A stretch of DNA of 64,000 nt, taken from positions 1,353,317 through 1,417,316 of the forward strand of contig OZ251243.1 of assembly GCA_965240325.2 (NCBI GenBank), read 5' to 3'. Origin of the DNA: Rebecca billardiae RCC1528 (Eukaryota > Protista > Haptophyta). Both the position numbers and the translations under genes were made by a program. The notes under the pieces are model-generated. The model was not told where the DNA came from and ran no database searches. It worked only from the letters and a program-made list of their open reading frames with translations. Of the stretch, positions 1 to 64,000 are shown piece after piece (the first letter of the stretch is position 1; each line of letters opens with the position of its first letter).

Positions 1-225
1 AACTGAGGAGGCCGATGATGATGCATTCATCACGCAGGCGCGCGGCTGCAGCTCGAGGCCGAGCCCCTGCCCATGCCGCGGTGCGCCGGTGCCCCGCGTA
101 GCCTGACGAACTATATATATAGTCGTACTAGCCGTGCCGCGCCGGTCCGGTTTTACGGCACGCTGCACTGGGCAGCAGCGCGCGTGGCGCCATGCCCTGC
201 GCCGGCACGCGCAGGCACGCCACGC

Positions 226-1245
226 TCAGTAACGCCTGCGCGGCCATCGGACGACGTGCAGCGAGCGCACGTCACCTGATCCGTCCACCACCAGGCTGCG
301 TGCATGGTCGGCGCTCACGCGCACGGCGCGCACGCCAGCTTGCGCCTCGATGCGCCTAGGTTTGTGCTGATGCTGCCGGTCGCCGTGGCCGAGACAGCCC
401 GAGTTGCCATCGCCGCACGAGTAGACGGCTCCACCGATCGAGAGCAGCAGCGTGTGGTTGTTGCATGCGGCCACGCCGCCCACGCGCACGCCGTCCAGCG
501 CCTCGATGCGCGTCGGCTCCCACCGGTCCTTCTTGTCGCCGTGGCCGAGCTGGCCGCTGCGGTTGGAGCCCCAGCTGAATGCCACGCCGGCAGCCGTGAG
601 CGCAAAGCTGTGGCAAGCGCTGGCGCTCGTGCCGACGACGAGCTCCGCGCCCAGCGACGCCACCTGCACAAACGCCCGCCGCTCGGCTTTGTCGCCCACG
701 CCCAGCTGGCCGTGGCCGTTGCGGCCGCACGCGTACACGGCGCCCGCCTCGCTCAGCGCGAGCAGGTGCTTGTCGCCGGCAGCCACTGCGCGCACGCGCA
801 CCGCATCCAGTGAGACCACGCGCGTCGGCACGGACACGGTCGCCCCCATGCCGAGCTCGGGGTGGCCCAGCGGCGCGCCGCACGTGTGCACGCAGCCGGC
901 GCCGTCGACAAATGCTGAAAATTGAGCCGGGGAGGTTGGGCTGCCAGTGGTCATGTGCGCGTGCGCGCACGCAAGCTCGAGCACGCGCTCGCGCGCGAAC
1001 AGCTCCTCGGCCCACGTGGACACGCCCGCGGGCAGGGCCGCCGGCAGCACGGCCGCGTGCCCACGCGCGCGCGCGCGCTCACGCAGCGCGTGCTCGAGCG
1101 GCGCGCCGCAGAAGAGGCGCGCGGCTGCGTTGGCGGCGGCGAGATCGCGCACGTCATCGAGGTGGACGAGGATGCGCGCGACCAGCTCGGGCGGCAGGTC
1201 GGTCAGCCGCACGGCCGTCGCGGCAGAGCGGGCGTGCGACGACAT
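226..1245 (-). CDS. F-box-like + RCC1/BLIP-II repeat protein
   Basis: N-terminal F-box-like motif LTDLPPELVARILVHLDDVRDL, followed by 3-4 RCC1 repeats (VAAGDKHLLAL..GAVYACGRNGHGQLG; HSFAL..GVAFSWGSNRSGQLGHGD; HTLLL..GAVYSCGDGNSGCLGHGD). First in-frame ATG is at 1245; the ORF track opens at 1266 on a non-ATG codon. Fewer than 7 blades, so possibly truncated. Confidence 0.85.
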   Translation of the reverse strand: MSSHARSAATAVRLTDLPPELVARILVHLDDVRDLAAANAAARLFCGAPLEHALRERARARGHAAVLPAALPAGVSTWAEELFARERVLELACAHAHMTTGSPTSPAQFSAFVDGAGCVHTCGAPLGHPELGMGATVSVPTRVVSLDAVRVRAVAAGDKHLLALSEAGAVYACGRNGHGQLGVGDKAERRAFVQVASLGAELVVGTSASACHSFALTAAGVAFSWGSNRSGQLGHGDKKDRWEPTRIEALDGVRVGGVAACNNHTLLLSIGGAVYSCGDGNSGCLGHGDRQHQHKPRRIEAQAGVRAVRVSADHARSLVVDGSGDVRSLHVVRWPRRRY

Positions 1246-1451
1246 GAGCGTGACGACGGTTGGCACAGTGATGCTAATCGCTACCGGTTCGCAGCCGGGG
1301 ATGTCTGGGCCTGTCGTCGGGCGGCGGGTCAGATTTGATGACGAGATTTCTGAGATCGCCGCCAGATCTCACCCTTGGATCGGCGACCTTCGAGGCTGCC
1401 GGGCCCGGGCGGGCCGTCGCCAGCTCGCGGTGGGCGCCGCCATTCCCGCCA

Positions 1452-2627
1452 ATGGCGCCGCGCCGACCCGCGAGGGCCCGGCGCCCCGCGGGGCCGAAGG
1501 GCGCGCGCGCGGCGGAGGCCGCGCTCGTGCGCGCCGCCCTGCGCGGCGGCGCGGCGGCGCGCGCGCGGCTGCGCGCGCGCTGGCCGGTGCTCGCGTCCGT
1601 GCGCGAGTCGTGCGCGTACCGCGGCTTCGACTTCCACCGGCTCAACCTGCTCGGCTGGGGCTCGAGCGTGTGGCGCGAGCGCGTGCTCGCCGTGCGCGGC
1701 GCGGCGCTCGTGCCGCCGCTGCCCGACGCGTCGCGCGTCACCGCGCCGCGCGGCGTCGCCGCCACGTCGTGCGCGCCGCGCGGCCGTGGCGGCCCGTACC
1801 ACGCGCGCGGGCTGCCGATCCGCGGCGTGCGCGGCGGCGGCTACCTGCGCTTCTTCGACGCGAAGGGGCGCGAGCTCGGCACGTCCGCGGGGCTGGGCGC
1901 GGGGCTGCGCCTCGCGCTCGAGACGATGGGAGTGCCGCGCGCCGCGCGCGTCGCCGCCGAGCTGCGCGAGCCGCGCACGCGCGCGCTGCTGCGGCGCTGG
2001 CTGCCGCGCGGCGACACGCGGCCCATCCGCGCGCTCGAGCTCGGCGTGCCCGTGCCCGCGTACCGCCGCGTGCTGCGCGGCGTGCTGGCGGAGCTGCGCG
2101 CGCGGCTCGGCGTCGCGCCCGCCGACGTCGCGTTCATCGACCTCGGCGCGGCGCTCGGCCTGACGAGCATCGCCGCGTGGGCGGAGGGCGTGCGCACGTT
2201 TGTGGGCGCGGACGTGGCGGACACGCCGTACGCGGCGCTGCTCGGCGGCGTGTACGGCGCGCGCGCGGAGCTGGTGCGGCTCGACCTGGCGTCCGAGGGC
2301 GCGCCGGCGCGCGTGTGCGCGCTCGTCGCGCGCGTGCGCGCCGAGCTCGAGGCGCGCTCGGGCGGCCGCCCCGTCGCGGTGGTCGTGCACGCGTCGCCGC
2401 CGTGCGGGCCGATCGCCGCGGTGAACACGACGGGCGGGCGCGCGGCCATCGCCGCGGCGCGCACGCGCGGCTTCGCCGTCGTCGAGCGCTTCCTCGACGC
2501 GCTCGTCGCGGTGATGGCGCCGGCGCGGCGCGGCGCGGCGCGCGGCGCGCGGGCCGACGCGTGCACCTTCGAGGAGGTCGCCACGCTGATGCCGTACCTG
2601 GTGCGCGCGGCGCGGCGGCGGCAGTAG
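1452..2627 (+). CDS. Divergent, apparently circularly permuted C5-cytosine DNA methyltransferase-like protein (~391 aa; alternative ATG at 1338)
   Basis: C-terminal half: FIDLGAALG (motif I-like, 2133), FVGADV (II), VVVHASPPC (IV, catalytic PC, 2388-2405), TFEEV (VI-like, 2568). N-terminal half: SCAYRGFDFHRLNLLGWG (VIII-like, ~1611), ETMGVP (IX-like, ~1920), ALELGVPVPAYRRVL (X-like, ~2031). GC3-rich codons, TAG stop at 2625-2627. Confidence 0.65.
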   Translation: MAPRRPARARRPAGPKGARAAEAALVRAALRGGAAARARLRARWPVLASVRESCAYRGFDFHRLNLLGWGSSVWRERVLAVRGAALVPPLPDASRVTAPRGVAATSCAPRGRGGPYHARGLPIRGVRGGGYLRFFDAKGRELGTSAGLGAGLRLALETMGVPRAARVAAELREPRTRALLRRWLPRGDTRPIRALELGVPVPAYRRVLRGVLAELRARLGVAPADVAFIDLGAALGLTSIAAWAEGVRTFVGADVADTPYAALLGGVYGARAELVRLDLASEGAPARVCALVARVRAELEARSGGRPVAVVVHASPPCGPIAAVNTTGGRAAIAAARTRGFAVVERFLDALVAVMAPARRGAARGARADACTFEEVATLMPYLVRAARRRQ

Positions 2628-2673
2628 CGTCGCGGGCCGTCGCCGGGCGCGGCGCTCTGCTATTACTATCATC

Positions 2674-2698
2674 TATATATATATATATATATATTATT
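2674..2698. repeat. (TA)n microsatellite downstream of the 1452-2627 gene
   Basis: tatatatatatatatatatatatt run directly visible ~45 bp after the stop codon. Confidence 0.9.
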
Positions 2699-3276
2699 GG
2701 GTAGTAACGCGAGCTCCGAGCGTGCCGAGCCCTGCTAAAAGCTCACCGGCGCGCACTCGGGCGCGTCGTCGATGCCGTCGCTGTTCACTCGCTGCCACCG
2801 CGGACGGTGAGCAACCGCTTGACTGCGGCGATTAACCCGCCGGCGGGCCGATATCATTACTAGTGATATTACTACCGTGGCGGGCCCGCGGCGGCGCATG
2901 TGGGCGGGGTTCAGGGCCAGGCGAGGGCGGTCACTAGTGGCGGCGGTACGGGCGGGCGACCGCCCGGCACTGCGGTCCTGACCGGATCGCCGCGGGCCCC
3001 GGTGGCGGCGCCCACTGAGTGCGTCAGCGACCGGCGGGTGCCACTGCGAGCGGTCAGCCGGCCCCGGGCACCGTGCTGACTGCTGCTCGCCTGCTCAGGG
3101 CCAGGCCCGTCGGTCGGTCACGACGATACTCGACGCTCAATTGATCTTCTCCGAGCTGTTGGGACCGTATTTCGTCATGTTAGATATGCCGATGACGACA
3201 TGCTGTATGATATGATATATGCGCGCTGTGCCGCTTGAAGCGTAGTGACGACAGAGGGCGGGCGGCGCATGGTCTC

Positions 3277-3963
3277 TCAGCGCGTCTGGGAGAACGGCGC
3301 CGTGTCCGCCACCCCGTGGCGGGCGGCCACGCGCCCCTCGTTCACCTCGCACACCGCCGCCATGAGCGCCTTGAACGCCTTCGCGTGCATGGGTTTGTGG
3401 CGCTTCTGTTCGAGCATGGTCTCCAGCTCGTGCATGGTCATCGGCATGTGGGGCGCCGGGTACGGCACGGGGCGCGCGAGCTCGATGGCGCCCACGACCG
3501 CCGATGCGGTGGGTTTCTCCGGCGCGGCGCCGCGCGTGAACGCAAAGCCCAGGATCGCGCTGTGAGGCAGGTCGCCGCGCAGCCCCTCGCGCGCCGCGCG
3601 CAGCGCCGTCGCCTCAGCCGCGTGCCGCCCGCGCACCGTCCTGTTCTTGCTCGCGCGGAAGGCCCATGCCACGAGCTCGCCGCTGGGCACGATCTGCGTC
3701 TCGCGGCGCTTCTCGAAGCACGCGATCGCGGAGGCGAAGGGCTGCTGTAGCGGGAAGATGCCACCCACGCGCGCGCCGAACGTGCGGAAGAAGGTCGCGA
3801 GGTGCCGCTCGTAGTGGCGCGCCGACGCGAGCTTGTACCGGCGGCCGACGACCCCCTTCCGCCGGGGGTTGCGCTCGAGCCGCGCGATGGCGCACTTTGC
3901 GGTCCCCATCGCGTTTGAAGTTTGAACCCGGCCCAGTCGCAAACTCCGAGTGCTTACCCCCAT
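3277..3963 (-). CDS. ASCH (ASC-1 homology, PUA-like) domain protein (start could be ATG 3909)
   Basis: IFPLQQPFASAIACFEKRRETQ...AWAFRASK...DLPHSAILGFAF matches the ASCH pattern sl.QPwAslI..G.K..EtR...l.IHAsk...lP.gaIiG. Confidence 0.7.
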   Translation of the reverse strand: MGVSTRSLRLGRVQTSNAMGTAKCAIARLERNPRRKGVVGRRYKLASARHYERHLATFFRTFGARVGGIFPLQQPFASAIACFEKRRETQIVPSGELVAWAFRASKNRTVRGRHAAEATALRAAREGLRGDLPHSAILGFAFTRGAAPEKPTASAVVGAIELARPVPYPAPHMPMTMHELETMLEQKRHKPMHAKAFKALMAAVCEVNEGRVAARHGVADTAPFSQTR

Positions 3964-4410
3964 ACAGTAGTGGGACTAAACAGGCATGGCGGGTGGTTAC
4001 GGCAGGGCTTTTAGGAGTGATAGTTGGGGCTTCGGTCCCGCTATGCCTGTCTGATCATATAGGAAGAGTACGACCGGCAGCAGGATGGCTGAACTCGGAC
4101 TCCCCGGCGAGTCTGCATCCCGCGGCGCGAGCCTGGTTGTGCGCCAGGAGGAACGTACAGCGTCTCCCCCACGTGCCTTGCGCCTGCCCACTGTGGCCCG
4201 CCTTGCTGGCGGCGCGCGGGCCATCCGACCGAGCCGGGCGACGTAACAGGGCCACCTGCAGTGGGGCCTTGGCGGCGCTTCGCGCGCATCGTTCCGAGGC
4301 AGCATCCATCTCCCGCGCCCCTGCCGTCGCCATTGGTAGCTCCTCGGATGCCGCGTTTATATATATCACGAAGGCCCACTGATGTCGATCTGAGTCAGCA
4401 CTGTCAATCT

Positions 4411-4452
4411 CGCCTGCCTGAGCTGTGTGCGTCTCTTATTCTTAGTAAACTG
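4411..4452 (-). mobile_element. Transposon-like terminus, family A (copy 1), followed by TA
   Basis: CGCCTGCCTGAGCTGTGTGCGTCTCTTATTCTTAGTAAACTG|TA; near-identical to 7628-7670 (direct) and 7760-7804 (inverted). The TA|CAGT terminus is typical of Tc1/mariner/pogo-type elements. Confidence 0.65.
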
Positions 4453-4832
4453 TAGTAGTACTAGTACTGGAACGTCTCGGACACGGTAAACATACGCACG
4501 CGCAGTCCGTGCCCGCTGACGTGTACGGTGTATGTGAGCCTCTTCTGTCTTCACGGCGGCACTGCGGCGTCCGCGCGCCACTACTGTCTACTGCTCGGTC
4601 GAGTTAGACTGAGTGACTCTACATCATATAGCGCTGTAGTACCGCGCTGCGCCGTGGCGCGTCCCAGAACTAAACTCGACGATCCGGCGTCGATGAATAA
4701 TCGGCAACATCAGAGTAGTAGTCGTGTGCGTCAACTGTACACGTCGATACGTACATATGGCCTTCATTCGCTCGTCAGCGCCCTCTCCGACGACCAGACT
4801 GGTAGTAGCTGCTAGCAGTATCGTGCTGCGGC

Positions 4833-7451
4833 TCATCTCGCGGCCGTGGCCGCGTCCGCCTCGTCGCTGCGCCGCCGCTTGCGGCAGGGCGGCGGCGACG
4901 GCGCCGCCGGCTCCGCGGTGAGCCGGTCGAGCACGAGCACCGCGAGCTCGGCGCACAGCAGCACGGGCACGTGGTAGTACTCGCGCGGCGCCGCCTTCAC
5001 CTGCGCGGCGTGCCGCACGCGGCCGGTGCCGGGCGCGCGCTCGCACTGCTCGCACGGCGCCGCGTCCGAGCACGGCGGGCGCAGCGCGCCCTCGGGCGGC
5101 GCCACGCTCGCGCTGCGCCCGCGCCCGACGAGGATGAGCTGCGTCGGCTTCCGCGCGCCGTGCACCGCTGGCTCGAACGCGCCCGCCTCGCCGGCGCCGC
5201 CCTCGCGCGCGCGCGCGCGCCCGCCGCGCACGCGGCCGTCGAGCGCCGCGTGCGCGTACGCGCAGTGCGTCGTCACGTGCAGGTGCGCGCGCGGCACGGG
5301 CGCCTCCTCGTGCAGCTGGCGCACGAGCGGCAGGCTGAACGCGCTCGCGCCCAGCGGCATCTCGAGCACCGCCTGGCTGCCGCCGTCCGTCGCCTCGTCG
5401 GCGAGCCGCGCGGCGAGCGCGTTGCGCGTCGCGAGCTGCTCCGCCTCGTGCTGCGGCACGGCGCGCGCGAGCTCGGCGGCGAAGCGGTGCCGGTTGTGGC
5501 ACGCGCCGCACGTCTGCCCGCCGTTGAGCACCGAGCTCTCGGAGCACGGGCTGCCGCCCGTGCCGAGCACGGGCGGGTTGGCCGCGCGCCACGCGTCGAA
5601 CGCCAGCGCGAACCGCGGGTCGAGCATGTTGGCGACGATCGCGAGCCGCTCGCCAGGCCGCACGTGCAGCGGCGTGCGCACCTCGCCCCGCGCCCAGTGC
5701 TGCAGCGTGAAGCCCGCGTCGGCCACGAGCGTGCGCAGCAGGTCGGGGTCGCGGTCGACGGCGACGGCGGCGAGGCGCACGCGCGCGCCGCCGGGCGCGC
5801 GCGTGTGCGCCCCCACCGCGTCGCCCACGTGCAGGAACCAGCGCAGCACCGAGGCGCCGCCCGCCGGCGCCTCCACCGCGACCGGCGCGACGCGCGCCGC
5901 GCCCGCGGCGCCGCCCTCGCCGCTGAGCGCGGCCTCGAGCGTGCCCGCGCGCAGCGGCGCGGGCGCGTGCGCGCTCAGGTCGAGCGGCCCGCCGCGCGCG
6001 AGCAGCCGCGCGAGCGCCGCCTCGGGCTGCGGCGCGAGCCGCGGCGCCGCGCCGCCGCCGCCCGCGCGGCGCCGCCACAGCGCGGCGTACACGGCGGCGA
6101 CCGCGGCGGGCGGCGGCGGCCGCGGCGGCGGCGGCGCGGGCCGCGGCGGCGGCGGCGGCGGCGGCGGCGGCCGCGGCGGCGCGGCGGGCGGCACGCGCTC
6201 GGTGCGCAGCGCGCACGCCCGGGCGCCCTGCGCGAGGCGCGCGCCCACCGACGTGTCGGGCCCCCGCCCCATCGGCAGCAGGCGCGCCGCCATGGCGGCG
6301 ACGTCCTCCGTGCCGGGCTCGCCGCGCTGCGTGAGCGCGTGCGCGCCCACGCACGACCCGCGCGGCAGGCCGCGCGGGCCGACGGCGCCGGCGGGCGCGC
6401 CGAGCACGGCGCACAGATCGCCGAGCACGGCGCCCGCCGCCACGTGCAGCACGCGCTTCGGGATCACCCGGCCGCCCGCGCCGCCGCCCACCGCCTTCTC
6501 GCCCGCGTACACGATCCACACGGGCGGCGCGCGCGCGCCGGCCGGCTGCGCGCGCAGCGCGGCCACCGCGCGCTCCAGCTCGCCGCGGCCCTGCCGAGCG
6601 CCGCCGACGGTGCCGATGTGGTAGCGCTTGGCCGGGCGCTCGAACTGCAGCTCGTCGCGCCACTTCGCGAGGCACGTCACCTCGACCACCGTGCCGCCGC
6701 CGAGCGCGGCGGCCAGGTCGCCCGCCGGCGGCTCGCCCGCCGCGAGCGCGCGCGCCACCGCGCGCGCGCGCGCGTCCGCGCACGCGGCGCGCACGTGCGC
6801 CTCGCACGCGGCGGCCGAGCCGCCGGCGCGCACGAGCTCGCACGCGGGCGCGGCGTCGAGCGCGCGCGGCGCGCGCGGCGCGGGCGGCGCGCGCGGCGCG
6901 CGCGGCGCGCGCGGCGCGCGCGGCGCGGTGCTCAGTGCGAGCAGCTCCTCGCGCGCGCGCTCGAGCGAGCCGCCCGCGCGCTCGAGCGCGCGGCGCGCCA
7001 CGTCCGCCGCGCCCCCCGTCAGCCGCGCGCCGCCCCCGCGCGTCGCGGCGTCGCGCACGCACCGCAGCGCGTCGGCGCGCGCGCGCCCGTCGCCCGCGCG
7101 CGCGCACGCGTACGCGAGCTGCAGCAGCGCCGTCGGGCGCACGCGCGCGCCCGGGGCGGAGGCCTGCGTGTAGAGCCTCGCCAGCGCGTGCGGAGCGACG
7201 CCCGCCGCCGCCATCGCGGCGCGCAGCTCGCCCCACAAGCCCACGCCGCGCGCGGAGCGGCAGCGCGCGCCGCTGCCGGCGGCGCGCCCCGGCGCGCCCG
7301 CAAGCGGGCCTGCCTCGTAGGCCGCGATGAAGGCGCTGGCCGCGTCGGCGACGAGCAGCTGCTCGGCGAGCCGCGCGCAGCAGAGCAGCGCGTCGGCCTG
7401 CTCCAGCGCGTCGTTGAGCGCGGCGGCGAGCGGCGCGAGAGATGCCGTCAT
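4833..7451 (-). CDS. 872-aa protein with C-terminal divergent C5-cytosine methyltransferase-like domain (virus/retroelement type; domain ~4925-5850), Pro-rich linker and uncharacterised N-terminus
   Basis: Ordered motifs WFLHVGDAVG (I-like), AVAVDRD (II), IVANMLD (III), GTGGSPCSESS (IV, PC), AVLEMP (VI, cf. ENP), THCAYA...RKPTQL (cf. YCxYG...KPT), a Cys/His cluster (PCSDAAPCEQC...RH) and YYHVPVLLCAEL (cf. terminal IPxxL). ATG at 7451, GC3-rich codons. Confidence 0.7.
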   Translation of the reverse strand: MTASLAPLAAALNDALEQADALLCCARLAEQLLVADAASAFIAAYEAGPLAGAPGRAAGSGARCRSARGVGLWGELRAAMAAAGVAPHALARLYTQASAPGARVRPTALLQLAYACARAGDGRARADALRCVRDAATRGGGARLTGGAADVARRALERAGGSLERAREELLALSTAPRAPRAPRAPRAPPAPRAPRALDAAPACELVRAGGSAAACEAHVRAACADARARAVARALAAGEPPAGDLAAALGGGTVVEVTCLAKWRDELQFERPAKRYHIGTVGGARQGRGELERAVAALRAQPAGARAPPVWIVYAGEKAVGGGAGGRVIPKRVLHVAAGAVLGDLCAVLGAPAGAVGPRGLPRGSCVGAHALTQRGEPGTEDVAAMAARLLPMGRGPDTSVGARLAQGARACALRTERVPPAAPPRPPPPPPPPPRPAPPPPRPPPPAAVAAVYAALWRRRAGGGGAAPRLAPQPEAALARLLARGGPLDLSAHAPAPLRAGTLEAALSGEGGAAGAARVAPVAVEAPAGGASVLRWFLHVGDAVGAHTRAPGGARVRLAAVAVDRDPDLLRTLVADAGFTLQHWARGEVRTPLHVRPGERLAIVANMLDPRFALAFDAWRAANPPVLGTGGSPCSESSVLNGGQTCGACHNRHRFAAELARAVPQHEAEQLATRNALAARLADEATDGGSQAVLEMPLGASAFSLPLVRQLHEEAPVPRAHLHVTTHCAYAHAALDGRVRGGRARAREGGAGEAGAFEPAVHGARKPTQLILVGRGRSASVAPPEGALRPPCSDAAPCEQCERAPGTGRVRHAAQVKAAPREYYHVPVLLCAELAVLVLDRLTAEPAAPSPPPCRKRRRSDEADAATAAR

Positions 7452-7627
7452 CGCTGCCGGCCGTCCACTTCAGCCTGCCTGGAGCTGTGCCCATTCTACC
7501 GTAAGTATCGTTTCCATTTTGAGCCGACGAATCAGGGGACCCGCGTCGTCCTACCCGCGTCGTTACACCCGGAGCCCGTTATACTAAGGGAGAAGTTTGT
7601 CAGTACACTCATTATTTTCAAGTAGTG

Positions 7628-7670
7628 CTGCCTGAGCTGTGTGCGTCTCTTATACTGACTTAGTAAACTG
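7628..7670 (-). mobile_element. Transposon-like terminus, family A (copy 2), followed by TA
   Basis: CTGCCTGAGCTGTGTGCGTCTCTTATACTGACTTAGTAAACTG|TA, a direct repeat of 4414-4452. Confidence 0.65.
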
Positions 7671-7759
7671 TAAAGGCAGTAGGCGCTGCTGCAAGCTTCG
7701 ACTTATTAAATCATCATAGAATTAGTAGACGAGATTAGTACCCGCCCCGTACCGTCCTA

Positions 7760-7804
7760 CAGTTTACTAAGAATTATCAGAGACGCACACAGCTCAGGCA
7801 GGCG
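7760..7804 (+). mobile_element. Transposon-like terminus, family A (copy 3, inverted), preceded by TA
   Basis: TA|CAGTTTACTAAGAATTATCAGAGACGCACACAGCTCAGGCAGGCG, the reverse complement of 4411-4452 with a small indel. Confidence 0.65.
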
Positions 7805-8129
7805 GCCAGAACCAGTAGTAGTGGTAGTGCCGTGCGCAATCAACGGCCGATCCCCAGTGGCCAGTTCGTGATTCGTCAAGGGTTACTCCCCGTATCCTCG
7901 GCCAGCTGGCAGAGTTTGCCGCGATGTTGGGCACTGCGGTTTCGTCAGATGCCGAGGGCGCCCGGCCTCGGCGCGGGGCGGCCCCGTCGCCCCCGCGGCG
8001 CTGCGCGGCGCCGCGCCGGTGGCCGGCGCAGTGGGCCGTGGGCGGTGGCAGCCGGGGCCGCGCGTCGGTGCGCGGGGCCGCCGATGCCGTGTCGTGCATG
8101 AGCCGCGGTGGCTGAGCGCGCTAGCCTCA

Positions 8130-9250
8130 CGCCGCGGCGACGCGGCACGTGGCGCCGCGCCGCCTCGACGCATCCCCGCGGCGGCGGCGGTGGCCCGGCG
8201 GCGAGCCAGCCGAGCGCTTGCGCCACGAGCCCGGCGCGCGGCACGGGCGCGTGGCGCCGCCCTCGCCTGCGCGGCCGCACCCGAGCACGGCTACGCGCAG
8301 CGCCCGCGCCCGACGAGGACGAGCCCCACCGAGCCTCCGCGCGCCGTGCATCGCCGGCCGGCTCGAACGCGCCCGACTCGGCGGCGCCGCCCTCGCGCGC
8401 GCCCGCGCCGCACGCCGCGCTCGCGGCTGGCTGCCGGGCGCCGCGCCAGCGGAAGCGCCCGCGGGCCGCCGGCGCCTTTGGTGGCGATGTCGTCGGCCTC
8501 GCACGGGCTCGCGCTGGCGAGCGGCGCGCAGGGCGAGAGCGGCATGGGCGCGCCCTCGCCGCCGCTGCCCGGCCGCCTGTCGCGCGGCGGCGCTGTCGTC
8601 GCGGGAGGCGACGACAGACTCTCGCCCCGCCGCCATCGCCCCGCCGCCATGACCCGAGAGACCAAGGAGAATCACAGCGCAGGCAGGCGAGATTGAACAC
8701 AGTTTTGTTGTGATTCTCCTTGGTCGTTTTGTTGTTTTATTGATGTGATTCTCCTTGGTCGCCGGTTCACGATGGTTGCTGATGACCGGCCCGGCCGGGT
8801 GCCCAACTTGGCGGGCGGCTCGCCGCGCAGGCGGGCGCGCTGCGTGGCGCGCACGCACACCGCGCGTCGCGCGTACGCGTGGTGCCCAGCTAAACTGCGA
8901 GATGGCGCGCCCGCTGCTGCGACCGCGTGACGGCGGCCCCGTCGCTCGCCGCGTGCGCGGCGGTTGCCCCCGTGGTCGCGCTCGGCGCCCGACAGTGCGC
9001 GTCGCGCTCCGAGCGCTCGCCGAGCGAAGCGGCGCGGGCCGCGTTGGGGCGGAGCCTCCATGCAGCCTCACACTGCACGCGAGCTGAGCCGATGCGCTCG
9101 CGCCGCGTCCGCTCTCCCTCGGCCCGCGCATGACCCCAGCTGCGGCGGCGGTCGCAGCCGTGCGATGTCGCGGCGCTTGGCGGCGCGCTCATCGCCACGC
9201 GCCTCTATGACGGGCGCGTCCCGCCGCGCGCAAACGCGCCCCACGAGGCC
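8130..9250 (-). pseudogene. Decayed, frameshifted copy of the MTase-like domain of 4833-7451
   Basis: 8302-8404 aligns closely at DNA level with 5117-5222 (REGGAAESGAFEPA / LVLVGRGR vs REGGAGEAGAFEPA / LILVGRGR). HHAYA near 8876 matches HCAYA near 5254. Outer boundaries are approximate. Confidence 0.6.
8660..8760. repeat. Three copies of the 17-bp motif GACCAAGGAGAATCACA (one forward, two inverted)
   Basis: Forward at 8660-8676; reverse complement at 8709-8725 and 8744-8760, within an AT-rich patch. Confidence 0.85.
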
Positions 9251-9515
9251 GCCGCGACCGCACCGCGCTCGCTTCGAGCCGGCGCGCGCTGGGCGCGAGC
9301 GTCTGCGGCGGCCGAGTCGGCTGCTGCTACTGCTAGCTGTTGCGGCCGTTGCCGCTCGCCGCGCCGAGCAGCGCACGACGCCGGCGGATGGCGCGGCCCT
9401 CGTGCAGTGACACGCTTGACGGTCTCGGGGCGCGCCTAGGTTATACTTATTACACATATATTTGTATATACGTACTACTTGTAATAATATATATACTTAT
9501 ATATAATAATTATTA

Positions 9516-11367
9516 CAGTGGGCGGGTCTCACTGGGGGACCTGCAAAACAACGGACCGGAGTTTTGGCGAAGCTTCGGCGGTTGCGCGGCGGACGGCGGC
9601 GGCGGCTTCGAAGCCGCCCCCACGAGGAGGCGCGGGCGCTGTGGCGCGAGGCGAATGCAAGTCCGCCGCGTGAGCCGGCGGGGAAGTGAGCACCACGAGT
9701 TGTGAGGCGAACCTGGGCGATTGCGGACGCGCGCAAGCTCAAGGCGCCGCCGAATCGTGGCGACTGGCTCCACGACCAGAGGCACAAGCCGGGTGCCCGC
9801 GCTGGTGCGCGCTCGCGCGGCGCGCCGACCGTGCGTCCGCGGGGTGCAAAATCGGGCACGGTGGTTCCGCACGAGTTTCAATGAGCAACGCGTTCCAGAA
9901 GTTCCGCTTGAAAACGCCCGCCGGAAGCGCGGTCACCATACCTGACATCTGCTGCGGCGCCCCTCGCGTCGACATCGTGCGGCGCGGCCACCGACTCCGC
10001 GCCCGCGCGCAGAATGGGAGGGGCTGGTGCAGGAGCAGATGCAGGACTCGGACGCCGAGGAGAAGTCGAGCGCCACGTTCCGCACCCACCGCTACGCATA
10101 CGGCGCTCCTGGGCGAAGACTGCCACTGTGCGGGTGGGCTGTCTCTTCGCGAGCTCTCAGCGTGGAGTCAGCGATCAAGCTGAGGTTGCAGCGCGGCAAC
10201 ATCGTGCAGGGTGGGCGGGTACCGACGCCGCGCTTCGCACGCCGTCTGCGACGGCATCAAACGCCGCGACCACCGCGGCGCCCGGCCAGCGTGGCAGCAT
10301 CGGGCCTGCTGACGGCGGGCGTGACGGTCGGGCGCGGGCGCGGTGGCATCCCGGGGCGCGGGGGCGAGTGCAGCAGCGGTGGCGGGCGCGGCTGCTGGCA
10401 GAGCGCATCTCGCGACGAGGAGTCACTCGGCGCGCACGTCACGCCGCGCGCGATATCGATTCGTCGCCCGGCGAGCGCGGCAGCACCGGGCCTGCTGAAT
10501 GCGGGCGTGACAGCCGGGCGGGCGCCGCAGCGGTCGGGCGCTGCGCCTGCCGCGCTGGCGCGGCACTGTAGCCGGGGCGGCGCGGTGGCAGACGCCGCGG
10601 CGGCGGACGCCGCGGCGGCCGGCGCGACGGCGGGTGGAGCGCATCTCGCGACGAGGAGTTACTCGCCGCGCACGTCACGCTGCGCGCATCTTCGAGGGGT
10701 CGCCCGGCGAGTGCGGCAGCACCGGGCCGGCTGATGGCGCAGCGACGGCGGTCGCGGCGGCGGCAGCCGGCGCGGCGGCCGCAGCGGCGGCCGGCTCGGC
10801 AGCGGCGGGCGCTGCGGCGGGCGGTGCGCATCTCGCCACAAGAAGACGTTCGGTGCGAACTTCACGCCGCGCACACCATCGAGCGGGGTCTGCGGTGCTG
10901 CTTCGGCAAGCGCGTCAGCTGCACCTCCGGCCGAGCGACGAGTCGACGCAAACGACAACGCGCGACGCATCGAGCTGTGTTCCGAGCAGTGCCATTCACA
11001 TTGGCGCTAGTGGCAGCGGTGGGCTGTACACGCTGACGACGCAGCGAGGCGTGAGGTGGTGGTCCACGCCACCGTCGTACCGCGTCGCCTCGCGCACCCC
11101 GAGCGCGCGCGACGAGCTGTACGGGCACGGAAGCTGACAGCATCCCCGCGCCCGGCGCCGCGACCGCGACCCCGCGCAGGCCAGGGGCCCTCCCGGAGAG
11201 CTGATTTTCGTCCGCGCGCTTTGCTGAAGTCGCGCTGGTGAGCTCAGACGCCGGCGCATACCCCGCCGGCGCTAGTCTGTCGCACCCCGTTTGTTCCGAG
11301 TCGCTGAGACCGCGCCGATCGTCAGATAGTTTTGAATTTCTGCTCCGCCAGTGGGACCAGCCCACTG
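9516..11367. mobile_element. Non-autonomous TA-flanked TIR element (family B, ~1.85 kb)
   Basis: Left end TA|CAGTGGGCGGGTCTCACTGGGGGA; right end (reverse complement) TA|CAGTGGGCTGGTCCCACTGGCGGA. TA on both sides (9514-15, 11368-69), inserted in a TA-rich island. No transposase ORF recognised. Confidence 0.7.
10215..10880. repeat. Degenerate tandem repeat (~3 units of ~190-235 bp) inside the TIR element
   Basis: Recurrent GCGCATCTCGCGACGAGGAG (~10403, ~10639, ~10827) and CCCGGCGAG..GGCAGCACCGGGCC.GCTGA (~10281, ~10467, ~10703). Confidence 0.75.
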
Positions 11368-12617
11368 TAATTATATATAATAATATATGTATATACTCAT
11401 ATACTGTACGTGACCGACACACTCCCGACTCCGCGTCGTAGACGTAGTCGGTCCGCGGGACGACTCCGCCACTGTCTGACACACCGACCGACACACATCA
11501 TGCTTATTATTATTCAGTTATTGTCAACTCGCCTCCGTGGCGCGCTGCCGCCGAGCCCGGGCGGGAAGATTCGGGAAGATTCGGCGGCGTCGCTCCAGCC
11601 TGGCCGCCGGTCGACTGCTCTCGAGGCAGCCCGCTCCGCGCGTGGCAGGCCGCCTGCGTCCCGACACTCATCAGTTGCACTGCGCGCCGGGCGGTCTGGG
11701 CGCGGGGTCAGCGACGACGGGCAGCGATGATGGGCGCGGCTATTGGCGAGCCTTGGCCGTATGCATCGTGCGTGCGCATCGTCCTGTCCAGCAGCCATCA
11801 CCCGTGCCCGCCGCCGCCATGTCGTCACGGCCAGTGCGCGTAGCCCAACCACGCGGCAACTGCTGGCAAGGGGCGAGCCTCGGCGCAGCACGTGGCGCCG
11901 CGGCCGAGATCGAGGCGTGGCGCCCTGCAGCATGCGCACCCATCTCGACGCGCTGACGTGGCCGATCAGCTCCAGTCACGTACGCAGCTCGTCTAGCGGA
12001 CGTCGCAGCCGCTGCTCAGGCTCGGCCGCTCAGGCTGCGATGCGATCCGCGGACCGGGTGTGCGACCCTCACCGGACTGGTCGGCGCCGGTGACTCACCG
12101 CGCGCACTGGCGAGAGCATTTGCAGCCGGTGCCCATGTACATGCCCCGGCGTGGCCCGCGCGAGAACGCCTCAAAATCCGCCCTGCGCGGGCCATGCGCG
12201 CGCCCTCGACAGCGCGGGGCTGAGGCTGCCCGGACCGAGCGCCGGGCGAAATGCAGCATGCCTGCGCGGCGGAGAGAGGCGAGGGTGCTGGGCGAGAAGG
12301 AGGCGGGGAGGCTCTTCAGCGTCTACTGGCGCCATCCGGCTGGCGCGCGCGGGCGTGACCGCCGTGGGCGCCGCGCATCAACCTGCGCAAGCGAAGCGCG
12401 CGTGGTGCGGCCAGCCACTCGGACGGCCGCATCGCCCGATCGCGCCGTGCGTGCGCGGTGACGACTGGCGAGTCCGGTTGATGGCCAAAAGCTTCCGTCC
12501 GCCGGCTCACTGGTCAAGCAGCCGCGAGCTCAAGGCGCTCGCCACTGCTGCACGCCTTGCGCCGCTCCGAGCTCTCTCCGCCGCGGTTTTAGGCGCCGGC
12601 GCTCACCGCGTGCCGCG

Positions 12618-14192
12618 ATGCCGCTCGAGCTCATCGAACTGACCGATGCCAGCACCCTCGCCATCTCCGGCCAGGGCGTCGCCATCGGCACGGAGGCTGG
12701 CGAAGGGGGGGCCGACGTGCGCGCGAACGCCGAGACGCTCGCCAAGACCACAGGCATCATCATCGTGCCCAGCGGCGGCGATGCAGCCCAAGTACGGCGT
12801 CAGCTGCGCGAGCTGCGTCCGGACGATGGCAACGCCGTGGCCTGCCGCGTCATCCTCTGCAGTGATCTCGCAGACCTGCTGCTCGGGCCCAACGCGAGCG
12901 CGGCCGCGCGCACCCCGGACGCGCTGCGCGCGCGCGCTGCAAAGATCGACGCGTCCTGTGCCATGTCGGCCGTTCTCAAACAAGTGGCGGCGCGTGCGGC
13001 GCGCGCCGACGAGTCGCCACCGGCCTCGAGCACGGACCTGCCCACGCGCGCCCAGCTTGATCCCTGCTCGATCGCGCAGTGCATGCAGCTGCCGCCCGAG
13101 TGCGCGGCTGCTCCCGGCATGCGCATCGCGATTTTGCAGCTGTTCACCAACGCCGACGGCCTGGCCGCCATCGGTCCGGCGGCCGAGCACGCGTTCGGGC
13201 CCCTCGGCCAGCGCCGCGACGGCCTGCCGCTCTACCGCACCCTCAACCCCGGGCTCGGCCGCGAGTCCGCCTGTGCATGCGCTGTCAGTCGGCGCGTCGC
13301 TCTCGCGCGGGGCTGCGTGGACGCCACCCAGGCCGCGCGCATGCGCACGATCACGTACCTCGCGTCGACTGACCAGTGGCGGGACGGCGCTCCCCCGTCC
13401 GATCTCGGCCGCGCGTACTTCGGCGAGCGCTTCGAGGTGTTTGATGCCGATTACAAGCCCGCGGCGCTCTGCGACCTCGCCGCGGGAGGCGGCGGCGGGC
13501 GCGATGGCTTCGCCTGGGTCGTGGCCAGCCTCCACGACGCCTATCTCGCGGCCGTTAGCATGTGCTCGCAGTGCCCGGCCCTCGGCGGCGTGCTCGACGG
13601 TTTTGAGCCGAAACCCTTCCTGCTCGTCATGTGCGCCGCCGTCGTCCGGAGCGTCATCAGCGATCACATCGACGTGGCGGCCGCAGACCTGGCCTCAAAG
13701 GTCGCGCGCGTGCTCGGCGCCGACGAGGAGACGTCGGAGCACGTCCAGTGGTTCGTGAAGCTGCTGCAGCGCGAGGCGTGCGCCGCCTTCTTCGGTCGTG
13801 TGCAGAAGCGCGAGATACTCCCCGCATCGCACGCCCAGCCGTACGTCCTGTCCGAGTCGTCCGTGTTCGGTGCCGACGTGGCGCTGGAGCGCGCGGTGGA
13901 GGCGCTGGTGGGCGGGTGCGACTGCGCCGTGCGCCGCGCCGCCGCCGAGTCCAGTGGCGCGGACGTCGTGCTCGGCGCCAGCACGATCGACTCGCACGTC
14001 GTCGTGCGCGTGCCGGAGGGTCTCGCCGACGGCTTCGTCAAGAACCTGGAGGCCAAGTTGCGCGCTGTGCCGGGCGAGCTCCTCGGGGAAGATGCGTATA
14101 GTCCCCTGCGAGCGGTGTGCGTGCGCGGCGCCTCGGGCGGGAAGCTCTCGGCCGCCATGAACGCGCTGTACACGGAGGTGACGAAGGTTTAG
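12618..14192 (+). CDS. Highly divergent family-A DNA polymerase-like protein (524 aa)
   Basis: TQAARMRT (R241, cf. TGRLSS), GRAYF, FDADYKPAAL (D278, motif A), EPKPFL (K332, motif B position), ERAVEALVGG (cf. ERAAINAPMQG), STIDSHVVVRVPE (D458, motif C) and SPLRAVCVRGASGGKL (cf. POLQ-type C-terminus ...GASWGEL). Spacings R-D 37, D-K 54, D-D 180 compare with E. coli Pol I R668/D705/K758/D882 = 37/53/177. The N-terminus resembles an inactive 3'-5' exonuclease fold. Confidence 0.7.
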   Translation: MPLELIELTDASTLAISGQGVAIGTEAGEGGADVRANAETLAKTTGIIIVPSGGDAAQVRRQLRELRPDDGNAVACRVILCSDLADLLLGPNASAAARTPDALRARAAKIDASCAMSAVLKQVAARAARADESPPASSTDLPTRAQLDPCSIAQCMQLPPECAAAPGMRIAILQLFTNADGLAAIGPAAEHAFGPLGQRRDGLPLYRTLNPGLGRESACACAVSRRVALARGCVDATQAARMRTITYLASTDQWRDGAPPSDLGRAYFGERFEVFDADYKPAALCDLAAGGGGGRDGFAWVVASLHDAYLAAVSMCSQCPALGGVLDGFEPKPFLLVMCAAVVRSVISDHIDVAAADLASKVARVLGADEETSEHVQWFVKLLQREACAAFFGRVQKREILPASHAQPYVLSESSVFGADVALERAVEALVGGCDCAVRRAAAESSGADVVLGASTIDSHVVVRVPEGLADGFVKNLEAKLRAVPGELLGEDAYSPLRAVCVRGASGGKLSAAMNALYTEVTKV

Positions 14193-14288
14193 TTCACGCG
14201 CCGTCTCGTCAGAGTCCCTCGTCCCTGACGGAGCAACCGTCCGCGAGCGTTCACGCCAGGGCCGCGGGGCGCCCATCATATGATGTGA

Positions 14289-14357
14289 TATATATATATA
14301 TATATATATATGAATATATATATATATATGAATATATATGAATATATATGAATATAT
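14289..14357. repeat. (TA)n / (GAATATATAT)n microsatellite downstream of the polymerase-like gene
   Basis: Directly visible TA run with tgaatatata units. Confidence 0.9.
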
Positions 14358-14428
14358 CAGCAGCAGCAGCAGTGAGTCAGTGCAGCAGTGAGGTGCTACG
14401 ACTTGTTAATGTTATTATTCTAATAATA

Positions 14429-14795
14429 CAGTGGGCGGGTCGATCTCCTGACCGCTCGGGGAGCACGGGGCAGGCTCGACCAGCTGCTACCAGCGGCTGA
14501 GACTGCCAGCCGTGACATCCGGACCTGCACCATGTCCATCGCCCTCGCTCGGGGCACACGGCAGGGCCATGCGAGCCGCGCAGCGCAGGTGGATCGCGCT
14601 CCAGCAGCTCAAGGCCGCGCTCAAGCAATCCGATCGCGGTGCAGGCTATGCTCTGCCACCAACGCCGACTTCGTGTCGACGATCGGGCACTGCCGCCGAC
14701 GAATCAGGAGACCCGCGTCGTCCTACCTGTGTCGTTAAATCATAGAATGTGTCCATGGGCCGGGGCCTGCAAACCAACGGACCGGAGTTTTGGCC
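14429..14795 (+). mobile_element. Orphan, interrupted left end of the family B element
   Basis: TA|CAGTGGGCGGGTC at 14429, then ~310 bp of other sequence, then CCTGCAAACCAACGGACCGGAGTTTTGGC (~14766-14794) matching 9540-9568. The insert carries GCCGACGAATCAGG.GACCCGCGTCGTCCTACC, which also occurs at ~7523-7555. Confidence 0.6.
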
Positions 14796-16626
14796 CAACA
14801 CGGGCCGAAAGTTGAATGAGAGGCGTCACGATGGCTGCCGACGCGCGCGCTGGCCGACCGTCCTCAAGAGGCCGTGATCGGCGGCGTAGACCGCGCGGCG
14901 GACCTCGCGAGAGAGCCTAGTCCTGGTCTTCAGCGGCGCTGATCAACGCCTTCCTCCTCCTTCGCCTCGAGAGCAGCTCCACATGACACGCGCCGAGACG
15001 GCCGCAAAGCGACTCCGAAGCGACTCTGCGAGCGCGCCGCCGGCTGCTCTGAGCATGCGGAGATGGTCAGCTCTTTCGGGTGCGCCGCATGCGCGCTAGA
15101 TTGCTGACTTTCATGGTACAGCTCGGCTGCTCGAAACGTGCGCGTCTGCTCTCGCGTGCTGGCACGACTCACGCTCTCCAAACTGACCGCTGCTCATATC
15201 AGGGCATGCTGCCGCAATCTCATCCTCAATCGCATCCCAGCGGCACCCGGGCACAGACGCAGGTGCACATCGACCTGGAGTGGCTGTCGTCGTCGCCACT
15301 ACCTCTCGGCTGGCGCTCAGCACCAAGGTGCCGCGTAAATGAACGCGCGCGCGACGGCTTTCTGACCACGGCCCGTGTTGTGCAGGTCGTGGTCACATGT
15401 GAGCGCGGCGCTGCGGAGACGGGGCGGGGTCTCGCGCGCCAGTGGCGCTGGCAGCGTGTCACGCGGGCCCACCGCCACGCCGCGCCGCAGATCGCATCGC
15501 GCCGCGCCGTGCTGCGCTGCTCGCCCTGCCGTCAGCCAGGTCGGAGTTCGCGGTCGGTCGTCATGACGTCACTGTCAGCGGCTCCCGCCAGCCGTCGTCG
15601 CACCCGGCGGCCCGAGGCAGCGCGTCTACGAAGAGGCGATGCGCAACTACGGCAGCATGCGATCAGCATGGCGTGCCGCGCCCGCGGGCTCCCCAAGCCT
15701 GCCGACTCATCCGCCAGCCAGCCGTCCGCCGACACGCGAGCTGACTGGCCGTCGGGTCCGCAGTGGCCGTGCGTCGCCGCGCGGGCACGCTGCCCGCGTC
15801 CAGTGGAATCCTGTAGCGTGCGCACGGGTGGTTTGGTCCGTGGTCGGCCGGTCGTCAAATTTTATTAGATAGCGCAGCAGGCGAGCAAGTCGCATGGCGA
15901 CAACTGCTACCCCTACACGCGCAAGCTACGACCGGGCTATATAGATAGCAGCGCCATATATAGGCCGCTCTAGCTCACTCCAACTGTGATCATTGGCGCC
16001 AGGCCGCAAGTGTACGTACCAATCAAATCAAGTGCGCAGAGTTGACGGACAGCCGCGCGCGTGCGGCGCACGACCCGATCGCCTGCGCGCTGTCGCGGGG
16101 CGCGGTGGTGCTACCACGCGCGCGCGCCGTGCCACACGCGCGCGCCGTGGTCGCTCGACCATCTCGCAGAGTGGTGCCCTCCCGTTCCGGCTCGCTCTCG
16201 CGAATCGCCGCGCCCCTGCGTGCTGTGGCCCGCGCACGCAGCATGCCCAAACGCGAGTGTGGGCGTCCACCTGCACGCGCGCCCCCGCACCCGCGCGGCC
16301 ACGGTGCGATCGCGTACGCCGCCCCGCGGCAGCGTGCAGGCGCCAGGGTCGCGCGCCGCGCGCGCGCGGTTGTCCGAGCACGCCCCGTGCCGCCTGGACG
16401 CGGGCGGCGCGCCGCGTCGCGCGAGCTGCTCCGAGGCGCGACGGAGGTCGGTGCGCGGCGCAAGGTTGGCCGCATCGCCGTTGCGCAGCGGCCCGAGCGC
16501 CGCGCGTCCTGCGCCGACGCTCGGCGCCGCCCCACCACGCAGCCTGCTGGACGAGTGGCGGGCGATGGCCGCCCGTTCGTCAATCGTCAAAGCAGGCCAA
16601 GGGTGTCCAGGCAAAGAAATAAAGGG

Positions 16627-17701
16627 GGGTGTCCAGGGTGCGCAACTCGCAGTGCGCAGCGCGGCGGAGGCTCACTCATCGCGAGGTCGCCGCTCGCCAG
16701 TGGGACTCGCCCGCCTGCCGCCGTGCACGGCGGCGGAGCCGCTCGCGCCGTGCGCTCCTGCGGCCGTCGGATCGGGCTGCGTAGGCGGCGCGCGGCTTGG
16801 GCCGTCGCTGAGCCACCCAGCGCCCCTCGCTGCGCCGCGCGCCTTCCTCGTCCTCGCCTCCTCCGCGCCTTGAAGCAGCACGCGCGGCGCCGCCACAAAA
16901 GCAGCGCAGGCGCTCGCGTGCAAGCGCGCGCGCGCGGCGCGCGACGGGCTCGACTCGGGGCTCGCGCCGCTGCGGGGGCATGCAGTGCTATCACGTGCGC
17001 GCGCGACGCCCCCTCGAGCCTGCGCATCGCTGTGACCGTCACGCGCCAAATGCTCACACGTCCTCGTGTTGAAGTAGGCCCAATCTGACCAGAACCTGCC
17101 ATGCGTCAGGACGCCTTCTTAGGCAAGACACGATGACAGCTACGTACGCGGCGCTTCTCAGCAAGCGTGGAGACCACAAGAGAAGCGCACGCAAGCATGA
17201 CCGTCTCCGCGTCGATCGCGTCGACGCACTCAAGGCCCGTTGTGGAAGCTTCCGTCGCACGTGCGATGATGCCAAGTCAGACCATTTTGAAACGTGCATC
17301 AGCGTGCACTGACGGTCAAACGCGCAGGCTCGAGGGGGCGTCGCGCGCGCATGTGATAGCACTGCATGACCCCGCAGCGGCGCGAGCCCCGAGTCGAGCC
17401 CGTCGCGCGCCGCGCGCGCGCTTGCACGCGAGCGCCTGCGCTGCTTTTGTGGCGGCGCCGCGCGTGCGCGTGCTGCTTCAAGGCGCGGAGGAGGCGAGGA
17501 CGAGGAAGGCGCGCGGCGCAGCGAGGGGCGCTGGGTGGCTCGGCGACGGCCCAAGCCGCGCGCCGCCTACGCAGCCCGATCCGACGGCCGCAGGAGCGCA
17601 CGGCGCGAGCGGCTCCGCCGCCGTGCACGGCGGCGGACTCGTCCCACTGGCGAGCGGCGACCTCGCGACTGCGCACTGCGAGTTGCGCACCCTGGACACC
17701 C
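16627..17701. mobile_element. Fold-back element: ~390-bp inverted arms around a ~300-bp lower-GC spacer
   Basis: 16627-17025 is the near-perfect reverse complement of 17322-17701 (GGGTGTCCAGGGTGCGCAACTCGCAGTGCGC... / ...GCGCACTGCGAGTTGCGCACCCTGGACACCC), with small indels. No clear target-site duplication. Confidence 0.8.
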
Positions 17702-17819
17702 TTGCTACAGTTTATTTATTGTAGTTTAAGGCTCACGGTGGCAGGTTGCCGCGCCATCCTTCACAGTACCGCGAAACCGCTTCGGCCAAGCTCGTCGCCG
17801 CTCTAGGCGCGTGTGGCGG

Positions 17820-20800
17820 ATGGCGGCTCTACCGGCGCCGATCGCGCCCGCCGCTGGCGGCGCGTCCGGCCACGTCTGCGTACTCGAACCGCCGCCGGAT
17901 GGCGAGTCACTGACGCTCTGTGCTCGGCTGGCCCAGGCCGTGCAGCTCGCACGCGCCGACGCTGCCCTCGGCCGCGCCGCCGCCGCTGCCCTCGGCCGCG
18001 CCGCCGCTGACGGCGGTGCCGGCCAGGTCTGGTGCCGCGGAGGGGTCCACGTGCGGCCGCTGGGCGACGACGGCGTCGGCCGCGGCCTATTCGTGGTGTC
18101 CGCGCGCACCGCATCGGTGAGGCGGTGCGCGCAGTCTGATTGGACGGCGGTCGTCACGCCCGTATTGTTTGACGACGGCCGTGCGGACCACCTCTGCTCG
18201 CTCGAGCCGGTGGTGGTGGGCACGGCGGAGGCGCTCGCCGAGCTGGGCCGGGCCGCCGGCACCACGTCGGGCGCGGCCGCCGCGGCAGGCTGCGGCGTCG
18301 CCGCCGCCTTTGCGCCGCGCGCAAGCGGCGACGCAGTGACCGCGCAGACGCTGTTCAGCGCGTTTGAGGGCGGCTCGGTGAGGGCGGGCGCTCTGTGGCT
18401 CGCGGCGGCGAAGCGGCGCGACGCGGCGGCGGACGACTCGCTCGCGTGGCCGCCGCGCGCCGAGCCCGCTCGCACTGCGCCGCCCGACGGGCTCTCCGAT
18501 GCCCCGAGTTCCGCGTGGTGCTTTGGCACAGCCGTGCAGCTGTCGGCGGCGACGGCAGCAGAGTTGTCACGCGCGATGCCGGTGGAAGAGGACGGCCTCG
18601 TGTTTGCGTGCTCCGCTACGCCACTCGCCGTCGTGTGCGACGCGCGTGCCCAGGCGGACGGCGCGGTGCCGCGCGGCTGGTCAGCCGTGTGGCTGCCGAC
18701 AGTGACGCTCAGCGCCGCCGACGAGTCCACTGGGTCGCACCGGGCCATGGTGCTGAACGAGGTGACTGCGGTGAGACTGAGGTGCGCTGAGGGGGAGCAG
18801 GCGCAGCTGCTGCAGCTGGCGCTCGAGGTCGCCGTGCTGGTCCACGCGTGCGAGCTCCACGCCAAGCCGCGGCACGTGCAGTGCCTCCACGCAGGCGCCG
18901 CTCGGCTCGGCGCGCCGCGCTCGGCGACCAACAGGGACATCGGCTGCACGACGCCGACCCCGCTGGAGCGCGCAGACGGCGCCGAGTTGACCGAGAGCAC
19001 GCGCTGGCTCGCCGGTCACTTTGCGCTCTCGGCGCTGGTGCTGCGCACGCCCAGCGCAATGCGGAGCGGGCTCGACGCGCGACTGGGCCGCGTGAGCAGC
19101 AGCCGCGACACAGTCAGCGCCAAGTGGGGCGCGGACTCACGCATGCGCGCAGCGCTGATGGCAGCGGCAGTGCGTGGGCATCTCGACCGGTGGGAGGCGC
19201 CGTCGTTCATCTCGCCGCCTTCCGATGGCGAGCCGACCTTCCTCGCCAGGTACGCCCTCGCCGTGGCGCCGTCGGCCGGAGCCGGCGCGAACGCCCCGCC
19301 CGTGCCGCCGTCGGACGGGCGGCTGCCGCGTGCGGACTCGGGCGGCAGCCATGCATATCGCACGGGGCAGTCGGAGTCCCAAAGTCAGACGGCGGCGCGG
19401 CTGCCCGCGGGCACGCGGCGCGCGCAGTCGGTGGAGGGATCGTCGCCGGCCGAGTCGCTCGCGCCGCCGGTGGTACCACGCGCGGAAGGATCGCTGCCCG
19501 AGCACGAGCCGCTCGTGCAGCCGCCCACTGTGGCCGGGCAGGGCGCTGCACAGCCGGCCGCGCCGCCGAGCCTGCTGCCGGCGCCGCCGGCGGCGGCCGG
19601 GCGGGGCGCGACACAGCCGGCCGCGCCGCCGCTCGTGCTGTCGGCGCCGCCGCCGGCGGCGGCCGGGCGGGGCGCGGAGGAGCAGGCAGCGCAGCCGAGC
19701 CTGTCGCCGCCGCCGCTCGCGGCGGCCGGGCGGGGCGCGGAGGAGCAGGCAGCGCAGCCGAGCCTGCCGCCGCCGCCGCTCGCGGCGGCCGGGCGGGGCG
19801 CGAAGGAGCAGGCAGCGCAGCCGAGCCTGCCGCCGCCGCCGCTCGCGGCGGCCGGGCGGGGCGCGGAGGAGCAGGCAGCGCAGCCGAGCCTGCCGCCGCC
19901 GCCGCTCGCGGCGGCCGGGCGGGGCGCGGAGGAGCAGGCAGCGCAGCCGAGCCTGCCGCCGCCGCCGCTCGCGGCGGCCGGGCGGGGCGCGGAGGAGCAG
20001 GCAGCGCAGCCGAGCCTGCCGCCGCCGCCGCTCGCGGCGGCCGGGCGGGGCGCGAAGGAGCAGGCAGCGCAGCCGAGCCTGCTGCCGGCGCCGCCGGCGG
20101 CGGCCGGGCGGGGCGCGACACAGCCGGCCGCGCCGCCGCTCGTGCTGTCGGCGCCGCCGCCGGCGGCGGCCGGGCGGGGCGCGAAGGAGCAGGCAGCGCA
20201 GCCGAGCCTGCCGCCGCCGCCGCTCGCGGCGGCCGGGCGGGGCGCGAAGGAGCAGGCAGCGCAGCCGAGCCTGCCGCCGCCGCCGCTCGCGGCGGCCGGG
20301 CGGGGCGCGAAGGAGCAGGCAGCGCAGCCGAGCCTGCTGCCGGCGCCGCCGGCGGCGGCCGGGCGGGGCGCGACACAGCCGGCCGCGCCGCCGCTCGTGC
20401 TGTCGGCGCCGCCGCCGGCGGCGGCCGGGCGGGGCGCGAAGGAGCAGGCAGCGCAGCCGAGCCTGCCGCCGCCGCCGCTCGCGGCGGCCGGGCGGGGCGC
20501 GAAGGAGCAGGCAGCGCAGCCGAGCCTGCTGCCGGCGCCGCCGGCGGCGGCCGGGCGGGGCGCGACACAGCCGGCCGCGCCGCCGCTCGTGCTGTCGGCG
20601 CCGCCGCCGCCGGCGGCCGGGCGGGGCGCGAAGGAGCAGGCAGCGCAGCCGAGCCTGCCGCCGCCGCCGCTCGCGGCGGCCGGGCGGGGCGCGGAGGAGC
20701 AGGCAGCGCAGCCGAGCCTGTCGCCGCCGCCGCTCGCGGCGGCCGGGCGGGGCGCGAAGGAGCAGGCAGCGCAGCCGAGCCTGCCGCCGCCGCCGCTCGC

Positions 20801-22739
20801 GGCGGCCGGGCGGGGCGCGAAGGAGCAGGCAGCGCAGCCGAGCCTGCCGCCGCCGCCGCTCGCGGCGGCCGGGCGGGGCGCGGAGGAGCAGGCAGCGCAG
20901 CCGAGCCTGCCGCCGCCGCCGCTCGCGGCGGCCGGGCGGGGCGCGGAGGAGCAGGCAGCGCAGCCGAGCCTGTCGCCGCCGCCGCTCGCGGCGGCCGGGC
21001 GGGGCGCGAAGGAGCAGGCAGCGCAGCCGAGCCTGCCGCCGCCGCCGCTCGCGGCGGCCGGGCGGGGCGCGAAGGAGCAGGCAGCGCAGCCGAGCCTGCC
21101 GCCGCCGCCGCTCGCGGCGGCCGGGCGGGGCGCGGAGGAGCAGGCAGCGCAGCCGAGCCTGCCGCCGCTCGCGGCAGCCGGGCAGGGCGCTGCACAGCCG
21201 GCCGCGCAGCCGAGCCTGCCGCCGCTCGCGGCAGCCGGGCAGGGCGCTGCACAGCCGGCCGCGCAGCCGAGCCTGCCGCCGCTCGCGGCAGCCGGGCAGG
21301 CCGCGCCGCCGCAGCCGACAGCGCCGGGCGCCGCGCCCTCTGCGTCGCAGCGGCTGCCCTTGCCCGCCGGCACGCCGATGGCCTCCTCCGCGGCGTGCGC
21401 GCAGCCAGTGCGTCCGGTGTTGCCGCCCTTGTCCGCTGCGCGTCCGGCGCACGCGCCGCGGCCCCTGCGGCTGCACGAGCAGTCGCACGCGCAGCCACTC
21501 GCGGTCGATGGCGACTGCTTCGACGATGTCGGCGATCTCGATGACACGCAGCGTGGCATTGCGCGTGCGTGGGCACGCGGCGCAGTCGACGTGCTCGACG
21601 CTCGCGAGACCGGGCCCGCCCACTTCCAAGCGCACCGCGGCGCGCGCTACGCGATGTGGGTCTCATCGGCTGGCGGCTGGGAGATCGCGCGCGAGGTGCG
21701 CTTCGAGGCCGTCGAGTTCAAGCCGATCGTGAGCTTCTCGCTCGGCGCGACCGGCGATCTGTCCGTCGCGCGTCTGTCGGCCGGCGCTGCCCTCGGAGCC
21801 GCGCAGCCAGTCGGCAACGTCCTCGCCGTCGACGTCGGCGCGCGCGCCGCGCTCGGTTTGCAGCAGCCCGGCGTGCACACGCGTCGCGCCAGTGCCGCTG
21901 GCGCCTCCGACGCCGTCGGCGCCGCGCCGGCGGCAACGCAGCGCGAGCTAGCCCACCCGGCCGTGTTCGTGCTCCTGTGCGCGGTCGCGCTGGCGGCGCT
22001 TCAGCACGGCCTCCTCTCCAGCGAGTCGACCGAGACGGCCGGCCGCGTCACCGCGGCGCCGTCGACGGGCGAGGGCGGCGGTGCGACGGCCGGCACGCGA
22101 GTCGGCAGCGTGCCACACGGCGAGCTCCTCGCGCTCGTCGCGTTCCGGCTCGCGCTCCGAACCGCGTGCAGCACCGACGACGCCCTACAAGCCGCGGTAG
22201 ACGCCTCGCTGGTGCTGGCGGAGCTCCAGACGTGCGCCAAGCGCGACGCGAAGCAGTCGGCCAAGGCCATTGTCCATCTGCTGCGCCACGCGTACACGGC
22301 GCTGCGCACGGGCATGGCCGTTGAGCAGCGCCCCTTGGCGCTGCACTTCGTGTCCGTCGCCAACGAGTCAGTCCGCTACGCGTTCTTCGTGCGGCTGGGC
22401 GAGCACTTGACGCGCGTGCTGAGCGCGCCGCACACCGAGACGCTGCAGGCGCGCAGGGAGCGCGCGCTCGCCGGCGCGCGCGTGCTCCTCCTCCTCTCGG
22501 AGCTCGTGCAGGACGCGAACCGCGCCAACTCGCCGCGCATGTACCGCCTCGCGCGCATGCTCGTGCTCAAGGTGGGCCAGACGAGCGGGTGGCCCGACCG
22601 CGGCGACGACGCCAATGGGTACTGGAGCAACTACCGCAAGCAGGTGGCCGGCGGCCTCGCCGACCAGGACGTCCGATTCCTGTGCGTGGCGGACACGACC
22701 ATCATCAACGGCGAGTGCGCGGACGTGTGGGACGCTGAG
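17820..22739 (+). CDS. Exon 1 of a ~2300-aa protein (long Pro/Ala-rich repeat; start of a T5orf172/GIY-YIG-like segment)
   Basis: ATG at 17820; globular-looking, GC3-rich frame up to ...VWDAE at 22739, after which this frame becomes Arg-rich junk and coding continues in the 22615-24828 frame. Confidence 0.75.
19530..21310 (+). repeat. Coding minisatellite, ~60-bp unit (AAAGRGA[E/K]EQAAQPSLPPPPL), ~29 units with interspersed variant units
   Basis: Directly visible tandem repeat that preserves frame; variant unit AAAGRGATQPAAPPLVLSAPPP recurs. Confidence 0.95.
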
Positions 22740-22842
22740 GTGCGCGCCGTATCGCCCGGCCCGCGCGCTCCCGCCGCGCCGCGCCGTACGCCCCGCGCGC
22801 TCACGCCGCGCCGCCCGCCCCGCGCGCGCGCGCCGCGCGCAG
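22740..22842 (+). other. Predicted spliceosomal intron (103 bp, phase 0)
   Basis: GAG|GTGCGC...GCTCAC (branch-like, ~22799)...GCGCAG|CGG. Removing it joins the two long frames exactly in phase (…WDAE|RSLKD…). Confidence 0.8.
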
Positions 22843-24828
22843 CGGAGCCTCAAGGACGGGGTGCTCGCGGCGGCCGTGCGCGGCGGCGCGCTGCACACGA
22901 GCCAGTGGGGGCTCCCCGGCGGCGGCTCGGGGCTGAGAGGCGCCGAGTGCTACTACGTGCTGCGCCCGTCCGCGCTGCACGTCGCCGCGCACGTGTTCGG
23001 CTGGGATCCGAGCCGCGTGCCCCACGACTCGCCGTCCGGCTCGTTTGCGATGGCGCCGCGCACGCTGCTGCAGACGATGTGCGACGAGGCCGGGTGGCAC
23101 CGCCCGGCAGGGGCCGTGGCGCCGCTGCACCCGCTGTACCTGCGCCACCTGTCGCCCGAGCCGAGGCGCGTTGCCCAGTTCGTGAGCGAGGACGGCATCG
23201 GGCGGCACGGCCAGGCCGATCTCGCGCTCAACTGCCAGCTCGTGCGCTACTACACGGGCGAGTGGCCGCTCGACGACGCCTACCGACAGCGTTGCGTCGA
23301 GCCCGCGATGTCCGAGCTCGGCCTCAGCGCCGCGCCCGCGGGCACAGCGCGCGCGTGGCTGCGTGGCGGCGGGCTGCCGGGCGACGGCGCTGGCGCGGAC
23401 GGCGCCGAGAACCCGGCGGTGCGGATGGACGGCGCCGTCGTGTGCGGCGTGGACGCGCGCTCGCGCGCGCCGCCGCGACCAGACGACGACCTGCGCTTCT
23501 CCGCCGACGCCGATCCGCCGCACTCGGACGGGCTCTTCGCCGGCACGCAGCAGATGGTGATCGCTGCGGATGCGCTGCTGACGCTCGTCTCGGCCTGCGT
23601 GCGGCTCGAATCGCCCCACGCCGTCGGCAAGCGCAGCCGCTCGTTGGCGGTCGACCGTGGGCGCGTCGGCGACTGGGTGGGCGGGATCGACGGCGCTGCC
23701 GCCAGCGCGCTCGTGGCCGGGCTGGGCACGCACGCCGCCGCGCTGCGCGACGCCACGGGCTCGGACGAGCTGCTCTCGCTCGCGGTCCACGCGGCGCTCG
23801 CGCACCCGGACCGGCCCGGCGACGGCGAGCCGGAGGAGGAGGAGGAGGAGGAGGAGGCGGAGGCGGAGGAGGAGGAGGGGGAAAGCGAGTCGGAGTTGTC
23901 GCGCGGCCTCGCGCAGTGGGGCGTGCCCAGCGCGGACGCCGACGCGCTGTACCAGACGCAGCGCCGCTTGCTGGTGGCTGCAGTGGCGGCGGGCATTAAC
24001 GACGAGGACGAGGACGTCCGGCCTCCGCTGTGCGTGGGCATGCTCGCCACCTACCGATCGCAGGCGTCTACCGAGCTCAGAGCTGCCGTGCTCGTGCACG
24101 TGCCTGCAGACGGTGGGGCGTGCATCTCGGTGACGCGCGAGGGCGGTGTTCTCTTGATCGGCCGGAACGATGTCGTGCCGTGGCAGTCACGGCGAGGCGT
24201 GTTCGCTCTCTCGCCGTGGGCGGTGGCCGCTCTCCGCCGCGGCCTCGCTGGCGTCGCGCCGCCAGCTGGGCGCGTGCCGTCTCTGGCGGAGGGCAGTCGG
24301 GCCGCCTTCGTCGCGTGCCCACCCGTCGATGTGGAGAACGTCTGCGAGCAGGCCACGGGCAAGGCGCACGCCGACGACATGGCCTACGTGCAGCACGGGG
24401 CAGGCGGCGTTGCGCCCGCACTGGAAGCGCGGTGGAGCACACTGCCCCAGGGGCCCGATGACGACGGGTGGGTGTGGCACGGAGCCCTGGCCGTCTTCAC
24501 CGAGTGGTCCGGGCAGCGCGAGCTGCTCGTCGTGTTGGAGAACGCGTGCAAGGAGAACGGCGACCGCCGGGCGAGCCCTTTGGGGGGCACCGGCGGCAGC
24601 GGGCTCTACTCGCTCGAGGACCTCACGGAGGGCGTGCGCCTGCGCGCGCGCCTCAGCGTGCTCACTCACGCCAGCCGGGATGATTGCGAGGCCCTCAGGG
24701 CCACAGCACGAAATGCGGGCCAGCTGCTCTATGACCTGTTTAAGAAAGATGTCGGCATGGGGGAGCCCAACGCGCAGACCGGGCTGGAGCGATTTGCGCC
24801 GGGCCGCAAGCGAGGCCGTGACCAGTAG
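22843..24828 (+). CDS. Exon 2 of the ~2300-aa protein (end of T5orf172-like segment, acidic tract, possible SH3/Tudor-like C-terminal folds)
   Basis: Globular-looking frame ending ...APGRKRGRDQ* (NLS-like basic patch), with a poly-Glu tract at ~23833-23890, followed by (TA)n at ~24850. Confidence 0.75.
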   Translation, partial: RSLKDGVLAAAVRGGALHTSQWGLPGGGSGLRGAECYYVLRPSALHVAAHVFGWDPSRVPHDSPSGSFAMAPRTLLQTMCDEAGWHRPAGAVAPLHPLYLRHLSPEPRRVAQFVSEDGIGRHGQADLALNCQLVRYYTGEWPLDDAYRQRCVEPAMSELGLSAAPAGTARAWLRGGGLPGDGAGADGAENPAVRMDGAVVCGVDARSRAPPRPDDDLRFSADADPPHSDGLFAGTQQMVIAADALLTLVSACVRLESPHAVGKRSRSLAVDRGRVGDWVGGIDGAAASALVAGLGTHAAALRDATGSDELLSLAVHAALAHPDRPGDGEPEEEEEEEEAEAEEEEGESESELSRGLAQWGVPSADADALYQTQRRLLVAAVAAGINDEDEDVRPPLCVGMLATYRSQASTELRAAVLVHVPADGGACISVTREGGVLLIGRNDVVPWQSRRGVFALSPWAVAALRRGLAGVAPPAGRVPSLAEGSRAAFVACPPVDVENVCEQATGKAHADDMAYVQHGAGGVAPALEARWSTLPQGPDDDGWVWHGALAVFTEWSGQRELLVVLENACKENGDRRASPLGGTGGSGLYSLEDLTEGVRLRARLSVLTHASRDDCEALRATARNAGQLLYDLFKKDVGMGEPNAQTGLERFAPGRKRGRDQ

Positions 24829-25853
24829 TCGTCGCTGCTCCTGATGTGTTATATATATATATATATATTATATGTGGTGTTATTGGTACAATAACTGAGT
24901 GTGTACGAGCTGCGTGACGGCGGGGCTCGCCGTGTGGCCTCTCACTCTGTTGCACCCAGCTCGCAGAATTCGTCATGAACCTTCTACGGGTACACGGCTG
25001 GCTGCTGCATCACCTGGAGTGAGAGTGGCTTCTCGGGCGCCCCCGAGCCATTCCACTTCGCTGCAAGGCGAGCTGCTCTGGCTCTTGCCGCCTCGTCGGA
25101 GCCCCACAAAAGGGGGCATTCAGCGGGCATCATCGGCGCGCACCTCGCTCCTCGATCCGCGCGAGGTATAAGGACTCGGCAGCGCACAACAGCCGCGCGC
25201 CCGAGACACCTATCGCCTCGACCTCCAGCAGAGGATGCCCAACTCGTCTCAGCAAGCCGCTCGGCTGCGCGCCTACCGCCGCACGCCCGAGCCGCGCATT
25301 GCCACGACCAGCAGCTGCTTTGTTTTACACGCAGCTCGACGCCAGGGCCCCGCCGATGATGATTGATGAGGCTGTGCCCACGTGGTACCGAGCAGCACCA
25401 CGAGCAGTGTGAGCTGCTGGTCGTGGTCAATGTATGTATCATAATGGGATCGTTGATCAGACGAGTGGCGCGTGTCCGCAGTGGGAGTGGCCGGCTCGGT
25501 GATCCTCGTTGAGGCACTCACTGTGGTCCCGTTTGTTTGCGCAGTGTGTGCATCGACGAGTTGGAAGTCCCATGTGCAGATACAAAGCCCGACGAGTAGA
25601 AGTGCGTCCATGAACTGCGGAGGCGTGGGAGAGCGCAGGGGCTGAGCAAAGGCGCGCAGTAAGGGCGAGGCGTCTGCAGCAGTAGGCCGGGCCGGGTGTG
25701 GTGGGACAGCACCGCGAGCGGTAGATCTGAGAGGCGAGTACCGGCGCGCGCCCAGGACAGGTGAGCGGCGCGGCGCGCGCGGCGTGCACGAGGCGCGCGC
25801 GTGGCGCGGTGGCGCCGCGCGCAGCAAAGGCGGTGATGCGGCACGTATCAGCG

Positions 25854-26074
25854 CCGGGCCGCGAGCGGCCGAGCCGGCTCGAGCGGCGGGTGCGAGCCAT
25901 GGGCGGTGCCGGGCCGAGGCGTGACCGGGCCGCGAGCGGCAGAGCCGGCCCGAGCGGCGGGTGCGAGCCACGGGCGGCGCCGGGCCGAGGCGTGACCGGG
26001 CCGCGAGCGGCAGAGCCGGCTCGAGCGGCGGGTGCGAGCCAAGGGCGGCGGTGCCGGGCCGAGGCGTGACCGGG
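25854..26074. repeat. Minisatellite, ~71-74-bp unit, 3 copies
   Basis: GTGACCGGG recurs at ~25921, ~25992 and ~26066 with conserved intervening sequence. Confidence 0.85.
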
Positions 26075-26144
26075 GGCGGGCATTGGCGCATGCTGACAGC
26101 GGGCGCGCGGCGCGCGCGCGACAGTTGGCGCAGTGACAACAGAC

Positions 26145-26432
26145 GCGCGTCCGCGAGAGGCAGGGCCCGCGAGCGGCGGGGCGTGAGCCGCGCGCCGCGA
26201 GAGGCAGGGCCCGCTCGAGCGGTGGGGCGTGAGCCGCGCGCCGCGAGAGGCAGGGCCCGCTCGAGCGGTGGGGCGTGAGCCGCGCGCCGCGAGAGGCAGG
26301 GCCCGCTCGAGCGGTGGGGCGTGAGCCGCGCGCCGCGAGAGGCAGGGCCCGCTCGAGCGGTGGGGCGTGAGCCGCGCGCCGCGAGAGGCAGTGCCCGCTC
26401 GAGCGGTGGGGCGTCCGCGCGCCGCGAGAGGC
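26145..26432. repeat. Minisatellite, 46-bp unit, ~6 copies
   Basis: GTGAGCCGCGCGCCGCGAGAGGCAGGGCCCGCTCGAGCGGTGGGGC repeated at 26229, 26275, 26321 and 26367. Confidence 0.9.
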
Positions 26433-26599
26433 GGCGCGTGCGCGGAGCGTGCCGCCAGCACGGCCACTCCGAGGGCGAGCGGCACCACCGCCGTGCAGAG
26501 GAGCGGCAGCGACGGGCTGAATCGTCGAGGCAGGAGCGCGCCGCGGCGGAACGTCAGCCAGTGCACCGGCGGCAGGCTGTCAGGCCGTTGTTAAGCCGC

Positions 26600-28960
26600 G
26601 CGAGCGCGCGCGCGCCCCTGCGCGAGCGAGCGGCAGCAAGCGGCAGCGAGTGGCGGCGGCGTACAGGCAGCGGGCGGCGAACACAGACAGGCCGAGTGTG
26701 AGCGGCACCGCCACCGCACGCCGTGGCGGCAGCAGCGGGCGGCGAGCCGTCGAGGCAGGAGCGCGGCAGCAGCGAGCGCGCCGGCCGGCCGCGCGACCGC
26801 AGGCGGCTGAGTGGGGCTGCGCGAGCGCGCGCTCGCCCTGCTGCGGGCGAGCGGCAGCGGGCGGCGGCGCGAGTAGAGCGGGCGGCGAGCACGGCCACGC
26901 CGAGTGCGAGCGGCACCGCCACCGCGCGCCGCAGCGGTAGCAGCGGGCGGCGAGCCGCCGAAACAAGAGCGCAGCGGCAGCGAGCGCGCCGGCCGCAGGC
27001 TGCTGAGCTGCGCGAGCGCGCCCGGCTGCGGGCGAGCGGCAGCGGGCGCCGACTGCGAGCGGCACCGCCACCGCACGCCGCGGCGGTAGCAGCGGGCGGC
27101 GAGCTGTCGAGGCAGGAGCGCTGCGGCAGCGAGCGCGCCGGCCGCAGGCTGCTGAGCTGCGCGAGCGCGCGCGCGCCCTGCTGCGGGCGAGCGGCAGCGG
27201 GCGGCGGCGCGAGCAGAGCGGGCGGCGAGCACGGCCATGCCGAGTGCGAGCGGCACCGCCACCGCGCGCCGTGGCGACAACAGCGGGCGGCGAGCCGTCG
27301 AGGCAGGAGCGCTGCGGCAGCGAGCGCGCCGGCCGCAGGCTGCTGAGCTGCGCAAGCGCGCGCGCCCTGCTGCGGGCGAGCGGCAGCGGGCGGCGGCGCG
27401 AGCAGAGCGGGCGGCGAGCACGGCCACGCCGAGTGCGAGCGGCACCGCCACCGCGCGCCGCAGCGGTAGCAGCGGGCGGCGAGCCGTCGAGGCAAGAGCG
27501 CTGCGGCAGCGAGCGCGCCGGCCGCAGGCTGCTGAGCTGCGCGAGCGCGCGCGCGCCCGGCTGCGGGCGAGCGGCAGCGGGCGCCGACTGCGAGCGGCAC
27601 CGCCACCGCGCGCCGCAGCGGTAGCAGCGGGCGGCGAGCCGTCGAGGCAAGAGCGCTGCGGCAGCGAGCGCGCCGGCCGCAGGCTGCTGAGCTGCGCGAG
27701 CGCGCGCGCGCCCGGCTGCGGGCGAGCGGCAGCGGGCGCCGACTGCGAGCGGCACCGCCACCGCACGCCGCAGCGGTAGCAGCGGGCGGCGAGCCGTCGA
27801 GGCAGGAGCGCTGCGGCAGCGAGCGCGCCGGCCGAAGGCTGCTGAGCTGCGCGAGCGCGCGCGCGCTCTGCTGCGGGCGAGCGGCAGCGGGCCGCGGCGC
27901 GAGTAGAGCGGGCGGCGAGCACGGCCACGCCGAGCGCGAGCGGCACCGCCACCGCACGCCGCAGCGGTAGCAGCGGGCGGCGAGCCGTCGAGGCAGGAGC
28001 GCTGCGGCAGCGAGCGCGCCGGCCGCAGGCTGCTGAGCTGCGCGAGCGCGCGCGCGCTCTGCTGCGGGCGAGCGGCAGCGGGCCGCGGCGCGAGTAGAGC
28101 GGGCGGCGAGCACGGCCACGCCGAGCGCGAGCGGCACCGCCACCGCGCGCCGCGGCGGTAGCAGCGGGCGGCGAGCCGTCGAGGCAGGAGCGCTGCGGCA
28201 GCGAGCGCGCAGCTGCAGGCTGCTGAGCTGCGCGAGCGAGCGCGCGCCCTGCTGCGGGCGAGCGGCAGCGGGCGGCGGCGCGAGCAGAGCGGGCGGCGAG
28301 CACGGCCATGCCGAGTGCGAGCGGCACCGCCACCGCACGCCGCGGCGGAAGCAGCGGGCGGCGAGCCGTCGAGGCAGGAGCGCTGCGGCAGCGAGCGCGC
28401 CGGCCGCAGGCCGCTGAGCTGCGCGAGCGCGCGCGCGCCCTGCTGCGGGCGAGCGGCAGCGGGCGGCGGCGCGAGCAGAGCGGGCGGCGAGCACGGCCAT
28501 GCCGAGTGCGAGCGGCACCGCCACCGCGCGCCGTGGCGACAACAGCGGGCGGCGAGCCGTCGAGGCAGGAGCGCAGCAGCAGCGAGCGCGCCGGCCGGCC
28601 GCGCCCGCTGAGCGGAGCGCGGCAGCGACTGCAGGCTGCTGAGCTGCGCGAGCGAGCGCGCGCCCTGCTGCGGGCGAGCGGCAGCGGGCGGCGGCGCGAG
28701 CAGAGCGGGCGGCGAGCACGGCCATGCCGAGTGCGAGCGGCACCGCCACCGCACGCCGTGGCGGCAGCAGCGGGCGGCGAGCCGTCGAAGCAGGAGCGCG
28801 GCAACAGCGAGCGCGCCGGCCGGCGCCGCGCGGCCGCAAGCTGTTGAGCGGAGCTGCGCGAGCGGGCGCGCGCCCGCTGCGGCGAGCGGCAGCGGGCGGC
28901 GGCGCGAATGGACCGAGCGGCAAGCACGGCCACGCCGAGTGCAAGCGGCACCGCCGGTCC
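26600..28960. repeat. Subtelomeric tandem repeat, ~191-bp and ~155-bp unit variants, ~13 copies
   Basis: GAGCGGCACCGCCACCGC...GCAGCGGGCGGCGAGCCGTCGAGGCAGGAGCG...GCTGCTGAGCTGCGCGAG repeated (e.g. 27901 vs 28092 = 191 bp); copies degenerate at both edges. Confidence 0.9.
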
Positions 28961-29552
28961 ACCGTCGCGCCGCAGAGAGGCGGCGGCGAGGCGAGCCGCC
29001 GAGGCCGAGCGCGCCGCAGTGCAGCATTGCGGCGCAAGAAGCCACGCCTCCGCGCGGGCCGCGGGCATGCTCCTGCTCCTGCGCGGGCGAGCGGCGGCGG
29101 GCGGGGGCGTGCAGCAGCGGCTTGCGGCGATAACAAGCACGTCGAGCGCCAGCGGCCCCCGTCGTCACGCCGCAAACGGGCGGCCGCGAGGCGAGTCGTC
29201 GAGGACGCGCCCCGCCGCGCAACCGTGGCGGCTGTGGCGGCTGGGCGCGCCGCGCGCGGCAGGCCTGACACGCCGCTGCCTCTGCGTAGGGGGCCGCAGC
29301 CGGCGGCAGCGTGCGTAGCATGTAGTTGATGACGCGCTCCGGCATGCCGCGCGTCAGGCGGGCGTGCGTCTGGCGAGCGTGTGGCAGTCAATAGCAGGGT
29401 GCGCGGTCCCGTTTGATCGTTGTCGTGCTCATCGTCGTGAGGTCGTCTCAGCATGGTCGAGCCGCTGCGAGAGCACAACGGCGAGTGGCACGCCTACGTG
29501 GAGTAGGCTCCGGCGCCCACCGCTCCGCGGCAGGGAGGAGGACTGCGTTGGG

Positions 29553-29765
29553 CATATATATATATATTGTTATGACGATAATAATAATAATATTATATTC
29601 GATGATGATCACTAGTGACGATATGATGCCAGCAGCATATCAGCATAGGGCGTCATATCTATAGCATCAGCAGCAGCACTCGACGACTAGCTACTATGCG
29701 ACTACCGGCGGCGCTCGTATAATATTGCGCTACTATACTACTGCGCTTTATAATAATACACCGAC
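29553..29765. repeat. AT-rich low-complexity island (TA, TAA, GAT, CAG runs) at the proximal border of the satellite
   Basis: Directly visible; sharp GC drop between the two tandem arrays. Confidence 0.8.
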
Positions 29766-29786
29766 ATCAGTCGCGCAGTGGTCTCA

Positions 29787-32700
29787 GGCCGCCCGGGGCT
29801 CCAGTCGTCAGCCCGCAACGCGCACGCTGTGGCGGCCCACCACGCCGGTAATTGGGCCTGCCCTCGCGGTTGCGGCTCGCCCGGGGGTCACTGCGGCCGG
29901 CCACGACGGCCGTTGCCCCACGTAATGGCTCTTGGGCCGTCGCTAAGGGAGACCGCACCAGCTCGGCCCGCCGTGTGCGCTACCGGCTCGGCGGCCGCGG
30001 GCGCGGCTCCAACCAGCCGCGACGCGCACGCCGTAGCGGCCCACCACGCCGTTAGTTGGGCCTGCCCTCGCGGTTGCGGCTCGCCCGGGGGTCACTGCGG
30101 CCGGCCACGACGGCAGATGCCCCACGTAACGGCTCTTGGGCCTTCGCTGAGGGCCACCGCACCAGCTCGGCTCGCCGTGTGCCACTGACTGACTGGCTCG
30201 GCACACGCAACCGCGGCTCCAACCAGCCGCGAGGCGCACGATGTAGCGGCCCACCACGCCGTTAGTTGGGCCTGCCCTCGCGGTTGCGGCTCGCCCGGGG
30301 GTCACTGCGGCCGGCCACGTCGGCCGTTGCCCCACGTAATGGCTCTTGGGCCGTCGCTAAGGGAGACCGCACCAGCTCGGCCCGCCGTGTGCGCTACCGG
30401 CTCGGCGGCCGCGGGCGCGGCTCCAACCAGCCGCAAAGCGCACGCCGTAGCGGCCCACCACGCCGTTAGTTGGGCCTGCCCTCGCGGTTGCGGCTCGCCC
30501 GGGGGTCACTGCGGCCGGCCACGACGGCAGATGCCCCACGTAACGGCTCTTGGGCCTTCGCTGAGGGCCACCGCACCAGCTCGGCACACGCAACCGCGGC
30601 TCCAACCAGCCGCGACAGCGGCCCACCACGCCGTTAGTTGGGCGTGCCCTCGCGGTTGCGGCTCGCCCGGGGGTCACTGCGGCCGGCCACGACGGCAGAT
30701 GCCCCACGTAACGGCTCTTGGGCCTTCGCTGAGGGCCACCGCACCAGCTCGGCTCGCCGTGTGCCACTGACTGGCTCGGCACACGCAACCGCGGCTCCAA
30801 CCAGCCGCGACGCGCACGCCGTAGCGGCCCACCACGCCGTTAGTTGGGCCTGCCCTCGCGGTTGCGGCTCGCCCGGGGGTCACTGCGGCCGGCCACGACG
30901 GCAGATGCCCCACGTAACGGCTCTTGGGCCTTCGCTGAGGGCCACCGCACCAGCTCGGCTCGCCGTGTGCCACTGACTGACTGGCTCGGCACACGCAACC
31001 GCGGCTCCAACCAGCCGCGACGCGCACGATGTAGCGGCCCACCACGCCGTTAGTTGGGCGTGCCCTCGCGGTTGCGGCTCGCCCGGGGGTCACTGCGGCC
31101 GGCCACGACGGCAGATGCCCCACGTAACGGCTCTTGGGCCTTCGCTGAGGGCCACCGCACCAGCTCGGCTCGCCGTGTGCCACTGACTGGCTCGGCACCC
31201 GCAACCGCGGCTCCAACCAGCCGCGACGCGCACGATGTAGCGGCCCACCACGCCGTTAGTTGGGCCTGCCCTCGCGGTTGCGGCTCGCCCGGGGGTCACT
31301 GCGGCCGGCCACGACGGCAGATGCCCCACGTAATGGCTCTTGGGCCGTCGCTAAGGGCCACCGCACCAGCTCGGCTCGCCGTGTGCCACTGACTGACTGG
31401 CTCGGCACACGCAACCGCGGCTCCAACCAGCCGCGACGCGCACGATGTAGCGGCCCACCACGCCGTTAGTTGGGCGTGCCCTCGCGGTTGCGGCTCGCCC
31501 GGGGGTCACTGCGGCCGGCCACGTCGGCAGATGCCCCACGTAATGGCTCTTGGGCCGTCGCTGAGGGCCACCGCACCAGCTCGGCTCGCCGTGTGCCACT
31601 GACTGGCTCGGCACACGCAACCGCGGCTCCAACCAGCCGCGACGCGCACGATGTAGCGGCCCACCACGCCGTTAGTTGGGCCTGCCCTCGCGGTTGCGGC
31701 TCGCCCGAGGGTCACTGCGGCCGGCCACGTCGGCCGTTGCCCCACGTAACGGCTCTTGGGCCGTCGCTGAGGGCCACCGCACCAGCTCGGCTCGCCGTGT
31801 GCCACTGACTGACTGGCTCGGCACACGCAACCGCGGCTCCAACCAGCCGCGACGCGCACGATGTAGCGGCCCACCACGCCGTTAGTTGGGCGTGCCCTCG
31901 CGGTTGCGGCTCGCCCGGGGGTCACTGCGGCCGGCCACGACGGCAGATGCCCCACGTAACGGCTCTTGGGCCTTCGCTGAGGGCCACCGCACCAGCTCGG
32001 CTCGCCGTGTGCCACTGACTGGCTCGGCACACGCAACCGCGGCTCCAACCAGCCGCGACGCGCACGATGTAGCGGCCCACCACGCCGTTAGTTGGGCCTG
32101 CCCTCGCGGTTGCGGCTCGCCCGGGGGTCACTGCGGCCGGCCACGACGGCAGATGCCCCACGTAACGGCTCTTGGGCCTTCGCTGAGGGCCACCGCACCA
32201 GCTCGGCTCGCCGTGTGCCACTGACTGACTGGCTCGGCACACGCAACCGCGGCTCCAACCAGCCGCGACGTGCACGATGTAGCGGCCCACCACGCCGTTA
32301 GTTGGGCCTGCCCTCGCGGTTGCGGCTCGCCCGGGGGTCACTGCGGCCGGCCACGACGGCAGATGCCCCACGTAACGGCTCTTGGGCCTTCGCTGAGGGC
32401 CACCGCACCAGCTCGGCTCGCCGTGTGCCACTGACTGGCTCGGCACCCGCAACCGCGGCTCCAACCAGCCGCGACGCGCACGATGTAGCGGCCCACCACG
32501 CCGTTAGTTGGGCCTGCCCTCGCGGTTGCGGCTCGCCCGGGGGTCACTGCGGCCGGCCACGACGGCAGATGCCCCACGTAATGGCTCTTGGGCCGTCGCT
32601 AAGGGCCACCGCACCAGCTCGGCTCGCCGTGTGCCACTGACTGGCTCGGCACACGCAACCGCGGCTCCAACCAGCCGCAAAGCGCACGCCGTAGCGGCCC

Positions 32701-35700
32701 ACCACGCCGTTAGTTGGGCGTGCCCTCGCGGTTGCGGCTCGCCCGGGGGTCACTGCGGCCGGCCGCGTCGGCAGATGCCCCACGTAATGGCTCTTGGGCC
32801 GTCGCTAAGGGAGACCGCACCAGCTCGGCTCGCCGTGTGCCACTGACTGGCTCGGCACACGCAACCGCGGCTCCAACCAGCCGCAAAGCGCACGCCGTAG
32901 CGGCCCACCACGCCGTTAGTTGGGCGTGCCCTCGCGGTTGCGGCTCGCCCGGGGGTCACTGCGGCCGGCCACGACGGCAGATGCCCCACGTAACGGCTCT
33001 TGGGCCTTCGCTGAGGGCCACCGCACCAGCTCGGCTCGCCGTGTGCCACTGACTGACTGGCTCGGCACACGCAACCGCGGCTCCAACCAGCCGCGACGCG
33101 CACGATGTAGCGGCCCACCACGCCGTTAGTTGGGCGTGCCCTCGCGGTTGCGGCTCGCCCGGGGGTCACTGCGGCCGGCCACGACGGCAGATGCCCCACG
33201 TAACGGCTCTTGGGCCTTCGCTGAGGGCCACCGCACCAGCTCGGCTCGCCGTGTGCCACTGACTGGCTCGGCACACGCAACCGCGGCTCCAACCAGCCGC
33301 GACGCGCACGCCGTAGCGGCCCACCACCCCGTTAGTTGGGCCTGCCCTCGCGGTTGCGGCTCGCCCGGGGGTCACTGCGGCCGGCCACGTCGGCCGTTGC
33401 CCCACGTAATGGCTCTTGGGCCGTCGCTGAGGGCCACCGCACCAGCTCGGCTCGCCGTGTGCCACTGACTGGCTCGGCACACGCAACCGCGGCTCCAACC
33501 AGCCGCGACGCGCACGATGTAGCGGCCCACCACGCCGTTAGTTGGGCCTGCCCTCGCGGTTGCGGCTCGCCCGGGGGTCACTGCGGCCGGCCACGACGGC
33601 AGATGCCCCACGTAACGGCTCTTGGGCCTTCGCTGAGGGCCACCGCACCAGCTCGGCTCGCCGTGTGCCACTGACTGGCTCGGCACACGCAACCGCGGCT
33701 CCAACCAGCCGCGACGTGCACGATGTAGCGGCCCACCACGCCGTTAGTTGGGCCTGCCCTCGCGGTTGCGGCTCGCCCGGGGGTCACTGCGGCCGGCCAC
33801 GACGGCAGATGCCCCACGTAATGGCTCTTGGGCCTTCGCTGAGGGCCACCGCACCAGCTCGGCTCGCCGTGTGCCACTGACTGGCTCGGCACACGCAACC
33901 GCGGCTCCAACCAGCCGCGACGCGCACGCCGTAGCGGCCCACCACGCCGTTAGTTGGGCCTGCCCTCGCGGTTGCGGCTCGCCCGGGGGTCACTGCGGCC
34001 GGCCACGACGGCAGATGCCCCACGTAACGGCTCTTGGGCCTTCGCTGAGGGCCACCGCACCAACTCGGCTCGCCGTGTGCCACTGACTGGCTCGGCACAC
34101 GCAACCGCGGCTCCAACCAGCCGCGACGCGCACGCCGTAGCGGCCCACCACGCCGTTAGTTGGGCGTGCCCTCGCGGTTGCGGCTCGCCCGGGGGTCACT
34201 GCGGCCGGCCACGTCGGCAGATGCCCCACGTAATGGCTCTTGGGCCGTCGCTGAGGGCCACCGCACCAGCTCGGCTCGCCGTGTGCCACTGACTGGCTCG
34301 GCACACGCAACCGCGGCTCCAACCAGCCGCGACGCGCACGATGTAGCGGCCCACCACGCCGTTAGTTGGGCCTGCCCTCGCGGTTGCGGCTCGCCCGAGG
34401 GTCACTGCGGCCGGCCACGTCGGCCGTTGCCCCACGTAACGGCTCTTGGGCCGTCGCTGAGGGCCACCGCACCAGCTCGGCTCGCCGTGTGCCACTGACT
34501 GACTGGCTCGGCACACGCAACCGCGGCTCCAACCAGCCGCGACGCGCACGATGTAGCGGCCCACCACGCCGTTAGTTGGGCGTGCCCTCGCGGTTGCGGC
34601 TCGCCCGGGGGTCACTGCGGCCGGCCACGACGGCAGATGCCCCACGTAACGGCTCTTGGGCCTTCGCTGAGGGCCACCGCACCAGCTCGGCTCGCCGTGT
34701 GCCACTGACTGGCTCGGCACACGCAACCGCGGCTCCAACCAGCCGCGACGCGCACGATGTAGCGGCCCACCACGCCGTTAGTTGGGCCTGCCCTCGCGGT
34801 TGCGGCTCGCCCGGGGGTCACTGCGGCCGGCCACGACGGCAGATGCCCCACGTAACGGCTCTTGGGCCTTCGCTGAGGGCCACCGCACCAGCTCGGCTCG
34901 CCGTGTGCCACTGACTGACTGGCTCGGCACACGCAACCGCGGCTCCAACCAGCCGCGACGTGCACGATGTAGCGGCCCACCACGCCGTTAGTTGGGCCTG
35001 CCCTCGCGGTTGCGGCTCGCCCGGGGGTCACTGCGGCCGGCCACGACGGCAGATGCCCCACGTAACGGCTCTTGGGCCTTCGCTGAGGGCCACCGCACCA
35101 GCTCGGCTCGCCGTGTGCCACTGACTGGCTCGGCACCCGCAACCGCGGCTCCAACCAGCCGCGACGCGCACGATGTAGCGGCCCACCACGCCGTTAGTTG
35201 GGCCTGCCCTCGCGGTTGCGGCTCGCCCGGGGGTCACTGCGGCCGGCCACGACGGCAGATGCCCCACGTAATGGCTCTTGGGCCGTCGCTAAGGGCCACC
35301 GCACCAGCTCGGCTCGCCGTGTGCCACTGACTGGCTCGGCACACGCAACCGCGGCTCCAACCAGCCGCAAAGCGCACGCCGTAGCGGCCCACCACGCCGT
35401 TAGTTGGGCGTGCCCTCGCGGTTGCGGCTCGCCCGGGGGTCACTGCGGCCGGCCACGTCGGCAGATGCCCCACGTAATGGCTCTTGGGCCGTCGCTAAGG
35501 GAGACCGCACCAGCTCGGCTCGCCGTGTGCCACTGACTGGCTCGGCACACGCAACCGCGGCTCCAACCAGCCGCAAAGCGCACGCCGTAGCGGCCCACCA
35601 CGCCGTTAGTTGGGCGTGCCCTCGCGGTTGCGGCTCGCCCGGGGGTCACTGCGGCCGGCCACGACGGCAGATGCCCCACGTAACGGCTCTTGGGCCTTCG

Positions 35701-38700
35701 CTGAGGGCCACCGCACCAGCTCGGCTCGCCGTGTGCCACTGACTGACTGGCTCGGCACACGCAACCGCGGCTCCAACCAGCCGCGACGCGCACGATGTAG
35801 CGGCCCACCACGCCGTTAGTTGGGCGTGCCCTCGCGGTTGCGGCTCGCCCGGGGGTCACTGCGGCCGGCCACGACGGCAGATGCCCCACGTAACGGCTCT
35901 TGGGCCTTCGCTGAGGGCCACCGCACCAGCTCGGCTCGCCGTGTGCCACTGACTGGCTCGGCACACGCAACCGCGGCTCCAACCAGCCGCGACGCGCACG
36001 CCGTAGCGGCCCACCACCCCGTTAGTTGGGCCTGCCCTCGCGGTTGCGGCTCGCCCGGGGGTCACTGCGGCCGGCCACGTCGGCCGTTGCCCCACGTAAT
36101 GGCTCTTGGGCCGTCGCTGAGGGCCACCGCACCAGCTCGGCTCGCCGTGTGCCACTGACTGGCTCGGCACACGCAACCGCGGCTCCAACCAGCCGCGACG
36201 CGCACGATGTAGCGGCCCACCACGCCGTTAGTTGGGCCTGCCCTCGCGGTTGCGGCTCGCCCGGGGGTCACTGCGGCCGGCCACGACGGCAGATGCCCCA
36301 CGTAACGGCTCTTGGGCCTTCGCTGAGGGCCACCGCACCAGCTCGGCTCGCCGTGTGCCACTGACTGGCTCGGCACACGCAACCGCGGCTCCAACCAGCC
36401 GCGACGTGCACGATGTAGCGGCCCACCACGCCGTTAGTTGGGCGTGCCCTCGCGGTTGCGGCTCGCCCGGGGGTCACTGCGGCCGGCCACGACGGCAGAT
36501 GCCCCACGTAACGGCTCTTGGGCCTTCGCTGAGGGCCACCGCACCAACTCGGCTCGCCGTGTGCCACTGACTGGCTCGGCACACGCAACCGCGGCTCCAA
36601 CCAGCCGCGACGCGCACGCCGTAGCGGCCCACCACGCCGTTAGTTGGGCGTGCCCTCGCGGTTGCGGCTCGCCCGGGGGTCACTGCGGCCGGCCACGACG
36701 GCAGATGCCCCACGTAACGGCTCTTGGGCCTTCGCTGAGGGCCACCGCACCAGCTCGGCTCGCCGTGTGCCACTGACTGGCTCGGCACACGCAACCGCGG
36801 CTCCAACCAGCCGCGACGCGCACGCCGTAGCGGCCCACCACGCCGTTAGTTGGGCCTGCCCTCGCGGTTGCGGCTCGCCCGGGGGTCACTGCGGCCGGCC
36901 ACGACGGCAGATGCCCCACGTAACGGCTCTTGGGCCTTCGCTGACGGCCAGCTCGGCTCGCCGTGTGCCACTGACTGACTGGCTCGGCACACGCAACCGC
37001 GGCTCCAACCAGCCGCGACGCGCACGATGTAGCGGCCCACCACGCCGTTAGTTGGGCGTGCCCTCGCGGTTGCGGCTCGCCCGGGGGTCACTGTGGCCGG
37101 CCACGACGGCAGATGCCCCACGTAACGGCTCTTGGGCCTTCGCTGAGGGCCACCGCACCAGCTCGGCTCGCCGTGTGCCACTGACTGGCTCGGCACACGC
37201 AACCGCGGCTCCAACCAGCCGCGACGCGCACGCCGTAGCGGCCCACCACGCCGTTAGTTGGGCCTGCCCTCGCGGTTGCGGCTCGCCCGGGGGTCACTGC
37301 GGCCGGCCACGACGGCAGATGCCCCACGTAACGGCTCTTGGGCCTTCGCTGAGGGCCACCGCACCAGCTCGGCTCGCCGTGTGCCACTGACTGACTGGCT
37401 CGGCACACGCAACCGCGGCTCCAACCAGCCGCGACGCGCACGCCGTAGCGGCCCACCACGCCGTTAGTTGGGCCTGCCCTCGCGGTTGCGGCTCGCCCGG
37501 GGGTCACTGCGGCCGGCCACGTCGGCCGGTGCCCCACGTAATGGCTCTTGGGCCGTCGCTAAGGGAGACCGCACCAGCTCGGCCCGCCGTGTGCGCTACC
37601 GGCTCGGCGGCCGCGGGCGCGGCTCCAACCAGCCGCGACGCGCACGCCGTAGCGGCCCACCACGCCGTTAGTTGGGCCTGCCCTCGCGGTTGCGGCTCGC
37701 CCGGGGGTCACTGCGGCCGGCCACGTCGGCCGTTGCCCCACGTAACGGCTCTTGGGCCGTCGCTAAGGGAGACCGCACCAGCTCGGCTCGCCGTGTGCCA
37801 CTGACTGGCTCAGCACACGCAACCGCGGCTCCAACCAGCCGCGAGGCGCACGATGTAGCGGCCCACCACGCCGTTAGTTGGGCCTGCCCTCGCGGTTGCG
37901 GCTCGCCCGGGGGTCACTGCGGCCGGCCACGACGGCAGATGCCCCACGTAACGGCTCTTGGGCCGTCGCTAAGGGAGACCGCACCAGCTCGGCCCGCCGT
38001 GTGCGCTACCGGCTCGGCGGCCGCGGGCGCGGCTCCAACCAGCCGCGACGCGCACGCCGTAGCGGCCCACCACGCCGTTAGTTGGGCCTGCCCTCGCGGT
38101 TGCGGCTCGCCCGGGGGTCACTGCGGCCGGCCACGACGGCAGATGCCCCACGTAACGGCTCTTGGGCCTTCGCTGAGGGCCACCGCACCAGCTCGGCTCG
38201 CCGTGTGCCACTGACTGGCTCGGCACACGCAACCGCGGCTCCAACCAGCCGCGACGCGCACGCCGTAGCGGCCCACCACGCCGTTAGTTGGGCCTGCCCT
38301 CGCGGTTGCGGCTCGCCCGAGGGTCACTGCGGCCGGCCACGTCGGCCGTTGCCCCACGTAATGGCTCTTGGGCCGTCGCTGAGGGCCACCGCACCAGCTC
38401 GGCCCGCCGTGTGCCACTGACTGACTGGCTCGGCACACGCAACCGCGGCTCCAACCAGCCGCGACGCGCACGCCGTAGCGGCCCGCCACGCCGTTAGTTG
38501 GGCGTGCCCTCGCGGTTGCGGCTCGCCCGGGGGTCACTGCGGCCGGCCACGACGGCAGATGCCCCACGTAACGGCTCTTGGGCCGTCGCTGAGGGCCACC
38601 GCACCAGCTCGGCTCGCCGTGTGCCACTGGCTGGCTCGGCACACGCAACCGCGGCTCCAACCAGCCGCGACGCGCACGCCGTAGCGGCCCACCACGCCGT

Positions 38701-41700
38701 TAGTTGGGCCTGCCCTCGCGGTTGCGGCTCGCCCGGGGGTCACTGCGGCCGGCCACGTCGGCCGTTGTCCCACGTAATGGCTCTTGGGCCGTCGCTGAGG
38801 GCCACCGCACCAGCTCGGCCCGCCGTGTGCGCTACCGGCTTGGCGGCAGCGGGCGCGGCTCCAACCAGCCGCGACGCGCACGATGTAGCGGCCCACCACG
38901 CCGTTAGTTGGGCCTGCCCTCGCGGTTGCGGCTCGCCCGGGGGTCACTGCGGCCGGCCACGACGGCAGATGCCCCACGTAACGGCTCTTGGGCCTTCGCT
39001 GAGGGCCACCGCACCAGCTCGGCTCGCCGTGTGCCACTGACTGACTGGCTCGGCACACGCAACCGCGGCTCCAACCAGCCGCGACGCGCACGATGTAGCG
39101 GCCCACCACGCCGTTAGTTGGGCCTGCCCTCGCGGTTGCGGCTCGCCCGGGGGTCACTGCGGCCGGCCACGACGGCAGATGCCCCACGTAACGGCTCTTG
39201 GGCCTTCGCTGAGGGCCACCGCACCAGCTCGGCTCGCCGTGTGCCACTGACTGACTGGCTCGGCACACGCAACCGCGGCTCCAACCAGCCGCGACGCGCA
39301 CGATGTAGCGGCCCACCACGCCGTTAGTTGGGCGTGCCCTCGCGGTTGCGGCTCGCCCGGGGGTCACTGCGGCCGGCCACGACGGCAGATGCCCCACGTA
39401 ACGGCTCTTGGGCCTTCGCTGAGGGCCACCGCACCAGCTCGGCTCGCCGTGTGCCACTGACTGACTGGCTCGGCACACGCAACCGCGGCTCCAACCAGCC
39501 GCGACGCGCACGATGTAGCGGCCCACCACGCCGTTAGTTGGGCCTGCCCTCGCGGTTGCGGCTCGCCCGGGGGTCACTGCGGCCGGCCACGACGGCAGAT
39601 GCCCCACGTAATGGCTCTTGGGCCGTCGCTGAGGGCCATCGCACCAGCTCGCCGTGTGCCACTGACTGGCTCGGCACCCGCAACCGCGGCTCCAACCAGC
39701 CGCGACGCGCACGATGTAGCGGCCCACCACGCCGTTAGTTGGGCCTGCCCTCGCGGTTGCGGCTCGCCCGGGGGTCACTGCGGCCGGCCACGACGGCAGA
39801 TGCCCCACGTAACGGCTCTTGGGCCTTCGCTGAGGGCCACCGCACCAGCTCGGCTCGCCGTGTGCCACTGACTGACTGGCTCGGCACACGCAACCGCGGC
39901 TCCAACCAGCCGCGACGCGCACGATGTAGCGGCCCACCACGCCGTTAGTTGGGCGTGCCCTCGCGGTTGCGGCTCGCCCGGGGGTCACTGCGGCCGGCCA
40001 CGACGGCAGATGCCCCACGTAACGGCTCTTGGGCCTTCGCTGAGGGCCACCGCACCAGCTCGGCTCGCCGTGTGCCACTGACTGGCTCGGCACACGCAAC
40101 CGCGGCTCCAACCAGCCGCGACGCGCACGCCGTAGCGGCCCACCACCCCGTTAGTTGGGCCTGCCCTCGCGGTTGCGGCTCGCCCGGGGGTCACTGCGGC
40201 CGGCCACGTCGGCCGTTGCCCCACGTAATGGCTCTTGGGCCGTCGCTGAGGGCCACCGCACCAGCTCGGCTCGCCGTGTGCCACTGACTGGCTCGGCACA
40301 CGCAACCGCGGCTCCAACCAGCCGCGACGCGCACGATGTAGCGGCCCACCACGCCGTTAGTTGGGCCTGCCCTCGCGGTTGCGGCTCACCCGGGGGTCAC
40401 TGCGGCCGGCCACGACGGCAGATGCCCCACGTAACGGCTCTTGGGCCTTCGCTGAGGGCCACCGCACCAGCTCGGCTCGCCGTGTGCCACTGACTGACTG
40501 GCTCGGCACACGCAACCGCGGCTCCAACCAGCCGCGACGCGCACGATGTAGCGGCCCACCACGCCGTTAGTTGGGCGTGCCCTCGCGGTTGCGGCTCGCC
40601 CGGGGGTCACTGCGGCCGGCCACGACGGCAGATGCCCCACGTAACGGCTCTTGGGCCTTCGCTGAGGGCCACCGCACCAGCTCGGCTCGCCGTGTGCCAC
40701 TGACTGGCTCGGGACACGCAACCGCGGCTCCAACCAGCCGCAAAGCGCACGCCGTAGCGGCCCACCACGCCGTTAGTTGGGCCTGCCCTCGCGGTTGCGG
40801 CTCGCCCGGGGGTCACTGCGGCCGGCCACGACGGCAGATGCCCCACGTAACGGCTCTTGGGCCTTCGCTGAGGGCCACCGCACCAGCTCGGCCCGCCGTG
40901 TGCGCTACCGGCTCGGCGGCCGCGGGCGCGGCTCCAACCAGCCGCGACGCGCACGCCGTAGCGGCCCACCACGCCGTTAGTTGGGCCTGCCCTCGCGGTT
41001 GCGGCTCGCCCGGGGGTCACTGCGGCCGGCCACGACGGCAGATGCCCCACGTAACGGCTCTTGGGCCTTCGCTGAGGGCCACCGCACCAGCTCGGCACAC
41101 GCAACCGCGGCTCCAACCAGCCGCGACGCGCACGATGTAGCGGCCCACCACGCCGTTAGTTGGGCGTGCCCTCGCGGTTGCGGCTCGCCCGGGGGTCACT
41201 GCGGCCGGCCACGACGGCAGATGCCCCACGTAACGGCTCTTGGGCCTTCGCTGAGGGCCACCGCACCAGCTCGGCTCGCCGTGTGCCACTGACTGGCTCG
41301 GCACCCGCAACCGCGGCTCCAACCAGCCGCGACGCGCACGATGTAGCGGCCCACCACGCCGTTAGTTGGGCCTGCCCTCGCGGTTGCGGCTCGCCCGGGG
41401 GTCACTGCGGCCGGCCACGACGGCAGATGCCCCACGTAACGGCTCTTGGGCCTTCGCTGAGGGCCACCGCACCAGCTCGGCTCGCCGTGTGCCACTGACT
41501 GACTGGCTCGGCACACGCAACCGCGGCTCCAACCAGCCGCGACGCGCACGCCGTAGCGGCCCACCACGCCGTTAGTTGGGCCTGCCCTCGCGGTTGCGGC
41601 TCGCCCGGGGGTCACTGCGGCCGGCCACGTCGGCAGATGCCCCACGTAATGGCTCTTGGGCCTTCGCTGAGGGCCACCGCACCAGCTCGGCTCGCCGTGT

Positions 41701-44700
41701 GCCACTGACTGGCTCGGCACACGCAACCGCGGCTCCAACCAGCCGCGACGCGCACGATGTAGCGGCCCACCACGCCGTTAGTTGGGCCTGCCCTCGCGGT
41801 TGCGGCTCGCCCGGGGGTCACTGCGGCCGGCCACGTCGGCAGATGCCCCACGTAACGGCTCTTGGGCCTTCGCTGAGGGCCACCGCACCAGCTCGGCTCG
41901 CCGTGTGCCACTGACTGACTGCCTCGGCACCCGCAACCGCGGCTCCAACCAGCCGCGACGCGCACGATGTAGCGGCCCACCACGCCGTTAGTTGGGCCTG
42001 CCCTCGCGGTTGCGGCTCGCCCGGGGGTCACTGCGGCCGGCCACGACGGCAGATGCCCCACGTAACGGCTCTTGGGCCTTCGCTGAGGGCCACCGCACCA
42101 GCTCGGCTCGCCGTGTGCCACTGACTGACTCGGCACACGCAACCGCGGCTCCAACCAGCCGCGACGCGCACGATGTAGCGGCCCACCACGCCGTTAGTTG
42201 GGCGTGCCCTCGCGGTTGCGGCTCGCCCGGGGGTCACTGCGGCCGGCCACGACGGCAGATGCCCCACGTAACGGCTCTTGGGCCTTCGCTGAGGGCCACC
42301 GCACCAGCTCGGCTCGCCGTGTGCCACTGACTGACTGGCTCGGCACCCGCAACCGCGGCTCCAACCAGCCGCGACGCGCACGATGTAGCGGCCCACCACG
42401 CCGTTAGTTGGGCCTGCCCTCGCGGTTGCGGCTCGCCCGGGGGTCACTGCGGCCGGCCACGACGGCAGATGCCCCACGTAACGGCTCTTGGGCCTTCGCT
42501 GAGGGCCACCGCACCAGCTCGGCTCGCCGTGTGCCACTGACTGACTGGCTCGGCACCCGCAACCGCGGCTCCAACCAGCCGCGACGCGCACGATGTAGCG
42601 GCCCACCACGCCGTTAGTTGGGCGTGCCCTCGCGGTTGCGGCTCGCCCGGGGGTCACTGCGGCCGGCCACGACGGCAGATGCCCCACGTAACGGCTCTTG
42701 GGCCTTCGCTGAGGGCCACCGCACCAGCTCGGCTCGCCGTGTGCCACTGACTGGCTCGGCACACGCAACCGCGGCTCCAACCAGCCGCAAAGCGCACGCC
42801 GTAGCGGCCCACCACGCCGTTAGTTGGGCGTGCCCTCGCGGTTGCGGCTCGCCCGGGGGTCACTGCGGCCGGCCACGACGGCAGATGCCCCACGTAACGG
42901 CTCTTGGGCCTTCGCTGAGGGCCACCGCACCAGCTCGGCTCGCCGTGTGCCACTGACTGGCTCGGCACCCGCAACCGCGGCTCCAACCAGCCGCGAGGCG
43001 CACGATGTAGCGGCCCACCACGCCGTTAGTTGGGCCTGCCCTCGCGGTTGCGGCTCGCCCGGGGGTCACTGCGGCCGGCCACGACGGCAGATGCCCCACG
43101 TAACGGCTCTTGGGCCTTCGCTGAGGGCCACCGCACCAGCTCGGCTCGCCGTGTGCCACTGACTGACTCGGCACACGCAACCGCGGCTCCAACCAGCCGC
43201 GACGCGCACGATGTAGCGGCCCACCACGCCGTTAGTTGGGCGTGCCCTCGCGGTTGCGGCTCGCCCGGGGGTCACTGCGGCCGGCCACGACGGCAGATGC
43301 CCCACGTAACGGCTCTTGGGCCTTCGCTGAGGGCCACCGCACCAGCTCGGCTCGCCGTGTGCCACTGACTGACTGGCTCGGCACCCGCAACCGCGGCTCC
43401 AACCAGCCGCGACGCGCACGATGTAGCGGCCCACCACGCCGTTAGTTGGGCCTGCCCTCGCGGTTGCGGCTCGCCCGGGGGTCACTGCGGCCGGCCACGA
43501 CGGCAGATGCCCCACGTAACGGCTCTTGGGCCTTCGCTGAGGGCCACCGCACCAGCTCGGCTCGCCGTGTGCCACTGACTGACTGGCTCGGCACCCGCAA
43601 CCGCGGCTCCAACCAGCCGCGACGCGCACGATGTAGCGGCCCACCACGCCGTTAGTTGGGCGTGCCCTCGCGGTTGCGGCTCGCCCGGGGGTCACTGCGG
43701 CCGGCCACGACGGCAGATGCCCCACGTAACGGCTCTTGGGCCTTCGCTGAGGGCCACCGCACCAGCTCGGCTCGCCGTGTGCCACTGACTGGCTCGGCAC
43801 ACGCAACCGCGGCTCCAACCAGCCGCAAAGCGCACGCCGTAGCGGCCCACCACGCCGTTAGTTGGGCGTGCCCTCGCGGTTGCGGCTCGCCCGGGGGTCA
43901 CTGCGGCCGGCCACGACGGCAGATGCCCCACGTAACGGCTCTTGGGCCTTCGCTGAGGGCCACCGCACCAGCTCGGCTCGCCGTGTGCCACTGACTGGCT
44001 CGGCACCCGCAACCGCGGCTCCAACCAGCCGCGAGGCGCACGATGTAGCGGCCCACCACGCCGTTAGTTGGGCCTGCCCTCGCGGTTGCGGCTCGCCCGG
44101 GGGTCACTGCGGCCGGCCACGACGGCAGATGCCCCACGTAACGGCTCTTGGGCCTTCGCTGAGGGCCACCGCACCAGCTCGGCTCGCCGTGTGCCACTGA
44201 CTGACTCGGCACACGCAACCGCGGCTCCAACCAGCCGCGACGCGCACGATGTAGCGGCCCACCACGCCGTTAGTTGGGCGTGCCCTCGCGGTTGCGGCTC
44301 GCCCGGGGGTCACTGCGGCCGGCCACGACGGCAGATGCCCCACGTAACGGCTCTTGGGCCTTCGCTGAGGGCCACCGCACCAGCTCGGCTCGCCGTGTGC
44401 CACTGACTGACTGGCTCGGCACCCGCAACCGCGGCTCCAACCAGCCGCGACGCGCACGATGTAGCGGCCCACCACGCCGTTAGTTGGGCCTGCCCTCGCG
44501 GTTGCGGCTCGCCCGGGGGTCACTGCGGCCGGCCACGACGGCAGATGCCCCACGTAACGGCTCTTGGGCCTTCGCTGAGGGCCACCGCACCAGCTCGGCT
44601 CGCCGTGTGCCACTGACTGACTGGCTCGGCACCCGCAACCGCGGCTCCAACCAGCCGCGACGCGCACGATGTAGCGGCCCACCACGCCGTTAGTTGGGCG

Positions 44701-47700
44701 TGCCCTCGCGGTTGCGGCTCGCCCGGGGGTCACTGCGGCCGGCCACGACGGCAGATGCCCCACGTAACGGCTCTTGGGCCTTCGCTGAGGGCCACCGCAC
44801 CAGCTCGGCTCGCCGTGTGCCACTGACTGGCTCGGCACACGCAACCGCGGCTCCAACCAGCCGCGACGTGCACGATGTAGCGGCCCACCACGCCGTTAGT
44901 TGGGCCTGCCCTCGCGGTTGCGGCTCGCCCGGGGGTCACTGCGGCCGGCCACGACGGCAGATGCCCCACGTAATGGCTCTTGGGCCTTCGCTGAGGGCCA
45001 CCGCACCAGCTCGGCTCGCCGTGTGCCACTGACTGACTGGCTCGGCACACGCAACCGCGGCTCCAACCAGCCGCGACGCGCACGATGTAGCGGCCCACCA
45101 CGCCGTTAGTTGGGCGTGCCCTCGCGGTTGCGGCTCGCCCGGGGGTCACTGCGGCCGGCCACGACGGCAGATGCCCCACGTAACGGCTCTTGGGCCTTCG
45201 CTGAGGGCCACCGCACCAGCTCGGCTCGCCGTGTGCCACTGACTGGCTCGGCACCCGCAACCGCGGCTCCAACCAGCCGCAAAGCGCACGCCGTAGCGGC
45301 CCACCACGCCGTTAGTTGGGCGTGCCCTCGCGGTTGCGGCTCGCCCGGGGGTCACTGCGGCCGGCCACGACGGCAGATGCCCCACGTAATGGCTCTTGGG
45401 CCTTCGCTGAGGGCCTGACTGGCTCGGCACCCGCAACCGCGGCTCCAACCAGCCGCGACGCGCACGATGTAGCGGCCCACCACGCCGTTAGTTGGGCCTG
45501 CCCTCGCGGTTGCGGCTCGCCCGGGGGTCCCTGCGGCCGGCCACGACGGCAGATGCCCCACGTAACGGCTCTTGGGCCTTCGCTGAGGGCCACCGCACCA
45601 GCTCGGCTCGCCGTGTGCCACTGACTGGCTCGGCACACGCAACCGCGGCTCCAACCAGCCGCAAAGCGCACGCCGTAGCGGCCCACCACGCCGTTAGTTG
45701 GGCCTGCCCTCGCGGTTGCGGCTCGCCCGGGGGTCACTGCGGCCGGCCACGTCGGCCGTTGCCCCACGTAACGGCTCTTGGGCCGTCGCTGAGGGCCACC
45801 GCACCAGCTCGGCCCGCCGTGTGCGCTACCGGCTTGGCGGCAGCGGGCGCGGCTCCAACCAGCCGCGACGCGCACGATGTAGCGGGCCACCACGCCGTTA
45901 GTTGGGCGTGCCCTCGCGGTTGCGGCTCGCCCGGGGGTCACTGCGGCCGGCCACGTCGGCCGTTGCCCCACATAATGGGTCTTGGGCCGTCGCTGAGGGA
46001 GACCGCACCAGCTCGGCTCGCCGTGTGCCACTGACTGACTGGCTCGGCACACGCAACCGCGGCTCCAACCAGCCGCGACGCGCACGATGTAGCGGCCCAC
46101 CACGCCGTTAGTTGGGCGTGCCCTCGCGGTTGCGGCTCGCCCGGGGGTCACTGCGGCCGGCCACGACGGCAGATGCCCCACGTAACGGCTCTTGGGCCTT
46201 CGCTGAGGGCCACCGCACCAGCTCGGCTCGCCGTGTGCCACTGACTGACTGGCTCGGCACACGCAACCGCGGCTCCAACCAGCCGCGACGCGCACGATGT
46301 AGCGGCCCACCACGCCGTTAGTTGGGCCTGCCCTCGCGGTTGCGGCTCGCCCGGGGGTCACTGCGGCCGGCCACGACGGCAGATGCCCCACGTAACGGCT
46401 CTTGGGCCTTCGCTGAGGGCCACCGCACCAGCTCGGCTCGCCGTGTGCCACTGACTGACTGGCTCGGCACACGCAACCGCGGCTCCAACCAGCCGCGACG
46501 CGCACGATGTAGCGGCCCACCACGCCGTTAGTTGGGCGTGCCCTCGCGGTTGCGGCTCGCCCGGGGGTCACTGCGGCCGGCCACGACGGCAGATGCCCCA
46601 CGTAACGGCTCTTGGGCCTTCGCTGAGGGCCACCGCACCAGCTCGGCTCGCCGTGTGCCACTGACTGGCTCGGCACCCGCAACCGCGGCTCCAACCAGCC
46701 GCGACGCGCACGATGTAGCGGCCCACCACGCCGTTAGTTGGGCCTGCCCTCGCGGTTGCGGCTCGCCCGGGGGTCACTGCGGCCGGCCACGACGGCAGAT
46801 GCCCCACGTAATGGCTCTTGGGCCGTCGCTGAGGGCCACCGCACCAGCTCGGCTCGCCGTGTGCCACTGACTGGCTCGGCACCCGCAACCGCGGCTCCAA
46901 CCAGCCGCGACGCGCACGATGTAGCGGCCCACCACGCCGTTAGTTGGGCCTGCCCTCGCGGTTGCGGCTCGCCCGGGGGTCACTGCGGCCGGCCACGACG
47001 GCAGATGCCCCACGTAACGGCTCTTGGGCCGTCGCTAAGGGAGACCGCACCAGCTCGGCCCGCCGTGTGCGCTACCGGCTCGGCGGCCGCGGGCGCGGCT
47101 CCAACCAGCCGCGACGCGCACGCCGTAGCGGCCCACCACGCCGTTAGTTGGGCCTGCCCTCGCGGTTGCGGCTCGCCCGGGGGTCACTGCGGCCGGCCAC
47201 GACGGCAGATGCCCCACGTAACGGCTCTTGGGCCTTCGCTGAGGGCCACCGCACCAGCTCGGCTCGCCGTGTGCCACTGACTGACTGGCTCGGCACACGC
47301 AACCGCGGCTCCAACCAGCCGCGACGCGCACGATGTAGCGGCCCACCACGCCGTTAGTTGGGCGTGCCCTCGCGGTTGCGGCTCGCCCGGGGGTCACTGC
47401 GGCCGGCCACGACGGCAGATGCCCCACGTAACGGCTCTTGGGCCTTCGCTGAGGGCCACCGCACCAGCTCGGCTCGCCGTGTGCCACTGACTGGCTCGGC
47501 ACCCGCAACCGCGGCTCCAACCAGCCGCGACGCGCACGATGTAGCGGCCCACCACGCCGTTAGTTGGGCCTGCCCTCGCGGTTGCGGCTCGCCCGGGGGT
47601 CACTGCGGCCGGCCACGACGGCAGATGCCCCACGTAATGGCTCTTGGGCCGTCGCTGAGGGCCACCGCACCAGCTCGGCTCGCCGTGTGCCACTGACTGG

Positions 47701-50700
47701 CTCGGCACCCGCAACCGCGGCTCCAACCAGCCGCGACGCGCACGATGTAGCGGCCCACCACGCCGTTAGTTGGGCCTGCCCTCGCGGTTGCGGCTCGCCC
47801 GGGGGTCACTGCGGCCGGCCACGACGGCAGATGCCCCACGTAACGGCTCTTGGGCCGTCGCTAAGGGAGACCGCACCAGCTCGGCCCGCCGTGTGCGCTA
47901 CCGGCTCGGCGGCCGCGGGCGCGGCTCCAACCAGCCGCGACGCGCACGCCGTAGCGGCCCACCACGCCGTTAGTTGGGCCTGCCCTCGCGGTTGCGGCTC
48001 GCCCGGGGGTCACTGCGGCCGGCCACGACGGCAGATGCCCCACGTAACGGCTCTTGGGCCTTCGCTGAGGGCCACCGCACCAGCTCGGCTCGCCGTGTGC
48101 CACTGACTGGCTCGGCACACGCAACCGCGGCTCCAACCAGCCGCGACGCGCACGCCGTAGCGGCCCACCACGCCGTTAGTTGGGCCTGCCCTCGCGGTTG
48201 CGGCTCGCCCGAGGGTCACTGCGGCCGGCCACGTCGGCCGTTGCCCCACGTAATGGCTCTTGGGCCGTCGCTGAGGGCCACCGCACCAGCTCGGCCCGCC
48301 GTGTGCCACTGACTGACTGGCTCGGCACACGCAACCGCGGCTCCAACCAGCCGCGACGCGCACGCCGTAGCGGCCCGCCACGCCGTTAGTTGGGCGTGCC
48401 CTCGCGGTTGCGGCTCGCCCGGGGGTCACTGCGGCCGGCCACGACGGCAGATGCCCCACGTAACGGCTCTTGGGCCGTCGCTGAGGGCCACCGCACCAGC
48501 TCGGCTCGCCGTGTGCCACTGACTGGCTCGGCACACGCAACCGCGGCTCCAACCAGCCGCGACGCGCACGCCGTAGCGGCCCACCACGCCGTTAGTTGGG
48601 CCTGCCCTCGCGGTTGCGGCTCGCCCGGGGGTCACTGCGGCCGGCCACGTCGGCCGTTGTCCCACGTAATGGCTCTTGGGCCGTCGCTGAGGGCCACCGC
48701 ACCAGCTCGGCTCGCCGTGTGCCACTGACTGGCTCGGCACACGCAACCGCGGCTCCAACCAGCCGCGACGCGCACGCCGTAGCGGCCCACCACCCCGTTA
48801 GTTGGGCCTGCCCTCGCGGTTGCGGCTCGCCCGGGGGTCACTGCGGCCGGCCACGTCGGCCGTTGCCCCACGTAATGGCTCTTGGGCCGTCGCTGAGGGC
48901 CACCGCACCAGCTCGGCTCGCCGTGTGCCACTGACTGGCTCGGCACACGCAACCGCGGCTCCAACCAGCCGCGACGCGCACGATGTAGCGGCCCACCACG
49001 CCGTTAGTTGGGCCTGCCCTCGCGGTTGCGGCTCGCCCGGGGGTCACTGCGGCCGGCCAAGACGGCAGATGCCCCACGTAACGGCTCTTGGGCCTTCGCT
49101 GAGGGCCACCGCACCAGCTCGGCTCGCCGTGTGCCACTGACTGGCTCGGCACACGCAACCGCGGCTCCAACCAGCCGCGACGTGCACGATGTAGCGGCCC
49201 ACCACGCCGTTAGTTGGGCCTGCCCTCGCGGTTGCGGCTCGCCCGGGGGTCACTGCGGCCGGCCACGACGGCAGATGCCCCACGTAATGGCTCTTGGGCC
49301 TTCGCTGAGGGCCACCGCACCAGCTCGGCTCGCCGTGTGCCACTGACTGGCTCGGCACACGCAACCGCGGCTCCAACCAGCCGCGACGCGCACGCCGTAG
49401 CGGCCCACCACGCCGTTAGTTGGGCCTGCCCTCGCGGTTGCGGCTCGCCCGGGGGTCACTGCGGCCGGCCACGACGGCAGATGCCCCACGTAACGGCTCT
49501 TGGGCCTTCGCTGAGGGCCACCGCACCAACTCGGCTCGCCGTGTGCCACTGACTGGCTCGGCACACGCAACCGCGGCTCCAACCAGCCGCGACGCGCACG
49601 CCGTAGCGGCCCACCACGCCGTTAGTTGGGCGTGCCCTCGCGGTTGCGGCTCGCCCGGGGGTCACTGCGGCCGGCCACGACGGCAGATGCCCCACGTAAC
49701 GGCTCTTGGGCCTTCGCTGAGGGCCACCGCACCAGCTCGGCTCGCCGTGTGCCACTGACTGGCTCGGCACACGCAACCGCGGCTCCAACCAGCCGCGACG
49801 CGCACGCCGTAGCGGCCCACCACGCCGTTAGTTGGGCCTGCCCTCGCGGTTGCGGCTCGCCCGGGGGTCACTGCGGCCGGCCACGACGGCAGATGCCCCA
49901 CGTAACGGCTCTTGGGCCTTCGCTGACGGCCAGCTCGGCTCGCCGTGTGCCACTGACTGACTGGCTCGGCACACGCAACCGCGGCTCCAACCAGCCGCGA
50001 CGCGCACGATGTAGCGGCCCACCACGCCGTTAGTTGGGCGTGCCCTCGCGGTTGCGGCTCGCCCGGGGGTCACTGTGGCCGGCCACGACGGCAGATGCCC
50101 CACGTAACGGCTCTTGGGCCTTCGCTGAGGGCCACCGCACCAGCTCGGCTCGCCGTGTGCCACTGACTGGCTCGGCACACGCAACCGCGGCTCCAACCAG
50201 CCGCGACGCGCACGCCGTAGCGGCCCACCACGCCGTTAGTTGGGCCTGCCCTCGCGGTTGCGGCTCGCCCGGGGGTCACTGCGGCCGGCCACGACGGCAG
50301 ATGCCCCACGTAACGGCTCTTGGGCCTTCGCTGAGGGCCACCGCACCAGCTCGGCTCGCCGTGTGCCACTGACTGACTGGCTCGGCACACGCAACCGCGG
50401 CTCCAACCAGCCGCGACGCGCACGCCGTAGCGGCCCACCACGCCGTTAGTTGGGCCTGCCCTCGCGGTTGCGGCTCGCCCGGGGGTCACTGCGGCCGGCC
50501 ACGTCGGCTGGTGCCCCACGTAATGGCTCTTGGGCCGTCGCTAAGGGAGACCGCACCAGCTCGGCCCGCCGTGTGCGCTACCGGCTCGGCGGCCGCGGGC
50601 GCGGCTCCAACCAGCCGCGACGCGCACGCCGTAGCGGCCCACCACGCCGTTAGTTGGGCCTGCCCTCGCGGTTGCGGCTCGCCCGGGGGTCACTGCGGCC

Positions 50701-53700
50701 GGCCACGTCGGCCGTTGCCCCACGTAACGGCTCTTGGGCCGTCGCTAAGGGAGACCGCACCAGCTCGGCTCGCCGTGTGCCACTGACTGGCTCAGCACAC
50801 GCAACCGCGGCTCCAACCAGCCGCGAGGCGCACGATGTAGCGGCCCACCACGCCGTTAGTTGGGCCTGCCCTCGCGGTTGCGGCTCGCCCGGGGGTCACT
50901 GCGGCCGGCCACGACGGCAGATGCCCCACGTAACGGCTCTTGGGCCGTCGCTAAGGGAGACCGCACCAGCTCGGCCCGCCGTGTGCGCTACCGGCTCGGC
51001 GGCCGCGGGCGCGGCTCCAACCAGCCGCGACGCGCACGCCGTAGCGGCCCACCACGCCGTTAGTTGGGCCTGCCCTCGCGGTTGCGGCTCGCCCGGGGGT
51101 CACTGCGGCCGGCCACGACGGCAGATGCCCCACGTAACGGCTCTTGGGCCTTCGCTGAGGGCCACCGCACCAGCTCGGCTCGCCGTGTGCCACTGACTGG
51201 CTCGGCACACGCAACCGCGGCTCCAACCAGCCGCGACGCGCACGCCGTAGCGGCCCACCACGCCGTTAGTTGGGCCTGCCCTCGCGGTTGCGGCTCGCCC
51301 GAGGGTCACTGCGGCCGGCCACGTCGGCCGTTGCCCCACGTAATGGCTCTTGGGCCGTCGCTGAGGGCCACCGCACCAGCTCGGCCCGCCGTGTGCCACT
51401 GACTGACTGGCTCGGCACACGCAACCGCGGCTCCAACCAGCCGCGACGCGCACGCCGTAGCGGCCCGCCACGCCGTTAGTTGGGCGTGCCCTCGCGGTTG
51501 CGGCTCGCCCGGGGGTCACTGCGGCCGGCCACGACGGCAGATGCCCCACGTAACGGCTCTTGGGCCGTCGCTGAGGGCCACCGCACCAGCTCGGCTCGCC
51601 GTGTGCCACTGACTGGCTCGGCACACGCAACCGCGGCTCCAACCAGCCGCGACGCGCACGCCGTAGCGGCCCACCACGCCGTTAGTTGGGCCTGCCCTCG
51701 CGGTTGCGGCTCGCCCGGGGGTCACTGCGGCCGGCCACGTCGGCCGTTGTCCCACGTAATGGCTCTTGGGCCGTCGCTGAGGGCCACCGCACCAGCTCGG
51801 CCCGCCGTGTGCGCTACCGGCTTGGCGGCAGCGGGCGCGGCTCCAACCAGCCGCGACGCGCACGATGTAGCGGCCCACCACGCCGTTAGTTGGGCCTGCC
51901 CTCGCGGTTGCGGCTCGCCCGGGGGTCACTGCGGCCGGCCACGACGGCAGATGCCCCACGTAACGGCTCTTGGGCCTTCGCTGAGGGCCACCGCACCAGC
52001 TCGGCTCGCCGTGTGCCACTGACTGACTGGCTCGGCACACGCAACCGCGGCTCCAACCAGCCGCGACGCGCACGATGTAGCGGCCCACCACGCCGTTAGT
52101 TGGGCCTGCCCTCGCGGTTGCGGCTCGCCCGGGGGTCACTGCGGCCGGCCACGACGGCAGATGCCCCACGTAACGGCTCTTGGGCCTTCGCTGAGGGCCA
52201 CCGCACCAGCTCGGCTCGCCGTGTGCCACTGACTGACTGGCTCGGCACACGCAACCGCGGCTCCAACCAGCCGCGACGCGCACGATGTAGCGGCCCACCA
52301 CGCCGTTAGTTGGGCGTGCCCTCGCGGTTGCGGCTCGCCCGGGGGTCACTGCGGCCGGCCACGACGGCAGATGCCCCACGTAACGGCTCTTGGGCCTTCG
52401 CTGAGGGCCACCGCACCAGCTCGGCTCGCCGTGTGCCACTGACTGGCTCGGCACCCGCAACCGCGGCTCCAACCAGCCGCGACGCGCACGATGTAGCGGC
52501 CCACCACGCCGTTAGTTGGGCCTGCCCTCGCGGTTGCGGCTCGCCCGGGGGTCACTGCGGCCGGCCACGACGGCAGATGCCCCACGTAATGGCTCTTGGG
52601 CCGTCGCTGAGGGCCATCACACCAGCTCGGCTCGCCGTGTGCCACTGACTGGCTCGGCACCCGCAACCGCGGCTCCAACCAGCCGCGACGCGCACGATGT
52701 AGCGGCCCACCACGCCGTTAGTTGGGCCTGCCCTCGCGGTTGCGGCTCGCCCGGGGGTCACTGCGGCCGGCCACGACGGCAGATGCCCCACGTAACGGCT
52801 CTTGGGCCTTCGCTGAGGGCCACCGCACCAGCTCGGCTCGCCGTGTGCCACTGACTGACTGGCTCGGCACACGCAACCGCGGCTCCAACCAGCCGCGACG
52901 CGCACGATGTAGCGGCCCACCACGCCGTTAGTTGGGCGTGCCCTCGCGGTTGCGGCTCGCCCGGGGGTCACTGCGGCCGGCCACGACGGCAGATGCCCCA
53001 CGTAACGGCTCTTGGGCCTTCGCTGAGGGCCACCGCACCAGCTCGGCTCGCCGTGTGCCACTGACTGGCTCGGCACACGCAACCGCGGCTCCAACCAGCC
53101 GCGACGCGCACGCCGTAGCGGCCCACCACCCCGTTAGTTGGGCCTGCCCTCGCGGTTGCGGCTCGCCCGGGGGTCACTGCGGCCGGCCACGTCGGCCGTT
53201 GCCCCACGTAATGGCTCTTGGGCCGTCGCTGAGGGCCACCGCACCAGCTCGGCTCGCCGTGTGCCACTGACTGGCTCGGCACACGCAACCGCGGCTCCAA
53301 CCAGCCGCGACGCGCACGATGTAGCGGCCCACCACGCCGTTAGTTGGGCCTGCCCTCGCGGTTGCGGCTCGCCCGGGGGTCACTGCGGCCGGCCACGACG
53401 GCAGATGCCCCACGTAACGGCTCTTGGGCCTTCGCTGAGGGCCACCGCACCAGCTCGGCTCGCCGTGTGCCACTGACTGACTGGCTCGGCACACGCAACC
53501 GCGGCTCCAACCAGCCGCGACGCGCACGATGTAGCGGCCCACCACGCCGTTAGTTGGGCGTGCCCTCGCGGTTGCGGCTCGCCCGGGGGTCACTGCGGCC
53601 GGCCACGACGGCAGATGCCCCACGTAACGGCTCTTGGGCCTTCGCTGAGGGCCACCGCACCAGCTCGGCTCGCCGTGTGCCACTGACTGGCTCGGCACAC

Positions 53701-56700
53701 GCAACCGCGGCTCCAACCAGCCGCAAAGCGCACGCCGTAGCGGCCCACCACGCCGTTAGTTGGGCCTGCCCTCGCGGTTGCGGCTCGCCCGGGGGTCACT
53801 GCGGCCGGCCACGACGGCAGATGCCCCACGTAACGGCTCTTGGGCCTTCGCTGAGGGCCACCGCACCAGCTCGGCCCGCCGTGTGCGCTACCGGCTCGGC
53901 GGCCGCGGGCGCGGCTCCAACCAGCCGCGACGCGCACGCCGTAGCGGCCCACCACGCCGTTAGTTGGGCCTGCCCTCGCGGTTGCGGCTCGCCCGGGGGT
54001 CACTGCGGCCGGCCACGACGGCAGATGCCCCACGTAACGGCTCTTGGGCCTTCGCTGAGGGCCACCGCACCAGCTCGGCACACGCAACCGCGGCTCCAAC
54101 CAGCCGCGACGCGCACGATGTAGCGGCCCACCACGCCGTTAGTTGGGCGTGCCCTCGCGGTTGCGGCTCGCCCGGGGGTCACTGCGGCCGGCCACGACGG
54201 CAGATGCCCCACGTAACGGCTCTTGGGCCTTCGCTGAGGGCCACCGCACCAGCTCGGCTCGCCGTGTGCCACTGACTGGCTCGGCACCCGCAACCGCGGC
54301 TCCAACCAGCCGCGACGCGCACGATGTAGCGGCCCACCACGCCGTTAGTTGGGCCTGCCCTCGCGGTTGCGGCTCGCCCGGGGGTCACTGCGGCCGGCCA
54401 CGACGGCAGATGCCCCACGTAACGGCTCTTGGGCCTTCGCTGAGGGCCACCGCACCAGCTCGGCTCGCCGTGTGCCACTGACTGACTGGCTCGGCACACG
54501 CAACCGCGGCTCCAACCAGCCGCGACGCGCACGCCGTAGCGGCCCACCACGCCGTTAGTTGGGCCTGCCCTCGCGGTTGCGGCTCGCCCGGGGGTCACTG
54601 CGGCCGGCCACGTCGGCAGATGCCCCACGTAATGGCTCTTGGGCCTTCGCTGAGGGCCACCGCACCAGCTCGGCTCGCCGTGTGCCACTGACTGGCTCGG
54701 CACACGCAACCGCGGCTCCAACCAGCCGCGACGCGCACGATGTAGCGGCCCACCACGCCGTTAGTTGGGCCTGCCCTCGCGGTTGCGGCTCGCCCGGGGG
54801 TCACTGCGGCCGGCCACGTCGGCAGATGCCCCACGTAACGGCTCTTGGGCCTTCGCTGAGGGCCACCGCACCAGCTCGGCTCGCCGTGTGCCACTGACTG
54901 ACTGCCTCGGCACCCGCAACCGCGGCTCCAACCAGCCGCGACGCGCACGATGTAGCGGCCCACCACGCCGTTAGTTGGGCCTGCCCTCGCGGTTGCGGCT
55001 CGCCCGGGGGTCACTGCGGCCGGCCACGACGGCAGATGCCCCACGTAACGGCTCTTGGGCCTTCGCTGAGGGCCACCGCACCAGCTCGGCTCGCCGTGTG
55101 CCACTGACTGACTCGGCACACGCAACCGCGGCTCCAACCAGCCGCGACGCGCACGATGTAGCGGCCCACCACGCCGTTAGTTGGGCGTGCCCTCGCGGTT
55201 GCGGCTCGCCCGGGGGTCACTGCGGCCGGCCACGACGGCAGATGCCCCACGTAACGGCTCTTGGGCCTTCGCTGAGGGCCACCGCACCAGCTCGGCTCGC
55301 CGTGTGCCACTGACTGACTGGCTCGGCACCCGCAACCGCGGCTCCAACCAGCCGCGACGCGCACGATGTAGCGGCGGCCTGCCCTCGCGGTTGCGGCTCG
55401 CCCGGGGGTCACTGCGGCCGGCCACGACGGCAGATGCCCCACGTAACGGCTCTTGGGCCTTCGCTGAGGGCCACCGCACCAGCTCGGCTCGCCGTGTGCC
55501 ACTGACTGACTGGCTCGGCACCCGCAACCGCGGCTCCAACCAGCCGCGACGCGCACGATGTAGCGGCCCACCACGCCGTTAGTTGGGCGTGCCCTCGCGG
55601 TTGCGGCTCGCCCGGGGGTCACTGCGGCCGGCCACGACGGCAGATGCCCCACGTAACGGCTCTTGGGCCTTCGCTGAGGGCCACCGCACCAGCTCGGCTC
55701 GCCGTGTGCCACTGACTGGCTCGGCACACGCAACCGCGGCTCCAACCAGCCGCAAAGCGCACGCCGTAGCGGCCCACCACGCCGTTAGTTGGGCGTGCCC
55801 TCGCGGTTGCGGCTCGCCCGGGGGTCACTGCGGCCGGCCACGACGGCAGATGCCCCACGTAACGGCTCTTGGGCCTTCGCTGAGGGCCACCGCACCAGCT
55901 CGGCTCGCCGTGTGCCACTGACTGGCTCGGCACACGCAACCGCGGCTCCAACCAGCCGCGAGGCGCACGATGTAGCGGCCCACCACGCCGTTAGTTGGGC
56001 CTGCCCTCGCGGTTGCGGCTCGCCCGGGGGTCACTGCGGCCGGCCACGACGGCAGATGCCCCACGTAACAAGGCCCTTCGCTGAGGGCCACCGCACCAGC
56101 TCGGCTCGCCGTGTGCCACTGACTGACTGCCTCGGCACCCGCAACCGCGGCTCCAACCAGCCGCGACCCACCACGCCGTTAGTTGGGCCTGCCCTCGCGG
56201 TTGCGGCTCGCCCGGGGGTCACTGCGGCCGGCCACGACGGCAGATGCCCCACGTAACGGCTCTTGGGCCTTCGCTGAGGGCCACCGCACCAGCTCGGCTC
56301 GCCGTGTGCCACTGACTGACTCGGCACACGCAACCGCGGCTCCAACCAGCCGCGACGCGCACGATGTAGCGGCCCACCACGCCGTTAGTTGGGCGTGCCC
56401 CCGGGGGTCACTGCGGCCGGCCACGACGGCAGATGCCCCACGTAACGGCTCTTGGGCCTTCGCTGAGGGCCACCGCACCAGCTCGGCTCGCCGACTGGCT
56501 CGGCACCCGCAACCGCGGCTCCAACCAGCCGCGACGCGCACCACGCCGTTAGTTGGGCCTGCCCTCGCGGTTGCGGCTCGCCCGGGGGTCACTGCGGCCG
56601 GCCACGACGGCAGATGCCCCACGTAACGGCTCTTGGGCCTTCGCTGAGGGCCACCGCACCAGCTCGGCTCGCCGTGTGCCACTGACTGGCTCGGCACACG

Positions 56701-64000: not shown

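What the first reader, a model, noticed from the sequence alone, without database searches (positions are those of the whole stretch)
12618..14192. Family-A polymerase-like protein with both metal-binding Asp retained, an Ala steric gate, a degenerate O-helix and a shortened thumb
Seen: R241, D278 (DADYKPAAL), K332 and D458 (IDS) are spaced 37/54/180, versus 37/53/177 for Pol I R668/D705/K758/D882, and there is a POLQ-like GASxGxL tail. The position equivalent to E710 is Ala283. Established: Klenow E710A relaxes ribonucleotide exclusion. Equivalents of R754, Y766, N845, Q849, H881 and E883 appear lost, and there is little room for a full thumb between the exonuclease-like N-terminus and the palm. 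Inference: this is not a replicative polymerase; it may be a template-independent or ribo-nucleotidyltransferase, a primase-like enzyme, or a pseudoenzyme. Its position near a chromosome end is suggestive only.
Basis: partly seen in the sequence, partly recalled or inferred. Interest (0 to 1): 0.8.

Follow-up and report, generated by a model that had tools for sequence, protein, structure and literature searches.

The report
Orphan protein with polymerase-A-like fold
A real 524-residue gene near a chromosome end of an unidentified, very GC-rich eukaryote encodes an orphan protein; its C-terminal half is predicted to fold like the palm and fingers of a family-A DNA polymerase, but it lacks almost all the signature catalytic residues, so it is most likely a degenerate, re-purposed polymerase domain rather than a working polymerase.

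Summary
The ORF 12618-14192 (+) is a real gene. Its GC1/2/3 is .73/.53/.88, whereas chance ORFs of equal length in the satellite are flat.

No sequence method sees a polymerase: Pfam, NCBIfam, PHROGs, PDB phmmer and profile, a PolA HMM, and hhalign (probability 0.1-0.2%). The R/D/K/D spacing turns up in 9% of shuffles.

A full phmmer search of 1.84 billion proteins found only two relatives, of 519 and 530 aa and about 30% identity. Both come from the same sequencing runs as the window, so they are paralogues in one organism. In them R241, D278 and K332 are not conserved; D458 is.

AlphaFold2 with the three paralogues gives pLDDT 70-90 for residues 296-520. In that model all top-50 Foldseek PDB matches, and every named match in the viral top 50, are family-A DNA polymerases (E about 1e-5, probability 1.00 for nearly all). 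A poor single-sequence model gave only noise.

The model puts the motif-A strand at 298-304 (invariant S304 and D307), not at D278. D458 lies in a motif-C-like hairpin. No O-helix Lys or Arg is conserved.

Verdict: the fold call is supported, the residue mapping mostly is not. The protein is probably a degenerate or exapted PolA domain. The evidence rests on one shallow-alignment model.

The parts
12618..14192 (+). Single-exon CDS of 524 codons plus TAG; the orphan protein (P0001).
   Evidence: ORF. Coding periodicity GC1/2/3 = .73/.53/.88, confined to about 12600-14190. Identical sequence on two independent short-read contigs.
12618..13502 (+). N-terminal half (aa 1-295): fold unresolved. It is only marginally similar to the paralogues' N-termini.
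   Evidence: pLDDT below 50 in both AF2 runs. phmmer and blastp of aa 1-275 against the paralogues gave E 0.035 to above 0.6. No Pfam, NCBIfam or PDB match.
13449..13451 (+). Not supported.
   Evidence: Ala in P0002, Asp in P0003. Lies in a block with pLDDT about 26, 20 residues upstream of the first palm strand.
13503..14177 (+). C-terminal domain (aa 296-520): predicted family-A-polymerase-like palm plus helical fingers.
   Evidence: AF2 on alignment A1 gives pLDDT 70-90. Foldseek PDB top 50 are all PolA, E 2e-5 to 3e-4. Every named BFVD top-50 hit is PolA. This is the only part significantly conserved with P0002 and P0003.
13509..13538 (+). Motif-A-like element: predicted strand aa 298-304, followed by a helix from 307, with invariant G297, F298, W300, S304 and D307.
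   Evidence: Secondary structure of the model, invariant columns. hhalign places S304 opposite Klenow D705 and D307 opposite E710, at low confidence. The alternative register D307 = D705 is not excluded.
13962..14015 (+). Motif-C-like beta-hairpin (aa 449-466), with invariant S455 and D458 in the turn. The D458 codon is 13989-13991.
   Evidence: Strands 449-452 and 460-466 in the model, pLDDT 65-92. D458 is invariant. It aligns within one residue of Klenow D882.
14115..14150 (+). Last palm strand and the G504-x-x-G507 ...
   Evidence: Strand 500-503. G504, G507 and S511 are invariant. Aligned co-linearly with the Klenow C-terminal VGSGENW segment.
14278..14365 (.). AT-rich (TA)n / (TATATGAA)n island just downstream of the stop; a likely gene boundary.
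   Evidence: The short-read contigs L001 and L002 break here.

Best explanation
The gene encodes one member of a small, fast-evolving family of about 520-aa proteins, with three paralogues so far seen in only one organism. The C-terminal 225 residues or so descend from, or at least adopt the fold of, the palm and fingers of a family-A DNA polymerase.

The predicted layout is:
- a palm strand (298-304);
- an all-helical insert (307-444) in place of the fingers;
- a beta-hairpin (449-466) carrying the invariant D458;
- a helix, a last strand (500-503) and a C-terminal helix.

The triphosphate- and base-binding residues of the O-helix (motif B), the TGR motif and motif 6 are not conserved. Of motif C only the Asp is kept, and motif A is at best reduced to S304/D307.

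I therefore think the domain no longer carries out canonical templated dNTP addition. It most likely survives as a degenerate (pseudo-enzyme) polymerase domain. Its palm-fingers cleft would act as a nucleic-acid-binding or protein-scaffold module, as inactivated family-B polymerase domains do in Pol epsilon, archaeal PolB2 and poxvirus F12.

Shown: the gene is coding, it has paralogues and no other relatives, the predicted fold matches PolA, and the named residues are conserved or not as stated.
Inferred: homology with PolA, loss of polymerase activity, and a binding or scaffold role.
For: - Coding signal.
- Relatives: only two, both from the same runs ERR14847148/51 at about 70% GC with the same codon signature. 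None in the 5.8-billion word index, nor in metagenome, viral or prokaryotic contigs.
- Fold: AF2 on the three-sequence alignment gives pLDDT 70-90 over 296-520. All top-50 Foldseek PDB matches are family-A polymerases, with probability 1.00. In BFVD every named top-50 match is one too, with probability 1.00 for most of them.
- Control: the poor single-sequence model (pLDDT 39) gives only random hits at E >= 1, so the match does not come from composition.
- Co-linearity: domain-restricted hhalign runs co-linearly over 206 columns. It pairs the family's LA..L...E.T..YV..F segment with PolA's O1/O2 helices, and the RVP... helix and final strand with PolA's C-terminus. Alignments of at least 200 columns occur in 2.7% of column shuffles.
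- Missing motifs: the positions opposite R754, K758, N845, Q849 and H881 carry HRH, ADG, ERS, GGG and DDD in the three paralogues. All 19 recognised PolA subfamilies strictly keep the catalytic residues of the TGR, A, B, 6 and C motifs (PMC10201439).
- Precedent for inactivated polymerase domains: PMC2669801, PMC2527604, PMC4304020.
Against: - The whole fold argument rests on one AF2 model built from three sequences (pTM 0.46). I could not see its coordinates, so I could not check where S304, D307 and D458 sit.
- TM-scores are low when normalised to the full length (about 0.26), and rmsd is 7-8 A.
- No sequence statistic supports homology. hhalign gives E 0.25-0.44. 20% of column shuffles score as well. 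Conservation profiles do not correlate (Spearman 0.01).
- With three sequences about 18% of columns are invariant, so invariance of D458 or D307 means little.
- Two invariant acidic residues near the canonical metal site could equally mean the enzyme is active.
- Archaeal PolB2, long called inactivated, was later reported active (bioRxiv 10.1101/2021.09.10.459716).
Confidence: 0.45

Rival explanations
1. It is an active but non-canonical nucleotidyltransferase built on a PolA scaffold. D458 (motif C) and D307 (or another acidic residue near motif A) would bind the metals. The steric-gate Glu is absent. A rebuilt fingers domain would bind NTP or dNTP without the O-helix Lys and Arg. Candidate activities are template-independent tailing, ribonucleotide addition or short gap filling, possibly at chromosome ends.
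For: - D307 and D458 are invariant in all three paralogues and flank the predicted motif-A strand and the motif-C hairpin.
- With D307 set equal to D705, the following residues read D-x4-[A/S]-[V/L]-[S/R]-M against Klenow D-YSQI-E-L-R-I-M. This puts Ala or Ser at the steric-gate position (sequence reading).
- E273, D286 and E330 are also invariant acidic residues.
- A predicted-inactive PolB2 turned out to be active.
- The gene lies on a chromosome end.
Against: - No conserved basic residue lies where R754 and K758 would be, and no conserved aromatic residue where F762 and Y766 would be. About seven residues of the O-helix are deleted in the co-linear alignment.
- E883 is replaced by Ser or Pro.
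- hhalign's own register puts Ser, not Asp, opposite D705.
- The C-terminal domain is acidic to neutral, with pI 5.1-6.8.
- There is no evidence of telomere linkage for the paralogues.
Confidence: 0.18
2. The PolA resemblance is an artefact of a shallow-alignment AlphaFold model. The protein would then be a lineage-specific orphan with some other alpha/beta fold of unknown function.
For: - Every sequence-based comparison is negative.
- The hhalign score is no better than in 20% of shuffles.
- Model pTM is only 0.46, the alignment has three rows, and the single-sequence model does not show the fold.
- A beta-alpha-beta unit with a helical insert is a common pattern.
Against: - pLDDT reaches 70-92 across a contiguous 225-residue domain.
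- 107 PDB hits at E <= 1e-3 and the whole PDB top 50, plus every named protein in the BFVD top 50, belong to one family. No reverse transcriptases, RdRps, family-B or X/Y polymerases, or other RRM-like palms are mixed in.
- The domain boundaries of the confident model coincide with the block conserved among the paralogues.
Confidence: 0.3
3. It is a chance ORF in very GC-rich DNA, not a gene.
For: At 72% GC stop codons are rare. ORFs of 525 aa occur in the non-coding satellite, and overlapping ORFs of 354 and 370 aa lie on the same stretch.
Against: - Strong frame-specific periodicity is confined to the ORF.
- Two paralogues have the same length, the same codon signature (GC3 0.90) and protein-level conservation at E about 1e-11 against 1.84 billion proteins.
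Confidence: 0.02
4. It is a functional, canonical family-A DNA polymerase (replicative, organellar or repair) that is merely very divergent.
For: The predicted fold.
Against: - No match to PF00476 or to a PolA HMM, even with filters off.
- Motifs TGR, B and 6 are absent from all three paralogues, whereas all 19 known subfamilies keep them strictly.
- Only about 300 residues precede the palm strand, against about 380 in Klenow.
Confidence: 0.02

Closest known systems
Bacterial and phage Pol I-type family-A polymerases (Klenow, KlenTaq, Bst large fragment; Pfam PF00476)
   Same: Best structural matches of the modelled C-terminal domain. The order of elements is the same: palm strand, helical fingers, beta-hairpin with an Asp in the turn, helix, last strand, C-terminal G-rich tail.
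   Different: - No detectable sequence similarity.
- No conserved TGR, motif B (R..K..F..Y) or motif 6 (N..Q).
- Motif C is reduced from HDE to x-D-[S/P].
- The motif-A Asp is uncertain.
- The stretch between the putative motif A and motif C is about 150 residues instead of 177.
- The N-terminal part is about 75 residues shorter.
Eukaryotic Pol theta, Pol nu and apicoplast POL (PREX polymerase)
   Same: Among the top Foldseek hits, with scores equal to the bacterial enzymes. Eukaryotic, with error-prone or template-independent activities in the case of Pol theta (PMC10201439).
   Different: These keep all catalytic motifs and are readily recognised by Pfam. There is no helicase or primase fusion here, and no specific affinity to any one subfamily could be shown.
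Polymerase-only (split) T7-like PolAs of 310-335 aa from phages
   Same: Best target-normalised TM-scores in BFVD: A0A8S5QSE8 (329 aa, TMt 0.40) and A0A060BK49 (313 aa, 0.36). They show that a PolA polymerase module can exist without a fused active exonuclease (PMC10201439).
   Different: Those are phage enzymes with intact motifs. The present protein is nuclear, eukaryotic, GC-rich and motif-poor.
Inactivated family-B polymerase domains (Pol epsilon C-terminal half, archaeal PolB2, poxvirus F12, helicase-fused inactive PolB of polinton-like elements)
   Same: An analogy in how it would work: a polymerase fold that has lost its catalytic residues and is kept for a structural or binding role (PMC2669801, PMC2527604, PMC4304020, PMC5499653).
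   Different: A different polymerase family (B, not A), so not homologous in any useful sense. My limited literature search found no described inactivated family-A domain.

Membership tests
Family-A DNA polymerase (PF00476 / PolA sensu Czernecki et al. 2023) | Significant sequence or profile match to the DNA_pol_A domain | tested here: not met
   - Pfam hmmscan at E <= 10: no family for the window protein or P0002, and only a weak DUF7855 match (E 0.028) for P0003.
- PolA HMM built from Klenow plus 8 phage PolAs, run with --max: no score for any paralogue.
- hhalign of A1 against the PolA alignment: probability 0.13%, E 0.44. Domain-restricted: E 0.25, no better than 20% of shuffles.
Family-A DNA polymerase | Palm plus fingers ('Klenow') fold | tested here: met
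   Predicted structure only. AF2 pLDDT is 70-90 for residues 296-520. The Foldseek PDB top 50, and every named BFVD top-50 hit, are PolA at E about 1e-5 to 1e-3. The control model gave only noise. Caveats: the alignment has three sequences and the coordinates could not be inspected.
Family-A DNA polymerase | Motif A: catalytic Asp at the end of the palm strand (D-[YF]-S-Q-I-E-L-R) | tested here: inconclusive
The strand 298-304 is followed by invariant S304 and D307. hhalign puts S304 opposite D705 and D307 opposite E710. The other register, D307 = D705, cannot be excluded.
Family-A DNA polymerase | Motif B / O-helix: R-x3-K-x3-[FYL]-x3-Y-G | tested here: not met
Columns opposite R754 and K758 read HRH and ADG. 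About 7 residues of the helix are deleted in the co-linear alignment.
Family-A DNA polymerase | Motif C: H-D-E in a beta-hairpin turn | tested here: inconclusive
   D458 is invariant, lies in the turn between predicted strands 449-452 and 460-466, and aligns within one residue of D882. The flanking His and Glu are replaced: I-D-S in the window protein, R-D-P in both paralogues.
Family-A DNA polymerase | TGR motif and motif 6 (N845, Q849) | tested here: not met
   No TGR in any paralogue. The only invariant Arg upstream is R255, in a low-confidence region. Columns opposite N845 and Q849 read ERS and GGG. These motifs are strictly conserved in all 19 subfamilies.
Family-A DNA polymerase | N-terminal 3'-5' exonuclease (DnaQ-like) domain, active or inactive | tested here: inconclusive
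   Residues 1-295 are modelled at pLDDT below 50. No Pfam or PDB match. No conserved DxE. D83 is the only invariant Asp after a predicted strand.
Family-A DNA polymerase | Nucleotide polymerisation activity | not testable with these tools
   Needs a biochemical assay.
Inactivated (pseudo-enzyme) polymerase domains | Polymerase fold retained while the catalytic and substrate-binding residues are lost across the family | tested here: inconclusive
   The fold is predicted. Motifs B, 6 and TGR are lost in all three paralogues. However, one or two candidate metal-binding Asp residues remain invariant, and the family has only three members.

The most novel reading that the evidence does not exclude
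A previously unseen branch of the family-A polymerase fold that is still catalytic. It would be a nucleotidyltransferase using D458 plus D307 for metal binding. It would have no steric-gate Glu and a wholly rebuilt nucleotide-binding fingers domain. It would be encoded by a lineage-specific, rapidly diversifying gene family in a very GC-rich protist, and might act on chromosome ends or in a conflict or defence setting.
Probability: 0.15. Interest if true: 0.85.

Novelty: new variant of a known kind. Interest (0 to 1): 0.55.

Why it matters
All 19 recognised family-A polymerase subfamilies keep their catalytic motifs (PMC10201439). The known 'dead' polymerase domains that my search turned up are all family B. 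A family-A fold stripped of motifs B, 6 and TGR, yet maintained as a three-member gene family, would be one of two things. It could be the first exapted or pseudo-enzyme PolA domain. Or, if active, it could be a polymerase with a re-invented nucleotide site, which would interest both polymerase evolution and enzyme engineering. It also shows that structure prediction with only two paralogues can recover a fold that every sequence method misses. The claim is still fragile: it rests on one predicted model from one organism, with no expression or activity data.

Tried and rejected
**Sequence searches that found nothing**
- Pfam, NCBIfam and PHROGs scans of the protein, its paralogues and the C-terminal pieces gave nothing relevant.
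- PDB sequence searches with the single protein and with the family profile gave nothing (one noise hit to inulin fructotransferase, E 0.46).
- Word-index searches with the protein, with the family alignment and with P0003 residues 250-500 returned only the queries themselves. The alignment search was saturated by 8000 low-complexity candidates and did not even recover P0002 or P0003, so its blank is uninformative.
- The search for related loci in metagenome, viral and prokaryotic genome contigs found no relative.

**Sequence-level tests of PolA kinship**
- hhalign against a PolA alignment built from E. coli polA and eight phage PolAs was not significant, either full length or domain-restricted, and not against column-shuffle nulls.
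- Correlation of conservation profiles was zero.

**Structure**
- The single-sequence AF2 model was unusable (pLDDT 39). Its Foldseek hits were random, so it served only as a negative control.

**Other ideas tested and dropped**
- Transposable element or recent duplication: the flanks of the three paralogues share no DNA similarity, and no terminal repeats bracket the gene.
- Telomere association of the family: the paralogue contigs hold no TTAGGG or satellite sequence, but they are only 2.3-4.7 kb long.
- Organism identification: the run accession is not in the paper library, the window has no rRNA, tRNA or Rfam hit, and the cluster look-up gives Logan only, with no names.
- Human origin: I do not take the window for human. 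It has 72% GC over 60 kb, intron-free ORFs with GC3 of 0.9-0.99, a 206-bp satellite and almost no recognisable proteins.
Full report
**1. The observation**

The window is about 72% GC. It ends in 1.7 kb of TTAGGG repeats (62335-64000), preceded by a 206-bp satellite repeated about 154 times (30617-62337). It is therefore a chromosome end of a very GC-rich eukaryote. I do not take it for human: 72% GC over 60 kb, intron-free ORFs with GC3 of 0.9-0.99, and almost no recognisable proteins.

At this composition long ORFs arise by chance. ORFs of 525 aa lie inside the satellite, and ORFs of 354 and 370 aa overlap the finding in other frames. ORF length is therefore no evidence of a gene.

The ORF 12618-14192 (+) nevertheless is a gene:
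- Its GC1/GC2/GC3 is .733/.531/.878. The neighbouring RCC1/UVR8-like gene has the same pattern (.761/.556/.873), whereas the satellite ORF is flat (.69/.73/.75).
- The periodicity begins at about 12600 and ends at about 14190, with non-periodic DNA for 5 kb upstream and 3.6 kb downstream.

**2. Is the motif spacing meaningful?**

It is not beyond chance.

**3. Relatives**

- Pfam, NCBIfam, PHROGs and PDB sequence searches find nothing at E <= 10.
- The word search finds only the protein itself.
- The protein was still open after these, so I ran the full phmmer search over 1.84 billion representatives. That search has no length filter, so longer or shorter kin and fusions were covered. It found two relatives: P0002 (519 aa, E 5e-12) and P0003 (530 aa, E 5e-11), about 30% identical over the C-terminal 230-310 residues.
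- Both relatives come from the same two Logan runs that also hold the window gene at 100% identity (ERR14847148 and ERR14847151). Their contigs are 70% GC and their GC3 is 0.90. They are paralogues in the same organism.
- P0002 and P0003 are 38% identical to each other along their whole length. The window protein's N-terminal half is at best marginally similar to theirs.
- Further searches found nothing: the family profile, P0003 residues 250-500, three contig collections and a cluster look-up.
- The flanks of the three loci share no DNA similarity, so this is not a recently mobile element.

**4.

In the three-way alignment A1:
- R241 falls opposite a gap.
- D278 is Ala in P0002.
- K332 is His or Ser in the paralogues.
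- D458 is invariant.

Other invariant positions include E273, L284-C285-D286, G297, F298, W300, S304, D307, G323, G324, G328, E330, R394, G432, S455, P466, G504 and G507. With three sequences about 18% of columns in the C-terminal domain are invariant, so a single invariant residue carries little weight.

**5. Sequence-level test of PolA kinship**

I built a PolA alignment from E. coli polA (Klenow part) and eight diverse phage PolAs fetched from annotated records.
- hhalign of the family against it gives probability 0.13% and E 0.44, in a wrong register.
- A PolA HMM run with all filters off gives no score for any paralogue.
- Restricted to residues 290-524 against Klenow 690-928, hhalign gives E 0.25. 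20% of column-shuffled controls score as well.
- That alignment is co-linear over 206 columns, which only 2.7% of shuffles achieve. This is a lead, not evidence.
- The conservation profiles of the two families do not correlate (Spearman 0.01).

**6. Structure**

- AF2 on the single sequence failed (pLDDT 39).
- With the two paralogues as alignment, residues 296-520 reach pLDDT 70-92. Residues 1-295 stay below 50, and pTM is 0.46.

The confident domain reads, in order:
- strand 298-304;
- helix 307-317;
- seven further helices up to a long one at 419-444;
- hairpin 449-452 and 460-466;
- helix 467-482;
- strand 500-503;
- helix 510-522.

This is the layout of a right-hand polymerase palm with a helical fingers insert.

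- Foldseek against the PDB returns 107 hits at E <= 1e-3. The top 50 are all family-A DNA polymerases: KlenTaq and its variants, Bst, Klenow 1kfd, Aquifex and M. smegmatis Pol1, apicoplast POL, Pol nu and Pol theta. E is 2e-5 to 3e-4, probability 1.00, with 236-273 aligned columns.
- Against the viral BFVD library, every named protein in the top 50 is again a family-A polymerase, with best E 9e-6. Several entries carry no name. The best target-normalised scores are for polymerase-only proteins of 313-334 aa.
- No reverse transcriptase, RdRp, family-B, X or Y polymerase is mixed in.
- As a control, the poor single-sequence model gives only unrelated hits at E >= 1.

TM-scores normalised to all 524 residues are about 0.26. 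This is expected if only about 230 residues match. The rmsd is high (7-8 A).

**7. Residue mapping under the model**

- The only strand that can be the motif-A strand is 298-304, so D278 (20 residues upstream, pLDDT about 26) is not the motif-A Asp.
- hhalign's register places invariant S304 opposite D705 and invariant D307 opposite the steric-gate E710. It also places invariant E330 opposite the conserved Asp of the PolA 'G-x-D-I-H' segment, and D458 one residue from D882.
- A three-residue shift would make D307 the D705 equivalent, with Ala or Ser at the gate position.

I cannot decide between these registers, because the tools give no coordinates or structural alignment. Either way:
- the steric-gate Glu is absent as such;
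- E883 is Ser or Pro;
- the O-helix Arg, Lys, Phe and Tyr, the TGR motif and motif 6 have no conserved counterpart;
- part of the O-helix appears deleted.

Czernecki et al. 2023 report strict conservation of these catalytic residues in all 19 PolA subfamilies (PMC10201439).

**8. Interpretation**

My most likely reading (about 0.45) is a lineage-specific, fast-evolving family whose C-terminal domain is a degenerate family-A polymerase palm and fingers. It would no longer perform canonical templated synthesis and would be retained as a binding or scaffold module. This would be analogous to the inactivated family-B domains of Pol epsilon, archaeal PolB2 and poxvirus F12.

Rivals:
- An active but non-canonical nucleotidyltransferase using D458 and D307 (about 0.18). 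The PolB2 precedent warns that 'inactive' calls can be wrong.
- The fold call is a modelling artefact and the protein is an orphan of another fold (about 0.30).
- A chance ORF, or a canonical polymerase (about 0.02 each).

Nothing ties the function to the telomere. The gene is about 16 kb from the satellite and 48 kb from the TTAGGG tract. The paralogue contigs are too short to say where they lie.

**9.

- The headline, 'family-A polymerase-like, not a replicative enzyme, degenerate O-helix, conserved motif-C Asp', is supported by predicted structure.
- The specific equivalences are not supported: D278 = D705, A283 = E710, K332 = K758, R241 = R668.
- The 37/54/180 spacing argument is at chance level.
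- The claims about the exonuclease-like N-terminus and a short thumb remain untested.

**10. Novelty and score**

I rate this a new variant of a known kind: a PolA fold without the PolA motifs, in an orphan eukaryotic family. Interest is 0.55. It would be a real surprise to polymerase specialists if confirmed, but it currently hangs on one shallow-alignment model with no coordinates inspected.

Noticed in passing
window 30617-62337 and 62335-64000: A 206-bp satellite (also scored as a 416-bp dimer), about 154 copies at 93% identity, runs directly into 1.7 kb of TTAGGG telomere repeats. It has constant negative GC skew and contains spurious ORFs of up to 525 aa.
   Followed up: partly
window 17811-24828: A long coding region (+) contains a 63-bp (21-aa) tandem repeat of 27.8 copies at 19532-21282. 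Its coding periodicity jumps to the frame of ORF 22615-24828 at about 22700-22800, with no stop in the first frame until 23999. This could be a short intron, a frameshift or an assembly indel joining two parts of one very large orphan gene.
   Followed up: partly
window 25850-29000: A block of nested tandem repeats (periods 46, 71 and 149-381 bp) with GC of about 0.80 and strong purine and AT skew. It has no coding periodicity, despite ORFs of 850-970 aa in several frames.
   Followed up: no
window 16627-17701: A near-perfect long inverted repeat. It has segmented arms of 33-169 nt at 92-100% complementarity, nested around a spacer of about 300 nt, in non-coding DNA between the finding and the next gene.
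   Followed up: no
window 7500-7800, 9473-9568, 11365-11404, 14278-14365, 14695-14794: Short AT-rich islands and (TA)n microsatellites punctuate the GC-rich DNA at gene boundaries. Two short motifs recur beside them: 7523-7565 matches 14695-14737 at 93%, and 9536-9568 matches 14762-14794 at 94%. They may be regulatory or boundary elements. The short-read contigs of this organism break at such microsatellites.
   Followed up: partly
window 226-1266 (-): The only conventionally recognisable gene in the window: an RCC1-repeat protein (UVR8/HERC2-like, E 5e-58 to PDB) with a weak F-box-like N-terminus.
   Followed up: yes
window 1335-2627 (+), 3277-3963 (-), 4833-7451 (-), 22615-24828 (+): These ORFs are clearly coding. 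GC3 is 0.97-0.99 for 1335-2627 and 4833-7451, and 0.88 for 22615-24828. None has a Pfam match; 1335-2627, 4833-7451 and 22615-24828 were also searched against PDB sequences without a match (3277-3963 was not). The subtelomeric gene set of this organism is almost entirely orphan. The finding's gene has a lower GC3 (0.88) than 1335-2627 and 4833-7451.
   Followed up: partly
window 7500-12600: Five kb upstream of the gene shows no coding periodicity. It holds GC-rich degenerate repeats: 10276-10827, with about 236-bp spacing and 15-bp GCG-rich sub-repeats.
   Followed up: no
L005 504-1244 and 3601-4587: The paralogue P0003 is flanked on the same strand by two further orphan ORFs (246 and 328 aa) with no Pfam match. 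The gene neighbourhoods of the three paralogues are unrelated.
   Followed up: partly
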